From: an uncultured Bdellovibrionales bacterium
Lineage (GTDB): Bacteria; Patescibacteriota; Minisyncoccia; Moranbacterales; GWC2-37-73
Assembly: GCA_964484505.1 (NCBI GenBank)
Contig: CAZAFB010000003.1
Coordinates: 37,044 to 101,043 of the forward strand
Direction of reading: 5' to 3'
Length of the DNA: 64,000 nt
Part shown: positions 1-64,000 of the stretch, one piece after another
How positions within the stretch are numbered: position 1 is the stretch's first letter
How the letters are laid out: every line of letters begins with the position of its first letter
Program-made: the position numbers and the translations under genes
The notes under the pieces: model-generated
Databases searched by the model: none
What the model was told of the DNA's origin: nothing
What the model saw: the letters and a program-made list of their open reading frames with translations, nothing else

Positions 1-843
1 TCTACCGAAGCTCAACAACAAAATGTAGAAACTACTCAAGAGATTTCGCACGAGCCGACTATCTTTGCGGAGCCGATTTTTCACGTGGGAAGCTTCACTA
101 TTACCAATTCTTTGATTATGAGCTGGGTTACTGTCGCTATTTTGGCGACTTTTTTTGTGCTTGTTGGAAAGAATCTCAAGAAGGTTCCGGGAAAGTTGCA
201 AACCGTTTTTGAAATCATTTTGGAACAAGCGCTGAATATGGCTGACACGGTCACGGGAGAAAGAAAAAAAACCTTGCGTTTTCTGCCGATTGCCCTGACC
301 CTTTTCTTGTTCATCTTGGTCAATAATTGGCTGGGACTTTTGCCGGGAGTCGGCACTATCGGTTTCAACGAAGTTGAGGAAGGACATCATGTTTTCGTGC
401 CGCTTCTGCGCGGCGGAACGGCCGATCTTAACACGACTTTGGCGTTTGCACTTTTCACGGTTATTGCGTCGCATATTTTCGGAGTGATTACAATCGGAGT
501 TTGGCATCATCTGAACAAATTCATCAATATTAAAGCGATTGCGGAGATACCAAAGAAAGTTAAAAAGGATCCGACGATTGTGATGGTGAATCCTATCAAA
601 GTGTTTGTTGGCTTGATTGAGGTGGTGAGCGAGATTGCAAAAGTCGCATCGTTGAGCCTTCGACTTTTTGGAAATATTTTTGCCGGGGAAGTTTTGCTTG
701 CCTCGATGATGGCTATTTTTGCATACCTGCTGCCACTGCCGTTCATGTTTTTGGAAATCATCGTGGGAATCGTGCAGGCATTGGTATTTGCGATTTTGAC
801 ACTGGCGTTTTTGAGCATAGCAACGACGGCGGAAGAACATTAA
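1..843 (+). CDS. atpB: ATP synthase F0 subunit a, 5' end probably outside the window. The reading frame is open from position 1.
   Basis: Translation carries the subunit-a hallmark LSLRLFGNIFAGE and multiple TM helices. It is the first gene of the atp operon. Confidence 0.9.
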   Translation, partial: STEAQQQNVETTQEISHEPTIFAEPIFHVGSFTITNSLIMSWVTVAILATFFVLVGKNLKKVPGKLQTVFEIILEQALNMADTVTGERKKTLRFLPIALTLFLFILVNNWLGLLPGVGTIGFNEVEEGHHVFVPLLRGGTADLNTTLAFALFTVIASHIFGVITIGVWHHLNKFINIKAIAEIPKKVKKDPTIVMVNPIKVFVGLIEVVSEIAKVASLSLRLFGNIFAGEVLLASMMAIFAYLLPLPFMFLEIIVGIVQALVFAILTLAFLSIATTAEEH

Positions 844-940
844 AAGAACCACTGATTAGCACATGAACACACATGATTTCACTGATATAAATACAAATCA
901 TGTGTAATCAGGATAATCAAGTGTTAATCAGTGGTTCTGA
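844..940. repeat. Palindromic element family A, gene-less copy 1. Termini are AGAACCACTGATTAGCACATG and its reverse complement.
   Basis: Left end AGAACCACTGATTAGCACATG and right end TTAATCAGTGGTTCT are an imperfect inverted repeat. The same termini occur at 2421 and 15122/15609. Confidence 0.6.
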
Positions 941-997
941 TAATTAATTTAACGCATACACTATTTCTGCTCCCAAAACGAGAGAAAGCAGGGATAA

Positions 998-1237
<240 letters not shown>

Positions 1238-1378
1238 GTGTTTTCTTACGACTTCTTGTTTATTGCAGGAAGTCGGAATGAGGGCAATTATAAAAATATT
1301 TTGAGAAAAAGAACAATGAACAAAGAACAGTGAACAGAGATATTGTTCATTGATCACTGTTCATTGATCACTGATTTT

Positions 1379-1867
1379 ATGGAAGAATTAATAAAAACAT
1401 TTCACATCGATTGGAAACTGATCATTGCGCAATTGGTTAATTTCGCCATTGTGCTTTTCGTGCTGTATAAATTCGCCTATGGTCCGATGATGAAATTGAT
1501 GGACGAGCGTACGAAAAAGATCGACAAGGGACTCAAAGATGCTGAAAACTCACACAAAAAACTTCAGGAAATCGCCGAAAAGGAAAAGGCCGTATTGGTT
1601 GAAGCGAGAAAGCAAGCGCAGGAAATAGTTGCCAAGGCCGAGGCTGCCGCATCAAAGACCAAAGATGAAATTATTGCCGAATCAAAACAGCAGGCGCAAA
1701 AGATTTTGGACGACACTGCCAAAAAGATCGAAATGGAAAAGAACCAAATGCTCGCAGAAGTGAAAACGCAAGTCGCGGAATTGGTGGTTGCAGCGACAGG
1801 GAAGGTTATTGATGAGAAGGTGGACGGGGAGAAGGATAGAAAAATAATTGAAGGAGTGTTGGGATAG
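1379..1867 (+). CDS. atpF: ATP synthase F0 subunit b
   Basis: N-terminal TM helix followed by a long charged coiled-coil (AEAAASKTKDEIIAESKQQAQKIL). The ATG at 1379 is preferred over the upstream in-frame start, which lies in a repeat. Confidence 0.8.
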   Translation: MEELIKTFHIDWKLIIAQLVNFAIVLFVLYKFAYGPMMKLMDERTKKIDKGLKDAENSHKKLQEIAEKEKAVLVEARKQAQEIVAKAEAAASKTKDEIIAESKQQAQKILDDTAKKIEMEKNQMLAEVKTQVAELVVAATGKVIDEKVDGEKDRKIIEGVLG

Positions 1868-1892
1868 ACTAGTATAATCGATTATTTTATAA

Positions 1893-2010
1893 TTTCAAAT
1901 TCACCAAATTACCTAATTCACCTAATAAAATTTCAAATGACCAAATATTTAGCATTTATGAATTTGGCATTTTATTAGGTGAATTAGATGAATTAGAAAT
2001 TAGGAATTTG
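1893..2010. repeat. Palindromic element family B, copy 1 (AATTCACCTAAT words followed by ATTAGGTGAATT)
   Basis: Arms of about 45 bp form a long hairpin between atpF and atpH. A near-identical element sits at 7061-7220. Confidence 0.65.
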
Positions 2011-2015
2011 TTACA

Positions 2016-2417
2016 ATGAAAATCACCACCAAACAATACGCGCAAACATTACTTGACCTGACGGAAAATAAATCCGAGCAGGAGGTTTCTGCTATTGTTC
2101 AAAAATTTGCCGCAGTGTTGAAAAATGACGGGCAGCTCAAAAATGCGGGGAAGATTATGGAAAAGTTTTCGCAGTTGTATAATGCAAAGCACGAGATCGT
2201 TGAAGCGGAAGTGATAACAAGATTTGAAATGGGAGATGTCGAATTGAAAAAGATTGAGGATTTTATTGAGGAAAAATATAAGGCTGAAAAAGTTGAAATA
2301 AGAAATGTTGTTGATGAGAAGATTAAGGGAGGGATTGTGATAAAAGTTGGGGATGAAGTGATTGATGGGTCGGTAAGCGCACAGTTAAAAAAATTGAAGA
2401 GGGAGTTGGTAAAATAA
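2016..2417 (+). CDS. atpH: ATP synthase delta (OSCP) subunit, short form
   Basis: Its position between atpF and atpA and an OSCP-like helical N-terminus. 133 aa. Confidence 0.7.
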   Translation: MKITTKQYAQTLLDLTENKSEQEVSAIVQKFAAVLKNDGQLKNAGKIMEKFSQLYNAKHEIVEAEVITRFEMGDVELKKIEDFIEEKYKAEKVEIRNVVDEKIKGGIVIKVGDEVIDGSVSAQLKKLKRELVK

Positions 2418-2420
2418 ATC

Positions 2421-2513
2421 AGAACCACTGATTAGCACATGATTTTTCTGATTACACATGATTGATTTTTATCAGTGAAATCATGTGTGTTCATGTGATA
2501 ATCAGTGGTTTGG
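2421..2513. repeat. Palindromic element family A, gene-less copy 2
   Basis: AGAACCACTGATTAGCACATGA at the left and TAATCAGTGGTTTGG at the right. Internal words are shared with copy 1 (CATGTGTAATCAG, TCACTGATA). Confidence 0.6.
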
Positions 2514-3007
2514 AATGACAGAAAGAGAAGTTCTTTTGAAAAAAATAAACGTCCGCATTCCAGCTTTCCGGAATGGGACGTTTACATAACAGGACGATCT
2601 TGCTATCGCTAGTCTGTCAAAAACCTATACTTTGCGAGAAGACGGAAAGCTGATGCAATGATCAATGTGAGGACAACGGTAGTCACGCATGTTTGAATGT
2701 GGGATCCGGTTGAAAGGTAGATTGATGGTGAAACTGTGGTGCTTATCGCTACTCCTCGTAGCAGGTTCATGGTTTCCTCCCTATGGTGCGTGTATAGTAG
2801 TTGAACATTGTCAACCGTCAACTATACACCCAAATTAACAATTTGTCAACCATCGAATTCTGATTATTGCATTATTGCCTTAAATAAGCCATAATTTAGT
2901 AATGAGGATTTAATTAAAAAACAGAAAGATACAGAATGAAGCAGAAAGACACAGAAATCATAAATTCCGTGTAGCTGTGTTATTCCGTAGTAAATCTGTG
3001 TAATTCC

Positions 3008-4522
3008 GTGAAATATATGAACAAAGACTACATCATTGATCAATTAAAAAAACAGATCGAAGGCTTCAAGACTGAGGCGACAACTGAGCAGGTTGGGAAA
3101 GTTATTGAGGTGGGAGACGGAGTGGCACGCATCTCGGGTCTTAGCAATCTTATGGCCTCAGAGATGGTAGAGTTCCCGAATGGGGAAATCGGCGTGGCGC
3201 TTAATCTTGAAGAAGATCGCGTCGGTGCGATGGTGCTTGGTGATTATCTCGGTATCAAAGAGGGCGATGAAGTGAAAGCGACCGGTAAAATACTTTCCAT
3301 CCCGGTCGGTGAAGGAATGATTGGACGTGTGATTGATCCGCTTGGAGCACCAGTAGATGGCAAGGGTGATATAAAATCAGATGCATATTATCCAGTAGAG
3401 AAGATTGCTCCCGGCGTAATTACTCGTAAGTCGGTGCATCAACCGGTGCAAACCGGTATCAAAGCGATCGATGCCTTGATTCCAATCGGACGTGGACAGC
3501 GTGAATTGATCATCGGCGATCGTCAGACTGGAAAGACTGCTGTGGCGATTGATACCATCATCAACCAGAAAGGGCAGAACATGAAATGTATCTATGTTGC
3601 GATCGGGCAGAAGGAATCGAAAATTGCCAGAATTTTGGGCGAACTTGAAAAGAACGGTGCGATGGAATATACGACAATTGTTGTGGCTGGCGCTTCGGAC
3701 AGTGCGGCTCTTTCCTACATTGCTCCTTATTCAGGTTGTGCACTCGGTGAATATTTTATGGACAAAGGTGAGGACGTGCTTATTGTGTTTGATGATCTTT
3801 CCCGCCATGCATGGGCATATCGTCAAATTTCTTTGATCTTGAAACGCCCACCAGGACGCGAGGCATATCCGGGAGATGTTTTCTATTTGCACTCACGCCT
3901 TTTGGAGCGCTCTGCTAAGCTTAATGAAAATTTCGGCGGCGGTTCGATGACAGCGCTGCCGATCATTGAAACGCAGGCAGGTGACGTATCCGCATATATT
4001 CCGACCAATGTTATTTCCATTACTGACGGACAAATTTTCTTGGAAACGGATTTGTTCTACAAAGGAGTACGTCCGGCATTAAATGTGGGTATTTCCGTTT
4101 CACGTGTGGGAGGAGATGCACAGATCAAAGCGATGAAGAAAGTTGCCGGAAAACTCAAATTGGAACTTGCACAGTTCCGCGAACTCGAAGCGTTTGCGCA
4201 ATTCGGATCCGATCTTGATGAAAAAACTCGCATCCAGATTGAACGCGGACGCCGCACAGTGGAAGTTTTGAAGCAAGGACAATATGAACCGATGGCAGTT
4301 GAACACCAAGTGGCTATTCTCTATGCTCTCATAAACGGCTTCATGGATGATGTGGCAATAGATAAAATTAAGGAATGGGAAAATGACTTCCATAAATATC
4401 TCGACACGCAAGCGAAAGAAGTCTTGTCGCTAATTACCGAAAAGAAAGAATTGAGCGAGGAAGTTGTGGCGGCACTGGAGAAAGCGATTAAGGAGTTTAA
4501 AGAGATATATCAAACGAATTAA
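3008..4522 (+). CDS. atpA: ATP synthase F1 alpha subunit
   Basis: Walker A motif GDRQTGKT in a 504 aa alpha-subunit homolog. Confidence 0.95.
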
Positions 4523-4609
4523 CACGAATTGATGACGAATGAAAACGAATCACGAATTCGTGTTTCGTGGAAATTCGTTCATACATTCGTGAAAATTTGT
4601 CAAAAATAA

Positions 4610-7003
<2,394 letters not shown>

Positions 7004-7060
7004 GTTGGATAAAATAATTAAGCGTATTTATTAAAAACGCTAAATTTATAATCAGTGTAT

Positions 7061-7220
7061 TTTGAATTCAAAATTCACCTAATTGCCTAATTCACCTAAT
7101 AAAATTTCAAATAATCAAATAAGACATATTTTAGATATTTGTGAATTTGGCATTTTATTAGATGAATTAGGTGAATTAGAAATTTGGTGAATTTGTAAAA
7201 ATGAATTTGGAATTATAAAC
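7061..7220. repeat. Palindromic element family B, copy 2
   Basis: AAATTCACCTAATTGCCTAATTCACCTAATAAAATTTCAAAT is followed by ATTTGGCATTTTATTAGATGAATTAGGTGAATT. It lies between atpD and atpC. Confidence 0.65.
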
Positions 7221-7225
7221 TTTAT

Positions 7226-7666
7226 ATGTCCGGACAAAAAATCAAATTCAAAATTGTTACTCCCGAAAAAACCGTCTTTGAGTCCGAAATTGACCAAGCC
7301 ACTTTACCCGTGACCGACGGGGAGGTGACTATTTTGCCGAATCATCGAAGCTATATTGCTTCGCTTAAGGCTGGTGAAATCATGCTTAAAACTGGTGGCA
7401 AAGAGACCTTGATGGCGACATCGGGTGGTTTTGTGGAATTTTCCAGCAATACATTGGTAGTGCTTGCGGATACGGCCGAGGCTGCAGGAGAAATAGATAT
7501 CAAAAGAGCGGAGGAAGCTATCAAACGTGCCGAAGAGCTTAAGAAAGAAAGAGTTACGATGGATGACATGGAATATGCACGCGTGGCGGCAGCGATCGAA
7601 AAAGAAACAGCGCGTATCAAAGTGGCGAGAAAACATAGGACGAAGCATAATATACAAATCGATTAA
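7226..7666 (+). CDS. atpC: ATP synthase F1 epsilon subunit
   Basis: Beta-sandwich N-terminus (KIVTPEKTVFESEIDQATLPVTDGEVTIL) plus a C-terminal helical hairpin. Confidence 0.9.
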   Translation: MSGQKIKFKIVTPEKTVFESEIDQATLPVTDGEVTILPNHRSYIASLKAGEIMLKTGGKETLMATSGGFVEFSSNTLVVLADTAEAAGEIDIKRAEEAIKRAEELKKERVTMDDMEYARVAAAIEKETARIKVARKHRTKHNIQID

Positions 7667-7818
7667 CCCTACAAATCTACAAATCAATTACCCGCATACC
7701 GGCGAGGCAGGCAAATATACAAATGTGCAAATACAGAAACTAGCGTTTTTGATAACGTTTATGATGTGTTTGTAAATTTGTATATTTGTATAAATTTGTA
7801 ATTTGTAGAACTAAAAAT

Positions 7819-8265
7819 ATGAAAATTCCCTTCAAATTTAAAAACATCCACAGTTGTGAAGCGGTAGTGCTCACTTGCATCGACTTCCGCTTTTGGCGGG
7901 AAACGCTGGAATTCATTGAACAAGAATTGAAACTTACGACATTTGATTTCCCTTCTCTTCCAGGTAGTGCAAAAGCTATTAATGAGTGTGTGAAGAATGG
8001 CGATTTGGCTATGTCTTGCATAAGCGTTCCTTGTGACCTGCACCACGCTAAAAAAATTGTGATTGTGAATCATGAGGATTGTGGTGCCTATGGTGGCTCG
8101 AAAAAATTTGAAGGCGACAAGATTGCGGAGCAGGCTTTTCATGAAATGGAATTGCGCAAAGCCAAGGACGCGATTTTGAGCAAATATCCGGAAAAAGAGG
8201 TAGTTTTAGTTTATGTAAAATTGGTTGATGATGGTGAAACTATAGAATTTGTGGGGGTTGACTAG
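7819..8265 (+). CDS. Small beta-class carbonic anhydrase-like protein
   Basis: Motifs C-I-D-F-R and H-E-D-C-G-A-Y-G-G match the beta-CA zinc ligand pattern (CxDxR ... HxxC). It is short, about 149 aa. Confidence 0.5.
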   Translation: MKIPFKFKNIHSCEAVVLTCIDFRFWRETLEFIEQELKLTTFDFPSLPGSAKAINECVKNGDLAMSCISVPCDLHHAKKIVIVNHEDCGAYGGSKKFEGDKIAEQAFHEMELRKAKDAILSKYPEKEVVLVYVKLVDDGETIEFVGVD

Positions 8266-8364
8266 ACATCGATTTCGTGTATAATATTTAGGCTGTTTGC
8301 TTCTAGCATGCAGCCTTTATTGTTTCGAGAGTTCTTTTAACCCCAGCAAAAGGAGGATACAAAG

Positions 8365-8640
8365 TTGAACATTATTGAAGATGGAAAGAAGAGAGTGGTA
8401 ATTTTCTGTTTCAATGGAACCGAATACGGTCCTGTTGTCAGGAAAGAAATGGAAGTATTGGGTTTCTCTGTTATGATGTACTATGAAAATGCCGCACCGG
8501 AAGTTATCATGGCTGCAATTGAACAATTGCATCCCGTGGATAATCTCGATGTGGGCTTCGTGGTCGTATATCACAAAAAAATGGGAAAAAAATCGCTCCT
8601 TTTAAGAAGGAGTGTGAGGGAAAAAAAGTTGTTTTTGTGA
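8365..8640 (+). CDS. Hypothetical small protein with a TTG start
   Basis: ORF preceded by AAAGGAGG. No recognisable domain. Confidence 0.3.
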   Translation: MNIIEDGKKRVVIFCFNGTEYGPVVRKEMEVLGFSVMMYYENAAPEVIMAAIEQLHPVDNLDVGFVVVYHKKMGKKSLLLRRSVREKKLFL

Positions 8641-8775
8641 GTACGAACGCCAGTAAATAGAATTTTGGCGTTCAAATTGGGGCGTGGTTTGAAAACAGAC
8701 CGCGCTCTTTTATTTTTTTCAAAAAGTGTTGTATAATTAAAATAACTTAAAACTTTCGAAATAAAAACTATAAAC

Positions 8776-8912
8776 AAAAATATGCCCGGTAGTGAAAATT
8801 CAAAAATAATCGCAGGAGCACGAAATTTTTGTATTATTGAATAAATTTTTAAATAAAAAATAAACAAATGAAATACTTTTGGGCAAAGCCCATTTGAATT
8901 TCTACTACCGGG
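8776..8912. repeat. Family C element with 20-bp terminal inverted repeats (CCCGGTAGTGAAAATTCAAA ... TTTGAATTTCTACTACCGGG) ending 1 nt before the ATG
   Basis: The two ends are near-perfect reverse complements. The last 41 nt are identical to the copy at 47857-47985. It contains a GGGCAAAGCCC mini-hairpin. Confidence 0.65.
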
Positions 8913-8913
8913 T

Positions 8914-10017
8914 ATGGAAACAACAAAAAAAATTCTTAAGATTGCTTTGATTATCATCATTGCGATTGTTTTGGCGTTCGCATTACTTCTGGCTTTGCGT
9001 GTTGCCAAAAACGAGAAGGGCGGTTCGCAAACGGGATATGATTCCGCTGGAACAATGCCGATGTCGATAGACGCGGGCAGAAGCATGATGGGCATTGAAA
9101 ACGGCGAAGGGATGGCTGATTTCAATATGCCAAACCCTGCATTGCAAGAAAGTGCTGCGATGCCTGCGCAGAAAGGAGAAGTTGTGGCGAGAGATGTGCA
9201 AGTCGCAGAGAAAAAAATCATCAAAGACGGATATATAAATGCCCAAGTGGATAATGCTGACAATGCAGCCAGGGATATTTCCGGAATTGCCAAACGTTTG
9301 GGCGGTGATGTCGAATCGATGAATTTCCGCAAGACCGCACAGAACGTAAAAAGCGGCACGATTGTCGTACGTGTTCCGTTTATCAATTTCGATACGGCTT
9401 TTGAAGAAATCAAGCAAGTTGCAACATTGGTCAGGAGCGAATCGGCTAATGCGCAAGATGTGACCAGTCAAGTTGCCGATTTGGAAGCTCGCCTCAAAAA
9501 CAAGCAGGCTGAAGAAGAATCTTTTCAGCAAATTTTGGATAATACGAACGGCAAGACCGAAGATGTTTTGATGGTAACGCAAGAACTATCTCGCGTACGC
9601 GGGGAAATTGAACAACTTGAAGCGCAGAAGAAATATCTTGCATCGCAAACGGATATGTCCACGATCACGGCAAATATTTCCGAAGATGTGACGGTTGGCA
9701 CCGCGACCTCCTGGAGGCCATGGCAGATTGCCAAGACTGAATTCGCCAGCATGCTTAAAGATTTGCAAAAATTGATTGGAGCATTGATTGTGATTGTTGT
9801 TCGTCTCACTCCGATACTCCTGGTGTTTATTCTGTTCTTCCTGATTGTTTTTTGGGTAGTGAAAGCTATTATTAAATCAATTTTTTGGAAAAAGAAGCAA
9901 AAGGAGATGCAACAAAAAACAGAAGAACCGATAACTCCTGCTGGCCCTGAGTCGATAAAGAAAGCTCCACGCACAAGAACGATAGCTGCAAGACGTATTA
10001 TTTCACGAAAAAAGTAA
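8914..10017 (+). CDS. DUF4349-like membrane protein (N-terminal TM, central domain, C-terminal TM)
   Basis: This architecture and central region are typical of DUF4349 proteins. Confidence 0.6.
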   Translation: METTKKILKIALIIIIAIVLAFALLLALRVAKNEKGGSQTGYDSAGTMPMSIDAGRSMMGIENGEGMADFNMPNPALQESAAMPAQKGEVVARDVQVAEKKIIKDGYINAQVDNADNAARDISGIAKRLGGDVESMNFRKTAQNVKSGTIVVRVPFINFDTAFEEIKQVATLVRSESANAQDVTSQVADLEARLKNKQAEEESFQQILDNTNGKTEDVLMVTQELSRVRGEIEQLEAQKKYLASQTDMSTITANISEDVTVGTATSWRPWQIAKTEFASMLKDLQKLIGALIVIVVRLTPILLVFILFFLIVFWVVKAIIKSIFWKKKQKEMQQKTEEPITPAGPESIKKAPRTRTIAARRIISRKK

Positions 10018-10065
10018 CTCGCCAATGCAGAGCTAATCAAGAGCGAATAGGTGTTAATTTATATA

Positions 10066-10100
10066 AGAGCGGGTGATGAGCCCGCTTTTTTACTCGCTCT
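10066..10100 (+). terminator. Rho-independent terminator
   Basis: AGAGCGGGTGATGAGCCCGCTTTTTTACTCGCTCT: a GC stem followed by a T-run. Confidence 0.7.
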
Positions 10101-10265
10101 TACAAAATGTATGTTTTCAAGACGGTCGTCATCTCAGCATAAGTTATAATTTATAAGCTGAGCGGGATATTAAGTATCCAAACTGGGCATTTATGTCTGA
10201 ACAGGAAGTGTGCTGAAATTGCAGTGTTGAATTTGACCTTATTATAGCCAAAAATCAAGCTACCA

Positions 10266-10294
10266 TTGACTTTTTGGCTTTTTTGTGCTAAAAT
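10266..10294 (+). promoter_or_regulatory. Sigma70-type promoter TTGACT-N17-TAAAAT
   Basis: Exact -35 TTGACT, a 17-nt spacer and -10 TAAAAT about 100 nt upstream of the 10397 ORF. Confidence 0.6.
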
Positions 10295-10396
10295 AGATGG
10301 TCATGGGATTGTCCCGTGGCGTGTATTATATCAAAGGTCATTTGGACTTAGCCAAAGGGCCTCGGGTCCTTTGAAAACTAAATATGGAGGTGGGTT

Positions 10397-11080
10397 ATGG
10401 CAATCGCCAAGTTTATGCTCGAAGCTTTGGGCGAGGGAGCTTTCCTGCAGGTTTTAAAGAAAGCATGGGGTTGGGCAAAGAAAATATGGCTTGCCTTTGG
10501 AATTGGAGCTAGTGCAAAGGATGAAATTTCCAAGCGACTGGTTGGTTCGAAAGGTTGGGAAGATGAAAATTTCTTTGCGCTTGATCTTGCGGAGGCTAAC
10601 CTTTCCGCGGATAAGAAAAAAATGATTTGCGATGCGGTAAGAATGGTTGAACAATATGATGATGTTTCTGGCACTCAATGGGCCAAAAACTTTCGCATAA
10701 TTGTGACCATTCGAGACAGAGAGCCAAGTCCTGCTGGAATAAGGTCTGGTACAATTATTCTTCAAGATCTTGGCTCGACTTGCAATAGTGTGCAAGAAGT
10801 TTTTTGTCATATTATTGCATTTGGTATTTCTCAAGACCCTTCTTCGACATTGGAGAAGTTTATAAATTTTTCCAAAACTTCCGTTTGGCCATTTATTAGT
10901 GAAAAGGCGGGCGGAGTTCGCGATGCTCTTGATTCTGGCGTAACAAGGCTGGAAAATTTGCGGCGTGACATCGAGGAAGATGAAAGAACTGAAATGATAA
11001 GGGTAAGCCGTATAGCTGATCCTAAGAAAAGGGTAGTTGCAAAAGCTTGGAATTGGCTATCAAAATACATTTTCAACTAA
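10397..11080 (+). CDS. Hypothetical protein, first gene of a G+C-richer cassette
   Basis: Strong SD (TGGAGGTG) before the ATG. No recognisable domain. Confidence 0.5.
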   Translation: MAIAKFMLEALGEGAFLQVLKKAWGWAKKIWLAFGIGASAKDEISKRLVGSKGWEDENFFALDLAEANLSADKKKMICDAVRMVEQYDDVSGTQWAKNFRIIVTIRDREPSPAGIRSGTIILQDLGSTCNSVQEVFCHIIAFGISQDPSSTLEKFINFSKTSVWPFISEKAGGVRDALDSGVTRLENLRRDIEEDERTEMIRVSRIADPKKRVVAKAWNWLSKYIFN

Positions 11081-11095
11081 TAAAAGGAGGCTGTC

Positions 11096-12172
11096 ATGAT
11101 AGGAAGATTTTTTGCAACGATGTTTTTTTTGGCCAACAGGGAAGTAGAAAGGATGCGCAGGTGTTTGGTTGCAGTGTTTTTCGCAACCATTCTCGGCACT
11201 ATCCCAATCCTGCTTTTTCACCCGAAAATCGGTGTTTGTTTGTGGATAACTCTCGTGCCGCTGATTTTCTCGGCGTACAAACTTTTTTCCATCCGCCGCT
11301 TTATCTTTGCCGATATCGCTGGCGAGGTTTTGGAAGCGCTTCATATGCGGGTTGATGATCCGGCGAATCCAAATCCATCGACTAGTATAGTTGACAATAA
11401 GTTCATCCGAATTTATTTGTCGATAATCTCTGGCATTTTTGCCGCTCAAGTGGGATTATTCCTGCTTCTCCCGCTCTATGTTAATTATACAGTGGGAGGG
11501 TTCACTGCACTGATTCTTATTGCCATGATTTCGGCACTGATGATTATTGCAAGCCACGGATTTTTTGCCAGGACATACATGGCACTCGCGGGAATCGCTT
11601 GTGTTGTATATGTGATTGGGCTGGTGCTGTATCTGTTTCCGCAGATATCGTACTACTTGCCACTCAGTAGAATTAATGTTATATCCGTTTCGTCTGCCAA
11701 AATCATTCGAGAAACGGATGAGTTGCGCAAGCAACAAATTGAGACCCTTAACAACGGCAGGTTAAGGGCCATAATGGAATGGCAACGTGAAAATCCTACA
11801 AAGGACTTGCCTGAAGAATATAAGCAAGTCCAAGAAGCTGCGGGAAAAGGGGTGACCGTCGAGCAGTATTGGCAGCAAAAAGCTGTGGCGGCAGAAACTG
11901 CTAAGAAAGCAGCGGAAAAGGCTGATGCTGATCGAAAATTGGCTGAGGCTAAGGCCAAGGCTGATCGGGAGGATATTGAGAGGGAGGCGGCGAAGATCGA
12001 GCAGGAAAGAAACGCCGCCAAAAACCCAATCCAGGAGACGCCGGAAGAACTTCGGCGTCGCCTGAAGGCCATCCAAAGGGCGAAGGAATTGAGGCCCGGC
12101 CCTGATGGTTTATACCATATCGGGGGCGGGGTTCCGCAACCGAAACCTCCTGTAGCAGTGTATGTAGATTAA
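11096..12172 (+). CDS. Hypothetical multi-pass membrane protein with a C-terminal Ala/Lys/Glu-rich coiled-coil and a Pro-rich tail
   Basis: 4-5 hydrophobic helices, then AKKAAEKADADRKLAEAKAKADRED, ending PQPKPPVAVYVD. SD AAGGAGG. Confidence 0.5.
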   Translation: MIGRFFATMFFLANREVERMRRCLVAVFFATILGTIPILLFHPKIGVCLWITLVPLIFSAYKLFSIRRFIFADIAGEVLEALHMRVDDPANPNPSTSIVDNKFIRIYLSIISGIFAAQVGLFLLLPLYVNYTVGGFTALILIAMISALMIIASHGFFARTYMALAGIACVVYVIGLVLYLFPQISYYLPLSRINVISVSSAKIIRETDELRKQQIETLNNGRLRAIMEWQRENPTKDLPEEYKQVQEAAGKGVTVEQYWQQKAVAAETAKKAAEKADADRKLAEAKAKADREDIEREAAKIEQERNAAKNPIQETPEELRRRLKAIQRAKELRPGPDGLYHIGGGVPQPKPPVAVYVD

Positions 12173-12635
12173 AACACTGCTAAGTGAAAAATTGAGGCGT
12201 GGGAGATGTTAACTGACATCGACCGCGCCTTTTATTTTGCAAAGAAATTTCTTGAATTTCTTTGCACGCGGACAGATGCGGACGAGACGCAGAATTACGC
12301 GGAAAAATATCAAAACCGATTCGAATCTACGAATATCCGCAAATAAACTAAAAATGCAAAATACTTCGATACTCGAAAGTATCAAAGTATTTGACCAATT
12401 TATTTTTGAAGAAATTTTTTGATAAAAAAACAAAGCCATATGGCCTTGTCCTTATGTGCCGCGGGAGAGACATCTCACTCGCTCTGACTTTCAGTCTGAG
12501 CTCTTTGAAAACCCACGGTTTTCAAGACTTTCCTTCACGGGAAAACTCAGGTTTTCCCGACCCCTTTCCTGGTTCGAGTCTCCAAAGAAATAAAATTTAA
12601 AAGCCAACTATAAATAGTTGGCTTTTAAATTTCAG

Positions 12636-12719
12636 TACCGCGGGAGAGACTCGAACTCTCATGATATTGCTATCGCTGGATTTTGAGTCCAGTGCGTCTA
12701 CCAGTTCCGCCACCGCGGC
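12636..12719 (-). tRNA. tRNA-Leu(CAA), type II with a long variable arm
   Basis: Manual fold: acceptor GCCGCGG/CCGCGGT, D-loop GAACTGGTAGA, anticodon stem CTGGA/TCCAG with loop CTCAAAA, variable arm GATAGCAATATC, T-arm GAGAG-TTCGAGT-CTCTC. Confidence 0.75.
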
Positions 12720-12866
12720 GAGTATTGATATTTAGGCTATTCCAAGCCTTTTTACCTCTATATGATAAACGATTGAAAAGAGATTGTCAATGTGATAATA
12801 TAGATACGCGGTTAAGGTTATGGTAACGAGGCCAGTATCGTAAAAGGGTGATGATAACACGTCAAA

Positions 12867-13271
12867 ATGCAAGAACCAAAACAAACAATTAAAAGTTTTC
12901 GTGATTTGGAAGTTTATAGAAATACATATGATGCTAGTATTGTGGTTATGAAAGAAATAGTGCCGTTGCTTCCGGATTCGGAAAAATATGATCTTAAAGA
13001 TCAATTATCCAGATCAAGCAAAGCTGTTCCGCGGCTCATTGCTGAGGGTTATGCAAAAAGACATCAGAAAGCAGGATTCCAAAAATATCTAGACGATGCC
13101 ATGGGAGAATGCAATGAGACCATAGTTGGACTTGAACAATGTTGTGATATTTATGATATCAATAAAGAAAAATGCCAAAAATTAATTGACACATATGATA
13201 AGTCTGGAAGACAATTATACAGATTGTCAGAAGCATGGAGTCGATTTAAAGACGGAAGACGTAACCATTAA
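12867..13271 (+). CDS. Four-helix-bundle protein (23S rRNA intervening-sequence protein family)
   Basis: FRDLEVYR ... DLKDQLSRSSKAVPRLIAEGYAKRHQKAGFQKYLDDAMGECNETIVGLE matches the IVS four-helix-bundle family. It is flanked by an imperfect inverted repeat, GGTTATGGTAACGAG and ATCGTTACCGTTACCC. Confidence 0.7.
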   Translation: MQEPKQTIKSFRDLEVYRNTYDASIVVMKEIVPLLPDSEKYDLKDQLSRSSKAVPRLIAEGYAKRHQKAGFQKYLDDAMGECNETIVGLEQCCDIYDINKEKCQKLIDTYDKSGRQLYRLSEAWSRFKDGRRNH

Positions 13272-13313
13272 ACGAAACGGGCATCGTTACCGTTACCCTT
13301 TGACGAAGCAAGT

Positions 13314-14084
13314 ATGGCTAAGATAATTTCACTCATCAATCAAAAAGGCGGAGTGGGGAAGACGACCACTGCCATAAATCTCGCAACTTATTTGGCGGAT
13401 GCCGGTAAGCTTGTTTTGCTCGTTGATCTTGATCCGCAGGGGAATGCCTCCTCTGGACTGGGCATTGATGTGCGCAGCGTAACCCAGGGCCTCTATCATG
13501 CCATCATTGGTACTTGTAACCCCCATGATGTAATTGTGAGAATGAAAGAAATCGGACATGACATCATTCCAGCAACTCAGGATTTAGCAGGGGCGGGTGT
13601 TGAATTGGTGCACTATGACAATCGCGAGTTCAAACTATATGACGTGCTCAGACAAATCCGCACCGAATATGACTACATTATCATCGACAGTCCGCCTAGC
13701 TTAGGACTCCTAACCATAAACGGTTTGGTGGCGAGCGACGCAGTGATCATCCCGGTGCAGACAGAATACTTTGCTTTGGAAGGATTGAGTCAACTTTTAC
13801 AAACCATACAGCTCGTGCAACAGCATTTGCAACCGAAACTGGAAATTATGGGCGCAGTGCTCACTATGTATGACCGAAGGAATCGTTTGTCGCGCCAAGT
13901 GGTCAAGGAAATGCGAGAGCATTTTCCGGGGCATGTTTTTGATAGTGTGATTCCGCGCTCTGTTCGTCTAGCGGAAGCACCAAGCTATGGAAAATCCATT
14001 CTTAATTTCGATAGCCTTTCCAAAGGCGCAAGATCTTACAAGGCTTTAGTGAGGGAGATATTGGAAAAAGACAGTAATAAGTGA
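13314..14084 (+). CDS. parA: Chromosome partitioning ATPase ParA/Soj
   Basis: Deviant Walker A KGGVGKTTTAINLA. Confidence 0.9.
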   Translation: MAKIISLINQKGGVGKTTTAINLATYLADAGKLVLLVDLDPQGNASSGLGIDVRSVTQGLYHAIIGTCNPHDVIVRMKEIGHDIIPATQDLAGAGVELVHYDNREFKLYDVLRQIRTEYDYIIIDSPPSLGLLTINGLVASDAVIIPVQTEYFALEGLSQLLQTIQLVQQHLQPKLEIMGAVLTMYDRRNRLSRQVVKEMREHFPGHVFDSVIPRSVRLAEAPSYGKSILNFDSLSKGARSYKALVREILEKDSNK

Positions 14085-14213
14085 TTTTTTTATAGTACTT
14101 TCTCTACGAAGTGCGAACAGGTACGAATGTACAAATGTGTTTATCGATGTTTCGTAATTTCGTATGGTTCATAATTCATAGAGTGAAAATTTAACTATTC
14201 AAAACTATTTTCT

Positions 14214-15137
14214 ATGGCTGCTCAAAATTTTGGTCTCGGCAGGGGATTATCATCACTTATACCTAACGCAGGCACTGCGCCACAGACAGATGCGCCGGTA
14301 GGAAAACGTCCCGTGATCGGCGAAGATGATTCGATTCGCGGTGACAAATATGTCGTGGAAATCGATATTGACTCAATTGTGCCAAATCCGCAACAGCCGC
14401 GCATCCGTTTTGACGAGGAAAAATTGGCCGACCTGGCTTCATCAATCAAAACACATGGAATCATTCAGCCGTTAATAGTAAGTCGCGATGGCAATCAATA
14501 TGAAATTATTGCCGGTGAGCGTCGTTATCAGGCGAGCAAAATTGCCGGACTGAAGAAATTGCCGGTGATTGTTCGTGAAGCCGGGGAATTAGAGAAGCTT
14601 GAGTTGGCGATAATCGAAAATATTCAACGTCATGACCTTAATGCAATTGAAGAGGCGAAAGCATATCAAAAATTGATAGATGAATACCAAATGAATCAGG
14701 AGGAGGTTGCTTTCAAGATGGGGAAGAGTCGCAGCTTGGTAGCTAATAAAGTGCGTTTGTTGTCGCTGCCTGTGGAAATTCAACGGGCGCTTATTGAAGG
14801 CAGGATTACCGAGGGTCATGCAAAGGCGATTTTGGCAATTTCCAACCCTGAAAAACAACGCGCTCTATATGAACTTATTCTCAGAGATAATTTGACCGTA
14901 CGCCAAACTGAAGACAAGACCAAAGATATTTCGGTCAAACCGCATAAACGTGTCGTCAATGTCGACCCTGCATTAAAAGAAATTGAAGAAACTCTGATTG
15001 GCGCTCTTGGCACGAAAGTTAAAATTTCCAAAGCCGGCAATGGCGGGAAAATCGTGATTGAATATTATTCGCAAGAAGATTTGGATGCGCTACTAAATAA
15101 GATACGAACCACTGAAAATATAAGAACCACTGATTAG
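14214..15137 (+). CDS. parB: Chromosome partitioning protein ParB/Spo0J
   Basis: GLGRGLSSLIP, the ParB box IAGERRYQASKIAG and an HTH. The last codons and the TAG stop lie inside the repeat-family-A terminus. Confidence 0.9.
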   Translation: MAAQNFGLGRGLSSLIPNAGTAPQTDAPVGKRPVIGEDDSIRGDKYVVEIDIDSIVPNPQQPRIRFDEEKLADLASSIKTHGIIQPLIVSRDGNQYEIIAGERRYQASKIAGLKKLPVIVREAGELEKLELAIIENIQRHDLNAIEEAKAYQKLIDEYQMNQEEVAFKMGKSRSLVANKVRLLSLPVEIQRALIEGRITEGHAKAILAISNPEKQRALYELILRDNLTVRQTEDKTKDISVKPHKRVVNVDPALKEIEETLIGALGTKVKISKAGNGGKIVIEYYSQEDLDALLNKIRTTENIRTTD

Positions 15138-15619
15138 CACGTGATTAAAATGATTGCACTGATCATAAATGCAGCATGAAAAAATATGTTGATGACAAAT
15201 ATTATAAATCTGAAGTAACCGGCAGCATAATTAACTGCGCGCAGAGAGTTCATCGCGAGCTAGGCAATGGATTCCAAGAAGTCATTTATCAAAAAGCTTT
15301 AGAAATAGAACTAAAACGTGCTGGCCTAAAGTTTGAACGAGAAAAGGAGATGGCTATTTATTATGAAAACGAACTCATCGGAACCAGGAGAGTTGATTTT
15401 CTTGTTGATAAGGATATTATGGTTGAACTAAAAGCAACTACAAAACTGGAAGACGTCAATGTGGCACAACTCATAAACTATATAGAGGCATATAAGGTAA
15501 AAGTAGGCCTGCTTATAAACTTCGGCTCAAAAAGTTTGGAAGTGAAACGTTATGTAAAATGATCCCTATCACGTGTAATCAGGGAAATCAGTGCTAATCA
15601 GTGGTTCTCTAGTGGTTCT
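15122..15619. mobile_element. Family A element carrying a GxxExxY (PD-(D/E)xK-like) gene between 21-bp terminal inverted repeats
   Basis: Left end AGAACCACTGATTAGCACGTG (15123-15143). Right end CAGTGCTAATCAGTGGTTCTC (15589-15609), plus a partial second copy TAGTGGTTCT. 19 of 21 positions match as a reverse complement. Confidence 0.55.
15176..15562 (+). CDS. GxxExxY family protein (PD-(D/E)xK nuclease-like fold)
   Basis: NGFQEVIYQKALEIELKRAGLKFEREKEMAIYYENELIGTRRVDFLVDKDIMVELKA ... GLLINFG matches the GxxExxY family. Confidence 0.75.
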   Translation: MKKYVDDKYYKSEVTGSIINCAQRVHRELGNGFQEVIYQKALEIELKRAGLKFEREKEMAIYYENELIGTRRVDFLVDKDIMVELKATTKLEDVNVAQLINYIEAYKVKVGLLINFGSKSLEVKRYVK

Positions 15620-17093
15620 TTTTCAGCGCTCTTCTTATGTGGGATTTTGCCACAGAAGTGCGCGCGAACTTAAGCCAGTCGCCATTGGGCGATTTTCTAT
15701 CTTTGGAAGTTATAATCTCGATCACTTGTCCGTTTTTGATGATGTGATCCAATGGTATCATCTTCCCGTCAGCCTTGGCGCCGACCGTGTGGTGTCCGAT
15801 TTCGCTGTGGATGGCATAGGCGAAATCTATAGCGGTGGCTTCCTCCGGAAGATCGATAATATCGCCGCGGGGAGTGAATGCAAAAATGTGATTGCGAAAA
15901 AAATCTATTTTCAAGGTTTCCAAAAATTCTTGATCATCTCGACCTATTTCCGTTTGCCACTCACGCAATTGTTTGACCCAAACCAATTCTTTTTCGGTAA
16001 CAAGCGGCTTTTTGCTCATGAATAAAATATTTTTCCAGCTTTTTTTGGCTTTTTCACTATAAATCCAATGTGCTGCAATACCGAACTCGGCTTCATCATG
16101 CATTTTCTGAGTGCGTATTTGTACTTCCAAAATTCTGCCTTCCGGACCGAAAATAGTGGTGTGAATGGATTGATATCCATTTGGTTTAGGCAGGGATATA
16201 TAGTCCTTTATTCTACCGATCATGGGGCGATATTTTTTGTGAACTATGCCCAACGCCTCATAACAATCAGTAACTTCCGGTACTATTATGCGCACTGCTG
16301 AAAGGTCATAAATTCTGTTTATATCCATGTCGTGCTTCTTGAGTTTTTCAAAGAGACTATAGAGACTTTTGGCTCTCCCGTGAATTTCCAAGACGCTTAT
16401 ACCAGCATTGGCCAATTCTTTGCGAAGCTGTTTGATCGCCTGATTCACATAAACCTCTCGCTCCTTGTAACTTTTTTTAACCAATTCCTCGGCGTAGACA
16501 TAATTTTCATGGTCAAGATATTTAAAAGAAAGGTCTTGCAATTGAGTTTTGATTTCGCCGATTCCCAAACGGTTTGCCAGGGGCACAAAAACTTCCATGG
16601 TCTCGCGGGCGATGCGCTGCTGTTTTTCCGGGGGGTTGTGTTCCAGTGTCCGCATGTTGTGCAGGCGATCCGCCAGTTTTATGATAACGACTCGGATATC
16701 CGCAGCCATGGCCAAAAACATTTTGCGCAGATTTTCCAAAAAATATTCTTCATGGGAACCACGCAATTTCAATTTGCCCAATTTGGTTACGCCGTCAACC
16801 ATGTGAGAGATTTCACTATCGAAATTCCTTTCAATTTCTTCCAGAGTATATGCTGTATCTTCGGGAACATCATGAAGTAATCCAGCAGCTATTGTTTTAG
16901 CTCCCATACCTATTTCAGCCAGAATTTTCGCTGTTGCCAGGGGATGTTGAATATAGTCGTCGCCACTGCGTCTTTTTTGACCGCAGTGCGCTTTTTTGGC
17001 AACCTCAAAAGCCTTGCGGATTAAGGCATCTTTTTGCTTGTCCAAAGGGAATTTAAACGCTTTGATAATATCTTCAATGACTAATTGCTTCAT
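15609..17093 (-). CDS. Bifunctional (p)ppGpp synthetase/hydrolase, RelA/SpoT family, no ACT domain
   Basis: HD domain (HDVPED), synthetase domain and TGS domain. The stop codon lies in the family A repeat. Confidence 0.9.
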   Translation of the reverse strand: MKQLVIEDIIKAFKFPLDKQKDALIRKAFEVAKKAHCGQKRRSGDDYIQHPLATAKILAEIGMGAKTIAAGLLHDVPEDTAYTLEEIERNFDSEISHMVDGVTKLGKLKLRGSHEEYFLENLRKMFLAMAADIRVVIIKLADRLHNMRTLEHNPPEKQQRIARETMEVFVPLANRLGIGEIKTQLQDLSFKYLDHENYVYAEELVKKSYKEREVYVNQAIKQLRKELANAGISVLEIHGRAKSLYSLFEKLKKHDMDINRIYDLSAVRIIVPEVTDCYEALGIVHKKYRPMIGRIKDYISLPKPNGYQSIHTTIFGPEGRILEVQIRTQKMHDEAEFGIAAHWIYSEKAKKSWKNILFMSKKPLVTEKELVWVKQLREWQTEIGRDDQEFLETLKIDFFRNHIFAFTPRGDIIDLPEEATAIDFAYAIHSEIGHHTVGAKADGKMIPLDHIIKNGQVIEIITSKDRKSPNGDWLKFARTSVAKSHIRRALKKNH

Positions 17094-17257
17094 ACAAAAA
17101 TACTGCAATTAAAAGCTGGCTCGTCTTTAGTATAGAGGATAAATCTTCAAATGGCTACCATCGGCAATAAAATTAGGAGTTACGTGTTATAATAAATTTC
17201 AAACAAATATTATTTTTTGCTGAAATTTTAAAAATTAAAACGAGCAGATCCTAAAAA

Positions 17258-17290
17258 TAAAAAACCGACCCGTGAGAGATCGGTAAAAAA
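17258..17290 (-). terminator. Terminator downstream of topA (hairpin ACCGATCTCTCACGGGTCGGT followed by a T-run on the minus strand)
   Basis: On the minus strand the stem precedes TTTTTTATTTTT. On the plus strand it is followed by an A-run, so it could be bidirectional. Confidence 0.5.
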
Positions 17291-17304
17291 TATTTTTTAG
17301 AACA

Positions 17305-19542
17305 TCAACTTTCTTTTTCGTAGGAGCATTCTTTGTTGGAACATTTGATTTTGCCTTTTGGTGCAAATCCCAAAGGTTGGCCGCACTGGGGGCAAAGTTC
17401 TCCTGTCGGCTTGTTCCACATCACGAAATCGCAAGCGGGATATTTATTACAGCCATAGAATGTCTTGCCTTTTTTGGATTTACGCGCGATGACATCACCT
17501 TCTTTGCATTTAGGGCATTTGAGACCGGTCTTCTGCTCAATCTTCATGATGTTCTTGCATTCCGGATATTTACTGCAACCCAAAAATGAGCCGAAACGTC
17601 CACGCTTGACCACCATCGGTGCGCCACATTTGTCGCAGACAATGCCGGAATTTTCTTCATCCTCCTTTTTTTCCTCAGCGGTCTTTTCTGTATATTTGCA
17701 AGTGGGATAGTTGGTGCAAGCGATGAATTTGCCGAAGCGCCCATATTTGAGCACCAAATCACCGCCACATTCAGGACATTTGCGATCAAGTTTTTCCTCC
17801 TCTTTTTTAACGGTTTTGGTTTTTTCCTCCAATCTTTCGTGGAACGGCTCATAAAAATCTCGCACCACGGGAACCCATTTTTTGTTGCCTTCAGCGATTT
17901 CATCAAAATCCTGTTCAAGTGTTGCAGTGAAGCCAGTATCCACTATCTGAGGAAAATGTTCCACCAGCATATCGTTCACCAAAAAACCGATTTCCAAAGG
18001 GAAGAGTCTTTTCTCTTCATTTTTTTCCACATATTTGCGGTCGATGATCGTGGAAATGGTTGGCGCATATGTGGAAGGTCTGCCGATACTGTTTTCTTCC
18101 AAAACTTTCACCAAGGTTGCTTCACTGTAGCGAGGTGGGGCTTGAGTGAATTTTTGGTTGGGAATTATTTCTTTGGCAGTCAAGGCGTCGCCTTTTTTGA
18201 GCTCTGGCAAAAACGCTTCGGCGCTCTGGGCGCGACCCTCATATATTTTGAGAAAGCCGTCAAAAATGACGGTACTGCCATTGGCGCGCAGCAGATAATT
18301 ATTTTCAGAAGTTTTGGCTGTGATGTCTGCTTTCACCGATTTCAATTTGGCCGGCTGCATTTGGCAGGCAAGCGTGCGGTTCCAAATGAGCTTATATAAT
18401 TTGTATTGGTTTGGTTCCAGAAGCGGCATTAGTTCGTCGGGATTTTTTTCCGGGTATGTCGGGCGGATCGCTTCGTGCGCTTCCTGAGCGGATTTTGATT
18501 TATTTTTGTAATAGCGCGGCGCTTCCAAAGCATAGTTTTTGCCAAACTCTTTTTCAATCGTCTTTTTGGCATTGACTAGAAATTCCAAGGAAAGATTGAG
18601 ACTGTCCGTACGCATGTAGGTGATAAAACCCTCTTCGTATAATCTTTGTGCGATGGACATGGTTTGCTTAGCGGAAAAGCCATGGGTATTTATGGCAGCT
18701 TGCTGCAAGGTGGAAGTGGTGAAAGGCGCTGGCGGGGTGCGCAGAGTTTCTTTCTCCTCGACATTTTCAACGGAGTAGCTTGCTTTTTCCAGCTCAGCCA
18801 CTATTTTTTCAGCATCTTTTTGGTTGGCAATGATGCTTTTTTTGGTTTTATAATCGCCGGCAAAAAGTTTGAGCGTCACAGTCTGTTCTGTTTTTTCTCC
18901 ATTTTGCTCGACAAGGTTGGATTCAAAAGATTCTTCATTCTTGAGCAATTTGGCAGTAATAGTCCAGTATTCCTCCTTATTGAATTTTTCAATTTCACGT
19001 TCTCGTTCCACGATCAAGCGCAGAGCGACTGATTGCACGCGTCCGGCGCTGAGACCACGGCGCACTTTTTTCCAAAGAAAGGGCGATAATTCATAACCGA
19101 AAAGGCGGTCCAACACTCGCCTTGCTTGCTGAGCGTCGACCAAATTGAGGTCGATCTCCCTTGGGTTTTCCAAAGCTTTTTCAATTGCACTCTTGGTGAT
19201 TTCATGAAAAACGATGCGTGAAAAAGGCTTTTTGTTTTTTTTCTTGAGATCGAGAGCTTCCACCAAATGCCAAGAAATCGCTTCTCCTTCACGGTCTTCG
19301 TCGGATGCCAGAATGACTTCCTCGGCTTTTTCCAAACCTTTCTTGAGTTCGGTTACTTTTTTACGCGCAGCCATCGGCACGATATATCGTGGCGTAAATT
19401 CATGCTCAATATCGATGCCCATTTCGCTCTTGGGCAGATCGCGCACGTGTCCAAATGATGATTTGACCAAATAATCCTTCTTGTTCAGGAATTTGGTAAT
19501 GGTTTTGGCTTTGGTTGGGGATTCGACAATTACGAGCTTCAT
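17305..19542 (-). CDS. topA: DNA topoisomerase I with C-terminal C4 zinc ribbons
   Basis: Toprim N-terminus MKLVIVESPTKAKTI and several CxxC...CxxC zinc-ribbon repeats at the C-terminus. Confidence 0.95.
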   Translation of the reverse strand: MKLVIVESPTKAKTITKFLNKKDYLVKSSFGHVRDLPKSEMGIDIEHEFTPRYIVPMAARKKVTELKKGLEKAEEVILASDEDREGEAISWHLVEALDLKKKNKKPFSRIVFHEITKSAIEKALENPREIDLNLVDAQQARRVLDRLFGYELSPFLWKKVRRGLSAGRVQSVALRLIVEREREIEKFNKEEYWTITAKLLKNEESFESNLVEQNGEKTEQTVTLKLFAGDYKTKKSIIANQKDAEKIVAELEKASYSVENVEEKETLRTPPAPFTTSTLQQAAINTHGFSAKQTMSIAQRLYEEGFITYMRTDSLNLSLEFLVNAKKTIEKEFGKNYALEAPRYYKNKSKSAQEAHEAIRPTYPEKNPDELMPLLEPNQYKLYKLIWNRTLACQMQPAKLKSVKADITAKTSENNYLLRANGSTVIFDGFLKIYEGRAQSAEAFLPELKKGDALTAKEIIPNQKFTQAPPRYSEATLVKVLEENSIGRPSTYAPTISTIIDRKYVEKNEEKRLFPLEIGFLVNDMLVEHFPQIVDTGFTATLEQDFDEIAEGNKKWVPVVRDFYEPFHERLEEKTKTVKKEEEKLDRKCPECGGDLVLKYGRFGKFIACTNYPTCKYTEKTAEEKKEDEENSGIVCDKCGAPMVVKRGRFGSFLGCSKYPECKNIMKIEQKTGLKCPKCKEGDVIARKSKKGKTFYGCNKYPACDFVMWNKPTGELCPQCGQPLGFAPKGKIKCSNKECSYEKES

Positions 19543-19672
19543 AATGCTAATTGTTGCTAATGATAAATACGAATGAACGCTAATAATATATGCTAATTAT
19601 TGCAAATAAATAAATGTGAATGAGTTTACTTTTCAGCAGCTTTTGTGTTTATGATTTGCGAAAATTAGCATG

Positions 19673-20752
19673 CTAGAGTCTGATGAAATTATGCCCACCC
19701 ATATCTTTTACCGCTCCTTGCATTTCCAAAATGGAGAGCGCAGAAATGACAGTCGATGTCTCCAGTTTAGAGAGTTTGATTATTCTGTCAACGTGAACGG
19801 GTTCAGAAGAAAGTGTCTCATATATTTTTTGATGCTCTTTGTTTTCAAATTCGCGCTTTTCAGTAGGTGGAATAATATCTGCACTACCCAAGGAAAATTC
19901 TTCCAAAATATCATTGGCACAAGTCACTATTTTTGCACCGTTTTTGAGTAGAAAATGTGTGCCGAAACTTTGCGGAGAAAGGATTGAACCGGGAACTGCG
20001 AAAACTTCTCTCCCGTTTTCCAAAGCATGATTTGCAGTAATAAGACTGCCGCTGCCTTCTGCCGCTTCAATAACTATTGTACCCGCAGTCATGCCAGCCA
20101 TGATACGGTTACGAGCAGGGAAAGAGCCATTGGTGGGTGGTGTGGGCACGGGATGTTCACTTATGATTGCGCCGCCATTAGCGATTATTTCATCGCCCAA
20201 ATTGGCATTGGAGCGAGGAGTTATATTATCGCGATCGACACTACTGCCAAGTACGGCAACAGTTAGTCCGTTTGCAGCAAGCGTACCGCGGTGCGACTCG
20301 GCATCGATACCGAGAGCCAAGCCACTGACTACGATTATTCCGGCGCCGGCCAATTCATGAGAAAGTGTTTTAGCGACGTGCAGGCCATATGATGTGCAAT
20401 TGCGAGATCCTACGATGGCAAGCATTTTTCCACCCAATACCGATGCATCACCTCGTATATATAATAGGTAGGGAGGATTATGAATATGCTTAAGCAGGGG
20501 AGGATAATCCGCATCTTTTATTGTTATGATTTTGATTTCCGCTTGTTCATTTCTTGCCCACAATTCGTCGACATCCATCTTTGCACGTTCTTTTACTATA
20601 TTTTCCGCGATTTTTGCGGTGATGCCCGATTTCTCGAGCTCAACAAAATCAGCAACCCAAGCAGATTGGGCGGAGGGGAAATAGCTCATGAGCAAAGTCA
20701 GCTTTTGCGAACCGACGCCGGAAATGAAGTTGAGAGCATTTAAATATTTCAT
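19673..20752 (-). CDS. dprA: DNA processing protein DprA/Smf
   Basis: Rossmann-like DprA core (GLALGIDAESHRGTLA) and a C-terminal winged-helix domain. Confidence 0.85.
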   Translation of the reverse strand: MKYLNALNFISGVGSQKLTLLMSYFPSAQSAWVADFVELEKSGITAKIAENIVKERAKMDVDELWARNEQAEIKIITIKDADYPPLLKHIHNPPYLLYIRGDASVLGGKMLAIVGSRNCTSYGLHVAKTLSHELAGAGIIVVSGLALGIDAESHRGTLAANGLTVAVLGSSVDRDNITPRSNANLGDEIIANGGAIISEHPVPTPPTNGSFPARNRIMAGMTAGTIVIEAAEGSGSLITANHALENGREVFAVPGSILSPQSFGTHFLLKNGAKIVTCANDILEEFSLGSADIIPPTEKREFENKEHQKIYETLSSEPVHVDRIIKLSKLETSTVISALSILEMQGAVKDMGGHNFIRL

Positions 20753-20950
20753 AAACCGATCCGAAACTACGAATTATAGCCTAATCTACGAATAGAAAGC
20801 CTTTTTGCTGGGAAACTTAACATGGGAATAATTAATAAAAACTTTGTATTTTGTTTGGTTATTTCCAACTATACCACAAACAGGCAAAAACTCATTGTTT
20901 GGAATGAGTTTCTGTTGTATAATTAAATTACTTATATTTGAGTGAAAAAT

Positions 20951-21355
20951 ATGCCCCAAAAAAATAAAGCATCCGTATTAGTCTACTCACTGGTTATTCT
21001 TTCGGTGATGCTTTTAATAGCGCTTGCAATGACGACTTCTTCGATAACAGATCTTACGACCTATCAAACTTCTGCAAAATCTAACCAGGCCCTCCAGGTT
21101 GCGGATAGCGGTTTGAACAAAGCTGCAACTTTCATCAAAGAAAATGCAACTGGTAAAATCAAGGATTTGGGAGCTTGCACGGAAGGGAAAGTCATCTTTG
21201 ATATAGCGGGAGGAAAATGTGAGATCACTTTCTATGATTCTGCAGGAAGTCTCATAAAAAATTGTGAAACCCCTTGTTTTTCCGTGGCCAGGATAAAGTC
21301 TATCGGAAAATTCGGAGGAACGGCCAGAGCTCTGGATGTACAAGCTTTTCATTGA
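20951..21355 (+). CDS. Type IV pilus minor pilin-like protein with a PilX N-terminal-like domain
   Basis: Hydrophobic N-terminal helix (VLVYSLVILSVMLLIALAMTTSS), then SNQALQVADSGL resembling the PilX_N motif QAxxxAEAGL. Divergent from dprA. Confidence 0.45.
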   Translation: MPQKNKASVLVYSLVILSVMLLIALAMTTSSITDLTTYQTSAKSNQALQVADSGLNKAATFIKENATGKIKDLGACTEGKVIFDIAGGKCEITFYDSAGSLIKNCETPCFSVARIKSIGKFGGTARALDVQAFH

Positions 21356-21365
21356 TTGGCAAAAT

Positions 21366-21935
21366 CTATTCTGAAAAAGTGTTGCTGATTTTCTCAGTTA
21401 ACGATAAAGTAGCGGCTAATTCTTCTTCTGAAAAATCCTTAAGTACAAACACGTCTCCTGTCATGGTGCGTGTTTTTTTGCGTTCTGTTCCTTCAATGCC
21501 GATGCGGATGCGCTTGAATTGTTGCGTGCCCAGATGATCTACAATAGATTGTACGCCATTGTGACCGCCAGCAGAGACATCGGTTGAAATTTTGAAAGCC
21601 CCAAGATCTATATCAAGATCGTCATGAACAACAACAATGTCATCCGGGGATAATTTATAAAAATCCATAATTGCTCGCACAACTTGTCCTGAGCGGTTCA
21701 TGAATGATTGAGGCTTGACCAAGATGTAATGCTCTCCGAAGGTTGATCCTTCAGATTCCGAAGGTTCAACCTTCGGAAGTACACCTTCAGACAACTCGGC
21801 GTTGAATTTGTTGCTGAATTGAAATTCAGGCAGATCCCACTTTTTTCTCAATTCATCAAGTACGATGAATCCCGCATTGTGTCGGGTTTTTTCATATTGC
21901 TTGCCGGGATTGCCGAGACCGATTATTAGTTTCAT
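21366..21935 (-). CDS. pth: Peptidyl-tRNA hydrolase
   Basis: MKLIIGLGNPG ... TRHNAGF. Confidence 0.9.
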   Translation of the reverse strand: MKLIIGLGNPGKQYEKTRHNAGFIVLDELRKKWDLPEFQFSNKFNAELSEGVLPKVEPSESEGSTFGEHYILVKPQSFMNRSGQVVRAIMDFYKLSPDDIVVVHDDLDIDLGAFKISTDVSAGGHNGVQSIVDHLGTQQFKRIRIGIEGTERKKTRTMTGDVFVLKDFSEEELAATLSLTEKISNTFSE

Positions 21936-22079
21936 AGTTCTATAAATTACAAATTGTTTACAAATTATTCTATATTAAGTATCCTTTTATATCTTACACC
22001 TTGTGATGTTATATTTACCAGTAAGGCAAGGTCGGTGGCATCTTTTTTGTATATTTGTATTGATTTGTAATTTGTAGGT

Positions 22080-23696
22080 TCATTCGTCCTGGGCTTTGTT
22101 GAATTCCTCAATAGTGTTCTCCTCATATCCATAAGTATCCGCCAAATCTTTGCCTAGCACAATAATGAAATCATAATTATTTTTTATTTCTACGGGATTA
22201 TCCGTTGAGAGCTTGGCAGGAAGTTTTTTGGTCAGCTCATCCAAGGTGAATAGTTTTTGTCCCGAGGTGTTGTCTTGAACAAATGAATCATCTTGTTCGG
22301 CTTTTGTTTTTTCGTTTTCTATAATGACATTTTTCATGTTCAATCTGCCTTCAAGAAGGGAATTTATTTTTTGAGGCAGGGAATGGTCACCGCTGCGGTT
22401 GATGATTGCGAGGGAAGCGTCTTCATTGGCGATATTCTCTTGTCTTTTTTTCAAAATGTCTTGGTTAAAAATATTTTGTGCCAATTCTTGGATTTCACTA
22501 TAATTGCCAACTCTTGGGATAAGAATGAAAGCATTGACTCCACCCAGCTCGACATGCGAGACCTTCAGCAAGCTTTCCGGCTTCCAAGCGTCCACAACTG
22601 CGTTGGTGATGTTTTGCATATCAACCATGCGTGAAAGTTTCAAAAATTGTTCCATTTCTTCCAAAGATAAATCTGTTTTGATATTATTTCCCACTGAATT
22701 CAGAATGGCGTTAATGGTAAGCGGATTTAACAATGTTTGCGCGGAAAAAATTTTATTTTTTACTGCTTGGATAACTTGCTGCTGTCTTTTGGCGCGACCG
22801 AAATCGCCTTGCGGATCGTCATGGCGTTCGCGCACATACTTGAGCGCCGTTGCTCCGTCCAAATCCTGAAGTCCCTTGTCCAATTTGAAAGTTTCATAAC
22901 TGTAGTTTGGACCGGGATAGCGCGTATCATAGATATCGCGCTCTACGGTAACCTTTATTCCACCGATTTTATCAATCACTTGGGTGAACGCATCGAAATC
23001 AACAACAGCGTAATAATGCATTTCAAGTCCTGTTATTTCAGCCACTGCTTGCTTCGCATAATCAGCATTTTTATCTTCCGCAAGACTGATTTGATAAACA
23101 CTGTTGAGTTTGGTATGAATTTGCGAATGGCCCAGTTTTACATATAAGTCGCGGGGCAGTGAAAGCAAGGCCACCTTTTTGTTTTGGGTATCTATGCTCA
23201 TGATCATTATTGTGTCCGTAAGATTCTTGCCTGGTTTCTTTTCACCGGCAGCTCCCAGAAGCAGGATATTGATCCGTCCTTCGTCATATCCGCGCAGAGT
23301 CATCTTGGTATCGTCAGCGCCAAGTAGGGAGGACATGGTACCCCGTACATTTTCCGAAAATGAGCCGTTATGTTGTGAGACGGAAATCTTTTTGCCGGTA
23401 GAATATGTTTTCCAGACAAGAAATCCCGCGCTGATGATTGCAAAAAACAATAATAGTACAAAAAAAAGTAAGCTTAATTTGCGCACAATCTTCTTATTTT
23501 TTGGCGCTGGCTTTTGGGATATAATTCCATATTCTTTTTTTAGTGCCTCTCTTGCTCTCATTTCTGTATCCCGAATATTTTGATCAGCTGTTTGATTGAA
23601 ATTTTTTGGGGTATCAGAAAGAGCCGTATTTGTCGGACGGCTTGGCAGTGGGTGTGCTATTTTTCTTTGTTGAGGCTGTCTGCGTACGATATCCAT
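22080..23696 (-). CDS. LytR-CpsA-Psr (LCP) family cell envelope protein with a cytoplasmic tail, TM and C-terminal extension
   Basis: LCP core INILLLG ... DTIMIMSID ... LLSLPRDLYV. Confidence 0.8.
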   Translation of the reverse strand: MDIVRRQPQQRKIAHPLPSRPTNTALSDTPKNFNQTADQNIRDTEMRAREALKKEYGIISQKPAPKNKKIVRKLSLLFFVLLLFFAIISAGFLVWKTYSTGKKISVSQHNGSFSENVRGTMSSLLGADDTKMTLRGYDEGRINILLLGAAGEKKPGKNLTDTIMIMSIDTQNKKVALLSLPRDLYVKLGHSQIHTKLNSVYQISLAEDKNADYAKQAVAEITGLEMHYYAVVDFDAFTQVIDKIGGIKVTVERDIYDTRYPGPNYSYETFKLDKGLQDLDGATALKYVRERHDDPQGDFGRAKRQQQVIQAVKNKIFSAQTLLNPLTINAILNSVGNNIKTDLSLEEMEQFLKLSRMVDMQNITNAVVDAWKPESLLKVSHVELGGVNAFILIPRVGNYSEIQELAQNIFNQDILKKRQENIANEDASLAIINRSGDHSLPQKINSLLEGRLNMKNVIIENEKTKAEQDDSFVQDNTSGQKLFTLDELTKKLPAKLSTDNPVEIKNNYDFIIVLGKDLADTYGYEENTIEEFNKAQDE

Positions 23697-23799
23697 ATAT
23701 CTATGTTATCTCAGCAACAATTCCCAGTCAAAGAGACTATTGCGTCAGGCTTTGGAAAATGGTATGATATGCGTATTGACATTAAATATTGGCTTAAAT

Positions 23800-24429
23800 A
23801 TGGAAAAAAACGAGATAAATGTGGCTGTGGATAAGACAGAGCAGCTTTATTATGGGGTTGGTAATTTTCTTTGGGAAGTAGTCAAGGTTTTTTTCTGGGC
23901 ATTGGTTATTATAATGCCTATAAGGATTTTTCTTTTCCAGCCTTTTTTTGTGCAAGGAGCGAGTATGGAACCTAACTTTGACGACGGTGATTATCTGATC
24001 GTGAATGAATTGGGATACAAAAAGACCACAGTCGGAACAGGTTTTGCTGATTTTTTTACAGTCACTCCCTTCAAGGAGTTGGAGCGCGGCGATATTGTTG
24101 TTTTCAAATATCCCAAGAATCCGCAGCAATATTTTATCAAGCGCATTATCGCTCTTCCGGGAGAGAAGATCCAGATCAGTGCTGGCAAAGTAATTATATT
24201 CAATAGTCAAAATCCCGAAGGACTTGCTTTGGATGAAAGTTATTTGTCAGAGGGCCTAGAGACAACTCCGGAAATTGCTCGCACGCTTTCTGATAGTGAA
24301 TATTTTGTAATGGGTGATAATCGAAAGGCGAGTCATGATTCCAGAGCCTGGGGTCCGCTTCCAAAAGACATGGTTATAGGAAAAGTTCTTTTGCGTGCCT
24401 GGCCTGTTAATAAGGCTAACATTTTTTGA
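23800..24429 (+). CDS. lepB: Signal peptidase I
   Basis: Catalytic boxes GASMEP, GDIVVF, RIIALPGE and GDNRKASHDSR. The upstream in-frame extension from 23740 is less likely. Confidence 0.85.
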   Translation: MEKNEINVAVDKTEQLYYGVGNFLWEVVKVFFWALVIIMPIRIFLFQPFFVQGASMEPNFDDGDYLIVNELGYKKTTVGTGFADFFTVTPFKELERGDIVVFKYPKNPQQYFIKRIIALPGEKIQISAGKVIIFNSQNPEGLALDESYLSEGLETTPEIARTLSDSEYFVMGDNRKASHDSRAWGPLPKDMVIGKVLLRAWPVNKANIF

Positions 24430-24556
24430 TGTATCAGTTTTTTTCAGGAGAAATATAGAGTCCGAGAATTTGCACATTTACCAGCAATATATTCAGTAAT
24501 AAACCTATCCCTCATGAATCTTAGACCTCTTGTCTTTGACGCAGGATCGATAGTTT

Positions 24557-26002
24557 GTGATCAGGATTATGACGCCCAAGAAATCAGCTAAGAAGCAAGC
24601 ATCCTTAAAAGCCAAAACGACAGCAAAGAAGGCTGTTGTCAAATCTGTGTCTGCCAAAAAGAGAGTGAAGAAAAATTTTGAAAAGCAAGGAAATCCCTTA
24701 GTCGAAATAATGCTTCAACCGCCGCGTGGAATGCGCGACCTGCTTCCTGGCGAACAACCATATTGGAATCAAATTCGTCGTGTTACTCAGCGTATGGCTT
24801 TGGAATATGGATTTTCCAGAATAGATTTGCCGGTTGTTGAATATGCCAACTTGTTTGTGCGTTCCATAGGCGAGGGGACAGATATTATCGACAAGGAGAT
24901 GTATATTTTCAATACCAAGGGAGGCGACAGGGTTGCGCTTCGCCCGGAATTTACTGCTGGCATAGCTCGTGCTTATATTCAGCACGGGATGAATGTTTTG
25001 CCAAAGCCGGTAAAACTTTTTTCGACCGGACAAGTATATCGCTACGATCGTCCTCAAGAGGGTCGCTATAGAGAGCACTGGCAAGCTAATTTTGATGTTT
25101 TTGGCGAACAAGACGCGATACTTGATGCCCAAGTGATCCAAATGGCTCACCGGGTGGTTACAGGTCTTGGAATCAAAAATATCGAGTTTCAGGTCAATTC
25201 CATCGGTTGTCCCAAATGTCGCAAGGAATATCAAGATCTGCTTGTGGCATATTTTGAATCAAAAAAACAAAAACTTTGTCTGAATTGCAAAAAACGTCTG
25301 GAAACAAATCCCCTGCGCATTTTAGATTGCAAAGAAGACAAATGTATGCAGGTTGCGGCAAGTGCCCCGCAATCGATAGATCATCTTTGCGCAGAATGTC
25401 GTACTCATTTCAAAAATCTGTTGGAATATCTTGACGAACTTGATTTGCCTTATGTCATAAATCCTCGTTTGGTGCGCGGTCTGAGTTATTATACTAAAAC
25501 TGTTTTTGAAGTATGGTCTGTTGATGAAGAGGGTAGAAAATATTCCTTTGGCGGTGGGGGCAGATATGATCACCTTGTCGAACATATAGGGGGTGAACAT
25601 ACGCCGGCAATCGGTTTCGGTTTAGGAATGGATCGCTTGGTAAATGAAATGAAGAGAGTTCATGCTAAATTCTATGTTGAACCTAAGCCGCGGATATTCT
25701 TGGCGCAGCTTGGTGATTTGGCCAAGAAAAAAAGCTTAAGGTTGTTTGCCGAGCTTCAAAAAAACGGCATTCTTGCCGCGGAAAGTTTTGGCAGAGGGTC
25801 GCTCAAATCACAGCTTCGTGTTGCTGATAAGTTGGGGGTGGAAATAACCCTGATTGTCGGACAGAAAGAAGCTTTGGATGGAACTGTAATCATCAAAGAC
25901 ATGGTTAGCGGCACTCAAGAAACCGTTTCTAACGAAAAAATTGTTAATATGGTAAGGAAACTTCTTAAAAATAATAATGTTGTGGTTTCCCACAACTCAT
26001 AA
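24557..26002 (+). CDS. hisS: Histidyl-tRNA synthetase with a Lys/Ala-rich N-terminal extension
   Basis: Class II HisRS motifs (GMRDLLP, RPEFTAG, YRYDRPQEGR) after an approximately 50 aa KKxA tail. Confidence 0.9.
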   Translation: MIRIMTPKKSAKKQASLKAKTTAKKAVVKSVSAKKRVKKNFEKQGNPLVEIMLQPPRGMRDLLPGEQPYWNQIRRVTQRMALEYGFSRIDLPVVEYANLFVRSIGEGTDIIDKEMYIFNTKGGDRVALRPEFTAGIARAYIQHGMNVLPKPVKLFSTGQVYRYDRPQEGRYREHWQANFDVFGEQDAILDAQVIQMAHRVVTGLGIKNIEFQVNSIGCPKCRKEYQDLLVAYFESKKQKLCLNCKKRLETNPLRILDCKEDKCMQVAASAPQSIDHLCAECRTHFKNLLEYLDELDLPYVINPRLVRGLSYYTKTVFEVWSVDEEGRKYSFGGGGRYDHLVEHIGGEHTPAIGFGLGMDRLVNEMKRVHAKFYVEPKPRIFLAQLGDLAKKKSLRLFAELQKNGILAAESFGRGSLKSQLRVADKLGVEITLIVGQKEALDGTVIIKDMVSGTQETVSNEKIVNMVRKLLKNNNVVVSHNS

Positions 26003-26066
26003 ATAAAAAAACAGAACCTTGTGCGCCTGGTTTGTGGATCATGCGCCTGGCGTTTTGGAAAAACGT

Positions 26067-26420
26067 ATGCAGTGCATTTTTTGCAAAATCGCCTCCAAAG
26101 AAGTCCCTGCGGACATAGTCTGGGAAGATGATGATGTGGTGGCTTTTCACGACATCAAAGCATTGGCCCCGGTCCACATACTGGTCATTCCCAAGAAACA
26201 TTTTTCCAGCCTTAATGATATAACCGACAATGATAAGGCACTCATGGGAAAACTGATGATTAGCGCTCAAAAAGTTGCTGAAAAAATGGGGATTGCCAAA
26301 GAGGGATATAAATTTTTAATAAGAGTTGGCCAACATGGTGGTCAGGAAGTGGATCATCTGCATATCCACATAATCGGTGGAACCCAACTGTTTGAGGAAA
26401 TTCATCCTCTGTTGCAGTAA
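26067..26420 (+). CDS. HIT family histidine triad protein
   Basis: HLHIHII motif. Confidence 0.8.
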   Translation: MQCIFCKIASKEVPADIVWEDDDVVAFHDIKALAPVHILVIPKKHFSSLNDITDNDKALMGKLMISAQKVAEKMGIAKEGYKFLIRVGQHGGQEVDHLHIHIIGGTQLFEEIHPLLQ

Positions 26421-26560
26421 TTTTGACTTATTATCGCTGTCATGTTATGGTAAGGCAAAGCCGGCCTAGGAATTGGGAGAGTTTTGACTTTCGCCAGGTT
26501 TGCGCTTATAAAAGGCTAATTATCAATTTTTTTGATAAAATTTTAGAGGGGAGGTTTTAT

Positions 26561-26815
26561 ATGATTGAAGTAAAAAAGAAGGATAGGGAAACCGCTGAAA
26601 GTTTGATTAGGCGCTTTTCAAGGCGTATCCAACAAAGCGGCGTTTTGGTAAGAGCTCGCAAAACCAGGTTCCGCACGGAGGAAAAAAGTAAGCGTGAAAA
26701 GAGACAAGAAGCTCTATACAAAGTCAAAATTCGTAAAGAAATAGACAAGCTTAAGAAATTAGGTAAGTTTGACGATGAAGCTTTGCGAAATATCAAACGC
26801 AAAATGGGCGAATAA
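26561..26815 (+). CDS. rpsU: 30S ribosomal protein S21
   Basis: MIEVKKKDRETAESLIRRFSRRIQQSGVLVRARKTRFRTEEKSKREKR is S21-like. Confidence 0.75.
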   Translation: MIEVKKKDRETAESLIRRFSRRIQQSGVLVRARKTRFRTEEKSKREKRQEALYKVKIRKEIDKLKKLGKFDDEALRNIKRKMGE

Positions 26816-26893
26816 AATAGGTTGCGAATCAGTGCGAATGTAATGCATATGCTAATATTTGCGAATCATTCATTCGCATCAATTTGTATCTTT

Positions 26894-27352
26894 ATGACTA
26901 TAAAGAATAAAATCCAAGAAGATCTTAAAGCGGCAATGAAATCGGGCGATAGCTTTCGTCGCGATGTTTTGCGCTTGCTGGATAGTGCTATCAAGAATGT
27001 GGAAATAGAAAAGAAAAAACGCGAAGAAGGATTGAGTGAAGAAGAGGTTATAGAAGTCATTTCCAGGGCGGTAAAACAAAGACAAGACAGCATCAAACAA
27101 TATAATGATGGCGGGCGAGGAGACTTGGCCGAGAAAGAACAAAAAGAACTTGATATAATCATGGAATATATGCCGGAGCAGCTTTCCGAAGATGAAATCG
27201 AAAAGATCGTTGCGGAAACTATTTCCCAAGTGGGAGTTTTGTCGCCTGCTGATATGGGCAAGGTCATGAGTATGGTGATGGCGAAGTTGAAAGGAAAGGC
27301 TGATGGTAACGTTGTGCGCGACATAGTTCAGAAAAAATTGGCGGCAAAATAA
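26894..27352 (+). CDS. GatB/YqeY domain protein
   Basis: IKNKIQEDLKAAMKSGD ... MGKVMSMVMAKLKGKADG. Confidence 0.8.
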   Translation: MTIKNKIQEDLKAAMKSGDSFRRDVLRLLDSAIKNVEIEKKKREEGLSEEEVIEVISRAVKQRQDSIKQYNDGGRGDLAEKEQKELDIIMEYMPEQLSEDEIEKIVAETISQVGVLSPADMGKVMSMVMAKLKGKADGNVVRDIVQKKLAAK

Positions 27353-27354
27353 GC

Positions 27355-27825
27355 ATGACTATATCTGTAAATAAAAGGATTTGCAAATTGGAAGTACAGG
27401 TAAATAATTGTACGGATTATAATTTTTCTAAAAGGCAAATTAGGGATGTCTGCCGCAAAGCGATTGATTTGTATCGCGCTCATAATGCAGGAAAGGAAGA
27501 ATTTTCCATAAGCATTGCTTTGGTAGGGCAGAATGAGATGCGAAAGTTGAACAGAAATTTTAGAAAAAAAGACAAGGTAACGGACGTGCTTTCATTTTGC
27601 GAAGAGGAATCTATCCCTGATATCATAGAAGAGGGACAAAAAAAATATTTGGGTGAAATAATATTATGTCCTTCATATATCGATAACGACACTCAATTTT
27701 TTGTGGCTCTCGCTCATGGCACTCTCCATCTCTTGGGCGCAAGGCATGGCAAAAAAATGTTTGCAATTCAGGAGGAAGCCGGATCTTCCATAATAAAAAA
27801 AGTATCAAAAAACAAAGATGAATGA
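27355..27825 (+). CDS. ybeY: Endoribonuclease YbeY
   Basis: HGTLHLLG zinc-binding motif. Confidence 0.8.
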   Translation: MTISVNKRICKLEVQVNNCTDYNFSKRQIRDVCRKAIDLYRAHNAGKEEFSISIALVGQNEMRKLNRNFRKKDKVTDVLSFCEEESIPDIIEEGQKKYLGEIILCPSYIDNDTQFFVALAHGTLHLLGARHGKKMFAIQEEAGSSIIKKVSKNKDE

Positions 27826-28210
27826 AGAGATAAGGAAATTCAACAGAAGTGTTTCACATGCCGTTGATGGATTGGTTTATGCTCTCAAACATGAGCGCAA
27901 TTTTCGTGTCGAAATTGTGATTGCGGCGGTGGTATTGTTTCTGATTTTTGTTTTTAAAGTGAAAAATTGGGAGGCTATAGTTTTGATTCTGATGATTTTG
28001 GGCGTGCTTGTGGCAGAACTAACAAACACCGTCCTGGAAAGGGTTGTGGATATGCTTAAACCGAAAATTCATCCCTACGCCAGACTTATCAAGGACATTA
28101 TGGCTGCGGTGGTACTTCTCACTTCGGTAGTTTCGGCGGTTGTAGGTGTGATAATTTTTTATCCGTATATTCGTGATTTGATTGTGATTTTTTTCAATGG
28201 CAAATTATAA
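27818..28210 (+). CDS. dgkA: Diacylglycerol/undecaprenol kinase family membrane protein
   Basis: Three TM helices and DgkA-like conserved residues (ELTNTVLERVVDM). Confidence 0.75.
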   Translation: MNEEIRKFNRSVSHAVDGLVYALKHERNFRVEIVIAAVVLFLIFVFKVKNWEAIVLILMILGVLVAELTNTVLERVVDMLKPKIHPYARLIKDIMAAVVLLTSVVSAVVGVIIFYPYIRDLIVIFFNGKL

Positions 28211-28284
28211 TTCTGATTCGAACAAATTTTTGCTATAATAAAAAGTACGTGTCTGGTTACCGGTAAAAAACAAAAAAACGAAAA

Positions 28285-29544
28285 TTGATCATGGAAAAGA
28301 TAAATCCCATAGTTGGCATAGATATAGGCTCTTCTTCAGTCCGCACCATAATTGCGGACATTGGTCGTGGTGATACTGATCCCAGGGTGATTGGTATCGG
28401 CATAGAATCTTCAGTGGGAATAAGGCGTGGCTCTGTGGTTGATGTTACTGAAGTGGTTAAGTGCATCAATGCTTCAGTGGAAGCAGCGGAAAGAATGGCA
28501 GGAATAGCCGTGGAAGACGCTTTGGTTAGCATAGGTGGTACAGGTATAGTCTTTCAATATGCCAAGGGCGTCGTGGCAGTGGCTAAGGCTGACGGGGAAG
28601 TAACGGAAGAAGATTTGAATAGGGCTATAAGTGAGGCGCAGGTTTTTCAAGTTCCTGCCAATAATGAAATATTGCATGTGATACCGCGTAGTTTCAGATT
28701 GGATGATCAGGATGGTATCAGGGATCCCGTGGGAATGAAAGGAGTGCGTCTGGAAGTGGATGCTTTGATAATCCAAAGCAATTCTTCCCAAATAAAGAAT
28801 CTTACCAAATGCGTGTATCAATCAGGCATAGAAATAGCCGACATGGTGCTTTCTCCTTTGGCAGCTTCTCGGGCAGTGCTGACCAAAAAACAAAAAGAAT
28901 TGGGAGTGGCTTTGGTTAATATTGGTGGCGGAACCACCTCGTTGGCCATATATGAGGAAGGTGATCTTTTACATACGACTATTCTCCCAGTTGGAGCGGG
29001 GCACATAACTAATGATATTGCTATTGGTTTGCGTACATCAATTGAAGTTGCTGAGCGTGTAAAATTGGAATTCGGCGCAGCTTGCCCGGATTATGTGGAT
29101 AAAAAAGAAGAAATTGACCTTTCATTGATTGATTCCGGGGAAGAGGGCGTGGTCTCGCGACATCATGTTTCTGAAATAATCGAGGCCAGGCTGGAAGAAC
29201 TTTTTGAACTGGTCCATGCCGAATTGCGCTCGGCCGGCAAAGCCGGGCTTCTTCCCGCGGGAATAGTGCTTACTGGCGGAGGGGCGAAGATGCCACATAT
29301 TGTGGAACTTGCCAAAGAAAAATTGAAATTACCCATGCAAGTCGGTTTTCCGCAGGGTTTGGGTGGAATTTTGGATAAAGTTGACGACCCATCTTTCACA
29401 ACCGCTGCCGGTCTTGTCCTTTGGGGAGCAGACCAGGGGTCTTCAAAACATGCGTCGCAATCCGGAATGACTAAAATGTTTTCTAAAAATGCCGGTGAAA
29501 CAATGGATACATTCAGGAAATTGATGAAAAAGTTCCTGCCCTGA
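28285..29544 (+). CDS. ftsA: Cell division protein FtsA
   Basis: Actin-fold ATPase, GIDIGSSSVR. Confidence 0.9.
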   Translation: MIMEKINPIVGIDIGSSSVRTIIADIGRGDTDPRVIGIGIESSVGIRRGSVVDVTEVVKCINASVEAAERMAGIAVEDALVSIGGTGIVFQYAKGVVAVAKADGEVTEEDLNRAISEAQVFQVPANNEILHVIPRSFRLDDQDGIRDPVGMKGVRLEVDALIIQSNSSQIKNLTKCVYQSGIEIADMVLSPLAASRAVLTKKQKELGVALVNIGGGTTSLAIYEEGDLLHTTILPVGAGHITNDIAIGLRTSIEVAERVKLEFGAACPDYVDKKEEIDLSLIDSGEEGVVSRHHVSEIIEARLEELFELVHAELRSAGKAGLLPAGIVLTGGGAKMPHIVELAKEKLKLPMQVGFPQGLGGILDKVDDPSFTTAAGLVLWGADQGSSKHASQSGMTKMFSKNAGETMDTFRKLMKKFLP

Positions 29545-29700
29545 GCGCGATTTACCTTATTTGACATGAGTATAGTTGACGTGATACATTTAGGTACTAG
29601 AGAAAAAAACAAAAACTTCCAAAAATAAAACAAAAATAGATGCAAAGAGTTTGCTAACTATTTTTCATATTGATCAGGAGAATTTTGATCAGGAAACCCT

Positions 29701-30957
29701 ATGGCTGAAATAAAACCAGACATTGAAACATTTGCACGCATAAAAGTAGTCGGAGTCGGAGGTTCTGGCGGTAATGCTTTGAGCCGGATGATCGATGCAA
29801 AGATAAAAGGAGTTGAATATGTGGCGATCAACACTGATGCGCAGGCTTTGCATCACTCCAAAGCTTCGGAAAAGGTACATATAGGCAAAAACCTAACCAA
29901 AGGATTGGGAGCAGGAATGAATCCGGAAGTGGGAAGGCAGGCTGCCGAAGAGAATCGTGAGGAAATTCAAGAAGTGCTCAAGGGAGCAGATATGGTTTTT
30001 GTAACTTGTGGTTTGGGTGGAGGAACGGGAACCGGAGCGGCTCCTGTGGTTGCTGAGACTGCTAAAGAGTTAGGTGCACTCACAGTGGCTGTTGTCACCA
30101 AGCCTTTTTCTTTTGAAGGAGCGCAAAGGCGTGCTATCGGTGAAGAAGGTTTGCAGAATCTCAAAGATCGCGTTGATACTTTGATTACAATTCCTAATGA
30201 CAAATTGCTTTCCATTATTGATCGCAAGACAACCTTAATCAGCGCTTTTCGCATCGTGGATGATATCCTAAGACAAGGTGTGCAGGGAATTTCTGATTTG
30301 ATCACAAAGCCCGGAATTGTTAATGTAGACTTTGCCGATGTTCGCGCAATTATGCAAGACAGTGGCTCGGCCCTCATGGGAATCGGCATTGCCAGTGGTG
30401 AAAGTCGTGCTTCCGAAGCTGCCAAAGCGGCAATTAATAGTCCACTTCTGGAACTTTCTGTTGATGGAGCGAAGGGAGTACTTTTCAATATTTCTGGTTC
30501 CAGTGATCTGACGATGTTGGAAATAAACGAAGCTGCCAATATTATCACTGAAAGCATTGATCCGAACGCAAAAGTTATTTTCGGTGCGGTTGTTGATGAT
30601 CAGGTTAAGAAAGGCGAGATTCATATCACGGTGGTGGCAACAGGCTTTGATGCCGAAAGGGAAGCAAGGAAAGAAAATCTTTTGGTAAATCGTGTTTCTC
30701 CGAAGTCGCAAGTTGCTCAGGTTCAGCAGCAGACATATACAGCTCCGGCCTATTCTGAAGAAAAGGTTCAGTCGGTTGCTGCAAAAGAGGAACTCGAAGA
30801 TAAAATAACTTTTCCAACCAAGAGAATACTTGAGCCGAAAATGATTATTGAAGAGAAGATTCAGCCTCGTCCGATTGCACCGGTCGCGCAGACTCAAGAA
30901 CCGGAAGAAGAGGAATTGGAAATCCCAGCATTTATTAGAAGAAAAATGCAGAAATAA
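29701..30957 (+). CDS. ftsZ: Cell division GTPase FtsZ
   Basis: Tubulin signature GGGTGTG. Confidence 0.95.
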
Positions 30958-30986
30958 CTTTCAACTTACAATTTACAATAAATGAC

Positions 30987-31010
30987 AAAAGCGGGGCATC
31001 CGCTTTTTTG
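30987..31010 (+). terminator. Rho-independent terminator after ftsZ
   Basis: AAAAGCGGGGCATCCGCTTTTTTG. Confidence 0.75.
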
Positions 31011-31137
31011 TTTGCTGCCTGCAGTGAACCCCTGTGGCTTGCTGTGCATAACTAAGCGCTTCTTTGATGAAATAGTTTGGTATATAATGTATTTGTGGTC
31101 TAAATAAAAATATTTAGAGAAAAATTAAACCAAAAAT

Positions 31138-33126
31138 ATGAAAATCAAAATTGTGTGCTTGGCTTTTGCTTTGGTGTTCTTCGCTACAGCAATAAATGCC
31201 GAGGAAATTTCCGATAGCACAAGCGAAAATGTCAAAGAAGGATATGTCGTGCCGGTAATCGTATCTTCTGCCAGTGCAGAAATGCAGGAAGGGAATATTG
31301 CTAAGATTAATTTTAGTGTCAAAAATAGTGGAAAGGAAGCGCAGCGTTTCAGATACAGCACAAATGTCTTGAATGTTAATGGCGATGGTGTTGAACTTTA
31401 TGATCAAAAAAAGTTTGACGAGTTAGTGTTTCTGTTTCCCGGAGAAAACAAAGATTTACAGTTTGAATATGCTTTTTCAGAAAAAGGAAAGCTTGGTAAT
31501 TCTTTTACAGTGAAGATCATTTTGGAAGACTCAAATGGAAAGATTTTGGATATGTATAATGCTGGTATCATTAATTGGGAACCAAAAGAAAAACAAGTCG
31601 TAACAAATAATTCCAATATTGAAAAGAAAGAATCAAGCCTAATGCAAAAGGCTTCGATTGCATTTATTTTTGTTACAGTATTTCTGATAATGTTAGTTTT
31701 ATTTTTGAGGAAAAAAATGGCAAACAGAGCCGCATTGTTCTTGTTTTTTGTCCTTTGCAGTATGCTTCATTTCCAAAAAGCTCAAGCAGTGACTGTAAGT
31801 AGCGGTAGCGGCAGCGTTACCTTTACCTCGTATACCAGGGCTGATGCTTGTCCCAACCCTGGTCCGTTTGTGTGTGTGGCCTCTGGAGTTACTTATAACA
31901 ACGGTCTTGATTATAACTACAGAACAACATCCACGGCCACCATTCCTGGTTATAAGAGGGGTCGTGCGGCAATATACATAGGAACCGAAGCTTCAATTAT
32001 TGACAGTGCAAATCCGATTAATGGAACATACTCGCCACCTACAAGCACTACGCAATTTATAAACAGTGAACCGCCAATTTCTTATTCGGTCACATTTAAT
32101 GGGCAAACCAAGACGGTATTTACAAATGCTACGGCAAGATTTGAATATTGTGGTTCAGGAGCATCCGGATGCGATAATCCCGTTTATTATAATTATGCTT
32201 CTTTTACTTTACCCGCATCTCCAGGTATATATAATGCAAGTTACACCGCTTCATATAATGGCAGGACCAGCAGCGGCACTTTTCCGATAGCCGTAGTTTC
32301 CGAACTTTCAGGAGCTTGTGATAATGGTCCGAATGGCCAAAATAGTGGGGTTCCAAAGTCTACAGCACCAACGTCCTTTTGCAGTTCTGGTTTTTATAAT
32401 AATGATCTTATTTCCAATGCAACCACTTGGAATTGGAGATGTTATGGAGGACTTTCAGTCAATGGCGCAACTGTTGATGCAAACAACCTAGGCGTTTTTG
32501 CAAACTGTAGCGCGAACAAGATCGTGTATAGTTGTACGGCAGGTGCCAGCACGGCAAATGCTGATCCTTGCACGGGTGATAATACAGGCCTTTCGGCCAA
32601 TACTCCGAACACTCTGGTTTCTGCTTGTGGCGTTCCTAAATGTGAATATACCTGTCGTTCAGGATTCACCCTTTATTCCGGAGCTTGCAGAAATATTTGT
32701 GGAAGTGCTAATGGAGGTACTTATTCAACGGCTCCCGCAACAAATCTTTGCGGAACAGGGAGCTCTATCATCGGTACGGTTACTGATTCTGGAACCAATT
32801 GGACTTGGACGTGTGCTGGAACAAGCGATGGCAGGATGAGAAATTGCAGTGCTATAAAAGGAGCTTGTGTTGTGAGCTATAGTGATTATCAGTGCACATA
32901 TAACGATTCAGTCGATTGTCTTGATGAGGCAAATTGTGAACAAACAAATCACAAAACCGTCAATGCATGTTCTGCCCAAAATAGTTGCACTTCTGGTTAT
33001 GATTTACTTACTCCTGCAGATTGCAACAATAACGGAGTCGCTTGTGCGAACAATGACCAAACATGTCCGGATTGTGCGCCAAGCGATCCCACGGGAGAAA
33101 ATGTTTATCGTGAAGTAGCACCATAG
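31138..33126 (+). CDS. Large Cys-rich surface protein, paralog A. Signal peptide, N-domain, TM helix, RKK, internal signal-peptide-like helix, then a Cys/Thr/Ser/Gly-rich C-domain.
   Basis: N-terminal Sec signal (AINA/EE). Mid-protein ASIAFIFVTVFLIMLVLFLRKK-MANRAALFLFFVLCSMLHFQKAQA. The C-domain carries repeated [ST]APxxxLC...TW[TN]WxC boxes and the conserved tail TCPDC...NVYREVAP. Confidence 0.6.
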   Translation: MKIKIVCLAFALVFFATAINAEEISDSTSENVKEGYVVPVIVSSASAEMQEGNIAKINFSVKNSGKEAQRFRYSTNVLNVNGDGVELYDQKKFDELVFLFPGENKDLQFEYAFSEKGKLGNSFTVKIILEDSNGKILDMYNAGIINWEPKEKQVVTNNSNIEKKESSLMQKASIAFIFVTVFLIMLVLFLRKKMANRAALFLFFVLCSMLHFQKAQAVTVSSGSGSVTFTSYTRADACPNPGPFVCVASGVTYNNGLDYNYRTTSTATIPGYKRGRAAIYIGTEASIIDSANPINGTYSPPTSTTQFINSEPPISYSVTFNGQTKTVFTNATARFEYCGSGASGCDNPVYYNYASFTLPASPGIYNASYTASYNGRTSSGTFPIAVVSELSGACDNGPNGQNSGVPKSTAPTSFCSSGFYNNDLISNATTWNWRCYGGLSVNGATVDANNLGVFANCSANKIVYSCTAGASTANADPCTGDNTGLSANTPNTLVSACGVPKCEYTCRSGFTLYSGACRNICGSANGGTYSTAPATNLCGTGSSIIGTVTDSGTNWTWTCAGTSDGRMRNCSAIKGACVVSYSDYQCTYNDSVDCLDEANCEQTNHKTVNACSAQNSCTSGYDLLTPADCNNNGVACANNDQTCPDCAPSDPTGENVYREVAP

Positions 33127-33156
33127 ATAAAACTGCACATAAAAATAGTCTACACA

Positions 33157-33190
33157 CAAAAGCGGGGTGACCCGCTTTTGTCGTCTTTTG
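33157..33190 (+). terminator. Rho-independent terminator
   Basis: AAAAGCGGGGTGACCCGCTTTTGTCGTCTTTTG. Confidence 0.65.
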
Positions 33191-33308
33191 CATGCAATGA
33201 ACCCTTGCGGTTTGCTGTGGATAACTCGTTAACTTTTTTTTCGCAGCCTTTTGTTGTATAATAAGCCTATAATAATAAAAAAATATTTATAAAAAATAAA
33301 CCAAAATT

Positions 33309-36086
33309 ATGAAAACAAAAATACTTTGGCTGGTTTTTGCTGCCGCTCTCTTTGTGGCACAAAACAATGTTTTGGCTGAAGAGAAACTTTCCGATGAACA
33401 AATCAGGGCCGACATGGAAGCTAAAATGAAGAATCAGTACGGAGACTTGGTGAAGCTGAACACTGACCAGCAGGGTCAAGCAACAAAAATAGCCTCGACA
33501 GATGTTTACAACGTCCAAATTTTGGAAAATAACGGGACGGAAGCTACTGTCGGTTTTGATGTCTACAATAAAGAAGGCATCCAATCCCAGATAAAATATG
33601 CTGCCAAATTATTTAAGGAAACGGAAAACAGCTCGCAGCTTGTTGATTTCAAAGTATATGACGAGTTGTTATCAGTTGGCAACGAGGAACAGATTCATAG
33701 AGAAATAAGGTATGAACTGCCTAATTATTTGAATGGTAAATTTAAATTGTATGTGGAATTGCAAAACAGTGAGGGCATGCTCCTTTCTCTTTCGCCGGCA
33801 GGTGATGTAGATTTGAAGCCTGCTAATGGGTACATTTCCATCGATGAAAGCAGTTGCTATCTTTTCATCGGAGAGGATAGCCAAAATAAATATAATCTTG
33901 TTCAGGGCGTAGACGTGGCTTCTTCCGAGAAACTCACATTGAATTGTGATATTGAGAACAAAGCCGGAGCTGAAAAAACCCTGACCCCAAATATCTCGTC
34001 ATATTACAGAAATATTTTTGGTGAAAAGAGATCTTCGGCTGATTTGGATAACATTATTCTTGAATCAGGCAAAAAAGTGGAAAAGCAGTTCGTCATTCCC
34101 AAGCCTGAAGCGCCCCAAGCTTATGATACTGTCCTTTCTTTGGTTGGCGAGGATGGGAAAATAGCCTCAAATAAAATTATTGTTCATTATGTGGTCCAGG
34201 GTCCCAGTGGAACTATTCAAAACATTATATTTGACAAAGACAAGTATCTCAAAGGAGAAGTTTCCAAGATAAATTTTGCATATTTTGACAGTGCTGACAG
34301 TTTCACTGGTTCTCGCGCTGGCACGGCGAATATAAAAGAAGCGGTTGCTTTTATAAAAATTGCTGACGGCTTTGGCAAGTCATGTGGAAAAATGGTTGAA
34401 AAAAACATTGAAAAAAGCAACGGACTCATCAGTGCAGATTATTCAATGGAAAAAGATTGCAATTACCCGCAAGCTGAAATAACGGTCAAGGATCCGGAAG
34501 GACGTGTTTTGGCGCAGACAATCTTTAAAATGAAAACAGATAACTTGGAGCATGAAAGTGAAGTGTCGAAACTGTCTGAAACGGTAGCCTCCAAGAAATT
34601 ATTGCTTATTGTTTTAATCATCTTGCTTGCAATATCTTTGGCGATAGTTTTCACAGTAAGATCAAGAAAAGCGAAGATAGCATCCCTCGCGTTGTTTCTA
34701 GCTGGAAATATGTTTTTATTGGGAGCAGGAAAAGCAAGTGCTGACAGCTACACGCTGAGCATGCATTATTATGTCTATGGCTATTCTTGTCCAGTTTCCG
34801 TTGAATGTCATAAGGCCCCAATAAATCTGTCTTCTCGCTTGGCTGCTGACCATATTAATTTCGGAAGTTGTACTTATACTGCGATACATGAATCCAATGA
34901 GACAATGAATGGAAGTTTTGTTGTGCCACCGACTGTTGCTCCCGGAGCTACTTTTCCTGTAACGGTTGGCTTATACAATCCTAAGTGCGTAAATACTGTT
35001 CCTGTGCAAGTCACTGTTGCCGGTTATGTGCCAAACGGATTCGGTAATTTTGACAAAGAAGTAACATTCTTCGGTACCAGCTGGGCTCAGCGAGCAGAGG
35101 ATGGACTTGTCATTGCAGGAGGAACTTCCGTCAGTAAAACGATCAACGCCATTGCACCGAATACCCCGGGTGATTACATTGTGAGATTTTATGTATTCGG
35201 TTCTCCTGATCCTGATAGTGTATATAATGCGTTTAAGAACTGTGGTGCTCATCCTCAATTGAGTGGGGCAATCAGTGCAACTGCTACAATAATAGATGTG
35301 AAATATAAAGTTGTTGTTCCTACTCCAGTAAATGGTGTTTGTGGATCATCTAACGGAGGATCATTTACTACGGCTCCAACAAGCGGACTTTGCAATACAA
35401 CCGCTACGACTCCAACAGTGGCAGATAGCGGTACTTCTTGGACATGGAAATGTACGGGAAGCGGAGGGGGAACAGATGCATCTTGTAGTGCAAGTAAATT
35501 AGCAGCTTCTTGCACCGGCTCCGTTCCGACAAACGCGGGTGCATATGATGCCGAAGAAAGCAGTGGCTTGGCTGTTAGTACCTCTTGGGCATATTCAGCT
35601 ACTGATACAGCGACAAAATGTCAATACAGGTGCACTGCCGGAAGTTGGATGGGTTCTTATTGCGGCTACAATTGCGGTGGGTCAATTCCGACCAATGGTC
35701 AATCATATGGCGCAACTGAGACCTCGAGCATATTTTCTCCAACTTCATGGTCTTATTCCGGATCGAACACTGCAACTAAATGCCAATTTTACTGTCAGGC
35801 AGGCACAAGCTGGGATGGTTCCGGTTGTGTAAATGGAAGTTGTACCTACAGCGGGCATACTTGTAGCTACAGCAATTCCGTAGATTGTTCAGACTCTGCT
35901 AATTGCGGACAAACCAACAATCAAACAGCATTTTGCTTGGCCGCAAACAGTTGCACGGGCAGCACGGATACGTTATCTGCAGCAGCTTGCACTGCCGCGG
36001 GAGTTTCATGTTCTGACAAAACTGAAACTTGTCCGGCATGCAGCGGAGGATCTGGTGATAATACGTATAGGGAAGTGCTGCCATAA
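33309..36086 (+). CDS. Large Cys-rich surface protein, paralog B, with the same domain grammar and a longer N-domain
   Basis: Signal peptide, about 440 aa N-domain, TM LLLIVLIILLAISLAIVFTV, RSRKAK, IASLALFLAGNMFLLGAGKASA, then a Cys-rich domain ending TCPACSGGSGDNTYREVLP. Shares the CGSxNGG...SGTxWTWxC box with paralog A. Confidence 0.6.
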   Translation: MKTKILWLVFAAALFVAQNNVLAEEKLSDEQIRADMEAKMKNQYGDLVKLNTDQQGQATKIASTDVYNVQILENNGTEATVGFDVYNKEGIQSQIKYAAKLFKETENSSQLVDFKVYDELLSVGNEEQIHREIRYELPNYLNGKFKLYVELQNSEGMLLSLSPAGDVDLKPANGYISIDESSCYLFIGEDSQNKYNLVQGVDVASSEKLTLNCDIENKAGAEKTLTPNISSYYRNIFGEKRSSADLDNIILESGKKVEKQFVIPKPEAPQAYDTVLSLVGEDGKIASNKIIVHYVVQGPSGTIQNIIFDKDKYLKGEVSKINFAYFDSADSFTGSRAGTANIKEAVAFIKIADGFGKSCGKMVEKNIEKSNGLISADYSMEKDCNYPQAEITVKDPEGRVLAQTIFKMKTDNLEHESEVSKLSETVASKKLLLIVLIILLAISLAIVFTVRSRKAKIASLALFLAGNMFLLGAGKASADSYTLSMHYYVYGYSCPVSVECHKAPINLSSRLAADHINFGSCTYTAIHESNETMNGSFVVPPTVAPGATFPVTVGLYNPKCVNTVPVQVTVAGYVPNGFGNFDKEVTFFGTSWAQRAEDGLVIAGGTSVSKTINAIAPNTPGDYIVRFYVFGSPDPDSVYNAFKNCGAHPQLSGAISATATIIDVKYKVVVPTPVNGVCGSSNGGSFTTAPTSGLCNTTATTPTVADSGTSWTWKCTGSGGGTDASCSASKLAASCTGSVPTNAGAYDAEESSGLAVSTSWAYSATDTATKCQYRCTAGSWMGSYCGYNCGGSIPTNGQSYGATETSSIFSPTSWSYSGSNTATKCQFYCQAGTSWDGSGCVNGSCTYSGHTCSYSNSVDCSDSANCGQTNNQTAFCLAANSCTGSTDTLSAAACTAAGVSCSDKTETCPACSGGSGDNTYREVLP

Positions 36087-36108
36087 GGGTAAAAAATTAC
36101 TTTGCTTT

Positions 36109-36146
36109 GACACTCGATGCTCCCAAGAGACATCGAGTGTCTGTTT
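36109..36146 (+). terminator. Rho-independent terminator (11-bp perfect stem GACACTCGATG / CATCGAGTGTC)
   Basis: Hairpin followed by TGTTT. Confidence 0.6.
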
Positions 36147-36415
36147 AAGGATATTAAATCGGGGTTGTTAACTGTGGATAACTATAAAAAAAGGCTTTAT
36201 TAAGGGAAAATAATCTCTTATCTTTAGGTTAACTTTGCTAATGTTGACAAGTTTTGGCTTGTTTGATATCATATCCATACGTTCTAAAAAACAATATAAC
36301 GCAAAGATAGATACAAGAGGTTTGCCAAGGTGATTGCAAGCATTTGGATAGAATTCCGGCGAGTCACCCTCTCTTTTTGGGTTGGCGTTAAACAGACAAT
36401 ATTTTGCAATAAAAT

Positions 36416-36634
36416 ATGAGTTCAAACAAAGAACTGATCAAACTGGAAGGAACTGTAGTGGAGACGTTGCCAAGCACTACTTTTCGCGTGAAATTGGACA
36501 ACGGGCATGAAGTCTTGGCGCACATTTCAGGAAGGATGCGAGTGAATTATATCCGCTTGCTTCCTGGTGATAGGGTGCTGCTGGAAATGAGCCCCTATGA
36601 TTTAACCAAGGGGAGAGTGATTCAACGAATGTAA
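36416..36634 (+). CDS. infA: Translation initiation factor IF-1
   Basis: S1-like OB fold; 72 aa. Confidence 0.9.
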
Positions 36635-36729
36635 AATTAAAGGAAAAACGCAGAAGAAAACAGAAAAACACAGAGACACAGAATTTCAGTGTCATTCTGC
36701 AAGCTTCTGTGTAATTCTGTAATAGCTAT

Positions 36730-36843
36730 ATGAAAGTACGAGCATCAGTGAAAAAAATATGTGCCAAGTGCAAGATAGTAAAGCGCAGAGGAAAACTCTA
36801 TGTGATTTGCGTTACTCCTAAGCACAAGCAACGCCAAGGATAA
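36730..36843 (+). CDS. rpmJ: 50S ribosomal protein L36
   Basis: Manual translation [37 protein letters not shown], 37 aa with the C-x2-C...C...H zinc ribbon. It is below the ORF-track length cutoff. Confidence 0.85.
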
Positions 36844-36951
36844 AAATCGCGAATTGACGCAAATGGAATCGCGAATAATCGCGAATATATCAGCGGTGGT
36901 TATTAGTGAATATTGGAGATAAATTAGTGTAAATTAGTGATTTATAAAATT
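36844..36951 (+). repeat. r-protein leader repeat copy 1 (CGCGAAT and AATTAGTG words)
   Basis: AATCGCGAAT x3, then ATAAATTAGTGTAAATTAGTGATTTATAAAATT immediately before the rpsM ATG. Confidence 0.7.
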
Positions 36952-37338
36952 ATGGTACGTATCGCAGGAATAAATTTGCCGGACGAAAAGCGCATTGACA
37001 TCGCGCTTACCTATATATACGGCATCGGAGACACGACAAGTAATCGCATTTTGGAAGGTTTGGGAATCGACAAGTCTTTGCGCACCAAGGATCTGAGCGC
37101 TGACCAAGCAAACAAGATCCGCGAAGAGGTGGAAAAGAAATATCGCGTGGAAGGAGAACTCAAACATGAGGTAAAGATGAACATCAAACGTCTCAAGGAA
37201 ATTGGTTGCTATCGTGGCTCACGCCATCAGAAAGGTCTTCCGGTAAACGGACAGCGCACCAAAACCAATAGTCGCACCGTTCGCGGTAATGTTCGTCGCA
37301 CGATGGGAAGCGGCCGCAGATCGGAATCTAAGACATAA
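36952..37338 (+). CDS. rpsM: 30S ribosomal protein S13
   Basis: MVRIAGINLP N-terminus. Confidence 0.9.
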   Translation: MVRIAGINLPDEKRIDIALTYIYGIGDTTSNRILEGLGIDKSLRTKDLSADQANKIREEVEKKYRVEGELKHEVKMNIKRLKEIGCYRGSRHQKGLPVNGQRTKTNSRTVRGNVRRTMGSGRRSESKT

Positions 37339-37445
37339 TGATAAAAATCGCGAATCGACTCTAATATAGTCTCGAATAATCGCGAATGTTTTATTAGGGA
37401 TAATTAGTGAATTAATTCGTGTTGATTAGAGATTCATATCATCAT
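37339..37445 (+). repeat. r-protein leader repeat copy 2
   Basis: AAATCGCGAATCGACTCTAATATAGTCTCGAATAATCGCGAATG ... ATAATTAGTGAATTAATTCGTGTTGATTAGAGATTC. Confidence 0.7.
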
Positions 37446-37925
37446 ATGGCAGAAGAAAATAAGACAACAGAAGAAGTGATGGAAAAAGTCGAGGTTGCAA
37501 CCGAAGCTCCTGCTGAAGAAATTCAGACTCAGGAAACTGCTGCGGAAGCTAAGAAAAAAAAGAAGAAGCTCAAAAGGCAAATTTTGAAGGGGCAGGCTCA
37601 TATCCATTGCACATACAATAACACCAAGGTTGCTTTGTCTGACATTAATGGTTCTATTCTTGGCTGGTCAAGTTCCGGCCTGCTCGGTTTCAAAGGAGCA
37701 AAGAAAGCTACTCCCTATGCTGCAGCGCAGGTGGTTGCCGATGTGTCGGAAAAGGTGAAGAAATATGGCTTACAAGAATTGGAAGTATATGTGAAAGGTG
37801 TCGGTAGCGGAAGAGAATCTTCAATTAGAGCTTTGGCTAACCGCGGTTTTGAACTGGTTTCAATCAAGGACATTACTCCGATCCCGCACAACGGATGTAA
37901 GGCAAAGAAACCTCGTAGAGTCTAG
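37446..37925 (+). CDS. rpsK: 30S ribosomal protein S11 with a Glu/Lys-rich N-terminal extension
   Basis: S11 core HIHCTYNNTKVALSD ... GFKGAKKATPYAA after an approximately 45 aa acidic/K-rich tail. Confidence 0.9.
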   Translation: MAEENKTTEEVMEKVEVATEAPAEEIQTQETAAEAKKKKKKLKRQILKGQAHIHCTYNNTKVALSDINGSILGWSSSGLLGFKGAKKATPYAAAQVVADVSEKVKKYGLQELEVYVKGVGSGRESSIRALANRGFELVSIKDITPIPHNGCKAKKPRRV

Positions 37926-38032
37926 AGGATATCAGTCGCGAATCGACACTAATTAGTCTCGAATAATCGCGAATGTGAATTTATTAGAGATAATTAGTGA
38001 TAAATTAGTGTAAATTAGAGATTTATAACATT
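37926..38032 (+). repeat. r-protein leader repeat copy 3
   Basis: GGATATCAGTCGCGAATCGACACTAATTAGTCTCGAATAATCGCGAATG ... GATAAATTAGTGTAAATTAGAGATTTATAACATT, then ATG. Confidence 0.7.
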
Positions 38033-38665
38033 ATGGCACGTGATTTAGGATCAAAATGCAAGAAATGCCGTCGCGCATCAGAAAAACTCTTCCTTAAGGG
38101 TGAACGTTGTGCTTCTCCCAAGTGCGCTATGGTCAGAAGGCCATATGCTCCGGGAGCGCATGGTAAAAGTGTTTCCAGAGGCGCAAGTGAATATGGCAAA
38201 CAGTTGGCAATGAAACAAAAAATCAAGCGCATCTATGGTGTGCTCGAAAGGCAATTCCGCAAGCATTATGAAGAAATCAGCGGCAAGCAAGGAGTTACCG
38301 GTGATTTGCTCATGGCTCGTTTGGAAATGCGTCTCGATAATGTGGTTCGCCGCATGGGATTTGCCAGCGCGCCGTCACTTGCAAGACAGTTGGTTAATCA
38401 TGGATCATTCATGGTTAACGGCAAGCGTGTCACTATTCCTTCCTATGAAGTGAAAATCGGTGATGTTATCTCCATCAATCCTTTGAAAGCTGAGAATGTA
38501 TATTTCAATAATCAAAAACAGTGGATCCAAAATAAAAAGGATGTTCCAGCTTGGCTTCTGCTGGATGGTGCGAAATTGGAAGGAAAAATCGTGTCTGTTC
38601 CAAGTCGCGAGGATGTAGGCGTGCACGTCGATCCTCAGATGGTAGTTGAATATTATTCTCGCTAA
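38033..38665 (+). CDS. rpsD: 30S ribosomal protein S4
   Basis: N-terminal zinc knuckle CKKCRR ... CASPKC and S4 domain. Confidence 0.9.
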   Translation: MARDLGSKCKKCRRASEKLFLKGERCASPKCAMVRRPYAPGAHGKSVSRGASEYGKQLAMKQKIKRIYGVLERQFRKHYEEISGKQGVTGDLLMARLEMRLDNVVRRMGFASAPSLARQLVNHGSFMVNGKRVTIPSYEVKIGDVISINPLKAENVYFNNQKQWIQNKKDVPAWLLLDGAKLEGKIVSVPSREDVGVHVDPQMVVEYYSR

Positions 38666-38739
38666 ATTTTTACTACAAACTAACTTCATAAGTAAACGTG
38701 TTCTTTGCGCCTGGGCGCGATCAGCATGTTCCAAAGGCT

Positions 38740-39720
38740 ATGCAGGGAGTATCGCTTCCTCAAAAACCAAAGTATATTCCTGTCGATGACCACAGCGGCA
38801 AGTTTGAAATCCTCGGATGCTATCCGGGATATGGCGCTACCTTGGGTAACGCCCTTCGTCGTGTGCTGCTCTCTTCTTTGGAAGGGGCTGCTGTCACTTC
38901 AGTTAAGATCAAAGGTGTTTCCCATGAATTTTCCACCATTAGTGGTGTAATGGAAGATGTGGTTCAGATTGTGCTTAATCTCAAAAAAATTCGCTTTAAG
39001 ATGTATTCAGACGAGCCGGTGAAAGTTTCTCTCAAATCAAAAGGGGAAGGTCCGGTGACTGCAGGCAGCATTGTTTGCCCTTCCAGCGTGGAAGTGGTAA
39101 ATGGCGAACAAATAATCGCAACCGTTACTGACAAGAAGACTGAACTGGAGATGGAATTGGAAGTAGGTAAGGGCTTGGGATATATTCCAATTGAACAACA
39201 GGAACGCCCGGATAAGGAAATCGGAGTTATTGCAATCGACGCGGTGTACACCCCGATTCGTCGTGTAAATTATGAAGTTGAGAACATGCGTGTAGGAAAG
39301 CGCACTGATTTCAATAAGATAACCTTGGAAATCGTAACCGATGGCAGCATTACGCCAGAAGAAGCGTTCGATAAGTCCGTGAGGATACTGATCGAGCAAT
39401 TCTCGACGCTGGCTCAAATCGAAGTCGTTTCCGAGAAGGCTGAAGAGGAAGAAGAAGTTAAAGAAGCAGAAGCAGTGAAAGAAACATCTTCTGAAAAAAA
39501 AGAGGAAGAGCAGGAGGATCCGCTGAAGCTAAAACTTGTTGATCTGAAGGGAATTTCCACCCGTACGGCAAATGTCCTGGAAATCCACAAGATCGTCAAG
39601 ATCAAGGACGTGGTCAAATTCACTGAAGAAAAACTTCTCGAACTGGAAGGAATGGGAGAGAAGGGAGCCAAGGAAATCAAGAAGGCGATTGGTGAATTCG
39701 GTCTTACATTAAAGCAATAA
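38740..39720 (+). CDS. rpoA: DNA-directed RNA polymerase alpha subunit
   Basis: Alpha NTD (GYGATLGNALRRVLLSS) and CTD. The 38740 start is chosen in frame with the longer ORF. Confidence 0.9.
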   Translation: MQGVSLPQKPKYIPVDDHSGKFEILGCYPGYGATLGNALRRVLLSSLEGAAVTSVKIKGVSHEFSTISGVMEDVVQIVLNLKKIRFKMYSDEPVKVSLKSKGEGPVTAGSIVCPSSVEVVNGEQIIATVTDKKTELEMELEVGKGLGYIPIEQQERPDKEIGVIAIDAVYTPIRRVNYEVENMRVGKRTDFNKITLEIVTDGSITPEEAFDKSVRILIEQFSTLAQIEVVSEKAEEEEEVKEAEAVKETSSEKKEEEQEDPLKLKLVDLKGISTRTANVLEIHKIVKIKDVVKFTEEKLLELEGMGEKGAKEIKKAIGEFGLTLKQ

Positions 39721-39835
39721 GGATATAAATCGCGAATCGACGCGGATTTAATCCCGAATTATCGCGAATAGCGATGCGAATTGATTCATTAGAGATTATT
39801 AGCGATAAATTAGTGTTGATTAGGGATTTAATTAT
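39721..39835 (+). repeat. r-protein leader repeat copy 4
   Basis: GGATATAAATCGCGAATCGACGCGGATTTAATCCCGAATTATCGCGAATAGCG ... GATAAATTAGTGTTGATTAGGGATTTAATTAT. Confidence 0.7.
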
Positions 39836-40201
39836 ATGAAACATAGAGTAACAGGAAGAAAATTTAGCAGAAAGAAAGGTCCGCGTGAGGCGATGATCAA
39901 GACTTTGCTCGGTAGCATTATTGTGCGTGAGCGCGTTACTACCACTGAGGCGAAAGCCAAGGAAGCAAAGCCAAAAATTGATCGTTTGATCACCAAAGCG
40001 AAAAAAATGAAAGCCGATCCAGCTAAGAGCACCGCAGTGATTCGCGATTTGCGTAAGCACTTGCCTTTGCCTGCTGTGAAGAAGCTTTCCGGAGAATTCC
40101 TGGATCGTTTCCGGGCTCGCCAAAGTGGCTATACCAGAATAACCAAGCTGGAGCAAAGAAAAAGCGATGGCGCAAGAATGGCCGTGATAGAATTCGTTTA
40201 A
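39836..40201 (+). CDS. rplQ: 50S ribosomal protein L17
   Basis: MKHRVTGRKFSRKKGPREAM. Confidence 0.9.
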   Translation: MKHRVTGRKFSRKKGPREAMIKTLLGSIIVRERVTTTEAKAKEAKPKIDRLITKAKKMKADPAKSTAVIRDLRKHLPLPAVKKLSGEFLDRFRARQSGYTRITKLEQRKSDGARMAVIEFV

Positions 40202-40308
40202 GATCGCGAATGATCACGAATAAAATTTCGCGAATTTACACGAATGACTTGCTGAAATTATTCGAGATTATTAATGATAAATTAGTGTAAATTAGCGAAT
40301 AAATTAAT
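40202..40308 (+). repeat. r-protein leader repeat copy 5 (more diverged)
   Basis: GATCGCGAATGATCACGAATAAAATTTCGCGAATTTACACGAATG ... GATAAATTAGTGTAAATTAGCGAATAAATTAAT. Confidence 0.65.
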
Positions 40309-40695
40309 ATGAAGAGACAATATCATTTATTTGATGCGAAAGGGAAGAGGCTGGGAAGACTGGCTACTGAAATCGCAACCGTTTTGAGCGGCAAAGGAAA
40401 AGTTGACTTTACCCCGCATATTGACGGAGGAGACACTGTGGTTGTGATTAATGCAGCTGAAATTGCAGTTACCGGAAACAAGATGACCGACAAGATATAT
40501 CACAGTTTCAGCGGTTATCCGGGTGGAATCACTTCAATCGCGCTGCGCGACCTGCTCAAGAAGGATGCTCGCAAAGTGATTCAAAACGCAGTATATGGCA
40601 TGCTTCCGAAAAACAAATTGCGCGACAAGATGATGACGCGTTTGTTTGTCTACGCTGATAGCGAGCACAAGCATGGAATAGACATTACACATTAA
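40309..40695 (+). CDS. rplM: 50S ribosomal protein L13
   Basis: L13 fold; 128 aa. Confidence 0.9.
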   Translation: MKRQYHLFDAKGKRLGRLATEIATVLSGKGKVDFTPHIDGGDTVVVINAAEIAVTGNKMTDKIYHSFSGYPGGITSIALRDLLKKDARKVIQNAVYGMLPKNKLRDKMMTRLFVYADSEHKHGIDITH

Positions 40696-40802
40696 GGATA
40701 TGAATCGCTAATCGACACGAATTTTATCTCGAATAATCGCGAATGAAATTCATTAGAGAAAATTAGCGATAAAATTAGCGTAAATTAGAGATTTATAACA
40801 TT
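40696..40802 (+). repeat. r-protein leader repeat copy 6
   Basis: GGATATGAATCGCTAATCGACACGAATTTTATCTCGAATAATCGCGAATG ... GATAAAATTAGCGTAAATTAGAGATTTATAACATT, then ATG. Confidence 0.7.
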
Positions 40803-41288
40803 ATGGCAGTAAAAGCAGTAAAAAAAGTTGAGAAAAAAGATGCGCCAAAGGCGGCGAAAACGGTAAAGGCGTCAGCAGCTTCTTCCAAAGAGAAATATTT
40901 TGCCGGTGTTGGAAGACGCAAAGCTTCCGTAGCGCAGGTCCGCATATATCAGCAAGAAGGTTCCGGCGAGGCTGATGTGATGATCAATGACCGCAAGATG
41001 AAAGACTATGTTCCCATGGTTAATTTGCAAACAACCGTGCTTGCACCAATGAGAGTGACTGGCACATTTGGCAAATTCCGCATGAGCGTGGTTGTTCGCG
41101 GTGGCGGTTTCAATGGACAAGCTGAAGCGATCCGCTTGGGACTTTCCCGCGCGCTGGTGGCATATGACGAAGCGCTCAAAAAAACGCTTCGTGACAATGG
41201 TTTCCTTACCCGCGATTCCCGCGCCGTAGAACGCAAGAAGCCGGGTCTCAAGAAGGCAAGACGTGCTCCACAGTGGGCTAAAAGATAG
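40803..41288 (+). CDS. rpsI: 30S ribosomal protein S9 with a Lys/Ala-rich N-terminal extension
   Basis: S9 core GGGFNGQAEAIRLGLSRAL ... KKARRAPQWAKR after an approximately 30 aa KxxA tail. Confidence 0.9.
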   Translation: MAVKAVKKVEKKDAPKAAKTVKASAASSKEKYFAGVGRRKASVAQVRIYQQEGSGEADVMINDRKMKDYVPMVNLQTTVLAPMRVTGTFGKFRMSVVVRGGGFNGQAEAIRLGLSRALVAYDEALKKTLRDNGFLTRDSRAVERKKPGLKKARRAPQWAKR

Positions 41289-41401
41289 AATATCTTTCAG
41301 CACAGTGTGGAAAGGAAAGGGGTCGGGAAAACCTGGGTTTTCCCGTGGCGGAAGTACTGAAACCGCTGGGTTTCAGGGAGCGAAGCGACTCCACAGTGGG
41401 C
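41279..41401. repeat. Hairpin-rich insert at the 3' end of rpsI, bounded by the 13-bp direct repeats CTCCACAGTGGGC
   Basis: Direct repeats at 41266-41278 and 41389-41401. Between them lie GGGAAAACCTGGGTTTTCCC and CTGAAACCGCTGGGTTTCAG hairpins. The 38-bp core recurs at 12533-12570 in inverted orientation. Confidence 0.55.
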
Positions 41402-41496
41402 GAAGCGTTAGGATACGAATTTTCGCGAATTGGGAAACGAATGTTCACGAATCGCGAATTTCACGAATACTCAGCAATACCAAGATTTATATACAA

Positions 41497-41523
41497 AAAA
41501 CGCCTTATTTGGGCGTTTTTTGG
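41497..41523 (+). terminator. Rho-independent terminator closing the r-protein cluster
   Basis: AAAACGCCTTATTTGGGCGTTTTTT. Confidence 0.75.
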
Positions 41524-41532
41524 CGTTTATGA

Positions 41533-41561
41533 TTGACTTTTTCACCAGATAGGTGTATAAT
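41533..41561 (+). promoter_or_regulatory. Sigma70-type promoter TTGACT-N17-TATAAT
   Basis: Perfect -35 and -10 with a 17-nt spacer about 80 nt upstream of the 41640 ORF. The ATTGACTTTTT context is the same as the promoter at 10266. Confidence 0.65.
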
Positions 41562-41639
41562 ACTAAGTCGCATAAAAACGGCATTTAGTGCCTTAAAAAT
41601 CCAAAGTCGGCGGACTGAAAACGCAGAAGGAGGATTCAA

Positions 41640-42242
41640 ATGAAAAGAACTAGAAGGACCAAACTTGAGATGGGGATGAAAAATGATATCCAAAGAGCTG
41701 GCGTGGTTTTTTCCTTGTATGGGACATTAATTCAGTTTATTGAAAGAATGGCTGATTTATTGGCAAAAAGCAAAACAGACGTTGTCTTATTGAAAGATAT
41801 TATTCCTGAAAAAAACGATCAAGCGACCATTTTCAGAATGATGAAAGAAGTTAATTTACCAGGCTGTGCGATTGATTTTATTGCTTGGATTAATCTGGCG
41901 AAAGTAGTAACGGATAATTGGAAAGATCTCGTCAGTAGTGATATTGTCCAGGTTTTTAAAAATATTATTGTTCATCCCAGCGTAAAGAAAACGGACATGG
42001 TAAATATACTACATTTATTTTGTTCCAACAGCTTAATGTTTTATCACTACTTGAACTTTGAGATTCAAAAAAGATTATTCCCGTTCGAAGGATTCGAGGA
42101 ATTGGATGAGAATTCTCTTATGACACTGATTAGACTCAGTGGTTTGGCTTCCAAATATAAAGAGTTGTTTTTCTGGGAGCAAAGAAATGGCAGGAAACAT
42201 CCTGCTCGCGATATGATATTGGAGGATATATTGAAGGGATAA
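41640..42242 (+). CDS. Hypothetical protein
   Basis: Strong SD GAAGGAGG. No recognisable domain. Has its own consensus promoter and terminator. Confidence 0.5.
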   Translation: MKRTRRTKLEMGMKNDIQRAGVVFSLYGTLIQFIERMADLLAKSKTDVVLLKDIIPEKNDQATIFRMMKEVNLPGCAIDFIAWINLAKVVTDNWKDLVSSDIVQVFKNIIVHPSVKKTDMVNILHLFCSNSLMFYHYLNFEIQKRLFPFEGFEELDENSLMTLIRLSGLASKYKELFFWEQRNGRKHPARDMILEDILKG

Positions 42243-42265
42243 ACCCTTGTTGATACATTGGATTT

Positions 42266-42306
42266 ATTAAAGGCTGCAGTCTTAAGGGATTCGCAGCCTT
42301 TTTCAT
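42266..42306. terminator. Bidirectional terminator-like hairpin (AAAGGCTGCAGTC ... GCAGCCTTTTT)
   Basis: Stem GGCTGC / GCAGCC, with a T-run on the plus strand and an A-run before the stem. Confidence 0.5.
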
Positions 42307-42385
42307 CGGTTCTTCTTTCATTGGGAGTGTGTGTGGAGGTTCAACCTCCATAAGGGAGGTTGAACTTCCTAAACGGAAGTATTTA

Positions 42386-43843
42386 TTAAAACCCAAGTAT
42401 TCCTGTTTTCTCAGGGAAGGTGATTGATTGAATGGTGACAATGCCGGCGCTATTTTTGTCGGTGAAATATAAATTGCCGTCCGAATGATTGCTGACCAAA
42501 TGTGTCGAGTCTGCGGAAATATCCAAAACATCTTCCATGGTGCGGTGGTCGCGCGGATCAAGCTCAATAACTTTTATTTTCTTGCCGGTGGCAAAGATTA
42601 TATGTTCGTAGTCTTTGGTCCATTGAACATCAACAACAGGTTCGGAAAAACGGGTGACAGTGGCTAATTCATTTTTCATGCGAGTTGGTTGAACTTCCCA
42701 TTTTCGGCTAAAATAAGCTAAAATTTCGTTGTCGCTCCAAAAAAGAATTTTTTTGCCATCATTTGAAAATTGTGCGCCCCGGATCTTTCCCGGCATCTTG
42801 CGGAAATATGTATCCAGCTCCCCTTTATTATAAACATAAAAATCACCACTTCGGTTCAGATAGGTAATTCGATCTTTGTCATATACGATTATTTGATATG
42901 AAGTGTCGGACATTTCAGCTGGTCCGGATGTCGTGATTTGTTCGGGATTCGAAGAACCGGTCATGTTGGTACGATAAATGATTCCTCCCGGCAATTGCAT
43001 GTAATATAGGCCGCTTGAAGAAAGATCATAACTGGCGATGCCGGAAACCAGGGTCGTTATGCTTTGGGGGTTATCCAAATCGACGCGGTATAAAGTGTCT
43101 CCGTCCATATAGAAAAGAGCGTTTTTGGTGTCAGGATCCCAGCGCACATGGGAGATGTTATTTGTATTCACGATGTCTTTAAGGTCAATCGTTTCTCCGG
43201 TTTCTGTGGTTTCAATGAAATAATGTTTGGTTCCGTCGTTTTTGATTGTAGGTATGATTAGGCGGTGGGCTTGTGGTGACCACTCGATATTTTCTTTTTC
43301 ATCGTTAGTAAAAACATATTCCTTGGAGGAAAAAATGTTTTTGGCGATTTGTTCTTCCGAATCCAATAAACCAACTAAAAATTCCTCGTCCTTTTTCTGC
43401 GTGAAGGCGATTAAATCATTTTTTGGCGAGATGAAGATTTTTCCTGATTGCGTAGCATCATAGGATATGCGGTCATAAGAATCACGCACAAGCATGATGT
43501 TCCAAAACTCAGTCGATATGCCGCTGTGCACATCGATGCGTTTGGACCATGGCTTGAACCCGGAGGCACTGACGGTAACCTCATATTCGCCAGGTTTGAC
43601 GCCGTCAATGTGATATGAATTATTGAGACGATTGAGTTTTTTGGAGGGAATAGGGACGCCATTGATGGCAACGTCGACGGTTTGAGGAAGAGTTTTTAGG
43701 CTGACGGAGCCGCCATAGATAAAAACCCCTTTGCCAAAGCTGTAACGATAGCCAAAGGCGTAGGAGATTATCAACGTGGAAACGATGAAAAAGACCGCTA
43801 CAAGGGTCCAAAAGAAGATAAATTTTCCTTTTTCTGGTGTCAT
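42386..43843 (-). CDS. Membrane-anchored PEGA-domain protein with a TolB-like beta-propeller region
   Basis: N-terminal TM. PEGA-like GEYEVTVSASGFKPWSKRIDV. Repeated propeller-like blades (FSNDGKKILFWSDNEI, EWSPQAHRLI). Confidence 0.55.
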   Translation of the reverse strand: MTPEKGKFIFFWTLVAVFFIVSTLIISYAFGYRYSFGKGVFIYGGSVSLKTLPQTVDVAINGVPIPSKKLNRLNNSYHIDGVKPGEYEVTVSASGFKPWSKRIDVHSGISTEFWNIMLVRDSYDRISYDATQSGKIFISPKNDLIAFTQKKDEEFLVGLLDSEEQIAKNIFSSKEYVFTNDEKENIEWSPQAHRLIIPTIKNDGTKHYFIETTETGETIDLKDIVNTNNISHVRWDPDTKNALFYMDGDTLYRVDLDNPQSITTLVSGIASYDLSSSGLYYMQLPGGIIYRTNMTGSSNPEQITTSGPAEMSDTSYQIIVYDKDRITYLNRSGDFYVYNKGELDTYFRKMPGKIRGAQFSNDGKKILFWSDNEILAYFSRKWEVQPTRMKNELATVTRFSEPVVDVQWTKDYEHIIFATGKKIKVIELDPRDHRTMEDVLDISADSTHLVSNHSDGNLYFTDKNSAGIVTIQSITFPEKTGILGF

Positions 43844-43953
43844 AATTATGTGGTAATGATAGGATATTTTGGTATATTTGTCCAGAAACCAAAAAATCCC
43901 TTTCGGGATCTTACGGGGCCTGCCACGTGGCGAGCGAAGCGAGTTTTACGGGG

Positions 43954-44026
43954 TGCGCCCACCAGGACTCGAACCTGGGACCGTTTGCTTAAAAGGCAAC
44001 TGCTCTACCAACTGAGCTATAGGCGC
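43954..44026 (-). tRNA. tRNA-Lys(TTT)
   Basis: Manual fold of the reverse complement: acceptor GCGCCTA/TGGGCGC, D-arm GCTC-AGTTGGTA-GAGC, anticodon loop CTTTTAA, T-arm CCAGG-TTCGAGT-CCTGG. Confidence 0.8.
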
Positions 44027-44162
44027 AAAAAATACCAACTGCTTGTCCCGTGGTCCGACCTGTCGGACTTTACGGGAAGCTATAGGCGCATATCTGAAAA
44101 TCAAGATAACACAATCAATTATATCCGATTTTCGCAATCGGTCAATAGTTTCCAAAAATTCC

Positions 44163-44660
44163 TTATTTTCCCCTCTTATTGACTATTATAACAAAAAATA
44201 GCGGAATAACCATCCAGGCGACGCGCGCCCAAGGAGAGGTGAAATATTGCAAGGAATCTATGGAAACATATTTGACGATTTCCTTTTGGGGAATGTAGGT
44301 GAAGGCTATGCTTGCCAAAAGTCCGATTTCCAAAAAGCTTATCAAAAAAACTTCCCAATAAGGTAATCCGCTGCCTGAAATATGAATATCAAAGAGATAT
44401 TTCTCCATCAAAAACAAGACGATAATCGCAATGGCAAAAACCATGATTGCGGTATATTTTCCCATGTCCGGAACCACGGATGGCAAAACTTGCAACAGGG
44501 CCAGAGAAATATAGATATTTATGAGCATGTTATAGAGCCTGAAGCGTCCAACCAACAGCCAAAACACCGTACTGATAATCAAGATTGCTACCGCAAGGGT
44601 TATGAGTTCGCCTGTTGATGTCGAAAGCCCAAGCGATGCATAGAGTGCTTCCAATTTCAT
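44163..44660 (-). CDS. Hypothetical integral membrane protein
   Basis: About 5 predicted TM helices. No recognisable motif. Confidence 0.45.
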   Translation of the reverse strand: MKLEALYASLGLSTSTGELITLAVAILIISTVFWLLVGRFRLYNMLINIYISLALLQVLPSVVPDMGKYTAIMVFAIAIIVLFLMEKYLFDIHISGSGLPYWEVFLISFLEIGLLASIAFTYIPQKEIVKYVSIDSLQYFTSPWARVAWMVIPLFFVIIVNKRGK

Positions 44661-44770
44661 ATCTTTTTTATTATGAAGAATATCTTTCCATAGTATACAT
44701 TCTTATGCACAAGTTGAGAAGATGTTCCGATGGCTTTTGTTGATTTCTTTTTGTGTGCTATTATTTGGTT

Positions 44771-45832
44771 ATGAAAAAGATATATTTATTAGGCAGTATA
44801 TTTGCCGCAACAATGTTACTTTCCGGTTGTTCTTTGATTCCAGGTGGTTCAGGAACCTCAACTTCCGGAACTTCGGCAGCCAACTTTTTTGTCTCCGGGG
44901 ATGGTGGCGCAACTTGGAATCCGAAAGTTAAGGTTGATGAAAAGAAGAGCATTACTGCAGCTGATATTTTGACGATTGCCGCGCATCCGACTGATTCCAG
45001 CATTATTTATGCCGGCACGATGAGCAATGGCTTGCTCAAAAGCACGGACGGCGCCGAGACTTGGCAAGTGGAATCTTTCGCCCAAAAAGCCTATGCGATT
45101 TCATTTGATCCTCAAAAACCGAATATCATATATGCGGCCGGAGTATATAATAAGAGGGGAAAAATATTCAAAAAGGAAGGCGAAGGGGAATGGAAAGAAA
45201 TATATACCGAGCCCGCCGAAGGCACATTTGTCGCTTCTTTGGCAGTCGATCAATCAAACAGCGACTATATTTATGCCGGCACTTCCGATGGCGTAATTAT
45301 CAAATCAACAGATGCGGGAAAGACGTGGAAAAATCTAAAAAAGGTCGACGGACCGGTAACGAGTATTGTTTTCGATGCAGGAGGAGGACCACATCTGTAT
45401 TTTGGCATTTTCCAACAAGGAGTATTGGAAACGCTTGATGGCGGTAATGAAATAGTGGACATGACATCAAAAGAAGGGGTTATATCCGGAATCTCTGGGA
45501 AAGATGTATATTCCGTAGTGGCAGATCCTATCGTTAAAAATGTATTGTATGTGGGGACAGATAAGGGAGTGGTTAAAGTAACCGAAGGCGGTAAAAAATG
45601 GGAGTCGCTTAATGTAATTGCCAGCAGCGAAGGATTTGCAATTCGTGGGCTTGCAATAAATCCCAAGAATAACAAGGAAATTATCTATGTCGCAGCAAGA
45701 GCGATATATCGCACGATTGATGGAGGAGTGAAATGGTCCACTTATCAACTGGATACCAAAAAAGGAGTAGGTGTGATAAAATTCAGTCCGGCAGATTCGC
45801 AAAAAGTATATATGGGATTGAGGAATATTTGA
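44771..45832 (+). CDS. Lipoprotein with BNR/Asp-box repeats (beta-propeller, sialidase/Ycf48-like fold)
   Basis: Lipobox LLSGCS. Repeated S-x-D-G-G-x-T-W motifs (SGDGGATWN, STDGAETWQ, STDAGKTWK, TIDGGVKWS). Confidence 0.6.
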   Translation: MKKIYLLGSIFAATMLLSGCSLIPGGSGTSTSGTSAANFFVSGDGGATWNPKVKVDEKKSITAADILTIAAHPTDSSIIYAGTMSNGLLKSTDGAETWQVESFAQKAYAISFDPQKPNIIYAAGVYNKRGKIFKKEGEGEWKEIYTEPAEGTFVASLAVDQSNSDYIYAGTSDGVIIKSTDAGKTWKNLKKVDGPVTSIVFDAGGGPHLYFGIFQQGVLETLDGGNEIVDMTSKEGVISGISGKDVYSVVADPIVKNVLYVGTDKGVVKVTEGGKKWESLNVIASSEGFAIRGLAINPKNNKEIIYVAARAIYRTIDGGVKWSTYQLDTKKGVGVIKFSPADSQKVYMGLRNI

Positions 45833-45882
45833 TCACAGTGATCAAGGAACAATAATACTAAATACTAAATACTAAACGAGGT

Positions 45883-46440
45883 ATGTATACACAAGTAATC
45901 GAAACTAAAAAAACTGATTTGGAAAAGGCGATTGAACATCTTCAAATTGAGTTGGGGAAGTTGAGAACGGGACGCGCGACGCCATCACTGGTGGAAGATT
46001 TGAAGGTTGATTATTATGGCACCAAAACCCCGCTAAAACAAATTGCTGCAATAAACACCCCCGAGCCTCGGACCATCATGATTCAACCATGGGATCGCGG
46101 CGCTTTGGTTTCAATTGAGTCGGCAATTCGTGAGTCTGACCTTGGCTTCAATCCTAATAATGATGGTATTGTTATCCGCATCAACATCCCAATGTTGACA
46201 GAGGAGCGTCGCAAGGATTTAGTGAAAGTTTTGAATCAAAAAGCCGAAGAATCGCGCATCGCCGTGCGTATGGTTCGAGAAGACGCGCTCAAAGAAATTC
46301 AAGACATGGAGAAGGCAGGCGATATTTCCGAGGATGACAAATTCAAAGGCAAAGATAAACTGCAGGAAATTATTGACCAATATAATAAAAAGATCGAAGA
46401 AATCAGAGCGAAGAAAGAGCAGGATATCATGACGGTGTAG
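45883..46440 (+). CDS. frr: Ribosome recycling factor
   Basis: RRF signature (LKVDYYGTKTPLKQIA ... EERRKDLVK). Confidence 0.9.
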   Translation: MYTQVIETKKTDLEKAIEHLQIELGKLRTGRATPSLVEDLKVDYYGTKTPLKQIAAINTPEPRTIMIQPWDRGALVSIESAIRESDLGFNPNNDGIVIRINIPMLTEERRKDLVKVLNQKAEESRIAVRMVREDALKEIQDMEKAGDISEDDKFKGKDKLQEIIDQYNKKIEEIRAKKEQDIMTV

Positions 46441-46555
46441 AATGCTCGCAACTTTATTTCCATATATTTCGTGCAACATATTTCTATATGTTTTTCGGGT
46501 GTTGGAAATAAATAGAAATACGAAGAAATAAGTAGAAATTAATTGTCAAAATGCA

Positions 46556-47710
46556 ATGTTGACCATCTTAGTTTTCATCATAATTCTCGGTTTTCTAGTA
46601 TTCGTGCATGAGCTCGGTCATTTTGCAGTGGCGCGAAGAAATGGAATCAAGGCTGAAGAATTCGGTTTTGGTTTCCCACCGCGCGCTTTGGGTGTGGTGA
46701 AGAATGACCAGACGGGGAAATGGGATTTTGTCTTGGGCAGAAAACATATTGAATCAAAAAATACTATCTATTCGATAAACTGGTTGCCAATCGGGGGTTT
46801 TGTGCGCATCAAAGGAGAAAATGGCGATGAGAAGGGCGAAGACAGCTTTGTTAGCAAGAGTCCTTGGGTTCGCAGTAAAGTTTTGATTGCAGGAGTGGTG
46901 ATGAATTTCATTTTCGCTTGGCTGTTGTTTTCTTTTGGATTCATGTTGGGAACGCCACAAGAAGTTGAAAATGCTAACGTCAAGGGGGCATATGTATTGA
47001 TCGAAAAGGTGGAGGATGGTTCTCCTGCGCAAAAAATGGGTCTGAAAATGGGAGATGTTATTGAAAAGAAACAAACCGGTCCGGATGGGAAAACATATAA
47101 TCTTGTGGGCGTTGAAGGCGTGCAGGAATTTATTGGTTCCAACGTGGGCAAGGAAATAAATCTCAACATAAAACGTGGCAAGGAAGAATTGGTCTTAAAA
47201 GGAATTCCTGAAATTATGCCAGAAAGCGGCAAGGGAAGGATTGGTGTCAGCTTAGCGCAAGTGGCCAAAGTTTCCTATTCTTTGTTTCCAGCACTCTGGA
47301 AAGGATTTGTGGAACTTGGTAATGTTTTCTTGATGATATTTATGGTGCTTAAGATGCTACTTTCCGGACAAGGTGGTGGCTTGGATGTTACCGGAGTTGT
47401 GGGAATCGCGGTCTATACCGGAGAAGTTATTCCCTTGGGATTGGCGCATATTCTGCGTTTTGCTGCAATATTAAGTGTAAATTTGGGAATTATCAACGCG
47501 CTACCTTTCCCGGCTCTGGATGGTGGACGTATTTTGTTTATAATTATCGAAAAAATCAAAGGTTCGCCTGTAAGTCAGAAATTAGAGCAAATATTCCACA
47601 CGGCAGGCTTTGCTATTTTGATCGGTTTGATGATATTTGTGACTTACCGCGATTTCTTGAAGTTTGATGTGATCGGTAATCTGGTAGGAAAAATAAAAGG
47701 CATTTTTTAG
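46556..47710 (+). CDS. rseP: Site-2 protease (RseP/M50 family) with a PDZ domain
   Basis: HELGH zinc motif in TM1, a PDZ domain, and the C-terminal LDGG motif. Confidence 0.85.
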   Translation: MLTILVFIIILGFLVFVHELGHFAVARRNGIKAEEFGFGFPPRALGVVKNDQTGKWDFVLGRKHIESKNTIYSINWLPIGGFVRIKGENGDEKGEDSFVSKSPWVRSKVLIAGVVMNFIFAWLLFSFGFMLGTPQEVENANVKGAYVLIEKVEDGSPAQKMGLKMGDVIEKKQTGPDGKTYNLVGVEGVQEFIGSNVGKEINLNIKRGKEELVLKGIPEIMPESGKGRIGVSLAQVAKVSYSLFPALWKGFVELGNVFLMIFMVLKMLLSGQGGGLDVTGVVGIAVYTGEVIPLGLAHILRFAAILSVNLGIINALPFPALDGGRILFIIIEKIKGSPVSQKLEQIFHTAGFAILIGLMIFVTYRDFLKFDVIGNLVGKIKGIF

Positions 47711-47803
47711 CTTAAAAAAGCTTATTTTGCTAGATATATACTACTATGTTGACAAAGTAGAAAAATCTGGTATTCTGGATACGTTACAAATGAACACTAA
47801 ATG

Positions 47804-47832
47804 CACCGCCCATGAGGCGGCGGCATTTTTTA
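47804..47832 (+). terminator. Terminator-like hairpin (CACCGCCCATGAGGCGGCGGCATTTTTT)
   Basis: GC stem and T-run. It is flanked by the 11-bp direct repeats AACACTAAATG at 47793 and 47833. Confidence 0.55.
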
Positions 47833-47856
47833 AACACTAAATGAGGGAAAAATATG

Positions 47857-47985
47857 CCCGGTAGTGAAAATTCAAAATAGTAATTTCGGGCATTTATAGT
47901 TTTACAAGCGTGATAAACGAAAGATAATCAGATAAAATATTAAAGGTTCTTTTGGGCAAAGCCCATTTGAATTTCTACTACCGGG
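47857..47985. repeat. Family C element, copy 2, ending 1 nt before the greA ATG
   Basis: Same 20-bp terminal inverted repeats and an identical 41-nt 3' segment (CTTTTGGGCAAAGCCCATTTGAATTTCTACTACCGGG) as 8776-8912. Confidence 0.65.
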
Positions 47986-47986
47986 T

Positions 47987-48442
47987 ATGGCAAGACTTAT
48001 TACCAAGGAAGGGTTGAAAAAACTGCAGGACGAATTGGAGCATCGCAAGATCCAAATCAGACAGGAAATAGCTAAGGCGATCAAAGAAGCCAAAGAACAA
48101 GGCGATCTTAGTGAAAATGCCGAATATTCCGAAGCTAAATCGCAGCAAAGTGAAAATGAAACTCGTATAGCTGAATTGGAAATGGCGATCAAAAACTCAC
48201 AGGTTGTGGAGAAGAGTGAACAGTCCGCCAATGTGGGAATTGGTTCGACTGTGACAGTCAAATTCAATGGCAGCGAGATGGATTTTGAAATCGTGGGATC
48301 AAATGAGGCTGATCCTGTGCAGCGAAAGATTTCCAATGAATCTCCTCTGGGCAAGGCCTTTATGGGACGCGCCAAGGGAGATGAGGTTGAAGTGGCTACT
48401 CCGAAGGGGATGATTAAATACAAAATCCTGAACGTGAAATAG
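47987..48442 (+). CDS. greA: Transcription elongation factor GreA
   Basis: N-terminal coiled-coil (LTKEGLKKLQDELEHRK, DLSENAEY) and C-terminal FKBP-like domain. Confidence 0.9.
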   Translation: MARLITKEGLKKLQDELEHRKIQIRQEIAKAIKEAKEQGDLSENAEYSEAKSQQSENETRIAELEMAIKNSQVVEKSEQSANVGIGSTVTVKFNGSEMDFEIVGSNEADPVQRKISNESPLGKAFMGRAKGDEVEVATPKGMIKYKILNVK

Positions 48443-48452
48443 ATTTACAGAT

Positions 48453-48482
48453 AGCGGCGCTCTCGGGGGCGTCGTTTTTTGT
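48453..48482 (+). terminator. Rho-independent terminator after greA
   Basis: GCGGCGCTCTCGGGGGCGTCGTTTTTTG. Confidence 0.6.
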
Positions 48483-48673
48483 TTGCCAAAACGCATATTT
48501 TGGCTTAAAATTAGGTCATGCTATTAAAAACTTACGCATTTACTCTCAAGTCAAAATGAGCCTCTATGCACTTTGACTATTAACATTTGCCAAAGAAGTG
48601 CAAAAACTCATTTCTTTGTTTCGAGCAAACGCGCAAGTTTTTAATTTGAATTTCTAAATCATAAAATATTTAT

Positions 48674-50131
48674 ATGATTCGCGAAGACATACTCCAAACC
48701 AAACTTGAAAAACTAAACAACATACGTGAGGCTGGCATGGATGCATATCCGGAAAAGACGATGCGTGATTTCAATAGTGCTCATGCCTTGAGTAAGTTCG
48801 ATGAACTTCAAGGAAAGTCGATAACGTTAGTTGGTCGGGTGCGTTCAATGCGTCCCATGGGTGGCTCTGCTTTTGCGCATATTGAAGATGAAAGTGGTAA
48901 GATTCAGTTGTTTCTCAATAAGAGCAATATGGATGAATCCTTGTTTAAAATATTCGTGAAGAATGTGGAACTTGGTGATTTTGTGCAAGTTAGTGGTGAA
49001 TTGTTTTTGACAAAGAGCGAAGAAAAATCTTTAAAAGTGACCGATTGGAAAATGCTTTCCAAAAACATGCGCCCTATTCCGACGGAGCATTTCGGTATCA
49101 AAGATGAAGAAGAACTTTTGCGTCGCAGATATCTTGATTTGATGACGAATGACGAGACGCGTGAAATGTTCCGTAAGAAAAATATTTTTTGGCAAACTGT
49201 GCGCAAACTCCTTAGCGAAGAAGGATTTTTGGAAGTTCAGACACCTGTACTTGAACATGTGCCTGGTGGCGCTGATGCCGAGCCATTTATTACACACCAT
49301 AATGCACTGGATCAGGATTTTTTTATGCGTATCTCTTTGGAGTTGGCTTTGAAGAGACTTTTGGTTGGCGGTTATGAAAAAGTTTTTGAAATCGGTCGCG
49401 TGTTTCGCAATGAGGGAATCGATCGTCAACATTTGCAAGAATTCGATCACATGGAATTCTATGCGGCATATTGGGATTTGGAAAAAGGCATGGAATTTTC
49501 GGAAAAGTTTTATCGCGAAATCGTGCTTGCAGTTCTGGGGTCATATCAACATAAATATGATGACGAGATAATCGATTGGGAAAAGCCGTTTCCGCGAGTC
49601 GATTATTTCGAAACTTTCAAAAAAGAAACTGGAATCGATTTATCCGAAGAAGTGACTGTTGAGCAGCTTCGCGCGAAGGCGGAGGAACTGGGAATTAAAT
49701 ATGACACGGCTGCCGGCAAAGGAAAGATGATTGATACGATTTATAAAAAAACCGTGCGCCAAAAAATGATCCAGCCTTGCATTTTGGTCGGACATCCTTT
49801 GGACATTTCTCCTTTGGCCAAGAAAGATCCGACAAATCCCAAAAAAGTTTTGCGTTTCCAAGTTGTTGCCGGTACGGCAGAGCTTTGCAATGCCTTTGCT
49901 GAACTAAATGACCCGATCGATCAAAGAGAGCGTTTTGAACAGCAGATGAAATTGCGTGAAGCGGGTGACGCGGAAGCGCAAATGATCGATGAGGATTTTG
50001 TGGAAGCACTGGAATATGGCATGCCGCCGGCATTCGGCTTCGGTTTTTCGGAGCGCTTCTTCTCATTTCTCATGAACCGCTCAATCCGCGAGACCGTTAT
50101 TTTTCCACCGATGAAGGAAAAAGGGGAATAA
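48674..50131 (+). CDS. lysS: Lysyl-tRNA synthetase (class II)
   Basis: OB anticodon-binding N-domain and class II motifs (FRNEG, GGADAEPF). Confidence 0.9.
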   Translation: MIREDILQTKLEKLNNIREAGMDAYPEKTMRDFNSAHALSKFDELQGKSITLVGRVRSMRPMGGSAFAHIEDESGKIQLFLNKSNMDESLFKIFVKNVELGDFVQVSGELFLTKSEEKSLKVTDWKMLSKNMRPIPTEHFGIKDEEELLRRRYLDLMTNDETREMFRKKNIFWQTVRKLLSEEGFLEVQTPVLEHVPGGADAEPFITHHNALDQDFFMRISLELALKRLLVGGYEKVFEIGRVFRNEGIDRQHLQEFDHMEFYAAYWDLEKGMEFSEKFYREIVLAVLGSYQHKYDDEIIDWEKPFPRVDYFETFKKETGIDLSEEVTVEQLRAKAEELGIKYDTAAGKGKMIDTIYKKTVRQKMIQPCILVGHPLDISPLAKKDPTNPKKVLRFQVVAGTAELCNAFAELNDPIDQRERFEQQMKLREAGDAEAQMIDEDFVEALEYGMPPAFGFGFSERFFSFLMNRSIRETVIFPPMKEKGE

Positions 50132-50133
50132 TA

Positions 50134-51228
50134 ATGAGTAGTATGAATATTGCAAAGCCAAGTGCGAAAATACTTTTTGTAACTAGGGGCAGATCATCGA
50201 GGGGTGGTCATGTGGTTTTAGTAAATATAGTCAGAGAATTGCGTAAAGAAGGGTATGATGTGACACTGACAGTCTTTGAATCAAAGAAGCAGATGAAGAA
50301 AGTTGTTCCATACTGGGAAAGTATGGACGTTAATTTTGTGGAAATTCCGCATTTGAAAGAACGAAATTCGGAACAAATTGAACATGTTAAAGCTATATCT
50401 AAATATATTCGGGAAAACGTGGATAGCTTTGATAAAATAATTTTAGACAGTTGGATTACAGCGTTGGCTGTGGCACGAGAATATATATTTTCAGACAAGA
50501 TATGGCAGCTCGTGCAAAGTGATCCTCTTTTTGTTCCAGAAAATGAATCAGTATTTTGGAAGGCGGAGTTGCTTGGTTTATTGCCGCTTACTCCTATGAA
50601 CAGAATCATTGTTTCTGAAACATTAGCAAAGCATCTTAGCAAAAGATATAAAAAAAAGTTCGAATATCTCAGTTTGTTTTTGGATGAGAATTATTTAAAA
50701 TGTAAATTTGATGTTGGGGAAAGTGAAATCTTGAAAATAGTTTCATCAAGTGCAACTTTTAATATCCCAACTAAGGGACTTGATTTTTTGTTGGATCAAT
50801 TGAAAAAAATTAAAGATTTTAAATTCGAGTTAACCCTTATTTCCGGGGAAAAAATAGAAAAAGATTTAAGCGAGTATCCTTTTCCTATTAAAATAACAAG
50901 TACGAAAAACTCACTTGAAATGGCTCAGGAACTTTGTAAGCACGATGTTTATGCAAATACATCAACAAAAGAATCTTTTTGTTTGGCACTTGCTGAAGCA
51001 ATCGCAATCGGAATGCCTGCAATTGCGCTTGATTCCATAGGAAATCGCGAATATATGGATGGAAATAATGCAATCTTCGTTGATAATCCTAAAGATTTTA
51101 TTACAGGACTTTTAAAAATGAAAGATGTAAAATTTAGGAAAGGGCTGAACGTAAAAGCAAGAGAAAGCATGAAAAAATACAAGATAAAAAACACAATCAA
51201 AGAATTTAAAAAAATCATTGAAATATAA
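50134..51228 (+). CDS. Glycosyltransferase family 1 (GT4-like)
   Basis: C-terminal GT-B signature ESFCLALAEAIAIGMPAIALDSIGNREY. Confidence 0.75.
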   Translation: MSSMNIAKPSAKILFVTRGRSSRGGHVVLVNIVRELRKEGYDVTLTVFESKKQMKKVVPYWESMDVNFVEIPHLKERNSEQIEHVKAISKYIRENVDSFDKIILDSWITALAVAREYIFSDKIWQLVQSDPLFVPENESVFWKAELLGLLPLTPMNRIIVSETLAKHLSKRYKKKFEYLSLFLDENYLKCKFDVGESEILKIVSSSATFNIPTKGLDFLLDQLKKIKDFKFELTLISGEKIEKDLSEYPFPIKITSTKNSLEMAQELCKHDVYANTSTKESFCLALAEAIAIGMPAIALDSIGNREYMDGNNAIFVDNPKDFITGLLKMKDVKFRKGLNVKARESMKKYKIKNTIKEFKKIIEI

Positions 51229-51329
51229 AAAAGTTTTATTTGTGTTGGAATGTGAATGAAGTAAAAATAAATTTTTATTTTAGAATCTGGTCATTATTAT
51301 GAGATAATGTCAAAATTCTACTACTGAAT

Positions 51330-51578
51330 ATGCAGTGTAAAAGAGAAGAGAATTTGGCGAATTGCCCATGCAGTTATCCTGACTGTCCGCGAAAGGGCAA
51401 GTGCTGTGATTGCGTGAGTCATCATCGGGAAAAGGGTGGGATCCCGGCGTGTTTTTTTCCGATTGAGGCGGAAACGGAAACAATGAATGATCGCAGCGTG
51501 GAAAGTTTCATCAAGGCGTATCAGAAATCAAAGGGAACGAATAATGCGGAGGTTCTTAATGTGGATGAAATTATCTGA
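51330..51578 (+). CDS. Small Cys-rich protein, putative metal-binding
   Basis: CPCSYPDCPRKGKCCDCVSHH cysteine cluster. Conserved-looking but of unknown function. Confidence 0.45.
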   Translation: MQCKREENLANCPCSYPDCPRKGKCCDCVSHHREKGGIPACFFPIEAETETMNDRSVESFIKAYQKSKGTNNAEVLNVDEII

Positions 51579-52725
51579 TTATACACGAATCTACAAATTA
51601 ACTGCGAATCTACAAATGAAAAATCTTTTGATAAAAGTGGCGATTTGGTTGGTGGTGGTGAATGTGTTTGCGTTTGCCGCGCTGAATCGTTTTAATCTTG
51701 AGCCTGACACGGCATATACTTGGATCACACCTTGGAGTTTTCCGGTGCCGCACGAATCAGGATTGGTGGACATGCATAATCGCTGGGATTCCTATTGGTA
51801 TCACGACATCGTGCAGAATGGCTATTATTCACGTGGTGATGGGCAATTAGCGAACGTGGTTTTCTTTCCGCTTTATCCATTCCTCATCAAAGTGATGATG
51901 CTTTTCACTTTTGGTAATTTTTCTTTGGCTGGGTGGCTCGTGAGCACCATTTTCCTTTTTCTTTCGTGCGCATATATCTATAAATTCGTCAAAGAATTTC
52001 ACAAAGATGTCGATCCGGAATTGCCGGTTTTGCTCATGCTCATTTTTCCGACAGCCTTTTTTCTGAATGTCATTTACACTGAATCGACTTTTTTGTTCAT
52101 GACGATCGCGACTTTTTACTGGGCATTCAAAAAGAATTTCAAACTAGCGGCATTGTTTGCATTTTTGGGCGCGCTGACTCACAGTAATGGCATGTTTTTG
52201 GCGCTGCCGGTTTTGTGGAAAATGTGGGAGAATGTCGGCTGGAAAAATTGGAAAAGCTTGCTTTCTTGGAAATCTTGGCCGATTTTAGTTGCACCATTGG
52301 GGACGTTTCTTTTCGTGGCATATGATTATTTGAAATTCAAAGATCCGATGCTGTTCTTCAAAATCCAGAGCGCTTGGGGAAGATCATTTTCCATCAATTG
52401 GGATCATTTCTCCCTTTTTTCACACCCGTCGATCACCAACATGTATATCGATATTGCGCTGGCAATATTCATTATTGCAGCGACAATATTGATTTGGAAA
52501 AAACTTTCGCCGCTTTATGCGCTGTTCATGTCCGCCACGCTGTTTGCGGCATTTTCATCCGGAACCTTGATGAGCGTGGGGAGGTATAGTCTGACAATGT
52601 TTCCACTTTTCATATTACTAGCCAAAATCAAAAATAAAAACGCCATGTTCGCCTGGTGTCTTATCTCAGGTTTGTTTTTCGCTCTGGATATTATTTTGTG
52701 GGTGAATAATTATTGGGCGGGGTAA
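51547..52725 (+). CDS. Integral membrane glycosyltransferase (GT-C, DUF2029/mannosyltransferase-like)
   Basis: Multiple TM helices; WDSYWYHDIVQNGY and FFPLYPF motifs typical of PIG-V/GT87-like GT-C enzymes. The start is uncertain (51547 to 51568). Confidence 0.5.
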   Translation, partial: RRFLMWMKLSDYTRIYKLTANLQMKNLLIKVAIWLVVVNVFAFAALNRFNLEPDTAYTWITPWSFPVPHESGLVDMHNRWDSYWYHDIVQNGYYSRGDGQLANVVFFPLYPFLIKVMMLFTFGNFSLAGWLVSTIFLFLSCAYIYKFVKEFHKDVDPELPVLLMLIFPTAFFLNVIYTESTFLFMTIATFYWAFKKNFKLAALFAFLGALTHSNGMFLALPVLWKMWENVGWKNWKSLLSWKSWPILVAPLGTFLFVAYDYLKFKDPMLFFKIQSAWGRSFSINWDHFSLFSHPSITNMYIDIALAIFIIAATILIWKKLSPLYALFMSATLFAAFSSGTLMSVGRYSLTMFPLFILLAKIKNKNAMFAWCLISGLFFALDIILWVNNYWAG

Positions 52726-52770
52726 AAATTAGCTTATAGCCTCACTAGCTTTTAGCTTTTAGAAAAATGT

Positions 52771-53439
52771 ATGAAGAAAGTTTCCAAAAAACTAATGGGG
52801 GATATTGAGGTGGAGGCAAAAAAATATTTTGAAGGTGCTAGTGGGTGCCATGATTGGTCGCATATTGAGCGTGTGCGAAAATTAGCCTTGCATATCGGAA
52901 AAAATGAAAAAGCGGATTTGGGAATTTTGGAAATTGCGGTATTACTTCATGATATCGGTCGCAAAGGAGAAATGAAGGCAAAAGGAATTTTTTGCCATGC
53001 AGAAGCTGGGGCGAGGACAGCTCGTAAAATTTTGAAGAAATACAAATTTAAAGAAGATCAAATTGAGAAAATCACACATTGTATTGAAGCGCATCGTTAT
53101 AGAAACGCTCATGTTCCACAAACAATTGAAGCCAAGGCTTTATATGATTCCGATAAACTGGATTCTATTGGTGCCATAGGTGTAGCGCGTGATTTTCTTT
53201 TTGCTGGAAATGCGGGATCAAATTGTTTGTATACGGGAAATGAAAAAAAATTGGCTAAAAGTGGCAAGGATTACTCATATACAAAAGAAGATTCTGCCAT
53301 TCTGGAATATGAAATAAAATTAAAGCGCATCAAAGACAAAATACTTACAAAAACAGGAAAGCAGATAGCCAAAGAGCGACATAAATTTATGAAGCAATAT
53401 TTCGAAAGATTTTGGAAAGAAGTTGAAGGTAAAATTTAA
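52771..53439 (+). CDS. HD-domain phosphohydrolase
   Basis: H ... HD motif (DWSHIERV ... LLHDIGR). Confidence 0.8.
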   Translation: MKKVSKKLMGDIEVEAKKYFEGASGCHDWSHIERVRKLALHIGKNEKADLGILEIAVLLHDIGRKGEMKAKGIFCHAEAGARTARKILKKYKFKEDQIEKITHCIEAHRYRNAHVPQTIEAKALYDSDKLDSIGAIGVARDFLFAGNAGSNCLYTGNEKKLAKSGKDYSYTKEDSAILEYEIKLKRIKDKILTKTGKQIAKERHKFMKQYFERFWKEVEGKI

Positions 53440-53451
53440 ATTTTAAAAAAC

Positions 53452-53686
53452 ATGCAAATCGAATACGAGGCTACGTTTTCTGATATCGATAAAGATGAAA
53501 TTCGCGGAAGATTAAAATCTGTCGGTGCCGAGTTAGTGAAGCCGGAATTTATGCAAAAGCGGTTTTTGGCGCGGTCGATCAGCAATACAAGGAAAAATAT
53601 GGCATTTCAGAAGAAATTATCAACAATGTGATTTTGGAAATAACGTTCAATGGTGAAAATCCGTTTGTCAAATTCAAAAAATAAAA
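53452..53686 (+). pseudogene. Possible frameshifted or truncated CYTH-like (CyaB/thiamine triphosphatase family) gene remnant
   Basis: MQIEYEATFSDIDKDEIRGRLKSVGAELVKPEFMQKR resembles a CYTH N-terminus (EIExKF). After a +1 shift the frame continues as VFGAVDQQYKEKYGISEEIINNVILEITFNGENPFVKFKK. The total is far shorter than a CYTH domain. Confidence 0.3.
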
Positions 53687-53689
53687 ATT

Positions 53690-54727
53690 ATGCGGAGGTT
53701 GAAACAGGGGGTGAGAGAAATTAAGCACGTTTTGGTAGAAAATAAAATTTTTAAGCGCCCTTTGATCAAAAGATTTTGCAGTAAGCGATTTATGCCGCTA
53801 CGCATTTTTTTAGTCGTAGTTGCTTGTTCTGTGGTCGCCTTTAGTTATCAGCAAAAAAATCTTGATACTATATATGCGAATTACCCATTACCTAAGCCGC
53901 AGGAAATCGTTTCCTATCCCGATGCAAAATTGTCTATTGGGCTGATCAATGACATTCATGCGCTAGCCAAAAGTTATGGCAAGGGATACATACTCTCACC
54001 AAGATATAAACTAACAGTGGAAGAATTCACAGAGACAATGCGCGATGATTTCAAGCCTGATTTCATGGTGGCAAATGGCGATGTGATTGATGGCACCTAT
54101 CAGGAACCGAACGAGGGCATGGCTATTCTTGGTATGCTCAAGACAATTTTTGAAAAGGCGGGAATGCCGGCATATTGGGTTATTGGAAATCACGATTTAC
54201 GCAGTCTCAGTGACGAGCAATGGTTGTCTGCATTAGAAATAGATTATTTAGACAAGGCTTTTTTCGTCGGTGATTACAAAATTATTCTGATGGATAGTCA
54301 ATATAGCTCTGGTGGAAGAATTGAGGGGGATGATGAAAAAAGTTCGGATGGTATTCTGTTTAGTGATAAACAGAAAAAATGGTTAGAAAAGGAGCTTCAA
54401 AATACTCGTAAAATTCCGGTCGTATTTATGCACAACCCGCCTTTTGAATATATAGATAATAAACCCTGCGGCGCCAGTGCCCAGGAAGCTGCTTATTTAC
54501 AGGATATGTTTGCGCGCTATCATGTAGCGGCGGTATTCGCGGGGCATATTGAAAAACTTTTTCACCAAAAGATTGGCGGGGTTGATTATTATGTTCTTCC
54601 TGGAATTAAAAAAAATGGTGTTTATTTTGGCACTTTTTCTGAAATAACAATGACGCGCAGGCACGCTGAAGTCGATCTGTTCTATCGCGATGCGGCTAAT
54701 AATGAGAAGATTGAGAGGGTGGAATAG
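53690..54727 (+). CDS. Calcineurin-like metallophosphoesterase
   Basis: GLINDIHA, GDVIDG, GNHD and GHIEK metal-binding motifs. Confidence 0.75.
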   Translation: MRRLKQGVREIKHVLVENKIFKRPLIKRFCSKRFMPLRIFLVVVACSVVAFSYQQKNLDTIYANYPLPKPQEIVSYPDAKLSIGLINDIHALAKSYGKGYILSPRYKLTVEEFTETMRDDFKPDFMVANGDVIDGTYQEPNEGMAILGMLKTIFEKAGMPAYWVIGNHDLRSLSDEQWLSALEIDYLDKAFFVGDYKIILMDSQYSSGGRIEGDDEKSSDGILFSDKQKKWLEKELQNTRKIPVVFMHNPPFEYIDNKPCGASAQEAAYLQDMFARYHVAAVFAGHIEKLFHQKIGGVDYYVLPGIKKNGVYFGTFSEITMTRRHAEVDLFYRDAANNEKIERVE

Positions 54728-54897
54728 ATTAGGGCTTATGCGTTTACCAATTTTTCAGGTGTTTCAAAAAGCTCCACTTTTTGAGTAGCTTATGCCTTGT
54801 CTAAAGTCGAGCTTTGGGCAAAGTCAGAATTTCTAAACATATAGGTGTTATATTCGTACATTTGTATTTTTGTAACATTTTGTAATTTTATAGAACA

Positions 54898-55305
54898 ATG
54901 AAAAGAGTTCTTGTTTTCGGCACGTTCGACATTTTCCACGAGGGACATCGTGATTTTTTGCGGCAGGCAAGAAAGTACGGCGATTTTTTGTGCGCCGTGG
55001 TGGCGCGCGATGCTACGGTGGTTGAAGTGAAAGGCATTCCGCCGCAAAATGACGAACAAATCAGACTTGCCACTTTGAAAAACAGTGGCTTGGTTGATGA
55101 AGTGATGTTGGGAAGTTTGGATGATAAATATGAAGTGATAAAAAAATATGCCCCGGATGTGATTTGTCTTGGTTATGATCAGAAATTTTTTATAGATAAT
55201 TTGCGAGGCAAACTAGATAAATTGGGCTTGCAAAATACGAAAATCATAAAATTGAAACCGTATCATCCAGAGGAATATAAATCTTCAAAATTAAGAAATC
55301 ATTGA
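54898..55305 (+). CDS. Cytidylyltransferase-like nucleotidyltransferase (HxGH superfamily)
   Basis: GTFDIFHEGH matches the (H/T)xGH nucleotidyltransferase motif. 135 aa. Confidence 0.6.
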   Translation: MKRVLVFGTFDIFHEGHRDFLRQARKYGDFLCAVVARDATVVEVKGIPPQNDEQIRLATLKNSGLVDEVMLGSLDDKYEVIKKYAPDVICLGYDQKFFIDNLRGKLDKLGLQNTKIIKLKPYHPEEYKSSKLRNH

Positions 55306-55466
55306 GAAGCGACTCTAATACGCGAATGCGTCACCCTAATGACTCGAATGCAAAATACGCATAATCTGCAAGACAAATGTGCGCGTACTTAAATGCTTTT
55401 ATGCTTGTATGATTGTATGTTTCATAAAAAGTGAAATATGAAAAAATTTTCTTTGTAGTATATGAC

Positions 55467-55603
55467 AGGTTCGTAGTTCAGTGGCAGAGCAGCATCCCGG
55501 GTGAAATGAAGAGTGGTTGATGGACAAAAAGGGGGAATTTAGATTGTCGAACAACCTCTCCGTGTGGGAAGCTACGTCGCTGGTTCGATTCCAGCCGAAC
55601 CAA
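55467..55603 (+). tRNA. tRNA-like gene interrupted by an insertion of about 70 nt in the anticodon region (intron-containing tRNA or disrupted pseudo-tRNA)
   Basis: Canonical 5' half (acceptor AGGTTCG, TA, D-arm GTTC-AGTGGCA-GAGC, A, GCATC) and canonical 3' half (GAAGC, var TACGTC, T-arm GCTGG-TTCGATT-CCAGC, acceptor CGAACCA, discriminator A). About 71 nt lie between the anticodon-stem halves. Confidence 0.4.
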
Positions 55604-55814
55604 CAATTTTAAACGGCATTCTTGCAGGGAGCCGTTTTTTGGCATAAAATAAGGATGTATATTCACCCCGTTAAATAATCCATAAATTCTTTCCAGGAAT
55701 ATATGGATTAAGATTTGATTGACGGGGCGCTGTATTCGTGTTTAAAATATTTTTAAAATTTATTTTTATAAGTTGCTTTCTTTTATAGAAATCAAATCTT
55801 ATTTAACAGGGTAA

Positions 55815-57146
55815 ATGTTAGACATCAAATTTATCAGGGAAAACAAGGAAAAAATCATGGAAGCTGCGATCAGGAAAAACATTGACCTGAACGTGGAAGC
55901 GCTTTTGGAAATTGACGCGCAAAGAGTTGCCTTGATGCAAGAAATCGAAGAACTTAATTCGCTCAAAAATGACATCAATGATTTGATCAAGCAATCGAAG
56001 GACGAAAGTGAGCGCGCAGAAATCATTGAAAAGGGTAAGGAAATAAAAGCAAAATTAGAAGAAAAAGAACCGCGCTACAAAGAAGTGAAACAAATGTTTG
56101 ACACGTTCATGGTGCAAGTGCCAAACATTATTTCTGAAGACACGCCAATTGGCAGGGGAGAGGAAGAAAATGTTGAAGTTGAAAAATGGGGCGAAGTTCC
56201 AAATTTTAATTTTACGCCAAAAGATCATATCCAGCTCGGAAAAGATTTGGACGTGTTGGATTTGGAAAAGGGTGCTAAAATTGCCGGATATCGGGGGTAT
56301 TATGTAAAGAACGAAGGCGTTTCTTTGATGATGGCGCTGATGATGTATGCCTTGAACAAGATGATAGAGAGGGGCTACACGCCGATGATTCCGCCGACAT
56401 TGGTAAAAGGATTCACCTTGTTCGGCACGGGATATTTCAAAGGATCTGAATATGATCCCAAGGATGACAATGTCTATCAGCTTGCCTCACGCGACGAAGA
56501 AGCTGACGGGAAAGAAACAAAAGAACGAAAATTTTTGGTGGGAACGGCGGAGCCTTCACTTTTGGCATATTTTTCAGACGAAGTTTTAAAAGAAGATCAA
56601 TTGCCGATCAAGGTTGCTGGATATTCGCAGTGCTATCGCTCCGAGATCGGTACATATGGCAAAGATACACGTGGCTTCTATCGTGTGCATGAATTTATGA
56701 AAGTGGAACAAGTCGTGCTGATGGCGGCGGATGAAAAGGAGTCGATCAAAATGCATGATGATATGTTTGCGATCTCCAAAGAGATTCATCAGGAACTTGG
56801 CTTGCCATATCGCGCTTTGCAAATTTGCTCAGGAGACATGTCTGCTGGAAAATATCGTGCGTTTGATATTGAAGCTTGGATGCCGGGACTCAATCGTTGG
56901 GGCGAAACGGGATCAGCTTCAAACTTTTTGGATTGGCAGGCGCGTCGTTTGAATGTGAAATATGTGGACAAAGATGGTAATCGCAAGCATGTCTATATGC
57001 TTAACAATACCGTGCTTCCTTCGCCGCGTCCGTTCATCGCGATTTTGGAAAACTTTCAACAAGCCGACGGCTCGGTTGTTATTCCGGAAGTTTTGAGGAA
57101 ATATATGCCGGGAGGGATGGAAAGAATTTTACCTAAAAAAGCCTAG
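55815..57146 (+). CDS. serS: Seryl-tRNA synthetase
   Basis: N-terminal coiled-coil arm and class II core. Confidence 0.9.
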   Translation: MLDIKFIRENKEKIMEAAIRKNIDLNVEALLEIDAQRVALMQEIEELNSLKNDINDLIKQSKDESERAEIIEKGKEIKAKLEEKEPRYKEVKQMFDTFMVQVPNIISEDTPIGRGEEENVEVEKWGEVPNFNFTPKDHIQLGKDLDVLDLEKGAKIAGYRGYYVKNEGVSLMMALMMYALNKMIERGYTPMIPPTLVKGFTLFGTGYFKGSEYDPKDDNVYQLASRDEEADGKETKERKFLVGTAEPSLLAYFSDEVLKEDQLPIKVAGYSQCYRSEIGTYGKDTRGFYRVHEFMKVEQVVLMAADEKESIKMHDDMFAISKEIHQELGLPYRALQICSGDMSAGKYRAFDIEAWMPGLNRWGETGSASNFLDWQARRLNVKYVDKDGNRKHVYMLNNTVLPSPRPFIAILENFQQADGSVVIPEVLRKYMPGGMERILPKKA

Positions 57147-57270
57147 TTTTGGAGTTATCCACAGAGAAAGGGTTGAGTGATTTTTGTTATAGTGATAAAA
57201 TATCACTATAATCCATAAAATATACCCCAGTTAAATGTTGTACTTCGTGCAATTTAACGGGGCAAGCAAC

Positions 57271-58095
57271 ATGGAAAACACAAAAATCGTTTTATTTAGA
57301 GGAAAGGGAATTAGAAAGACTATTTACAAAAATGAATGGTATTTCTCAGTCGTTGATATTATTGAATCTCTGACTGATTCAAAAAACGCTACAGATTATT
57401 TAAAAAAATTGCGCAAGAGAGATGTGGAAGTCGGATCGTACATAGGGACAAATTGTCCCCAGGTAGAAATGGAAACTGAAACTGGCAAAAAAAGAAAAAC
57501 ACTTGCGGGCAATGTTGAGCAGCTGTTTCGTATCATACAATCGATTCCATCGCCGAAAGCGGAACCAATCAAACGTTGGTTAGCAAAAACAGGATATGAA
57601 AGAATAGAGGAAATCGAAAATCCGGAATTGGCGACGAAGCGGACAAGGGTTCTGTATAAGCTCAAAGGATATTCGGATGATTGGATTGAAAAGCGGGTGC
57701 GGGGAATTGCAATTCGTGAAGAATTGACTGACGAATGGAAAAACCGCGGAGCTGACGAGCAAAGAGATTATGAAATTTTGACTGCGGAAATTTCCAAAGC
57801 TACTTTTGGGATTACGCCCAGTGAATACAAAAAACACAAGGGGCTGGAGCGTGAAAATTTGCGTGACCACATGGACGATTTCGAATTGATCTTCACAATG
57901 CTTGGTGAAAGATCAACCACGGAGATTCATCGCACGGAAAATTCGAAAGGTGTTGCAAAATTGAAGGCTGATGCCAAGGCAGGTGGAGATATTGCAGGTG
58001 GGGCGAGGAAAAAGTTGGAAAAAAGATTGGGCAGATCAATTGTTACTAAGGATAATTATCTCAAAAAACCTCAAAATAAGAAATTGTTGAAATAA
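57271..58095 (+). CDS. Bro-N domain protein (DinD/phage antirepressor-like N-terminus)
   Basis: KIVLFRGKGIRKTIYKNEWYFSVVDIIESLTDSKNATDYLKKLRKR resembles the Bro-N / DNA-damage-inducible protein D N-terminal domain. Confidence 0.5.
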   Translation: MENTKIVLFRGKGIRKTIYKNEWYFSVVDIIESLTDSKNATDYLKKLRKRDVEVGSYIGTNCPQVEMETETGKKRKTLAGNVEQLFRIIQSIPSPKAEPIKRWLAKTGYERIEEIENPELATKRTRVLYKLKGYSDDWIEKRVRGIAIREELTDEWKNRGADEQRDYEILTAEISKATFGITPSEYKKHKGLERENLRDHMDDFELIFTMLGERSTTEIHRTENSKGVAKLKADAKAGGDIAGGARKKLEKRLGRSIVTKDNYLKKPQNKKLLK

Positions 58096-58281
58096 AATAT
58101 GCAACTGGAAAACAACAATACAAAATTTCGAAGGATTGGTTAGACTATAAAATATGAATAAAATACGGAGCTAAAGATATGGTTCACATCCGGGTTTTCT
58201 GGTTGTAGAGTGTAGTAAAAAGGAGTATAATTTGGGCATGAGTCTACTTTGATTGTTTTGGCCGCAAGGGGGTTTCGAAGT

Positions 58282-59166
58282 ATGGAAAAAACAAACGATG
58301 TGGAAGAAGATTTCTATGCAGAAGCCTTTTCTCGCAACATTGGGCTGTTTTCTCCCAAAGAACAAGGTATTTTGCGGGAATCTACAGTTGCCATAGCTGG
58401 CTTGGGTGGCGTTGGTGGCAATTATTGTCTTAGTTTGGCGCGCACGGGAGTGGGCGGTTTTTCGCTTGCGGATTTTGACACTTTTGAACTTGCTAATACA
58501 AATAGGCAGGCCGGGGCTGACACTCAAAGCATGGGAAGAGAAAAATGTATCGTGATGGCGGAAAAGGTAAGGTTGATAAATCCACATGCCAGAATAAGGC
58601 AGTTCAACAAGGGAATAAGTAGTGAAAATGTGGACGAATTTCTTGAAGGCGCCAAAGTGGTTTTGGATGGGCTTGATTTTTTTGCCATAAGAGAAAGAGT
58701 GATGCTTTTCAAAAAGGCCAGGGAAAAAGGAATTTTTGCCATAACTTCTCCGCCAATTGGTTTTGGAGCCGCGCTTTTGGTTTTTGATCCCAAGGGCATG
58801 AATTTTGAGGAATATTTTGATATTTGTGATGGAATGGATGAAAAAGAAATGCTTTTTCGTTTTGGTTTGGGTTTGAGTCCTTCTCTGATTCAGCGAAAAT
58901 ATTTCAAGCCGGAATCGATTGATTTTTCTGGCAAAAAAACACCTTCACTTGGGATAGGTACCCAAGCCTGCAATAATTTAGTCTGTTGTGAAACAGCCAA
59001 GGTCATTTTGGGAAAAAGAGTACGTAGTGTGCCTTTTTCAACACACTTCGATCCATATGTACAAAAATACAAAAAAATAACACTCTGGGGCGGCAATCGT
59101 AATCCCAAACAATTGCTCAAGAGAATGATTTTTAGAAAAATTCTCAAGAAAAAAGGAATGATATGA
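58282..59166 (+). CDS. ThiF/MoeB/HesA-family E1-like adenylyltransferase
   Basis: VAIAGLGGVGGNYCLSLARTGVGGFSLADFDTFELANTNRQ (Rossmann GxGxxG and the conserved NRQ). Confidence 0.7.
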   Translation: MEKTNDVEEDFYAEAFSRNIGLFSPKEQGILRESTVAIAGLGGVGGNYCLSLARTGVGGFSLADFDTFELANTNRQAGADTQSMGREKCIVMAEKVRLINPHARIRQFNKGISSENVDEFLEGAKVVLDGLDFFAIRERVMLFKKAREKGIFAITSPPIGFGAALLVFDPKGMNFEEYFDICDGMDEKEMLFRFGLGLSPSLIQRKYFKPESIDFSGKKTPSLGIGTQACNNLVCCETAKVILGKRVRSVPFSTHFDPYVQKYKKITLWGGNRNPKQLLKRMIFRKILKKKGMI

Positions 59167-59795
59167 AGAAGAAATTCAAGAAAAAAATAGCCGATTTGTT
59201 CATCGCGTTTAATCAAATATTGGTTTATGTGATATTTTCCCGTCTTTTGCGCTATTATTTTCGTGCCAATAAAAAGGTCGCTGCTTCCATAGGGGAATTG
59301 AAAAAAGGATCCTTGATTGTCGCAAACCATCAATCAATTCTTGATCCCTTCATAATATTGTCGCACCTCCCTTTGAAATCTTTTTTGCGGACTATTCCGG
59401 TTAGATTTCCGACTAAGCATTCATATTACAAATACCTTCGTTTGCTGGCATTTGTGGGAGCATTTGATATTGGCGATCAAAACAGGGAACGCATGCTCGG
59501 CCTTTTTCGCACGCGACAATACCTTGTGGATGGCAAAAGCATCATGCTTTTTCCCGAAGGAAAGATCTGCACAAATGCGGAAGCTGGAATAGATGAATTT
59601 CAAAAAGGCATAACTTTTTTAACCGATGTGGCAAAAAACGTGCTTTTTGTGCGAATGGAAGGATTTCATCGTAGTGATTGGTTGAAGATCATGAAAAAGC
59701 GTAGAAGCATGGCTTTTAGTGAAATATGCCAGATGAAAGGAGAAAATAAAAATCCCGATGTATTAAAGGAATATATGGAGCAACTCTCTGTTTAA
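59163..59795 (+). CDS. Lysophospholipid acyltransferase (PlsC/LPLAT family)
   Basis: H(x)4D motif ANHQSILDP and the FPEGK motif. Confidence 0.6.
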   Translation: MKKKFKKKIADLFIAFNQILVYVIFSRLLRYYFRANKKVAASIGELKKGSLIVANHQSILDPFIILSHLPLKSFLRTIPVRFPTKHSYYKYLRLLAFVGAFDIGDQNRERMLGLFRTRQYLVDGKSIMLFPEGKICTNAEAGIDEFQKGITFLTDVAKNVLFVRMEGFHRSDWLKIMKKRRSMAFSEICQMKGENKNPDVLKEYMEQLSV

Positions 59796-59810
59796 AAGAA
59801 AATAGAGCAT

Positions 59811-60494
59811 ATGGTAGTGGCTGAATGTTTTTATGACAAAATCGATTTTCACGAAGCGCATCTTTCTCCAAGAGAAAAAGTCATTTTTAGTGGTGCAAAT
59901 AGGGACAAAAAGAGAACCTGGCTTTCCGGCAGGATCGCTGCAAAAAGAGCATTTCAAAAGCATGTGGCTTTGGAATTTGGGATAAGTCCCAAGTTGGAGG
60001 AAGTGGAAGTTTCTTGCGATATACATGGCAAGCCGAAAATTTCTTTTATTGATAACCATGACAAATTCGGCTCTTATTGCGAAACTGATTTATCGATAGC
60101 ACATGCGGACGGCCTGGCCATGGCTGCTGTTTCCAGAATTAAAGATTTCGGATTGGTCGGGATAGATATTGAAAAAAAACGGTTTTTTAAAACATCAATA
60201 GCCGATGCTTTTTTATCGGCGAATGAGCTTGATTTTATAGCTGATTCCGCAAATGATGGCGATATCCTCAAGACAGTTTTCTGGTGCATAAAGGAAGCCT
60301 ACTTGAAGGCCAAGGGAATAGGCTTGAGGCAACATCCCGCAACCATACAAGTTTCGTCGCCTCTTAGCGGCAAGGGAAAGGTGTTTGATGAAAAAGACTC
60401 TTCCGCGGAAGCTTTTTTTCATGTCTTCCGCTGCTATGAAGATTTTTTTGTGGCAATTGTAAACATAAAAAATAGGGAACAAATCAATTTATAA
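59811..60494 (+). CDS. 4'-phosphopantetheinyl transferase (Sfp-type)
   Basis: GIDIE and WCIKEAYLKAKG motifs. Confidence 0.7.
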   Translation: MVVAECFYDKIDFHEAHLSPREKVIFSGANRDKKRTWLSGRIAAKRAFQKHVALEFGISPKLEEVEVSCDIHGKPKISFIDNHDKFGSYCETDLSIAHADGLAMAAVSRIKDFGLVGIDIEKKRFFKTSIADAFLSANELDFIADSANDGDILKTVFWCIKEAYLKAKGIGLRQHPATIQVSSPLSGKGKVFDEKDSSAEAFFHVFRCYEDFFVAIVNIKNREQINL

Positions 60495-60505
60495 AATACG
60501 AAAGT

Positions 60506-60736
60506 ATGACAGACAATAGAGTATATGAAGTCATCATTGAAACGCTCGGCATAGACAGGGCTGCTTTTGATGAATTTTCTAAAATAGAGGATATCTGCAA
60601 GGATTCCATCCAGATATTTAGTTTAATTATGGCGTTTGAAAAGAAATTCGGACAAAAAGTTGATTATGATGATTTGGTGAATATTGAAACTGTGGGTGAT
60701 ATAATGAGATTGGTCGAAAGACTTGGAAATAAGTAG
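60506..60736 (+). CDS. Acyl carrier protein-like
   Basis: 76 aa four-helix protein with a DSI(Q) phosphopantetheine attachment-like site (KDSIQIFSLIMAFEKKFG). Confidence 0.65.
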   Translation: MTDNRVYEVIIETLGIDRAAFDEFSKIEDICKDSIQIFSLIMAFEKKFGQKVDYDDLVNIETVGDIMRLVERLGNK

Positions 60737-60903
60737 GGAATTTTTACAATATGTTATAAAACTAGAAGTTACGCATCTGCATAAATTTCAAGCAAATATA
60801 TATTTTTTGCTTGCCTTTCACGGCCGGCAGTGCGCAAAAATAATATTTGCTGAAATTTTGAAAATTCAAACGTGTAAGTTCTAAAAATATTTTTTACAAA
60901 AAT

Positions 60904-61674
60904 ATGGCAATTAAAAACCAAGCTATTTTTATAGGATTGCTTCTTCCGGTTTTGCTCTTGCTTTGCATGGCAATTTATGCCGGTTTTTTCAAAGATTTTG
61001 CTTTTAAGATTAAATACGGCTCCTATTCTTTTTTTGGCACCAAGGAGAAGATGAATGCGATTAATGTTGAGAGTATTGCAAAATCAAAAAAAGATAGAAC
61101 CAACGTGACTGTAGTTATTCATGGTGCTGGCGCTGAATATTATAAAGATGTTTATGGTACGGTAATTTGGCTAAAAGAGCAGGGGATGAATCCGATTTCA
61201 TTTGATTATGATTTCAGGGAAAGCCCTGATGTTTCAGCCGGGAGGCTCAAAAAATTTATTGAAGAAACATTGCTTGAAACAGGAAATGAAAAAGTCGATA
61301 TTCTCGGCATATGTTTGGGAGGCATGTTGGCAAAATATTATGCTCAGGAATATGGTGGTGCCTCCAGCATCAGGAAACTTGTTACGATAATTTCTCCTGC
61401 ATTGGTCATACCTGAAAAAGAACCGGCTTACATGTATGATAAATATTTTTCTTTCGACCCGGATCCTTGGAATGAAATATTGGTCAAATTGGAAAATATT
61501 AATCCGGTAGTTGATCATCTCTATTTGTATTGCAGAAAAGATTTGCTAGTCCCGAGTAAATATCAAAGAGCGGAAATCGGCAATTATTTCGGTTTTGATT
61601 GCGGACATGCCTTTATCAATACCAACCCGCAATTACTTCAAAAGGCCGGAGAATTTTTAGAGACACGAAAGTAA
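60904..61674 (+). CDS. Alpha/beta-hydrolase fold protein with Cys in the nucleophile elbow (G-I-C-L-G-G)
   Basis: N-terminal TM; HGAGAEYY followed by VDILGICLGG. This is a GxSxG-like elbow carrying Cys. Confidence 0.5.
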   Translation: MAIKNQAIFIGLLLPVLLLLCMAIYAGFFKDFAFKIKYGSYSFFGTKEKMNAINVESIAKSKKDRTNVTVVIHGAGAEYYKDVYGTVIWLKEQGMNPISFDYDFRESPDVSAGRLKKFIEETLLETGNEKVDILGICLGGMLAKYYAQEYGGASSIRKLVTIISPALVIPEKEPAYMYDKYFSFDPDPWNEILVKLENINPVVDHLYLYCRKDLLVPSKYQRAEIGNYFGFDCGHAFINTNPQLLQKAGEFLETRK

Positions 61675-61698
61675 AAAGGAAATTCAACGAATGATGAT

Positions 61699-62817
61699 AT
61701 GGAAAAATGGAAATCAATAAGGGATTTTTTAAACCACAAGCTGTATGTGTATTTTCTCAGGAGAATTTTTTTTCAGATAGATCCCGAGCGTATACATAAT
61801 ATTATGATATCTTTTGGGAATTTCTTGGGGAAATATTCCTCAACAAAGAGGGTAACTTCTTTATTCTTTGGTTATGAGAACGATTCTCTGAAACAGCATA
61901 TTTTAGGACTTGAATTTGCAAATCCCATTGGTCTGGCTGCGGGATTCGACAAGGATGTGCAACTGACCCAGATATTGTCCGAAGTCGGATTTGGTTTTAT
62001 GGAGGGAGGTTCGGTAACGGGAGAAAGTTGTGAGGGCAATCCCAAGCCCAGATTATGGAGACTGAAAGAATCCAAGAGCCTTTTGGTTTATTATGGCCTC
62101 AAGAACGAAGGTTGTGAGCGAATTGCTGGCAGGCTTAAAGGAAAAAAAATAATTTTTCCTTTGGGTATAAGTGTTGCAAAAACAAACAATGAAAAAACAG
62201 TTTCTCTGGAAGGAGGAATCGAAGATTATCTAAAAGCTTTTCGTGAGATGTCCGGGATTGCTGATTATATAACCATAAACATAAGTTGCCCGAATGCTTT
62301 TGGGGGCTGTCCGTTTACTAGCAGGGAATATTTGGAGGCATTGCTTTCGAAAATAAGTTCTGCTCGCAGCAGCAAGCCAATATTCCTAAAATTATCGCCA
62401 AATCTCACCAAAGAAGAACTGGATACGATTATTGAAGTTTCCGGAAGATATGGCATTGATGGTTTTGTGTGTAGCAATTTAACCAAAGACAGAAGAAATG
62501 GAAAAATAAAAGACCTTGGTTTCCCGGAAAAGGGTGGGATGAGCGGCAAGGTGGTGGAAGATCTTGCCGAAGAACAGATAAAGTATATCTTTTCCTTAAC
62601 CAAGGGGAGATTCGTCATTATCGGTTGTGGTGGTGTTTTTTGTGCCGAGGATGCCTATCGGAAGATTCGTTTGGGTGCTTCCTTGATTCAAATGATTACA
62701 GGAATGATTTATGAGGGTCCACAAGTTATCGGTCAGATAAACCGAGGTCTTGATCAATTGCTGAAAAAAGACGGTTTCGTTTCAATAAGTGAAGCGATCG
62801 GTGTTGATAATGAATAA
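61699..62817 (+). CDS. pyrD: Dihydroorotate dehydrogenase-like (class 2 PyrD family) flavoprotein
   Basis: NPIGLAAGFDKD ... GFGFMEGGSVT ... GNPKPRLWRL ... ITINISCPN are class 2 DHODH hallmarks. Confidence 0.7.
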   Translation: MEKWKSIRDFLNHKLYVYFLRRIFFQIDPERIHNIMISFGNFLGKYSSTKRVTSLFFGYENDSLKQHILGLEFANPIGLAAGFDKDVQLTQILSEVGFGFMEGGSVTGESCEGNPKPRLWRLKESKSLLVYYGLKNEGCERIAGRLKGKKIIFPLGISVAKTNNEKTVSLEGGIEDYLKAFREMSGIADYITINISCPNAFGGCPFTSREYLEALLSKISSARSSKPIFLKLSPNLTKEELDTIIEVSGRYGIDGFVCSNLTKDRRNGKIKDLGFPEKGGMSGKVVEDLAEEQIKYIFSLTKGRFVIIGCGGVFCAEDAYRKIRLGASLIQMITGMIYEGPQVIGQINRGLDQLLKKDGFVSISEAIGVDNE

Positions 62818-62820
62818 TTT

Positions 62821-63492
62821 ATGTCCAAGATAGACTTCTATTTGATGCGTTCTCAGAAAGGTCTTCAACAAGCTGCGGATCTGGTGCAGTTTGAATATGA
62901 AAAAGATGGATATGTAAAAGTTCTTGAAAAAGACGAGCGGGTGCCGATTTCAAAATATAACAAAGAATCAAGTTCCTTTACTTTTTTGGCGAAAAATGAA
63001 GAATTGGTTTTGGGTACGGTGAGTTTGGTTTGCGATGGAAAATTCGGAATTCCTTTGGATTCTATTTTTGCTCAGGAAATGCAGCTTTTGCGGGCGAAAG
63101 GAAAAAAGTGCGCTGAAATATCTCAGCTTGCCATCAGGCGCGATGCGGTCGATCTTCTTGGATTGAATCAACGAAAAATTCAAATGCTTTTACTTTTGCC
63201 TTTGTTTAAACTCGTTTTCTATTGTGCTAAAGCTTGTGAAATAGATACGCTTTGCATTACCATAAATCCCAAGCATGATAAATTTTATCTGGCTCTTGGC
63301 TTCGAGCCTCTCGGTGAAGAAAAAACATATGAAGCAGTTGGTGGTGCACCGGCGCTATTGAGAAAACTTGAACTTGATCGCGCCTCCGAAATGCAAGAAA
63401 ATATCGTGACGCGCGAGATTCTAAATGGACCTATAGAGTTCTCTTTCCTTGATAACAAAAATGATAAAGTTGTCTTTTCTCAAGGGTATTAA
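62821..63492 (+). CDS. GNAT-fold N-acyltransferase resembling N-acyl amino acid synthases (FeeM) and acyl-homoserine-lactone synthases
   Basis: The EISQLAIRRD and NPKHDKFYLALGFEPLG segments resemble E-x-SR-hxh and the C-terminal core of FeeM/LuxI-like enzymes. Judged from memory only. Confidence 0.4.
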   Translation: MSKIDFYLMRSQKGLQQAADLVQFEYEKDGYVKVLEKDERVPISKYNKESSSFTFLAKNEELVLGTVSLVCDGKFGIPLDSIFAQEMQLLRAKGKKCAEISQLAIRRDAVDLLGLNQRKIQMLLLLPLFKLVFYCAKACEIDTLCITINPKHDKFYLALGFEPLGEEKTYEAVGGAPALLRKLELDRASEMQENIVTREILNGPIEFSFLDNKNDKVVFSQGY

Positions 63493-63496
63493 TTTT

Positions 63497-64000
63497 TTAA
63501 CTTTTTGTTTTGAGCACTTCTGCAAGTTTTTTTCTTCCTGAATCAAGTGATGGTTTTTTGGCGTAGCCTATTCGGAAAAATGCTACAAAAACACCATTTT
63601 TTACGCCCTTGAATTTGCTTGAAAAATGATGATGTATTTTTTTTCTGATGTTTTCGTGCTTTTTAGATAGCCCGCCCTTGTGGAGTTGTCCATTGAGGAT
63701 AAAAGCGATGGGTCCGAAGAGTGGTTGCACGGAGATGCCTTGCTTGGAAAACTCCAGCCAAAGGGATTGCAAAAGTCTCCCACCCTCGGCATAAACATGA
63801 GGATGCCTCTCCAAAGGGGAAACTATCGCTACCAAGCCGGCGGACTTTCTGATTGTATTTCTGGTGTGTAAAACGGAACCTATCGCCAACATTTTCCAAA
63901 TCAAGGGAAATTTTGAAGCGGCGAATATGGCTGGCCTGAATAAATGCTTTTTTAATCCCAGTTCTAGACTGTCTATATGCAAGCCGTCAGCATGCTTTTT
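63497..64000 (-). CDS. Nitroreductase-family protein, C-terminal part. The N-terminus is outside the window.
   Basis: LLQSLWLEFSKQGISVQPL ... FFRIGYAKKP resembles the C-terminal half of FMN nitroreductases. The frame is open to the window edge. Confidence 0.4.
   Translation of the reverse strand, partial: KKHADGLHIDSLELGLKKHLFRPAIFAASKFPLIWKMLAIGSVLHTRNTIRKSAGLVAIVSPLERHPHVYAEGGRLLQSLWLEFSKQGISVQPLFGPIAFILNGQLHKGGLSKKHENIRKKIHHHFSSKFKGVKNGVFVAFFRIGYAKKPSLDSGRKKLAEVLKTKS

Follow-up and report, generated by a model that had tools for sequence, protein, structure and literature searches.

Why should spacers between housekeeping genes contain a short word repeated several times and then its reverse complement? 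This question is raised by the window analysed here (the whole stretch of 64,000 nucleotides), which belongs to a genome of Candidatus Moranbacteria (Patescibacteria/CPR). Our analysis indicates that these word hairpins are probably the two inverted arms of small selfish cassettes, kin of the intervening sequences (IVS) of rRNA genes. In this view, the small nuclease gene kept in the loop of some copies has disappeared from most of them.

The window and the sequences compared with it

The atp operon occupies bases 1-8000 of the window and the series infA-rpmJ-rpsM-rpsK-rpsD-rpoA-rplQ-rplM-rpsI lies at 36.4-41.3 kb; the remaining ORFs are housekeeping genes. The ORFs of the 64 kb include no transposase, integrase, Cas or Nop/Tas gene, and neither rnc nor rRNA is present in the window; the Rfam search matched two tRNAs only. 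AtpA is 94% identical to that of a MAG contig (L001) and 79-87% identical to those of other Moranbacteria MAGs. A search of a metagenome collection with AtpG yielded no closer relative above 81% identity. Strain-level contigs were collected by exact-protein look-up with the RpsM and AtpE sequences of the window, and the same look-up with RpmJ found no contig. Most contigs carrying the exact RpsM or AtpE sequence are shorter than 5 kb; the hairpin elements would explain why assemblies of these genomes break at spacers. The 6-mer hairpin scan has a background of about 1 false positive per 10 kb of coding sequence and, therefore, hairpin densities compared across taxa are only indicative.

Word hairpins in the intergenic spacers

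The first-pass annotation had described, for most spacers, a word repeated in tandem and followed by its reverse complement. The pattern is present at all eight places that it gave as examples: 2-5 tandem words with a period of 7-10 nt precede reverse-complement words, the named words occurring three to four times and their reverse complements one to three times. These words are GAACA (four times at 1311-1332, then TGTTC twice), ACGAAT (four times at 4524-4552, then ATTCGT three times), ACAAAT then ATTTGT (7671-7794 and again 21949-22070), CAGAA (four times at 2922-2952; three times at 36651-36679, then TTCTG three times), GCGAAT (three times, then ATTCGC, 26824-26872) and GCTAAT (four times, then ATTAGC, 19546-19664).

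Excess inverted 6-mer pairs (p<=0.01 relative to 300 dinucleotide shuffles) were detected in 34% of the 44 spacers of at least 60 nt covered by the test; 20% have an excess of direct pairs and 18% of both, compared with 0-2% of length-matched coding controls. Likewise, 12.4% of intergenic 100-nt windows have a folding z-score below -4 versus 1.1% of coding ones (Mann-Whitney p=1.4e-9). The spacers thus exceed coding sequence as well as the shuffled controls that had been put forward as a possible refutation. Furthermore, 32 of the 49 arrays detected by Tandem Repeats Finder (TRF) fall within the non-coding 14% of the window (p=2e-16). Both arms consist of 2-5 units of 7-10 nt; other arrays have periods of 14 and 23 nt. 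Helical phasing of the words was rejected: instead of a constant 10-11 nt, their periods vary between 7 and 11 nt.

The pattern is real, but it concerns about 15-18 of the 44 spacers and not most of them. Many spacers lack it, for instance atpG-atpD (34 nt) and 8266-8364. Those that have it cluster in the atp operon (1-8 kb) and from infA to rpsI (36.6-40.8 kb). Hairpins and cassettes of the window are as follows (strand is given where one was assigned; I numbers are inverted repeat calls):

844..944: F1 solo hairpin, atpB to atpE (I5)
1305..1378: GAACA word hairpin (I8/I11; TRF period 7 in both arms)
1873..2020: F2 hairpin, atpF to atpH (I2, 48-nt arms; words AATTCACC/TAAT)
2418..2515: F1 solo hairpin after atpH, inverted relative to 844-944 (I16)
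2919..3007: F4 hairpin abutting the atpA start (TRF period 10, 3.9 copies)
4514..4600: ACGAAT/ATTCGT word hairpin, atpA to atpG (I17, TRF)
7041..7224: F2 hairpin, copy 2, atpD to atpC (I4/I22)
7667..7808: F3 TACAAAT/ATTTGTA hairpin, atpC to the next gene (I10/I12, TRF period 8)
12816..13297, plus strand: four-helix-bundle / 23S_rRNA_IVP cassette (ORF 12867-13271; PF05635, TIGR02436, PDB 2GSC)
14100..14190: word hairpin ACGAA.../...TTCGT, parA/parB spacer (fold)
15110..15625, plus strand: F1 element with ORF (left arm 15119-15173, ORF 15176-15562, right arm 15568-15608)
19543..19672: GCTAAT/ATTAGC word hairpin between minus-strand topA and dprA (I6, TRF)
21936..22079: F3 TACAAAT hairpin, copy 2, between minus-strand genes (fold and shuffle test)
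26816..26896: GCGAAT word hairpin upstream of a yqeY-like gene (word count)
36635..36729: F4 hairpin filling the spacer from the infA stop to the rpmJ ATG, polymorphic between strains
36844..36951, plus strand: F5 copy 1, rpmJ to rpsM (TCGCGAAT words then ATTAGNGA words)
37339..37445, plus strand: F5 copy 2, rpsM to rpsK
37926..38032, plus strand: F5 copy 3, rpsK to rpsD (I3)
39721..39835, plus strand: F5 copy 4, rpoA to rplQ
40202..40308, plus strand: F5 copy 5, rplQ to rplM (I23)
40696..40802, plus strand: F5 copy 6, rplM to rpsI (I1, 55-nt arms)
46441..46555: word hairpin ATTTC.../GAAAT..., frr / M50 peptidase spacer (fold, shuffle test, TRF)
60748..60891: long imperfect hairpin of a family common to 17167-17259, arms not clearly periodic

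Families therefore recur within the window (two solo copies of F1, two copies each of F2, F3 and F4, and six of F5) and the word sets are not specific to each spacer, contrary to what had been claimed. The F2 copies (1873-2020 and 7047-7205) are 82% identical and the F3 copies reach 94% identity between 7777-7808 and 22046-22077. The F4 words at 2919-3007 are CAGAA, then CTGTG/CCGTG. The GAACA hairpin ends 0-3 nt upstream of the atpF ATG, and its family also precedes atpD in L006.

Other structured or repeated sequences were observed besides the word hairpins. A leader hairpin without word structure occurs twice (8776-8920 and 47848-47993), with 23-nt arms ATGCCCGGTAGTGAAAATTCAAA / TTTGAATTTCTACTACCGGGTAT about 89 nt apart, and ends exactly at the ATG of a DUF4349 gene and of greA; it may be a shared regulatory leader. 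Just 3' of atpE, a GC-rich hairpin (1250-1275) is kept with compensatory changes in L001-L009, and upstream of the same gene (945-1015) relatives retain a TTAATTAATTT motif together with a structured leader. These two features, separate from the word hairpins, probably act as regulatory signals of the atp operon. The atpH-atpA spacer holds an antisense mini-cassette (2516-2900) that includes a terminator-like hairpin at 2540-2586, a minus-strand ORF for a hydrophobic product of 70 aa (2609-2821; no Pfam or NCBIfam match) and, on the same strand, a near-consensus promoter (TTGACA-17-TATAGT, 2849-2821); a homologue lies in the atpG-atpD spacer of L001 and the cassette is missing in strain L172. 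At 55470-55640, a tRNA-like sequence has an acceptor stem, a D arm and a T arm (the latter matched by cmscan), with about 65-70 nt interrupting the expected anticodon-loop position. It was called by neither ARAGORN nor the Rfam tRNA model, and may be an intron- or insertion-bearing tRNA gene. Moreover, a 62-nt inverted repeat (85%) links the spacer beside tRNA-Leu (12509-12570) to 41313-41373, inside ORF 41263-41532. A 190-nt repeat (70%; 30985-31170 and 33156-33341) precedes two large ORFs of 662 and 925 aa that have no Pfam match.

F1 hairpins and the GxxExxY gene

In one family, F1, homology was established between copies with and without an ORF. F1, whose termini are AACCACTGAT...ATCAGTGGTT, forms a hairpin of about 100 nt twice in the window; the copy at 844-944 has termini AGAACCACTGATTAGCAC...GTTAATCAGTGGTTCT and the words CACTGAT/ACATGA. 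Positions 847-951 and 2510-2410 are 88.6% identical over 105 nt in inverted orientation, which argues against shared low complexity alone. The third copy (15119-15608) is split, a GxxExxY ORF standing in the place of the loop, and its flanks are identical to the solo copies at 88 of 118 (844-944) and 82 of 116 (2418-2515) positions.

This ORF (15176-15562) encodes 128 aa matching PF13366 PDDEXK_3 (E=2e-38) and TIGR04256 (E=1e-39), and both the GxxExxY and the D...ExK motifs are readable in its product. The AlphaFold model (pLDDT 86) has a PD-(D/E)XK fold; a fold search with it returned generic PD-(D/E)XK relatives alone (Cas4, lambda exonuclease, splicing endonucleases; TM 0.4-0.5), and a PDB sequence search with the protein gave no match. 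From its sequence, the product is a predicted GxxExxY PD-(D/E)XK nuclease and not a known transposase.

ORF and arms are found together in unrelated gene neighbourhoods. At least 8000 homologues of the protein are among the matches listed, and those 73-79% identical to it lie in six different neighbourhoods of other Patescibacteria genomes: between parB and spoT, between DUF2304 and GT2, before PrgI/TraC, between Lcl_C and DUF3800, between Laminin_G giant genes, and between an RND adaptor and an ABC transporter gene. In all six, the terminus AACCACTGAT (plus strand, left) and its reverse complement (minus strand, right) bracket the ORF, exact over 10-12 nt, and each homologue is co-directional with its upstream gene. 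Furthermore, solo F1 hairpins occupy other spacers in L002, L003, L004, L012 and L198. The three junctions examined at F1 copies revealed no target-site duplication or clean empty-site junction.

The F1 5' terminus AACCACTGATTAGCACATGA (15126-15137) closes all three frames (TGA, TAG, TGA). In several genomes (L181, L182 and L184 were examined), the stop codon of the upstream host gene falls within this terminus, so that the element provides the stop of the host gene.

Inverted arms around other small ORFs

A survey of about 1.6 Mb of fetched loci, with 505 control genes, extends this association: inverted arms flank all 15 testable GxxExxY, four-helix-bundle ('23S rRNA IVS protein') and GIY-YIG ORFs. 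The inverted-repeat score of their flanks has a median of 40, versus 20 for the controls (95th percentile 36; p=3.6e-10). Small cassette ORFs are co-directional with the host operon in 16 of 16 cases. For instance, the four-helix-bundle gene of the window (12867-13271; PF05635, E=3e-19; TIGR02436; match to PDB 2GSC) lies between GGTAACG and CGTTACC word arms, with a flank score of 32, and ORFs of this type also stand between inverted arms in L182, L026, L025, L083 and L002. Many cassette arms consist of tandem words, such as GAGAGTTA repeated six times and then reverse-complement words in L182, or AACAACT then AGTTGTA words in L026.

Protein subfamily tracks arm family. Arms made of CAGAA then CTGTG, the F4 type of the window, surround a GxxExxY gene in L002 and L004; the protein from L002 is 33% identical to that of the window, whereas the homologues of 73-79% identity have F1 arms. 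ORF-bearing forms were found for F1 and F4-type arms only and not for five families of the window (F2, F3, F5, GAACA and ACGAAT), which by analogy would belong to the same class of cassettes. Some atp spacers of L002-L005 carry GxxExxY, GIY-YIG or four-helix-bundle ORFs that are missing at the same spacers of the window.

A further cassette family, absent from the window, was observed at L003 3744-4026, L004 8795-9092 and L001 8700-8775. Its small GIY-YIG ORFs are bracketed by inverted arms TGTCATCCTGA...GTTTCAGGATC / GATTCTGAAAC...TCAGAATGACA, and ORF-less hairpins of the same family lie in atp spacers of L001, L004 and L009.

Turnover between relatives and between strains

Families are common to distant genomes at non-orthologous sites. 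The F3 TACAAAT family, with ends CCCACAAAT...ATTTGTGGG, also occurs in L002 and in L038, whose AtpA is 66% identical to that of the window; more generally, the same termini and words are found at non-orthologous sites in genomes with AtpA 66-87% identical. Conversely, the orthologous atp spacers of L001-L009 carry word hairpins of other families or none, those of L008 being short and devoid of hairpins. Beyond these relatives, the atp spacers of an Anaerolineales MAG of the Chloroflexi (L057, 1743-8650) carry tandem-word hairpins (GGAGTAAGGAGTAGG... then TTCTTATTTCTAAA...; GAGGCTAAGGCTGAGG... then CCTCAGCC...) and, therefore, the spacer grammar is not restricted to Patescibacteria.

Whole-spacer swaps and changes in word number occur between strain-level contigs. 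Coding sites diverge from the window by 0.1% in L163 and by 0.2-0.6% in L161, L164 and L168. In these contigs, 65 of the 95 columns of the infA-rpmJ spacer differ and extra SNPs adjoin it. The swap covers everything between the stop codon and the next start codon: F4 is present in the window and in L188, an F5-like hairpin in nine contigs. The contig of the window matches JGI 3300022666, and the alternative allele is found in 3300022663. The F5 hairpins of the contigs with 0.1-0.6% divergence are identical to those of the window. L163 has five coding differences from the window, three of them no more than 160 nt away from the swapped spacer; such flanking SNPs would fit co-conversion. Whole-spacer swaps could also result from ordinary homologous recombination, with no action of the element. 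Other contigs show smaller or similar changes: in L165, the F5 copy between rpmJ and rpsM is replaced by another hairpin; in L171 and L175, the GAACA hairpin has one extra word and a 5-nt indel; in L174, a different family occupies the site of the atpE-atpF hairpin; and in L172, the F1 copy at 2418-2515 is reduced to its left arm.

F5 and the possible function of the hairpins

Among the hairpins, those of F5 argue most strongly for a function. The six copies stand ahead of consecutive ribosomal-protein genes (36844-40802), occupy the entire stop-to-start gap and share a conserved 3' tail, GATTTATAACATT-ATG. One pair of F5 covaries, with five pair types, a result matched by only 2 of 500 shuffles; G-U pairs occur on the sense strand as well. 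The covariation appears in a shifted register only (word 3 with right word 4, word 4 with right word 3) and a fully nested palindromic register, which shows none, was rejected. F5 thus looks partly functional.

Could the hairpins in general be selected intercistronic RNA modules, serving as RNase III sites, mRNA stabilisers or translational-coupling devices, in which the region following the stop codon pairs with the one ahead of the next start codon, itself devoid of a Shine-Dalgarno sequence? Their concentration in operons for stoichiometric complexes (atp, ribosomal proteins) speaks for it, as do the many 3' arms that end 0-13 nt from an ATG without obvious Shine-Dalgarno sequence and the properties of F5, namely its filling of stop-to-start gaps, its covarying pair and its G-U pairs. 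Moreover, A is more frequent in the 5' arm than in its 3' counterpart for 53 of 80 hairpins (53:27, p=0.005), the 5' arms being A-rich and the 3' arms T-rich, which hints at some strand-related constraint. We nevertheless regard this explanation as unlikely. The sense strand has the better folding energy in 17 spacers and the antisense strand in 11 (p=0.07), several word hairpins folding better in antisense; F1 is present in both orientations within one operon; many spacers, including the 34-nt atpG-atpD spacer of the window and the short orthologous spacers of relatives such as L008, have no hairpin; the nested F5 register lacks covariation; and the same arms also flank small selfish ORFs. 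For these reasons, a structural requirement on every intergenic RNA, as suggested by the first-pass annotation, is not supported. Functional RNAs would be compatible with the cassette explanation because elements could be co-opted.

Several related candidates were tried and rejected. A G-U signature of RNA-level selection was discarded, as there is no consistent sense-strand advantage in folding energy. A rule of purine-rich 5' arms is not significant (39 vs 30), the bias of A over T alone surviving. Promoters showed no enrichment.

Local mutation, guide RNAs and terminators

Repeats of this kind might also be a local mutational by-product, created without mobility by slipped-strand duplication and intrastrand template switching (quasi-palindrome correction). 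Indels of words and partial words between strains (window vs L171/L175) and periods of 7-10 nt that agree between arms are consistent with this, and the heptamer copy number of the Coxiella IVS varies too (PMC4990558). As a full account it appears improbable, since it leaves aside the termini and words shared at non-orthologous sites by genomes with 66-87% AtpA identity, the exact 10-12-nt termini around homologous ORFs in six neighbourhoods, the replacement of whole hairpins between contigs differing at 0.1-0.6% of coding sites and the 88.6% identity of F1 copies over 105 nt. Slippage probably shapes the arms without explaining their origin or spread. Hence, of the active repeat-generating process that had been proposed, the activity stands (fast turnover, differences between orthologous spacers, gain and loss of words between strains), but mobile hairpin families and internal slippage take the place of a local generator making new word sets.

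That the hairpins are guide-RNA arrays (TIGR-Tas or CRISPR-like) or intrinsic terminators is extremely improbable: TIGR arrays do occur in Patescibacteria, with palindromic stems possible, and hairpins 3' of genes could end transcription, but a TIGR-Tas array has units of about 36 nt with two variable spacers each, beside a Nop-domain Tas gene (PMC12045711), whereas the elements of the window have units of 7-10 nt (other arrays 14 and 23 nt), are scattered singly between housekeeping genes whose ORFs include no Nop-domain/Tas or cas gene, and have no Rfam matches, and terminator-like sites are as numerous as expected from shuffles, the word hairpins having no GC-rich stem followed by a T run and not being among the sense-strand sites.

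A proposed model of selfish cassettes

The reading that we favour remains that of selfish cassettes. A full cassette would comprise a word array, a small ORF and an array of the reverse-complement word, the ORF encoding a GxxExxY PD-(D/E)XK nuclease, a four-helix-bundle '23S rRNA IVS protein', a GIY-YIG protein or a DUF559 protein. Such a cassette would sit between genes of a host operon, in the same direction, and so would presumably be transcribed by read-through. The common form would lack the ORF, its arms joined by a short loop into an imperfect hairpin of 70-130 nt. Cassettes may spread by nuclease-promoted, homing-like recombination with occasional ectopic insertion; either ORF and arms move jointly, or the ORF may target the loops of pre-existing dispersed hairpins. 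Strains would swap whole spacers by homologous recombination between the conserved genes on either side, and the number of words would rise and fall by replication slippage. A need for the stem may keep the arms complementary. It could be a signal for RNase III-type excision, rendering the insertion harmless to the operon transcript in the manner of rRNA intervening sequences, or a DNA structure or binding array seen by the cassette protein.

A bolder and more doubtful proposal goes further. Each family would be a tandem word array, in DNA or RNA, matched to a word-recognising cassette protein; the whole would form an undescribed superfamily of mobile elements whose 'transposase' would be a PD-(D/E)XK nuclease of about 130 aa and whose best-known special case would be the rRNA intervening sequences. 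Some Patescibacteria families, particularly F5, may by co-option now serve ribosomal-protein and atp cistrons as leaders devoid of a Shine-Dalgarno sequence or as processing punctuation.

Small proteins of the GxxExxY and four-helix-bundle 'IVS' types are very abundant in bacteria, and we know of no demonstrated function for them. The cassette model would give them a role that can be tested, that of cargo or agent of a selfish element. In the reduced genomes of Patescibacteria, spacers of essential operons contain hairpins of the same families that lack an ORF, and the concept of the rRNA 'intervening sequence' would be extended to mRNA operons. In addition, the stems are candidate RNase III sites that could shape operon expression.

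Comparison with known systems

We found no account of such CPR spacer hairpins in the searchable literature, a search outside which most subscription journals lie and which leaves their novelty unproven. Several known systems share part of their features. Some transposon ends carry subterminal arrays (AAACGG hexamers of Ac/Ds, 12-mers of En/Spm, end sites of Tn7 and Mu) whose words are proven transposase-binding sites. Similarly, the elements described here have a short family-specific word repeated at one end and inverted at the other; a word matched to the element's own protein would complete the likeness, the binding of cassette proteins being hypothetical here.

T4-like phages harbour free-standing homing endonuclease genes that spread by 'intronless homing': small GIY-YIG or other nuclease genes lie between conserved genes, co-oriented with them, with polymorphism of presence, absence and replacement among relatives. 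To our knowledge, these phage genes have no long word-repeat inverted arms and leave no solo hairpins. The cassettes resemble them in having a nuclease ORF between conserved genes, co-oriented with its neighbours and polymorphic among close relatives, and the extra SNPs beside the swapped spacer would fit co-conversion as well.

The palindromes of organelle genomes (Volvox, PMC2670323; Fusarium, PMC7218506; Lobosphaera, PMC4524435) are likewise selfish-looking, intergenic, optional between close relatives and tied to indels, but they belong to other hosts and other sequence families and have no small nuclease ORFs.

MITEs and REP/REPIN sequences (PMC3184786, PMC3116915) are also short, ORF-less intergenic hairpins, present in several copies per genome and derived from a longer gene-carrying element. 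F1 has the form of a MITE, being a short ORF-less element with terminal inverted repeats and several copies, solo in five other genomes; its parent shares the termini, although the ORF encodes a predicted PD-(D/E)XK nuclease and not a known transposase. Unlike MITEs and REPs, no recognised transposase or RAYT was found in the window and no target-site duplication at the F1 copies; moreover, the arms are made of tandem words of 7-10 nt and not of a unique terminal inverted repeat, the copies being 73-89% identical. A REP/REPIN-RAYT identity was rejected, since the stems are AT-rich and 70-130 nt long, without GTAG/CGTC-tagged GC-rich REP stems, and no Y1 transposase is found among the ORFs of the 64 kb.

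The closest known system is the IVS of bacterial 23S rRNA (Coxiella, Leptospira, Salmonella; PMC4990558). The IVS of Coxiella combines terminal inverted repeats with 3-4 tandem GACAGAT heptamers, whose number varies between strains, and with a loop that contains a four-helix-bundle ORF; RNase III excises it (PMC4990558). The elements of the window and its relatives share with IVS the terminal inverted repeats forming a long stem, an optional S23p / 23S_rRNA_IVP four-helix-bundle ORF in the loop (12867-13271 in the window), ORF-less forms of about 100 nt, tandem words with strain-variable copy number (heptamers in the 5' arm of the IVS) and a sporadic distribution that looks like horizontal transfer. 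Furthermore, rRNA genes of CPR bacteria contain non-intron insertions encoding GIY-YIG or 23S_rRNA_IVP proteins, in addition to short ORF-less insertions (PMC11270868), and the same two ORF families are found here. In contrast to IVS, the elements lie between protein-coding genes (atp, ribosomal proteins, parAB) and not inside an rRNA helix, many families coexist in one genome, and GxxExxY nuclease genes are a main cargo. Since they are not inside rRNA genes, they are best called IVS-like or MITE-like cassettes of operon spacers.

Follow-up and report, generated by a model that had tools for sequence, protein, structure and literature searches.

Two palindromes in the ATP synthase operon

The window (by which we mean the whole stretch of 64,000 nucleotides that was analysed) begins with an F-type ATP synthase operon, which is located at positions 85-7666 of the plus strand and has the gene order atpB-E-F-H-A-G-D-C. 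Two of its spacers hold long palindromes. The first of these, copy A, extends over approximately 1873-2012 and occupies the spacer (1868-2015) between atpF (1343-1867) and atpH (2016-2417). The second, copy B, extends over approximately 7042-7222 in the spacer (7004-7225) between atpD (5600-7003) and atpC (7226-7666). All four genes lie on the plus strand. A sequence-only reading of this DNA had reported palindromes at these two sites; we were able to locate the arms of both, and the identities of the neighbouring genes are backed by Pfam. The G+C content of the two spacers is 21-22%.

In the left arm of copy A (1891-1938, plus strand), the constituent words are AATTCACCA, AATTACCT and AATTCACCT, after which comes the inner motif AATAAAATTTCAAAT. 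A loop of 23 nt (GACCAAATATTTAGCATTTATGA; 1939-1961) separates this arm from the right arm (1962-2009, plus strand), the reverse complement of which reads ATTCACCTAATAAA-ATG-CCA-AAT. The two arms are 48 nt long each and 75% complementary. With an nhmmer model of the arm, the left side is matched at 1890-1947 (E = 1e-11) and the right side at 2009-1947 on the minus strand. In copy B, the left arm (7061-7121, plus strand; arm-model match at 7064-7119) consists of AATTCACCT, AATTGCCT, AATTCACCT and then AATAAAATTTCAAAT. It is followed by the central loop (7122-7135) and by the right arm (7136-7219, plus strand; arm-model match at 7192-7137 on the minus strand), in which a remnant ATG-CCA-AAT can be read on the minus strand, with the CAT at 7151-7153. 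The inner arms of copy B (7086-7121 and 7136-7171) are 83% complementary, and additional arm pairs reach outward to 7042-7052 and 7212-7222.

Aligned in direct orientation, copies A and B share 83% identity over 75 nt on the left side and 92% over 51 nt on the right side. Allowing for at most one mismatch, the 12-mer AATTCACCTAAT occurs nine times, always within copies A and B, compared to 0.61 expected occurrences, and a count of nine was reached in none of 100 shuffles. The source contig, from a JGI metagenome, is 111.5 kb long; copies A and B are the only members of the family in the approximately 78 kb of it that were searched with the arm model.

The sequence-only reading had described the palindromes as hairpin-forming, and RNA folding bears this out. 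For copy A, the predicted folding energy is -34.5 kcal/mol on the plus strand and -38.1 kcal/mol on the minus strand (z = -6.0 and -7.1); for copy B, the values are -39.0 and -40.7 kcal/mol (z = -4.9 and -7.7). An equally good fold was not found among 200 shuffles for either copy on either strand. The stem is imperfect and AU-rich, with an uninterrupted inner helix of 19 bp. A scan for promoters and terminators found no terminator in 1868-2015 or 7004-7225, and no U-run is present there. A promoter-like site (TAGACT-17-TATAAT, 1865-1893) overlaps copy A at its left edge; sites of this sort are found at chance rate (22 found, 18 expected). At the gathering threshold, Rfam reports just two tRNAs in the whole window, and at E values up to 1 it gives only chance matches to microRNA precursors in positions 1-9000.

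The commonest word contains TCACCT, as does the 3' tail of the 16S rRNA, and its complement contains AGGTGA, a Shine-Dalgarno-like sequence (1915-1926 and 1974-1985, with equivalent words in copy B). Shine-Dalgarno-like strings are thereby placed, in the 3' arm, a short way ahead of the start codon that follows. Potentially, this is a chance effect, because other word families lack the match. The delta subunit encoded by the downstream gene atpH has only 133 aa, and its match to the OSCP profile is confined to positions 48-172; almost all of the listed AtpH homologues of the lineage are of similar length (131-151 aa).

Repeats of this kind had been regarded as unusual for such a genome. This view needs correction for the present lineage, in which they are not unusual: almost every spacer of the atp operon, and of the atp operons of relatives, holds a palindrome built of short words. 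Another family, with AACCACTGATTAGCACATGA-type words, is found between atpB and atpE (844-945) and after atpH (2418-2512). Arms of the same type are also found split (15116-15159 and 15563-15620) around a gene of the PDDEXK_3 nuclease family (15176-15562, 131.6 bits), and this unit is a gene-bearing cassette of a different family. The spacer between atpH and atpA furthermore contains an insert of about 400 nt (2513-2917) with a minus-strand ORF of 70 aa (2609-2821), a hairpin and a strong promoter-like site (TTGACA-17-TATAGT, minus strand, 2849-2821).

Outside of the atp operon, five copies of a unit of about 107 nt, with AATCGCGAAT words and then ATTAGTGA/ATTAGAGA words, occupy successive spacers of 36835-40811, presumably a cluster of ribosomal protein genes and rpoA. 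The two sets of words could pair in RNA only through G-U pairs on the sense strand. Further word-built spacers are found at 1310-1342, 2918-3007, 4523-4578, 7667-7810, 19543-19672, 21936-22079 and 36640-36720, where the words, with their complements, are CAGAA/TTCTG, ACGAAT/ATTCGT, ACAAAT/ATTTGT, GCTAAT and GAACA. Palindromes built of words are a general feature of the DNA between the genes of this genome. We also noted a sequence of 41 nt (TTCCTTCACGGGAAAACTCAGGTTTTCCCGACCCCTTTCCT) at 12530-12570 that occurs, 28.7 kb away, in inverted orientation at 41313-41353 with 93% complementarity.

The wider family and its copies in rRNA genes

The degenerate 23-mer ATTCAYCTAATAAAATKYCAAAT of the inner arm is matched exactly by at least 120 metagenome contigs, which come from dozens of assemblies, and by no viral contig. 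The sequence-only reading had spoken of a palindromic family inserted twice in the atp operon, and had named a lack of further copies together with a lack of stable structure as what would speak against it; both the copies and the structure are there, and the description as a repeated family is confirmed.

From the matches listed, we extracted 69 hairpins that are complete and distinct, and whose median length is 113 nt. No ORF contains any of these 69; all are intergenic. Both neighbours were called for 54 hairpins, of which 47 lie between co-directional, four between convergent and three between divergent genes, and most hairpins both begin and end within 5-30 nt of the adjacent stop and start codons. 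The flanking genes that were checked with Pfam are ordinary housekeeping genes. They include pairs such as carbamoyltransferase and dihydroorotate dehydrogenase, NusB and L32, or MraZ and the MraW methylase, as well as a translation-factor-type GTPase (presumably IF-2), a radical-SAM enzyme, riboflavin synthase and a peptidyl-tRNA hydrolase.

Each arm is a tandem run of three to four short words, and the two arms are inverted to each other. The most common word is AATTCACCT, followed by AATTTCT, AATTGTCT, AATTACCT and AATTCCT; the inner end of the arm reads AATAAAAT[G/T][T/C]CAAAT. Near-identical elements can be found in unrelated flanks (L036 and L072 with 96.8% identity, L104 and L111 with 89%). 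Several short contigs from other samples (L215, L217 and L205) begin or end inside elements, which suggests that the repeats break assemblies.

Within the same arms, at least six copies (L014, L024, L026, L035, L038 and L062) carry a gene of about 130 codons. The three products that we scanned reach PF05635 scores of 42-47 bits, where the cut-off is 33.8. [quoted passage not shown] The gene starts with AATAAA-ATG-CCA-AAT (Met-Pro-Asn), and this start coincides with the inner-arm motif. Both copies in the window have kept AATAAA-ATG-CCA-AAT on the minus strand, at 1962-1984 and 7145-7167 (in copy A, the remnant start codon is the CAT at 1968-1970). They are therefore gene-less derivatives, and the former gene pointed against the atp genes. 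In all five clear cases the cargo gene has the same direction as both of its neighbours, and where a gene-less copy has an ATG in one of its arms, this remnant is in sense orientation in ten copies and in antisense orientation in ten. These counts, although the numbers are small, fit the idea that expression of the cargo would depend on transcription from the host genes.

Two further genes are worth recording here. A stand-alone PF05635 gene in the window (12867-13271, 69.8 bits) adjoins a tRNA-Leu gene (12635-12719) and has no arms of the family on its flanks. In L078, an ORF that we take, from its motifs, to be a reverse transcriptase is found about 780 nt from a solitary arm, with another gene in between.

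Some members of the family are located in rRNA genes. In L048, both elements fall, according to Rfam, within the LSU rRNA gene (6124-10734, minus strand). The first is an insert at LSU model position 583/584, which, reading the consensus against the E. coli sequence, we assume to be helix 25. Helix 25 is a classical intervening-sequence site; in general, these sites are helices 9, 25 or 45. The second element is an insert of 252 nt near model position 225. In L089, an element replaces the hairpin loop at model positions 152-178. BLAST searches with rRNA queries suggest that the association with rRNA is limited to these three elements and to L054, located in the spacer of an rRNA operon; about 65 of the 69 copies lie between protein-coding genes.

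The 16S rRNA gene of the organism itself (on the source contig, L210 13875-15626, some 2.7-4.4 kb past the end of the window) is 1752 nt long, compared to a model of 1533 positions. About 260 extra nucleotides are found near its 5' end, bounded by an inverted repeat of 17 bp (CCACACCATTCAGCTTT / AAAGCTGAATGGTGTGG); the insert presumably encodes a GIY-YIG-like peptide.

Related operons and sibling strains

The closest atp operons come from genomes labelled Candidatus Moraniibacteriota or Patescibacteria, and the AtpH homologues are labelled Moranbacteria; the host is a Moranbacteria genome of the candidate phyla radiation. In six GTDB relatives (AtpG 66-74% identical), the atpF/atpH spacer varies between about 15 and 475 nt and the atpD/atpC spacer between about 47 and 627 nt. 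These spacers contain other palindromes, or genes of the PF05635 or PDDEXK_3 type between word arms. For example, L123 has a PF05635 gene between arms with GTTCACAGT words, and L122 and L123 have a PDDEXK_3-like gene between arms with ACACAGAA words. The most compact operon is that of L124, in which the atpF/atpH spacer is empty and the atpD/atpC spacer holds only a tandem run of AATTTCT; L127 likewise has a compact atpF/atpH spacer without such elements. Apart from weak matches in L124, the nhmmer arm model did not find any copy of the family in 80 atp loci of named genomes.

In L206 and L208 (AtpH 73% and 71% identical, respectively), the palindromes in the spacers are similar in architecture, but their words are specific to each lineage: three atp spacers of L208 carry AAATCCTAAT-type words, and two of L206 carry TCAATGA and TTTTCAAT. 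Given that the words are specific to the lineage, copies within one genome are more alike than copies at orthologous positions of different genomes.

Copy A is 100% identical in the sibling strains L202, L203 and L204, and the atpD/atpC spacer with copy B is 100% identical in seven contigs from at least five samples. We were not able to find an empty site in any sibling strain; all of them carry both copies. An apparent empty site in L205 was rejected, as the contig starts inside the element. The invariance of both copies would also fit a retained function. On the other hand, it is no evidence of selection, since the surrounding DNA is equally identical in these strains.

The siblings do differ elsewhere in the operon. 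L204/L202 and L212 are identical to the window over most of it, and nearly all of the differences are packed into coding DNA beside polymorphic spacers: 65 out of 73 are found within the last 318 nt of atpH (window 2100-2417), and 124 out of 125 within the first 1150 nt of atpD (window 5596-6750). The atpH/atpA spacer is wholly different in strains that are 95-99% identical elsewhere; it has 590 nt in the window (2418-3016) and 177 nt in the siblings (L202, 8403-8579; L204, 5207-5383), where arms with AACGTT and TTCGTA words surround a GTCATCCTGAA...TTCGGAATGAC palindrome. Since the differences cluster in the coding DNA that adjoins polymorphic spacers, this looks like the result of recombination which would have imported a spacer element together with segments of the flanking genes.

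Cassettes with the same architecture as the 400-nt insert of the atpH/atpA spacer are found in the atpG/atpD spacer of L208 (about 11250-11700) and of the sibling L212 (about 270-780). The cassette in L208 has short stretches in common with the insert of the window (2513-2917; 83% identity over 78 nt in BLAST), and the one in L212 has no BLAST match to it. The unit of about 400 nt seems to occupy different spacers in different strains.

Interpretation and alternatives

The two palindromes belong to a family with gene-bearing relatives and with copies in rRNA genes, their position is strictly intergenic, and some related atp operons have no comparable insert. Because members of this same family occur inside 23S rRNA genes, we interpret copies A and B as elements of the intervening-sequence type: gene-less selfish cassettes that have settled in intercistronic spacers, are co-transcribed with the operon and are plausibly cut by RNase III, the cleavage being the part that we infer. 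We assign a probability of roughly 0.6 to this reading.

Intervening sequences have been described as selfish elements with inverted-repeat borders and a sporadic distribution, some of which carry an ORF of the PF05635 type, and which are excised by RNase III; according to the same review, their origin and function are still unclear (PMC4990558). The family described here shares several features with the 23S rRNA intervening sequences of Leptospira, Coxiella, Salmonella and others. Both have a long stem of terminal inverted repeats (in the window, arms of 48 nt in copy A, and of 36 nt with outer pairs in copy B) and an optional PF05635 gene of about 130 aa in the loop, which is present in the full-length relatives and of which the window copies keep ATG-CCA-AAT. 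Both have gene-less forms of 100-200 nt and occur sporadically among relatives, and members of the present family sit in 23S rRNA hairpins (L048 and L089), including the putative helix 25. Unlike the rRNA intervening sequences, however, copies A and B, like about 65 of the 69 hairpins, are found in spacers of protein genes, not in rRNA, and the arms of the family repeat short words in tandem instead of forming one unique inverted repeat. Excision by RNase III would apply here by analogy.

From the same group of hosts, insertion sequences in rRNA genes of candidate phyla radiation bacteria have been surveyed (J Bacteriol 2024, PMC11270868). That survey likewise reports PF05635 ORFs as well as ORF-less inserts in 16S and 23S genes; in the passages searched it deals with rRNA genes, and the words "palindrom" and "inverted repeat" do not appear.

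The elements are located inside the operon and would therefore be transcribed together with it. Each transcript would form the imperfect, AU-rich stem with its uninterrupted inner helix of 19 bp, and this stem could be cut by RNase III, as in rRNA intervening sequences, if the copies in mRNA behave like the rRNA-resident members. Cleavage would separate atpF from atpH, and atpD from atpC, on the atp transcript and leave the reading frames unharmed. The RNase III signature motif was not found within the 64-kb window, a result which says nothing on the rest of the genome. Since they are gene-less copies of a widespread selfish element, we regard the palindromes as probable passengers of the atp transcript and as possible sites of RNA cutting, and not as evolved regulators.

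Alternatively, the hairpins could be elements selected by the host for the processing or stability of intercistronic RNA, which would set the ratios of the ATP synthase subunits by segmenting or protecting the mRNA. Their exact position between cistrons agrees with this, as does the presence of some hairpin in almost every atp spacer of the window and of most relatives, and the fact that both copies are invariant in all siblings while a neighbouring spacer has been replaced. However, the flanks are 100% identical as well, and thus the invariance is uninformative; L124 and L127 do with compact atpF/atpH spacers without such elements, and orthologous spacers differ between lineages in sequence and in words. 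Moreover, the same family is found in many unrelated spacers and in rRNA genes, and shows no bias in orientation or towards the sense strand. For 40 copies with known context, we were not able to find a bias in RNA stability between the sense and the antisense strand (17 vs 23 copies, p = 0.22), nor an excess of G-U pairs on the sense strand (86 sense vs 108 antisense). Host selection is hence, in our view, a rather unlikely explanation.

We also asked whether the two arms of one element covary. The test was run in three versions, the last of which was corrected for the ascertainment bias of the search pattern. Arms pair with their own partner at -29.2 kcal/mol and in chimeric combinations at -31.3 kcal/mol; for the outer words alone, the values are -12.4 and -12.9 kcal/mol (p = 0.36). 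As own arms are no more complementary than chimeric ones, the complementarity comes from a common vocabulary and not from compensatory evolution. Since own arms match no better than the arms of other elements, it may be that hairpin formation itself is not the property under selection. This raises the possibility that the word arrays are binding sites, on DNA or RNA, for the PF05635 protein or for a host factor, and that the hairpin is a by-product of inverted arrays. The words are conserved over dozens of metagenome assemblies, and the Pfam family of the cargo also includes an accessory protein that is known to bind nucleic acids, with the reservation that the match to the bAvd model is weak and sub-threshold. 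Yet other families use quite different words, and recent common descent explains the conserved words equally well, which is why we consider such sites unlikely.

The three roles that the sequence-only reading had suggested were an attenuator, an RNA processing site and a MITE. A MITE-like role comes closest. The family has many copies in unrelated flanks, presence and absence at the same sites among relatives and a gene-bearing full-length form; on the other hand, PF05635 is not a transposase and no target-site duplication was seen. A classical MITE in the strict sense, derived by deletion from an insertion sequence and mobilised in trans by a transposase, is in our opinion very unlikely. Terminal inverted repeats, a size below 250 bp, multiple dispersed copies in unrelated flanks and near-identical pairs are indeed what one would expect of it. 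But on inspection of the outer boundaries of the 69 copies we saw no target-site duplication, the flanks being merely A/T-rich; among the loci retrieved, no transposase with arms of the family was found and the only longer forms encode PF05635; and the arms are arrays with a variable number of words, not a fixed inverted repeat.

REPINs and REP sequences with their RAYT genes (Pseudomonas, E. coli) are likewise short, dispersed intergenic hairpin doublets with a protein gene flanked by inverted repeats, and their families, too, are homogeneous within a genome. There, however, the flanked gene is an HUH/Y1 transposase (IS200/IS605-like) and here it is a PF05635 four-helix bundle; in addition, the present family has several gene-bearing copies that are co-directional with host operons, and its arms are AT-rich word arrays. 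The Correia elements of Neisseria and other MITEs (RUP, ERIC, Rickettsia palindromic elements) resemble it as co-transcribed palindromes of 100-180 bp between genes, and Correia elements are reportedly cut by RNase III in mRNA. The differences are that neither TA nor any other target duplication was seen here and that copies are also found inside rRNA genes. We know of no transposase partner for the family.

As for the remaining two roles, an RNA processing site at the atp palindromes would be plausible by analogy only: members of the family are intervening sequences of 23S rRNA genes, and RNase III cuts elements of this kind. That the palindromes act as a transcription attenuator or intrinsic terminator within the operon can hardly be credited: apart from the stable hairpin between genes, we see AT-rich stems with no U-tract after them, no terminator-like match in either spacer, copies that lie mostly between co-directional genes of one operon in either orientation at random and without a sense-strand bias, and the same element inside rRNA genes, where transcription has to pass through it.

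Palindromic repeats between genes, PF05635 genes and rRNA intervening sequences have each been described before. In a limited search of the literature we did not find an account of a single family that, in these bacteria, occurs both as rRNA intervening sequences and in mRNA spacers, nor of arms built of words or of palindromes between their protein-coding genes. One could speculate, and we do so tentatively and with more doubt than confidence, that rRNA intervening sequences are merely the rRNA-resident part of a larger guild. This guild would consist of word-built palindromic cassettes, with PF05635, PDDEXK_3 or GIY-YIG-like genes or with none, in hairpin loops and spacers of conserved, highly transcribed operons of the candidate phyla radiation. 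Its members would move from one homologous site to another through recombination or homing, with co-conversion of the adjoining coding DNA, and the cargo proteins would recognise the word arrays.

In summary, one family is found in three states, as an intervening sequence of the 23S rRNA, as a gene-bearing cassette in operons and as a gene-less hairpin between essential genes, and with this the nature of intervening sequences becomes a comparative and experimental question. The cutting of mRNAs by RNase III at the elements, the binding of word arrays by PF05635 and the movement of copies are made testable. The finding is also relevant for annotation and operon prediction and, since some contigs end inside an element, probably for assembly. 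It means that supposedly streamlined genomes tolerate dense selfish DNA with a fast turnover in their most conserved operons.

Follow-up and report, generated by a model that had tools for sequence, protein, structure and literature searches.

What is the short element that directly precedes the start codons of two genes, one encoding a DUF4349 protein and the other greA, in the 64,000-nt stretch of DNA analysed here (the window)? A sequence-only reading had described it as MITE-like or as a structured leader, and had considered a mobile promoter or a cis-regulatory RNA shared by both genes. The explanation that we consider quite probable is that the two copies are non-autonomous, gene-less, MITE-like relics of a family of start-codon-targeting GIY-YIG elements, which occurs mainly in Patescibacteria (CPR) and borrows the translation signals of its host.

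Two copies within the window

Scanning the window for CCCGGTAGTGAAAATTCAAA with up to three mismatches returned four matches, at 8785-8804 (+), 8893-8912 (-), 47857-47876 (+), and 47966-47985 (-), compared to a mean of 0.01 matches in shuffled windows, none of which (0/100) contained four. Copy 1 spans 8785-8912 (128 nt) and copy 2 spans 47857-47985 (129 nt), both on the plus strand. With a profile of 26 copies, nhmmer recovered them at E = 1.8e-21 and 4.6e-21, and neither this profile nor the end modules found further or decayed copies in the window. The features of both sites are as follows:

8781..8784, plus strand: left TATG of the target-site duplication of copy 1 (from the sequence and the site table)
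8782-8784, plus strand: ATG at the presumed original DUF4349 start codon position
8785..8804, plus strand: left terminal inverted repeat of copy 1, CCCGGTAGTGAAAATTCAAA, the 'GA' end
8782..8844, plus strand: upstream ORF of copy 1 with 20 codons, MPGSENSKIIAGARNFCIIE plus stop, which begins at the left ATG and crosses the left terminus
8880..8892, plus strand: subterminal mini-hairpin of copy 1, TGGGC-AAA-GCCCA, adjoining the right terminus (from covariation across copies)
8893..8912, plus strand: right terminal inverted repeat of copy 1, TTTGAATTTCTACTACCGGG, the 'AG' end
8913..8916, plus strand: right TATG of the duplication of copy 1, with ATG 8914-8916 as the DUF4349 start
47843..47847, plus strand: Shine-Dalgarno-like motif GAGGG, which precedes the left ATG of copy 2 by 6 nt and presumably was the original ribosome-binding site of greA
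47853..47856, plus strand: left TATG of the duplication of copy 2 (ATG 47854-47856)
47857..47876, plus strand: left terminal inverted repeat of copy 2, the 'GA' end
47854..47880, plus strand: upstream ORF of copy 2, MPGSENSK plus stop, 8 codons
47953..47965, plus strand: subterminal mini-hairpin of copy 2, TGGGC-AAA-GCCCA
47966..47985, plus strand: right terminal inverted repeat of copy 2, the 'AG' end
47986..47989, plus strand: right TATG of the duplication of copy 2, with ATG 47987-47989 as the greA start

The 20-nt inverted termini are complementary at 18 of 20 positions; the exceptions are positions 10-11, where the left end has GA and the right end, taken as its reverse complement, has AG. 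About 25 nt on the left side and 37 nt on the right side (CTTTTGGGCAAAGCCCATTTGAATTTCTACTACCGGG) are common to both copies, whose interiors are unrelated. As they are alike at the ends only, they are not recent copies of each other. A direct TATG repeat brackets each copy, so that an extra ATG lies immediately to the left, and both elements stop one base (T) short of the ATG of a long ORF, namely DUF4349 (367 codons, 8914-10017) and greA (47987-48442). The only ORFs within the copies are the 20-codon and 8-codon frames listed above. An in-frame fusion of these upstream ORFs with the host ORFs was rejected, as the two ATGs lie 132 nt (copy 1) and 133 nt (copy 2) apart with stops between them.

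Much of what the sequence-only reading had seen at this level held up: the element is present twice, against an expectation of 0.01 terminus matches; both copies end one nucleotide before the ATG of the DUF4349 gene and greA; the interiors differ; and the shared 3' end contains the same mini-hairpin in both copies. Other details needed correction. Copy 1 had been started at 8776, while the nine bases preceding 8785 (AAAAATATG) are flank shared by chance. The termini, described as reverse complements, are indeed inverted 20-nt ends, but not perfect ones. Finally, the 3' ends are shared as claimed, but the identical run given as 41 nt amounts to 37 nt inside the element and to 42 nt if the following TATGG is counted in.

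Start-codon sites and the history of the greA copy

Scans for exact termini yielded 15 loci in species-representative genomes and 28 loci in JGI metagenomes, nearly all of them from Patescibacteria. The named hosts were Moranbacteria, Buchananbacteria, Saccharibacteria, unclassified Patescibacteria, and one MAG labelled Bdellovibrionales. Every terminus pair detected had a GA end, and the partner was an AG end in all but two. A match in Undibacterium consisted of one unpaired end, an AA variant, and looks like chance. The same exact-terminus scan of viral contigs gave no matches, and a phage origin was rejected on these grounds. The 20-bp terminus, for which a genome-wide search had been suggested, is thus found at dozens of loci in genomes and metagenomes, and the term MITE-like proved apt: the copies are short, bounded by inverted repeats, flanked by a target-site duplication, spread over many genomes and unrelated genes, and accompanied by longer relatives with the same ends.

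After removal of duplicates, 32 sites were tabulated, to which two Buchananbacteria sites were added to give 34 independent sites. A site was counted as a start-codon site if a start codon directly followed the element and opened an ORF that had 70 codons or more or was truncated by the contig end; gene starts were judged from ORF length and Pfam coverage. Placement on a start codon was observed at 30 of the 34 sites (28 of the 32 tabulated plus the two from Buchananbacteria), in a collection that was assembled by exact 20-mers or exact proteins and hence favours intact copies and under-samples diverged or truncated copies elsewhere. The flanking duplication is likewise a direct observation. 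It is mostly TATG, with ATG, ATGA, TATGA, TGGA, CATG, and TACG as further variants, and where it is shifted by one base (L040, L005, and L013), the last base of the terminus rebuilds the start codon (A|TGGAA, G|TGAAA). Placement on a start codon was not seen at four sites: L007, with TACG and located within a further palindrome; L011, with CATG; L032, without any repeat; and L004a, which is nested next to a second copy. Inspection of the target flanks in the site table by eye revealed no consensus beyond (T)ATG.

A crude census of TATG on both strands of the window counted 551 sites, of which 27 were gene starts and 81 intergenic. Under this crude null, the probability of finding at least 28 of 32 insertions at starts is about 2e-13, even if non-coding sites alone are tolerated. 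Ten host ORFs are genuine genes, with a Pfam domain that begins within 30 residues of the ATG after the element, namely RF-1, RelA/SpoT, an RluD-like pseudouridine synthase, an amidase, RNase J, an ABC ATPase, lumazine synthase, NifU, S16, and FtsK.

By its GreA homologues, the window belongs to Moranbacteria or their vicinity. For greA, the DNA around the closest non-identical GreA proteins was fetched and aligned with the window. The locus with a GreA of 81% identity (L055) has an empty site, in which the same leader terminator hairpin is followed by TTTTTTAATCACTAAAACGGAAAAAC and a single ATG-GCA, and which aligns with the left and right flanks of the window copy joined together. The GAGGG region at 47843-47847 aligns with the stretch before this single ATG. 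At 91% identity (L052), the same insertion is found, its interior shortened and its terminus changed by mutation, with CTACTACTGGAC preceding the ATG, and at 90% identity (L053/L054), about 43 nt of degenerate right end are left and the left arm is lost. Contigs from the same population (L044-L051) carry identical copies. That the element was inserted follows from this empty orthologous site and the decaying orthologous remnants: it went into the greA start site of an ancestor, the event is old, and in sister lineages the element is now degenerating. The sequence-only reading had suggested a look at greA orthologues, and these comprise one empty site (L055) and the remnants in L052 and L053. 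It had also held that the element delivers the start-codon context. This applies to the 20 nt before the start, which are element DNA, but not to the ATG itself, which belongs to a duplicated host (T)ATG, as the empty site shows one ATG only compared to two around the element.

The age of the greA copy leaves room for more than passive decay. The insertion is older than 9% protein divergence, yet both termini are canonical in the window, which hints at constraint or homogenisation and is not predicted if the copy is a dead relic. Moreover, the L053 remnant without a left arm retains the mini-hairpin through compensatory changes, which could reflect a role at the level of the host. For copy 1, the 276 nt around the element are identical in a 97%-identical strain (L050), and all 155 differences between the strains lie at 10.4-12.4 kb. 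This clustering makes the identity a recombination mosaic that is silent on constraint, and purifying selection on copy 1 was therefore rejected as a conclusion from this comparison.

Full-length relatives and their GIY-YIG gene

Eight independent full-length elements of 292-342 bp (L036, L005/L024, L056, L066, L076, L082, L083, and L084) share one plan, in which TATG is followed by a terminus, an in-frame GIY-YIG ORF, its stop, the second terminus, and finally the start codon and ORF of the host gene on the same strand. In L036, the ends are 342 nt apart, and an ORF of 101 codons begins at the flanking ATG and continues across the left terminus (MPGSENSK-MIMFYVYILES...); its stop is followed by the right terminus, TATG, and the host ORF. 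A Buchananbacteria assembly contains at least two copies of a 323-nt element, which break contigs L005/L024 and L013/L023, and here the ORF enters from the AG end (MPGSRNPNS-MFYYVYILES...). The remaining six (L056, L066, L076, L082, L083, and L084) were fetched by exact-protein look-up. They have diverged termini and ORFs of 95-103 codons starting at the flanking ATG, and the host genes beside them include a class II tRNA synthetase, a DegT-type aminotransferase, and an epimerase. In seven of the eight full-length elements, the nuclease stop lies 19-26 nt before the host start codon.

The encoded proteins are single-domain GIY-YIG proteins (PF01541, E = 6e-19 to 2e-18) of 85-103 aa, and their Pfam hits are exclusively of the GIY-YIG type (PF01541, PF10544, and PF13455). 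The nearest solved structures are the UPF0213 protein BH0048 (1zg2, E = 5.6e-5) and, after it, SLX1. A protein search gave 3049 relatives at E <= 1e-5. Among the best 120 of these, 81 start exactly with the terminus-encoded peptide (MPGSENS, MPGSETS, MPRSETS, MPGSRNS...), and 11 more carry it after a short upstream extension, resulting in 92 of 120. Between this peptide and the GIY-YIG core lies a linker whose length differs by whole codons, which means that the reading frame is being maintained.

Short copies can be derived from such elements. In L032, a copy of 158 nt follows the 323-nt element of the L005 type collinearly for roughly its first 135 nt and then jumps to the far terminus, so at least one short copy arose by internal deletion. 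No longer element with the same ends was present among the fetched loci, and a tblastn search with the L005 GIY-YIG protein detected no partner nuclease gene in the 64-kb window. Separately, L050 carries an 83-aa GIY-YIG gene beside a tRNA, which belongs to a different subfamily and is without these termini.

Folding, rival explanations, and the question of mobility

Ten variants of the terminus were aligned, and the pairing between left and right ends was counted. Pairing was found in 94.5% of cells compared to 81.6% in shuffles, none of which (0/500) was as high, and nine of the 20 terminus pairs have changed on both sides. If the registers of the termini are slid, pairing drops to 27-54%. 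Position 10 is a G·U pair in 10 of 10 variants and position 11 an A·C mismatch in nine of ten, and this imperfection was kept even where neighbouring positions co-varied. The co-variation of the termini would fit a hairpin or cruciform as well as two equivalent protein-binding sites. The G·T/A·C imperfection, on the other hand, is not expected for two equivalent binding sites. Enzymes acting on folded single strands use comparable marks, and by this analogy the imperfection may be the main hint about the mechanism.

One subfamily of short copies, to which both window copies belong, has a T-run and a 5-bp mini-hairpin just inside the right terminus. This stem appears as GGGC/GCCC, GAGC/GCTC, AGCC/GGCT, and AGGT/ACCT; both partners have changed in four of its five pairs, and pairing holds in 92% of cells. 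Covariation, the analysis of which had been proposed along with the terminus search, is thus seen both between the termini and within the mini-hairpin. As plus-strand RNA, copy 1 folds at -41.4 kcal/mol (z = -6.4) and copy 2 at -41.5 kcal/mol (z = -4.9); no shuffle was as stable, and the predicted fold sequesters both AUGs.

A strong, non-random fold that hides both AUGs is what a conserved cis-regulatory leader RNA would offer, be it an attenuator, a thermosensor, or a protein-binding hairpin controlling greA, DUF4349, and the other carriers. The constant position relative to the start codon, the co-varying mini-hairpin that survives in a decayed remnant, and the still intact termini of the old greA insertion in the window add to this case. 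Nevertheless, we consider such a leader quite unlikely. A leader hairpin required by greA would not be expected to show the pattern of its orthologues, one of which is empty and two of which hold remnants unable to form the long stem. Furthermore, the carrier genes are functionally unrelated, the interiors are unrelated, the same termini enclose a nuclease gene, and direct repeats surround every copy, apart from L032 as noted above. A known RNA family was rejected for lack of a credible Rfam match over the copies: the gathering scan of the window with Rfam 15 reported two tRNAs only, and what permissive scans reported over both copies was noise (GcvB reached 20 bits compared to a gathering score of 42). 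The idea of a cis-regulatory RNA shared by two genes is thus not supported by the empty greA site, by the decayed orthologues without a left arm, or by Rfam. The proposed mobile promoter fared no better. Copy 2 contains TTTACA-16-GATAAT, a match at chance level, and copy 1 has no promoter-like hexamers; since such matches are near chance in AT-rich DNA and have no counterpart in copy 1, this candidate was rejected as well. That the likeness of the two upstream regions is a product of chance and low complexity, which the sequence-only reading had named as the outcome that would overturn it if no other copies existed, can be regarded as refuted. The AT-rich context speaks for it and nothing else does, while the four matches against 0.01 expected, the nhmmer E-values of 1.8e-21 and 4.6e-21, and identical 20-mers across dozens of unrelated assemblies speak against it.

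The remaining rivals concern the agent of mobility. If a conventional transposase (DDE or similar) encoded elsewhere mobilised an ordinary MITE in trans, the GIY-YIG ORF would be a passenger or a nested selfish gene. Inverted repeats with a short, near-constant duplication are a DDE hallmark, GIY-YIG enzymes are not known for strand transfer, and co-variation of the ends is equally expected for transposase-binding sites. We regard this explanation as unlikely, because the GIY-YIG ORF is the only one in all eight full-length elements of 292-342 bp, no longer element with the same ends occurs among the fetched loci, the asymmetry of G·T/A·C is invariant where two identical binding sites would not call for it, and the frame with the flanking ATG is kept in 92 of the 120 best homologues despite whole-codon indels. 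Such retention of the frame through the terminus ties nuclease expression to the geometry of insertion. Very improbable, in our view, is a domesticated system in which the repeats are non-transposable cleavage sites of a host single-strand GIY-YIG nuclease that modulates DNA uptake or recombination. Its model would be Ssn, a single-domain GIY-YIG enzyme of about 94 aa whose genes are flanked by their own hairpin repeats in a layout called IS-like, and the element proteins are likewise single-domain with 85-103 aa. Against it stand the absence of the published Ssn-related motif from all tested elements (the regular expression itself recognises the NTS consensus), inverted termini that lie far apart on either side of a variable interior rather than self-contained hairpins of 20-50 nt, target duplications together with an empty orthologous site, and multiple identical copies of the nuclease gene at different genes within one assembly.

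For the preferred reading, a MITE-like relic of a GIY-YIG element, Ssn/NTS is at the same time the nearest published system. Chenal et al. described Ssn enzymes of about 94 aa, assigned to CDD family cd10448, that cut only single-stranded DNA and do so next to a hairpin repeat, and the authors call the layout of Ssn genes flanked by their own repeated hairpin sites IS-like (Nat Commun 2025, PMC11893778). In common with Ssn/NTS, the full-length relatives (though not the window copies) encode a protein of about 95 aa with a GIY-YIG domain only, the gene lies between inverted copies of a repeat that also exists without the gene, and the repeats lie outside coding sequence beside genes. The Ssn-related motif HGTCWYN(0-2)YYVSBRHN(0-5)WNVSBRGN(0-2)RNCYNB, searched as a regular expression that matches the NTS consensus, was absent from both window copies and from six full-length elements with 100-nt flanks. 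In contrast to the self-contained Ssn sites of 20-50 nt, the arms of the element are 90-300 nt apart and pair mutually. The copies of the element also carry target duplications and are placed exactly on start codons, translation of its nuclease ORF begins at the host ATG and passes across the repeat, and its hosts are Patescibacteria, which are unmentioned in PMC11893778. The two are set apart here by the published motif and layout description.

With a size of 128 and 129 nt, no mobility gene, inverted ends, a TATG duplication, and an empty greA site, the window copies look like MITEs by description. Many copies and eight full-length relatives have the same ends, and one short copy is a deletion derivative, but the only gene of these relatives is a GIY-YIG nuclease rather than an established transposase; the features in the window are most likely those of a MITE whose parent is a nuclease-only element. 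The Correia elements of Neisseria are reportedly 100-160 bp long, with terminal inverted repeats and a short duplication, often located upstream of genes, and transcribed as a long hairpin. Likened by description only, they agree with the present element in size, inverted repeats, short duplication, gene-upstream position, and mRNA hairpin, and differ in that the element has no known DDE-transposase parent and targets the start codon instead of TA. REPIN/RAYT systems and palindromes derived from IS200/IS605 are hairpin-forming inverted doublets of about 100 nt that depend on a Y1 HUH transposase, and IS200/IS605 elements have subterminal hairpins and make no target duplication. The hairpin-forming inverted ends, the presumed dependence on one small nuclease-type gene, itself flanked by the repeats, and the imperfect stems that would mark strand or orientation recall both groups. 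Unlike IS200/IS605, however, the element has a GIY-YIG enzyme, duplications of 3-5 bp, and terminal inverted repeats, and an IS200/IS605 derivative was rejected because a duplication is present and an HUH enzyme is not.

Free-standing GIY-YIG homing endonuclease genes of T4-like phages, the Seg family, have been described as well (PMC2988022). The element shares with them the selfish GIY-YIG gene placed between host genes and expressed from host signals. In homing endonucleases, the nuclease is joined to a DNA-binding domain and has a single cognate site within one conserved host gene. The element protein, in contrast, is domain-only with about 95 aa, and the element sits at start codons in more than 25 unrelated genes, with inverted termini and duplications. 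A classical homing endonuclease gene was rejected, since a DNA-binding domain is lacking and the targets are many and unrelated.

How might such an element live on a start codon? The intact form comprises about 290-345 bp, with one GIY-YIG ORF of about 95 codons between imperfect inverted repeats of about 20 bp, and occupies a host start codon flanked by a short duplication, usually the 4-bp TATG. The promoter, ribosome-binding site, and original ATG of the host thereby open the frame through the terminus (M-PGSENS...) into the nuclease, and the second ATG right after the far terminus preserves the host ORF. In the short copies, the 20 nt ahead of this second AUG are terminus, so that it lacks a Shine-Dalgarno sequence of its own. 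Beside a full element, the host gene would probably be translated by termination-reinitiation from the nuclease stop 19-26 nt upstream. The window copies lack the nuclease ORF, and the upstream ATG opens only the 20-codon (DUF4349) or 8-codon (greA) ORF. For such gene-less copies, two routes to the second AUG may be considered. A stem of about 20-24 bp could loop the insert out and bring the original ribosome-binding site near the second AUG, in which case the GAGGG of greA would lie about 10 nt from it. Alternatively, translation of the short upstream ORF could melt the stem or its left arm and thereby free the second AUG. Split ribosome-binding sites bridged by a hairpin are known from the phage T4 genes 38 and 25, with a loop-out of about 20 nt. 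As in T4, the stem could bring Shine-Dalgarno and AUG within working distance, but the proposed loop-out would be 128 nt instead of about 20 nt. As essential genes are among the carriers and the greA insertion is old, expression is evidently preserved. The host most likely tolerates the copies as baggage, and a role as regulators is less likely.

With regards to mobility itself, we propose more tentatively that the small GIY-YIG protein is the mobility enzyme of an unrecognised minimal transposon class of about 0.3 kb, which would recognise start sites, duplicate the start codon, exploit the promoter, ribosome-binding site, and ATG of the host gene for its own expression while passing ribosomes on to the host ORF, and probably proceed via folded single-stranded DNA, with the window copies as its non-autonomous offspring. 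This is a possibility rather than a firm expectation. The protein would move the element, probably by acting on a folded single strand in which the termini are paired and the G·T/A·C imperfection serves as a mark, by analogy with Ssn. GIY-YIG enzymes are hydrolytic nucleases, and to our knowledge none is known for transposition with target duplication or for strand transfer, which makes the mobility step a conjecture; a separate transposase outside the DNA seen here may be at work instead. Full-text searches of the open-access literature found no description of a GIY-YIG element with inverted termini at start codons.

If this reading is true, the highly reduced genomes of CPR bacteria carry a very compact selfish element with a single gene of about 95 codons and without a promoter, ribosome-binding site, or start codon of its own, which persists on the start codons of housekeeping genes such as greA, prfA, relA, rnj, ftsK, and rpsP. 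GIY-YIG nucleases would join the short list of DNA transposition enzymes, and the Ssn single-strand nucleases would be linked to a mobile-element origin. The combination of conserved 20-bp ends with a nuclease of about 95 aa could also seed programmable tools for single-stranded DNA. Annotation would be affected too, as many CPR proteins named 'GIY-YIG nuclease family protein' open with the terminus-encoded peptide MPGSENS. In at least one case, L076, the start of the host gene beside the element is annotated too far upstream.

Gene annotation and nesting at element junctions

At the locus L076, which carries a full-length, nuclease-bearing element, gene callers place the start of the host tRNA-synthetase gene within the nuclease ORF (at 1478-1512 of the locus) and not at the ATG that follows the terminus. 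In some nuclease ORFs, moreover, the stop codon is gone and the frame continues across the right terminus (...STTGY...); the miscalled or read-through junctions are the L076 case and those of the GIY-YIG homologues P0002, P0017, P0049 and P0112. With host starts misplaced and nuclease ORFs lacking a stop, public annotations are therefore unreliable at both element junctions.

A nested arrangement was observed at the locus L007 (1675-1900; also in L022 and L030), where a canonical short element lies at TACG in the centre of a second perfect palindrome, with AGCCCCTCAACTGCGCTCGGGACAAGCCCTACCGGGCGTA before the element and TACGCCCGGTAGGGCTTGTCCCGAGCGCAGTTGAGGGGCT after it. At its inner ends (CCCGGTAGGG) the outer palindrome in L007 is similar to the element's own termini, and it may be the end-to-end junction of a related element.

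The region upstream of greA

Two features precede the element copy at greA, and the order promoter, terminator, greA is also present in two greA relatives (L053 and L055).

47749-47776, promoter-like site, TTGACA-16-TATTCT with TG
47804-47830, strong intrinsic-terminator hairpin plus T-run, between the promoter-like site and the greA element

The terminator hairpin is flanked on either side by the motif AACACTAAATG. The region has the appearance of a conserved greA attenuator or short leader transcript, and this putative leader resembles the E. coli greA leader RNA GraL. The population variant L045 carries an insertion of approximately 39 nt (about 3577-3612; window equivalent 48559-48562) in the spacer that separates greA from the following gene.

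Strain differences and small GIY-YIG genes at tRNA genes

The related strain L050 is 97% identical to the window across 5.5 kb, with approximately 1.1 kb of the window replaced.

Window 12233-13315, absent from L050: tRNA-Leu (12635-12719) and a 23S-rRNA-IVP-type ORF
L050 5555-6185, replacement: a tRNA other than the one in the window, together with a GIY-YIG gene (83 aa) from a separate subfamily

The 155 substitutions that distinguish the two strains all fall within 10.4-12.4 kb, just ahead of the replacement junction, and this clustering suggests a recombination tract.

A further small GIY-YIG gene (84 aa, 44% identity to the protein of the Buchananbacteria element at L005) was observed at L008 (3250-3850). 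Around it, the 5' half of a tRNA gene (GGGCCCGTAGTTCAGCTGGTTAGAATGCCTGCTTTG...) is present as three tandem repeats, of which the last alone extends to a full tRNA. The GIY-YIG gene looks like a different family member that targets a tRNA gene.

Other repeats in the window

The repeat search of the window also returned a composite repeat of 50-76 nt (families D1-D5 and D10), present in four to five copies in 36835-40811 at a spacing of 470-2400 nt. It is assembled from short motifs, namely ATCGCGAAT and ATTAGTG/ATTAGAG; three of five copies end in ATAA[AC]ATTATGG. These repeats look like upstream control regions that a group of small genes have in common.

Sequences of the AACCACTGATTAGCACATGA type, in inverted and in direct orientation, surround a segment of approximately 1.5 kb, whose arms (847-892 and 2465-2510) are 96% complementary, and are found again near 15.1-15.6 kb. 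The bracketed segment is possibly a further element capable of movement or inversion.

Window sites of AACCACTGATTAGCACATGA-type repeats:
833-945
2417-2510
15116-15159
15591-15620

An intergenic module of approximately 130 nt occurs twice (1873-2009 and 7047-7187, 83-92% identity), its halves being inverted repeats rich in CACCTAATT/AATTAGGTG. Finally, a 41-nt inverted pair (TTCCTTCACGGGAAAACTCAGGTTTTCCCGACCCCTTTCCT, 93% complementary) was found at 12530-12570 and 41313-41353; the former copy lies within a structured-looking stretch adjoining tRNA-Leu, for which neither ARAGORN nor Rfam gave a call.

Follow-up and report, generated by a model that had tools for sequence, protein, structure and literature searches.

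In the S-layer loci sap of Campylobacter fetus and slp of Lactobacillus, surface-protein cassettes vary while the expression platform stays fixed. Alternative, divergent coding bodies are placed behind one strong promoter with a conserved 5' region, the latter being the segment in which homologous recombination exchanges them, and a long 5' untranslated region (UTR) with a 5' hairpin goes together with a very stable and abundant mRNA. Stem-loops at the 5' terminus are likewise known as mRNA stabilizers from the leaders of Escherichia coli ompA and Bacillus subtilis aprE and ermC, as is the cryIIIA STAB-SD. In the Patescibacteria (CPR bacteria), which are thought to live attached to other cells, interface molecules and gene regulation are nearly unstudied. 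Here, we analyzed two adjacent genes, A and B, in a 64,000-nucleotide stretch of DNA (the window) from an uncultured member of the Moranbacterales. Our best reading, which we hold with moderate confidence, is that A and B form a strain-variable envelope module on a fixed expression platform, predicted to be highly expressed.

The two ORFs proposed in an earlier note made from the letters alone, at 10397-11080 (gene A) and 11096-12172 (gene B), were verified and encode proteins of 227 and 358 aa; both lie on the forward strand, as do all signals described below for the unit. On its left, the unit is bounded by the intrinsic terminator of the upstream DUF4349 gene at 10066-10092, in which a T-run follows a hairpin of −16.2 kcal/mol (z −3.6); this is the strong upstream terminator that the note had recognized. 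The proposed consensus sigma-70 promoter was also confirmed. It spans 10266-10294 and has all elements of the extended −10 type, i.e., a −35 hexamer (TTGACT, 10266-10271), a 17-nt spacer, TGn (TG at 10286-10287), and a −10 hexamer (TAAAAT, 10289-10294), with 10 of 12 positions agreeing with the consensus. This predicted promoter is conserved in 15 lineages, the spacer is kept as CTTTTTTGTGCTA in about 15 lineages, and the promoter is among the very few extended −10 consensus promoters in the 64 kb. Gene A is preceded by the Shine-Dalgarno (SD) site GGAGGTG (10386-10392) and gene B by AAGGAGG (11084-11090), of which the latter is kept in relatives. In agreement with the claim of strong SD sites in an SD-poor genome, both extend over 7 nt, and an SD core of at least 5 nt was present in only 4 of the 31 JGI-called genes of the window, 3 of which are A, B, and a nearby 91-aa gene. 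The predicted terminator of the cassette itself also held up: an intrinsic terminator at 12194-12238 (−30 kcal/mol, z −6.2) is followed by TTTTATTTT, and the stretch from B to the following gene contains, in relatives, a terminator as well as a separate promoter. Taken together, the predicted signals show that A and B belong to a single, self-contained bicistronic unit of transcription, which extends from the promoter through the leader and both genes to the terminator.

The leader is about 96 nt long, with the transcription start at approximately 10301 predicted from the position of the −10 hexamer. Of the structured leader of approximately 100 nt in the earlier note, the length and a hairpin at 10300-10320 stood, whereas folding of the leader as a whole was weak (z −1.7). 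The hairpin at 10300-10320 (hairpin 1) lies at the predicted mRNA 5' end and has a 9-bp stem and a 3-nt loop. Across 15 lineages, 98.5% of cells are paired at this hairpin compared to 34-48% in slid controls, compensatory changes occur at five of the nine pairs, and its G-U pairs are consistent with an RNA transcribed from the forward strand. Based on single-sequence folds and alignments, a second hairpin (CAAAGGGCC-tcg-GGTCCTTTG) is located at 10353-10373; this position holds a hairpin in all lineages, with differing sequence and length. Alignment of the lineages also identified a near-invariant box, YCTTTGAMAA (here CCTTTGAAAA, 10368-10377), in which the columns C, TTTGA, and AA are without variation. 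The combination of this box with hairpin 1 occurs a single time within the window, at the A-B leader. We obtained no match of the leader in Rfam 15 at the gathering threshold, and at E values up to 10 there were only chance-level weak matches in 10000-12900, none of them within the leader; the leader with its invariant CUUUGAMAA box is thus undescribed in Rfam. Two further candidates in this region were rejected. A leader peptide from the ATG at 10297 (a 24-codon frame that, in the window and lineage L001, stops at the TGA of the box) was discarded because the ATG lies upstream of the predicted transcription start and has no conserved counterpart in L011 or L010, and a second promoter from the TTGACA inside the box was discarded because most lineages are without a −10 hexamer at the right distance.

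The earlier note had taken the promoter, leader, and SD sites as hallmarks of foreign DNA. Instead, the promoter and leader are recognizable in all lineages carrying A-B and are 95-96% identical over about 175 bp in comparisons in which the adjacent PMT_2 genes reach 76-77%. In the alignments, no other part of the locus is as well conserved as the promoter, leader, and SD, which surpass the neighboring housekeeping-type coding DNA. This conservation points to strong purifying selection on the predicted expression platform, by which we mean the extended −10 promoter, the hairpin at the 5' end, the second hairpin, the CTTTGAMAA box, and the strong SD sites.

The box would also suit a leader that acts mainly as a sensor, either a riboswitch or an attenuator for a protein or small RNA, and not as a passive stabilizer, with the box as a ligand or regulator site that controls access to the SD. 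It is invariant across lineages while the flanking sequence changes, the minimum-free-energy fold pairs it with the SD region in several lineages, and in the window and L010 the folds pair it with an upstream CAAAGG; these differing partners among lineages suggest alternative pairings. Moreover, a second, different gene in L010 is preceded by the same leader, as a regulon would predict. However, folds of the lineages gave no form of box/anti-SD pairing common to all, no alternative structure is consistent across all lineages, and RNAalifold supports hairpin 1 only. Together with the lack of an Rfam match and a variable middle part that is short and simple for an aptamer, these observations make the sensor reading doubtful in our view. 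It is limited to the role of the leader and is compatible with the preferred reading of a strain-variable envelope module.

The same promoter, leader, and A-B unit are present in about 15 Moranbacteria-type lineages, in which A-B usually heads a cluster ending in an orphan VirD4-like ATPase. In five GTDB genomes and several metagenome contigs, the order is GT4, holB, ftsQ, two PMT_2 genes, and then the A-B cluster, which consists of A, B, C, D, a DUF5663 gene, a 146-aa gene, and the ATPase. The ATPase has 828 aa with TrwB_AAD_bind, TraG-D_C, and DUF87 domains and a weak match to TrwB in PDB, and no virB4 gene lies near it in these relatives. Neither the ATPase nor its cluster is present in the window or in the 10 kb beyond it. 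Homologues of the VirD4-like coupling protein (T4CP) that are unlinked to virB4 are reported to number in the thousands and are abundant in Patescibacteria, for which exaptation has been suggested (PMC12102498). The A-B cluster of most relatives resembles these orphan T4CP genes in ending in such an ATPase; the locus in the window differs in being without the ATPase cluster, and A and B match no T4SS component profile. PMC12102498 contains no description of A, B, or the leader.

In the close relative L010 (AtpD 98% identical), the gene order is atpC, Pro_CA_2, the 91-aa gene, DUF4349, A, and B. The synteny check that the earlier note had proposed for its suggestion of a horizontally acquired module therefore went against that suggestion, with L010 holding the pair at the same site. 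The same was true of composition. The note had called the region visibly more G+C-rich, and its G+C content is 0.451 compared to 0.413 for the window and an average of 0.423 ± 0.033 for ORFs of at least 150 aa. Gene A, however, is average (0.418, z −0.09), and gene B (0.477, z +1.6) is equalled by atpD and atpE at 0.483; the excess in B is confined to the last 231 nt (0.567), which form a low-complexity Ala/Glu/Lys/Pro tail. The segment 10393-11941 has a G+C content of 0.436 and a tetranucleotide distance of z −0.78, and the composition is thus genome-typical. For a foreign, G+C-richer island recently inserted beside a tRNA gene speak the proximity of tRNA-Leu(CAA), which the note had correctly reported (12635-12719, reverse strand, 460 bp downstream), an exact 13-nt repeat of the 3' end of the tRNA at 12459-12471 (its counterpart in the tRNA gene being at 12638-12650), and SD sites and a consensus promoter that are unusual in this genome. 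The tRNA gene is a neighbor only. The repeat encloses only about 166 bp, which lie beyond the cassette and next to the tRNA, and a candidate att site at the tRNA end was rejected because this sole repeat does not flank the cassette. No integrase or mobility gene was detected nearby, the neighbors being DUF4349, 23S_rRNA_IVP, and ParA/ParB, and the family, like its promoter and leader, is confined to this lineage of bacteria. The main points of the island reading are thus already contradicted, and we consider it hardly credible: based on the genome-typical composition and the same site in L010, A-B is not a recently acquired island at the tRNA. These results show that the A-B operon is native to an uncultured Moranbacteria-type lineage of the Parcubacteria. 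They also illustrate that, in a genome poor in SD sites, foreign origin does not follow from the presence of such sites and a textbook promoter.

Within these stable loci, A and B diverge far more than their neighbors. Between the window and L010, identity is 97.9% for AtpD, 88.7% for AtpC, and 85.3% for Pro_CA_2 but 43.2% for A and 53.8% for B. Similarly, between L018 and L001 it is 97.6% for the ATPase and 86-88% for PMT_2 compared to 62.5% for A and 53% for B, while C is undetectable. Judged from these alignments, A and B are shown to evolve very fast inside stable loci (43-54% versus 85-98% for neighbors).

Gene A represents an orphan family. As the earlier note had it, the product is a soluble protein of no known family, with no TM segment and no family match. 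Its N-terminus is conserved and amphipathic (EALGEGAFL..L..AW.WA). The second product was likewise correctly described as a multi-TM protein with a tail; by hydropathy, it has five TM helices, which fall within a conserved domain of about 255 aa containing the motifs LPLYVNYT.GG and WQ..NP, and on its C-terminal side a charged, helical Ala/Lys/Glu tail with a Pro/Gly-rich end. Structure prediction, which the note had proposed for both proteins, was informative in part: the model of A is all-alpha and of moderate quality (pLDDT 67), without a fold match, while the model of B is poor (pLDDT 55), and the topology of B is therefore given here from hydropathy alone. A profile search with B against 1.84 billion representative proteins retrieved only 59 family members.

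To this divergence is added outright replacement. In a conspecific contig (L022), positions 10393-11941, i.e., all of A and the first 282 codons of B, are replaced by 1,542 bp of unrelated sequence. The flanks of L022 are 99.4% and 97.8% identical to the window, the junctions are sharp (10392/10393 and 11941/11942), and the 5' junction lies directly 3' of the SD site of gene A. hhalign detected no homology between the proteins of the window and the L022 alternatives. The remaining 76 codons of B (11942-12172, forward strand, G+C content 0.567) constitute a conserved 3' tail and 3' homology arm, which is common to both alternative alleles at about 96% amino-acid identity. Other lineages gave comparable pictures: L030 and L011 differ by an exchange of exactly A plus B behind the same leader, and L028 and L019 have the leader in common and a different first ORF, with only the 5' junction visible as the L028 contig stops 38 codons into that ORF. 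The second proteins of L022 (B') and L030 (B'') show homology between themselves (35% identity, E 7e-23) but none to B; the first protein of L022 is called A' below. The alternatives are nevertheless alike in architecture, each combining a soluble helical protein of approximately 230 aa with a 4-5-TM membrane protein that has a C-terminal domain. Of 15 matches from a scan of metagenomes for the promoter pattern, 9 fell by chance in coding sequence and were dropped.

Alternatively, A-B could be an ordinary, fast-drifting, lineage-specific membrane operon, and the swaps could be assembly chimeras or reflect confusion of paralogues. The comparison contigs are all metagenome assemblies, and L022 is only 3.7 kb long. 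However, the L022 contig was recovered from two samples, and independent lineages, which come from different studies, have their junctions at the same functional points: the SD/start codon on one side and the tail or end of B on the other. In both alleles, the reading frames and SD sites are intact and the fusion to the tail is in frame, and the window is without a second leader or tail copy that could cause mis-joins. We therefore regard this alternative as very improbable. As far as contigs can tell, the comparisons show that what strains and lineages exchange behind the platform is the coding cassette as a whole. The module proposed in the earlier note thus stands as exchangeable, with an unrelated two-gene cassette in L022 between the same leader and 3' tail, but not as recently foreign.

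For a strain-variable envelope module on a fixed platform, the following mechanism can be proposed. High and stable expression would result from the strong promoter, from the rare strong SD sites, and from the stem-loop at the 5' end, which would protect against 5'-end-dependent RNases in the manner of ompA and aprE. Based on its five TM helices and the positive-inside rule, B may be a membrane anchor with a cytoplasmic N-terminus and the variable C-terminal tail or domain outside, and A may be a covarying cytoplasmic or peripheral partner of B that is attached via its amphipathic N-terminus. Homologous recombination would swap alleles, acting in the conserved leader and in a 3' flank, either the B tail or the B-C intergenic region, and allele diversity could be held by frequency-dependent selection at the cell envelope, by phages or through recognition of a host or partner. 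In most relatives, the cluster also holds two more hypervariable coiled-coil/membrane proteins and the highly conserved orphan VirD4/TrwB-like ATPase. Since the unit heads the ATPase cluster in most relatives, A-B is most likely the variable membrane-proximal part of an ATPase-linked envelope apparatus, a link that comes from relatives only; in the lineage of the window, A-B may have relocated on its own. A more far-reaching version is that the platform accepts non-homologous two-gene envelope modules from the start codon onward, that these are idiomorph-like recognition alleles tied to the VirD4-like ATPase, and that they serve strain-specific recognition of a host, a partner, or phages; we put this combination forward tentatively, as a possibility to which we give less than even weight.

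The exchange of alleles between strains could also reflect an arms race. In that case, A-B would be a toxin/immunity (bacteriocin-like) or anti-phage defense pair, as suggested in the earlier note, in which one partner acts against competitors or infected cells while the membrane protein confers protection or serves as a sensor. Non-homologous alleles with sharp junctions on a conserved platform are typical of polymorphic toxin/immunity loci and defense hotspots, and orphan, fast-evolving genes in a tight two-gene operon with strong expression signals would fit as well. Yet we found no toxin, immunity, defense, or phage signature. A, B, A', and B' had no match in Pfam, NCBIfam, PHROG, PADLOC, or PDB, and sequence searches of Pfam, NCBIfam, and PDB for toxin/immunity domains in these four proteins and the L030 pair gave none, nor was a toxin, immunity, or defense domain found in any alternative cassette. 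Among the alternative cassettes and the cluster neighbors (Pfam, NCBIfam, PHROGs, and PADLOC), only DUF5663 and the T4CP-like domains of the ATPase were matched, and the sole match to a PADLOC defense profile was at chance level (a methyltransferase, E 0.0018 over 36 residues). B also had no significant match in Pfam or NCBIfam to T4SS membrane components such as those of the VirB6, PrgH, or TrbL type. In the search for a phage association, PHROGs gave no match, IMG/VR scans with A, B, and B' were negative, and a BFVD fold search returned nothing. In addition, A has no signal peptide or delivery domain, and in about 15 lineages the unit is located not in a defense island but at a fixed core position, with envelope genes and a conserved ATPase as neighbors. 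Replacement of modules between strains at sharp junctions, as in toxin-immunity systems, does occur at the A-B locus, but in place of a conserved N-terminal delivery region followed by a variable C-terminal toxin and an immunity gene, the 5' part is variable and the 3' tail conserved, a polarity opposite to that of CDI, Rhs, and LXG. Based on these observations, we consider a toxin or defense function unlikely.

In the reading that we prefer, A-B is a candidate specificity module that evolves fast, is replaceable between strains, is predicted to be membrane anchored, and in most relatives is tied to the orphan VirD4-like ATPases, which occur widely across the phylum and are still unexplained. 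A literature search found DUF5663 mentioned in no paper, and for Moranbacteria together with hypervariable returned 16S studies only. The covariation-supported leader with its promoter is new and could be a search handle for the cassettes behind it; given its predicted strength, it could also provide a first defined signal for strong expression in these uncultured bacteria.

Compared with described systems, the locus shares features with several. With CdiA-CT/CdiI, Rhs, and LXG, it shares non-homologous modules swapped at a sharp junction beside a conserved segment, two-gene covarying units, and high diversity between strains; it differs in having no toxin/immunity domains and no orphan modules downstream and in that the 5' UTR and the 3' tail are conserved and the 5' coding part is variable. 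Like replacement-type flexible genomic islands for O-antigen, capsule, or phage receptors, it has a fixed position between conserved core genes, deeply divergent or non-homologous alleles at the same site within a species, and envelope-related products, with frequency-dependent selection by phages as the likely driver. A-B is tiny in comparison (1.5 kb, two genes), is without glycosyltransferases of its own, and is joined to its surroundings inside the transcription unit, one junction being at the SD and the other in the tail of the gene. As in the 5' stem-loop stabilizers, a conserved, stable hairpin (hairpin 1, with its paired columns and covariation) lies a few nucleotides from where the mRNA is predicted to begin and is accompanied by a very strong SD, while the invariant box and the second hairpin have no counterpart there. 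sap and slp have no sequence relationship to A-B, and they differ further in that the variation at A-B is seen between strains, involves a two-gene module, and concerns in B a polytopic membrane protein and not an S-layer protein, with no second copy of the leader or tail (silent cassette) within the 64-kb window. With these S-layer loci, A-B nevertheless shares the arrangement of alternative coding bodies behind one conserved promoter and 5' region.

The window belongs to a JGI metagenome contig of 111.5 kb, which comes from a CPR bacterium of the Parcubacteria type, and it carries an ATP synthase operon, parAB, relA, topA, and dprA. The two genes under study, A (10397–11080, 227 aa) and B (11096–12172, 358 aa), lie on the plus strand at the positions given in the earlier note, which had read them as a G+C-richer, horizontally acquired module, and the expression signals described there are real. 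The promoter consists of TTGACT, a 17-nt spacer, and TAAAAT with an extended −10 TG; the Shine-Dalgarno (SD) sequences are GGAGGTG (10386–10392) for A and AAGGAGG (11084–11090) for B. As claimed, terminators flank the operon, one of them intrinsic, on the left and just past the DUF4349 gene (10066–10092), and the other its own strong terminator (12194–12238; −30 kcal/mol, z −6.2), and tRNA-Leu(CAA) is a neighbor (12635–12719, minus strand). The proposed rarity of SD sequences in native genes was also observed: an SD core of at least 5 nt was present at 4 of the 31 JGI-called genes in the window, three of which are A, B, and a nearby gene for a 91-aa protein at 8365, and at none of the ATP synthase, parAB, relA, topA, and dprA genes. 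A JGI-called 46-codon ORF (12206–12346) begins within the A-B terminator hairpin and is probably not a gene; it is kept in L022, a conspecific contig, only because the DNA there is 98% identical.

The claimed G+C excess, on the other hand, did not survive a composition check. ORFs of at least 150 aa in the window have a mean G+C of 0.423 ± 0.033, compared to 0.418 for A (z −0.09) and 0.477 for B (z +1.6), which equals atpD and atpE. The excess in B is confined to the last 231 nt (0.567), which encode an Ala/Glu/Lys/Arg/Pro/Gly-rich tail, and the tetranucleotide distance of 10393–11941 from the window mean has a z of −0.78. The gene for a four-helix-bundle 23S_rRNA_IVP protein between tRNA-Leu and parA (12867–13271; G+C 0.348, GC3 0.237) deviates more from the typical composition than the cassette does.

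In L010, a close relative (AtpD, AtpC, and Pro_CA_2 97.9%, 88.7%, and 85.3% identical to the window, respectively), the gene order atpC, Pro_CA_2, 91-aa gene, DUF4349, A, B is the same. No integrase was found near A-B, PHROGs and PADLOC were negative for both genes, and three IMG/VR scans were all negative. The sole repeat of the tRNA-Leu 3' end (13 nt; 12459–12471 and 12638–12650) encloses only the 166 bp next to the tRNA, with the cassette lying outside. These data show that A-B is not a recent foreign insertion; it is a native, self-contained operon. We reject the acquired island in its simple form, while the idea of an exchangeable module is borne out by the gene swaps in L022 and L030 described below. 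Downstream of tRNA-Leu, a structured segment of ~150 nt (within 12440–12600, minus strand; −54 kcal/mol, z −3.8) includes the exact 13-nt copy and has a terminator-like hairpin at its end. The twin-hairpin core of this segment (12509–12570) is 85% identical to 41313–41373, just after rpsI, in opposite orientation. Possible identities of the segment are a REP-like intergenic element, an att scar, and a leftover tRNA fragment. Directly 3' of tRNA-Leu, a perfect 19-bp palindrome (AAATTTAAAAGCCAACTAT/ATAGTTGGCTTTTAAATTT; 12593–12632) is probably a bidirectional terminator.

A second, commoner context was identified in several metagenome contigs as well as in five genomes of GTDB. There, A-B comes after a divergently oriented pair of PMT_2 glycosyltransferase genes, with GT4, GT4, holB, and ftsQ upstream, and precedes genes for a charged coiled-coil protein (C, 500–770 aa), a coiled-coil/membrane protein (D, 730–1017 aa), a DUF5663 protein, a 146-aa acidic protein, and, at the end of the cluster, a membrane-anchored 828-aa ATPase with TrwB_AAD_bind, TraG-D_C, and DUF87 domains. 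None of these five is encoded in the window or the next 10 kb. B and C are set apart by a terminator and a TGnTATAAT promoter separate from that of A-B, which thus forms an independent bicistronic unit wherever it occurs. In several lineages, a conserved AAGGAGGTGA, sometimes paired with an upstream CACCT, directly follows the B stop codon ahead of the terminator (L011 5297–5330, L001 11600–11625, and L030 4270–4300) and could be an SD-like stabilizer or a tiny ORF.

A profile of the promoter plus leader, the structured segment ahead of A, matched each locus once in every lineage except L010. There, a second copy (6427–6530), ~85% identical to the first, lies right after B and precedes another membrane-protein gene (MLEMIIGLFFCFILFPLAVYF...), which is truncated at the contig end; the leader may mark a small regulon or an array of cassettes in tandem. 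Conservation covers the −35 and −10 hexamers with the spacer CTTTTTTGTGCTA between them, AGAYGGT around the predicted transcription start, hairpin 1 (10300–10320), another hairpin whose sequence varies, the YCTTTGAMAA box, and the SD. For hairpin 1, 98.5% of cells were paired compared to 34–48% in slid controls, five of nine pairs had compensatory changes, RNAalifold agreed, and the G-U pairs indicate an RNA on the sense strand. No Rfam family matched the leader, and we found no pairing of the box valid across all lineages. In contig L028, promoter and leader are 95–96% identical to those of L019 and L001, while the adjacent PMT_2 genes are only 76–77% identical, showing that the expression platform is more tightly constrained than the coding DNA around it.

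Several other features of the window were observed. The 91-aa gene (8365–8640; region 8259–8640) is preceded by a separate TTGACT-N14-TGTATAAT promoter, a 5' hairpin, and AAGGAGG. Its positional counterpart in L010 (region 2104–2512) likewise encodes 91 aa but shares no detectable similarity with it, although the flanking genes are 85–89% identical; the gene seems to be a further small hypervariable unit with the expression style of A-B. A 200-aa orphan gene without a Pfam match (41533–42242) has a TTGACT-17-TATAAT (TGT) promoter, an ~80-nt leader with a hairpin, and GAAGGAGG, so the combination of a strong promoter with a structured leader and a strong SD is found again at a few genes of this SD-poor genome; a 388-aa gene with GGAGGT and no Pfam match (51559–52725) may be similar. 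Perfect inverted repeats of 18 nt (15123–15140 and 15591–15608) flank a PDDEXK_3 gene (15176–15562; region 15119–15608). The gene is also bordered by sequences that adjoin each other, in its absence, at 841–938 and, inverted, at 2410–2510 in ATP synthase intergenic regions, and a homologue is inserted within the ATPase cluster of L019 only (15412–15813). Together, these observations suggest a small mobile PDDEXK_3 element with MITE-like derivatives. A direct repeat of ~150 nt (1873–2020 and 7047–7205; 82% identity) occupies two intergenic regions of the ATP synthase operon, ahead of OSCP and ahead of atpC, with further related copies nearby.

The genes themselves diverge rapidly. Between the window and L010, A and B are 43% and 54% identical, respectively, compared to 85–98% for their neighbors. 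Between L018 or L019 and L001, flanking genes and the ATPase are 86–98% identical, A 58–62%, B 49–53%, and D 54–58%, while C is undetectable. In L022, recovered in two samples, the counterpart of window 8888–10392 (the end of DUF4349, intergenic region, promoter, leader, and SD) is 99.4% identical and that of window 11942–12565 (the last 76 codons of B, terminator, and downstream sequence) 97.8% identical to the window, while 1542 bp without DNA similarity replace window 10393–11941. The replacement encodes A', a soluble 239-aa protein, and the membrane part of B', which has at least four TM helices and a beta-rich domain, is fused in frame to the same B tail, and has its own AAGGAG site; using hhalign, we found no homology of A' to the A family or of the N-terminal part of B' to the B family. 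Similarly, L030 is 83.5% identical to L011 as far as the start codon, carries an unrelated 230-aa and 254-aa pair, and regains identity just past the B stop codon. Its membrane protein is homologous to B' (35% identity, E 7e-23), and thus a second module type is present in both genomic contexts. In L028, the first ORF differs, and only the 5' junction is visible as the contig stops 38 codons in. These data show a hypervariable coding cassette that is exchanged as a whole for non-homologous genes of the same architecture.

As the earlier note had proposed, A and B are a soluble and a multi-TM protein, respectively: A has no TM segment and is modeled as an 11-helix all-alpha protein (pLDDT 67, pTM 0.64), and B has five hydrophobic helices (23–41, 46–64, 106–124, 134–152, and 163–181) followed by long charged helices. 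Both are orphan families, with A in 8 clusters among 5.8 billion proteins and 59 matches to the B profile among 1.84 billion representative proteins. All named matches are from Parcubacteria or Moranbacteria, the nearest being "Parcubacteria group" and "Candidatus Moranbacteria/Moraniibacteriota" MAGs, and A and B are adjacent every time. The annotation "Antifreeze glycoprotein" of the A homologue of Parcubacteria GW2011_GWD2_38_11 (P0002; L001 10001–10771) derives only from a Pro/Ala/Val/Thr-rich loop insertion of ~45 residues and is misleading. The main rival, a toxin/immunity or defense pair, would account for the polymorphism but leaves the fixed core position unexplained; as it also lacks domain support and the toxin/immunity polarity is wrong in A-B, we consider it unlikely.

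We conclude that A-B is a variable locus of the replacement type whose expression platform is fixed; its leader motif and orphan protein families are new. Following the positive-inside rule, B would anchor an exposed, variable C-terminal domain, with A as a co-varying cytoplasmic or peripheral partner. The platform would provide high, stable expression, similarly to the 5' stem-loop stabilizers of ompA and aprE. Homologous recombination within the leader and 3' flank may transfer the alleles and, as at replacement-type envelope loci, frequency-dependent selection at the envelope would keep them diverse. Finally, the module may have a functional link to the relatives' orphan VirD4-like apparatus, whose 828-aa ATPase matches the orphan VirD4-like T4CP homologues reported to be abundant in Patescibacteria, mostly without virB4 linkage (PMC12102498).
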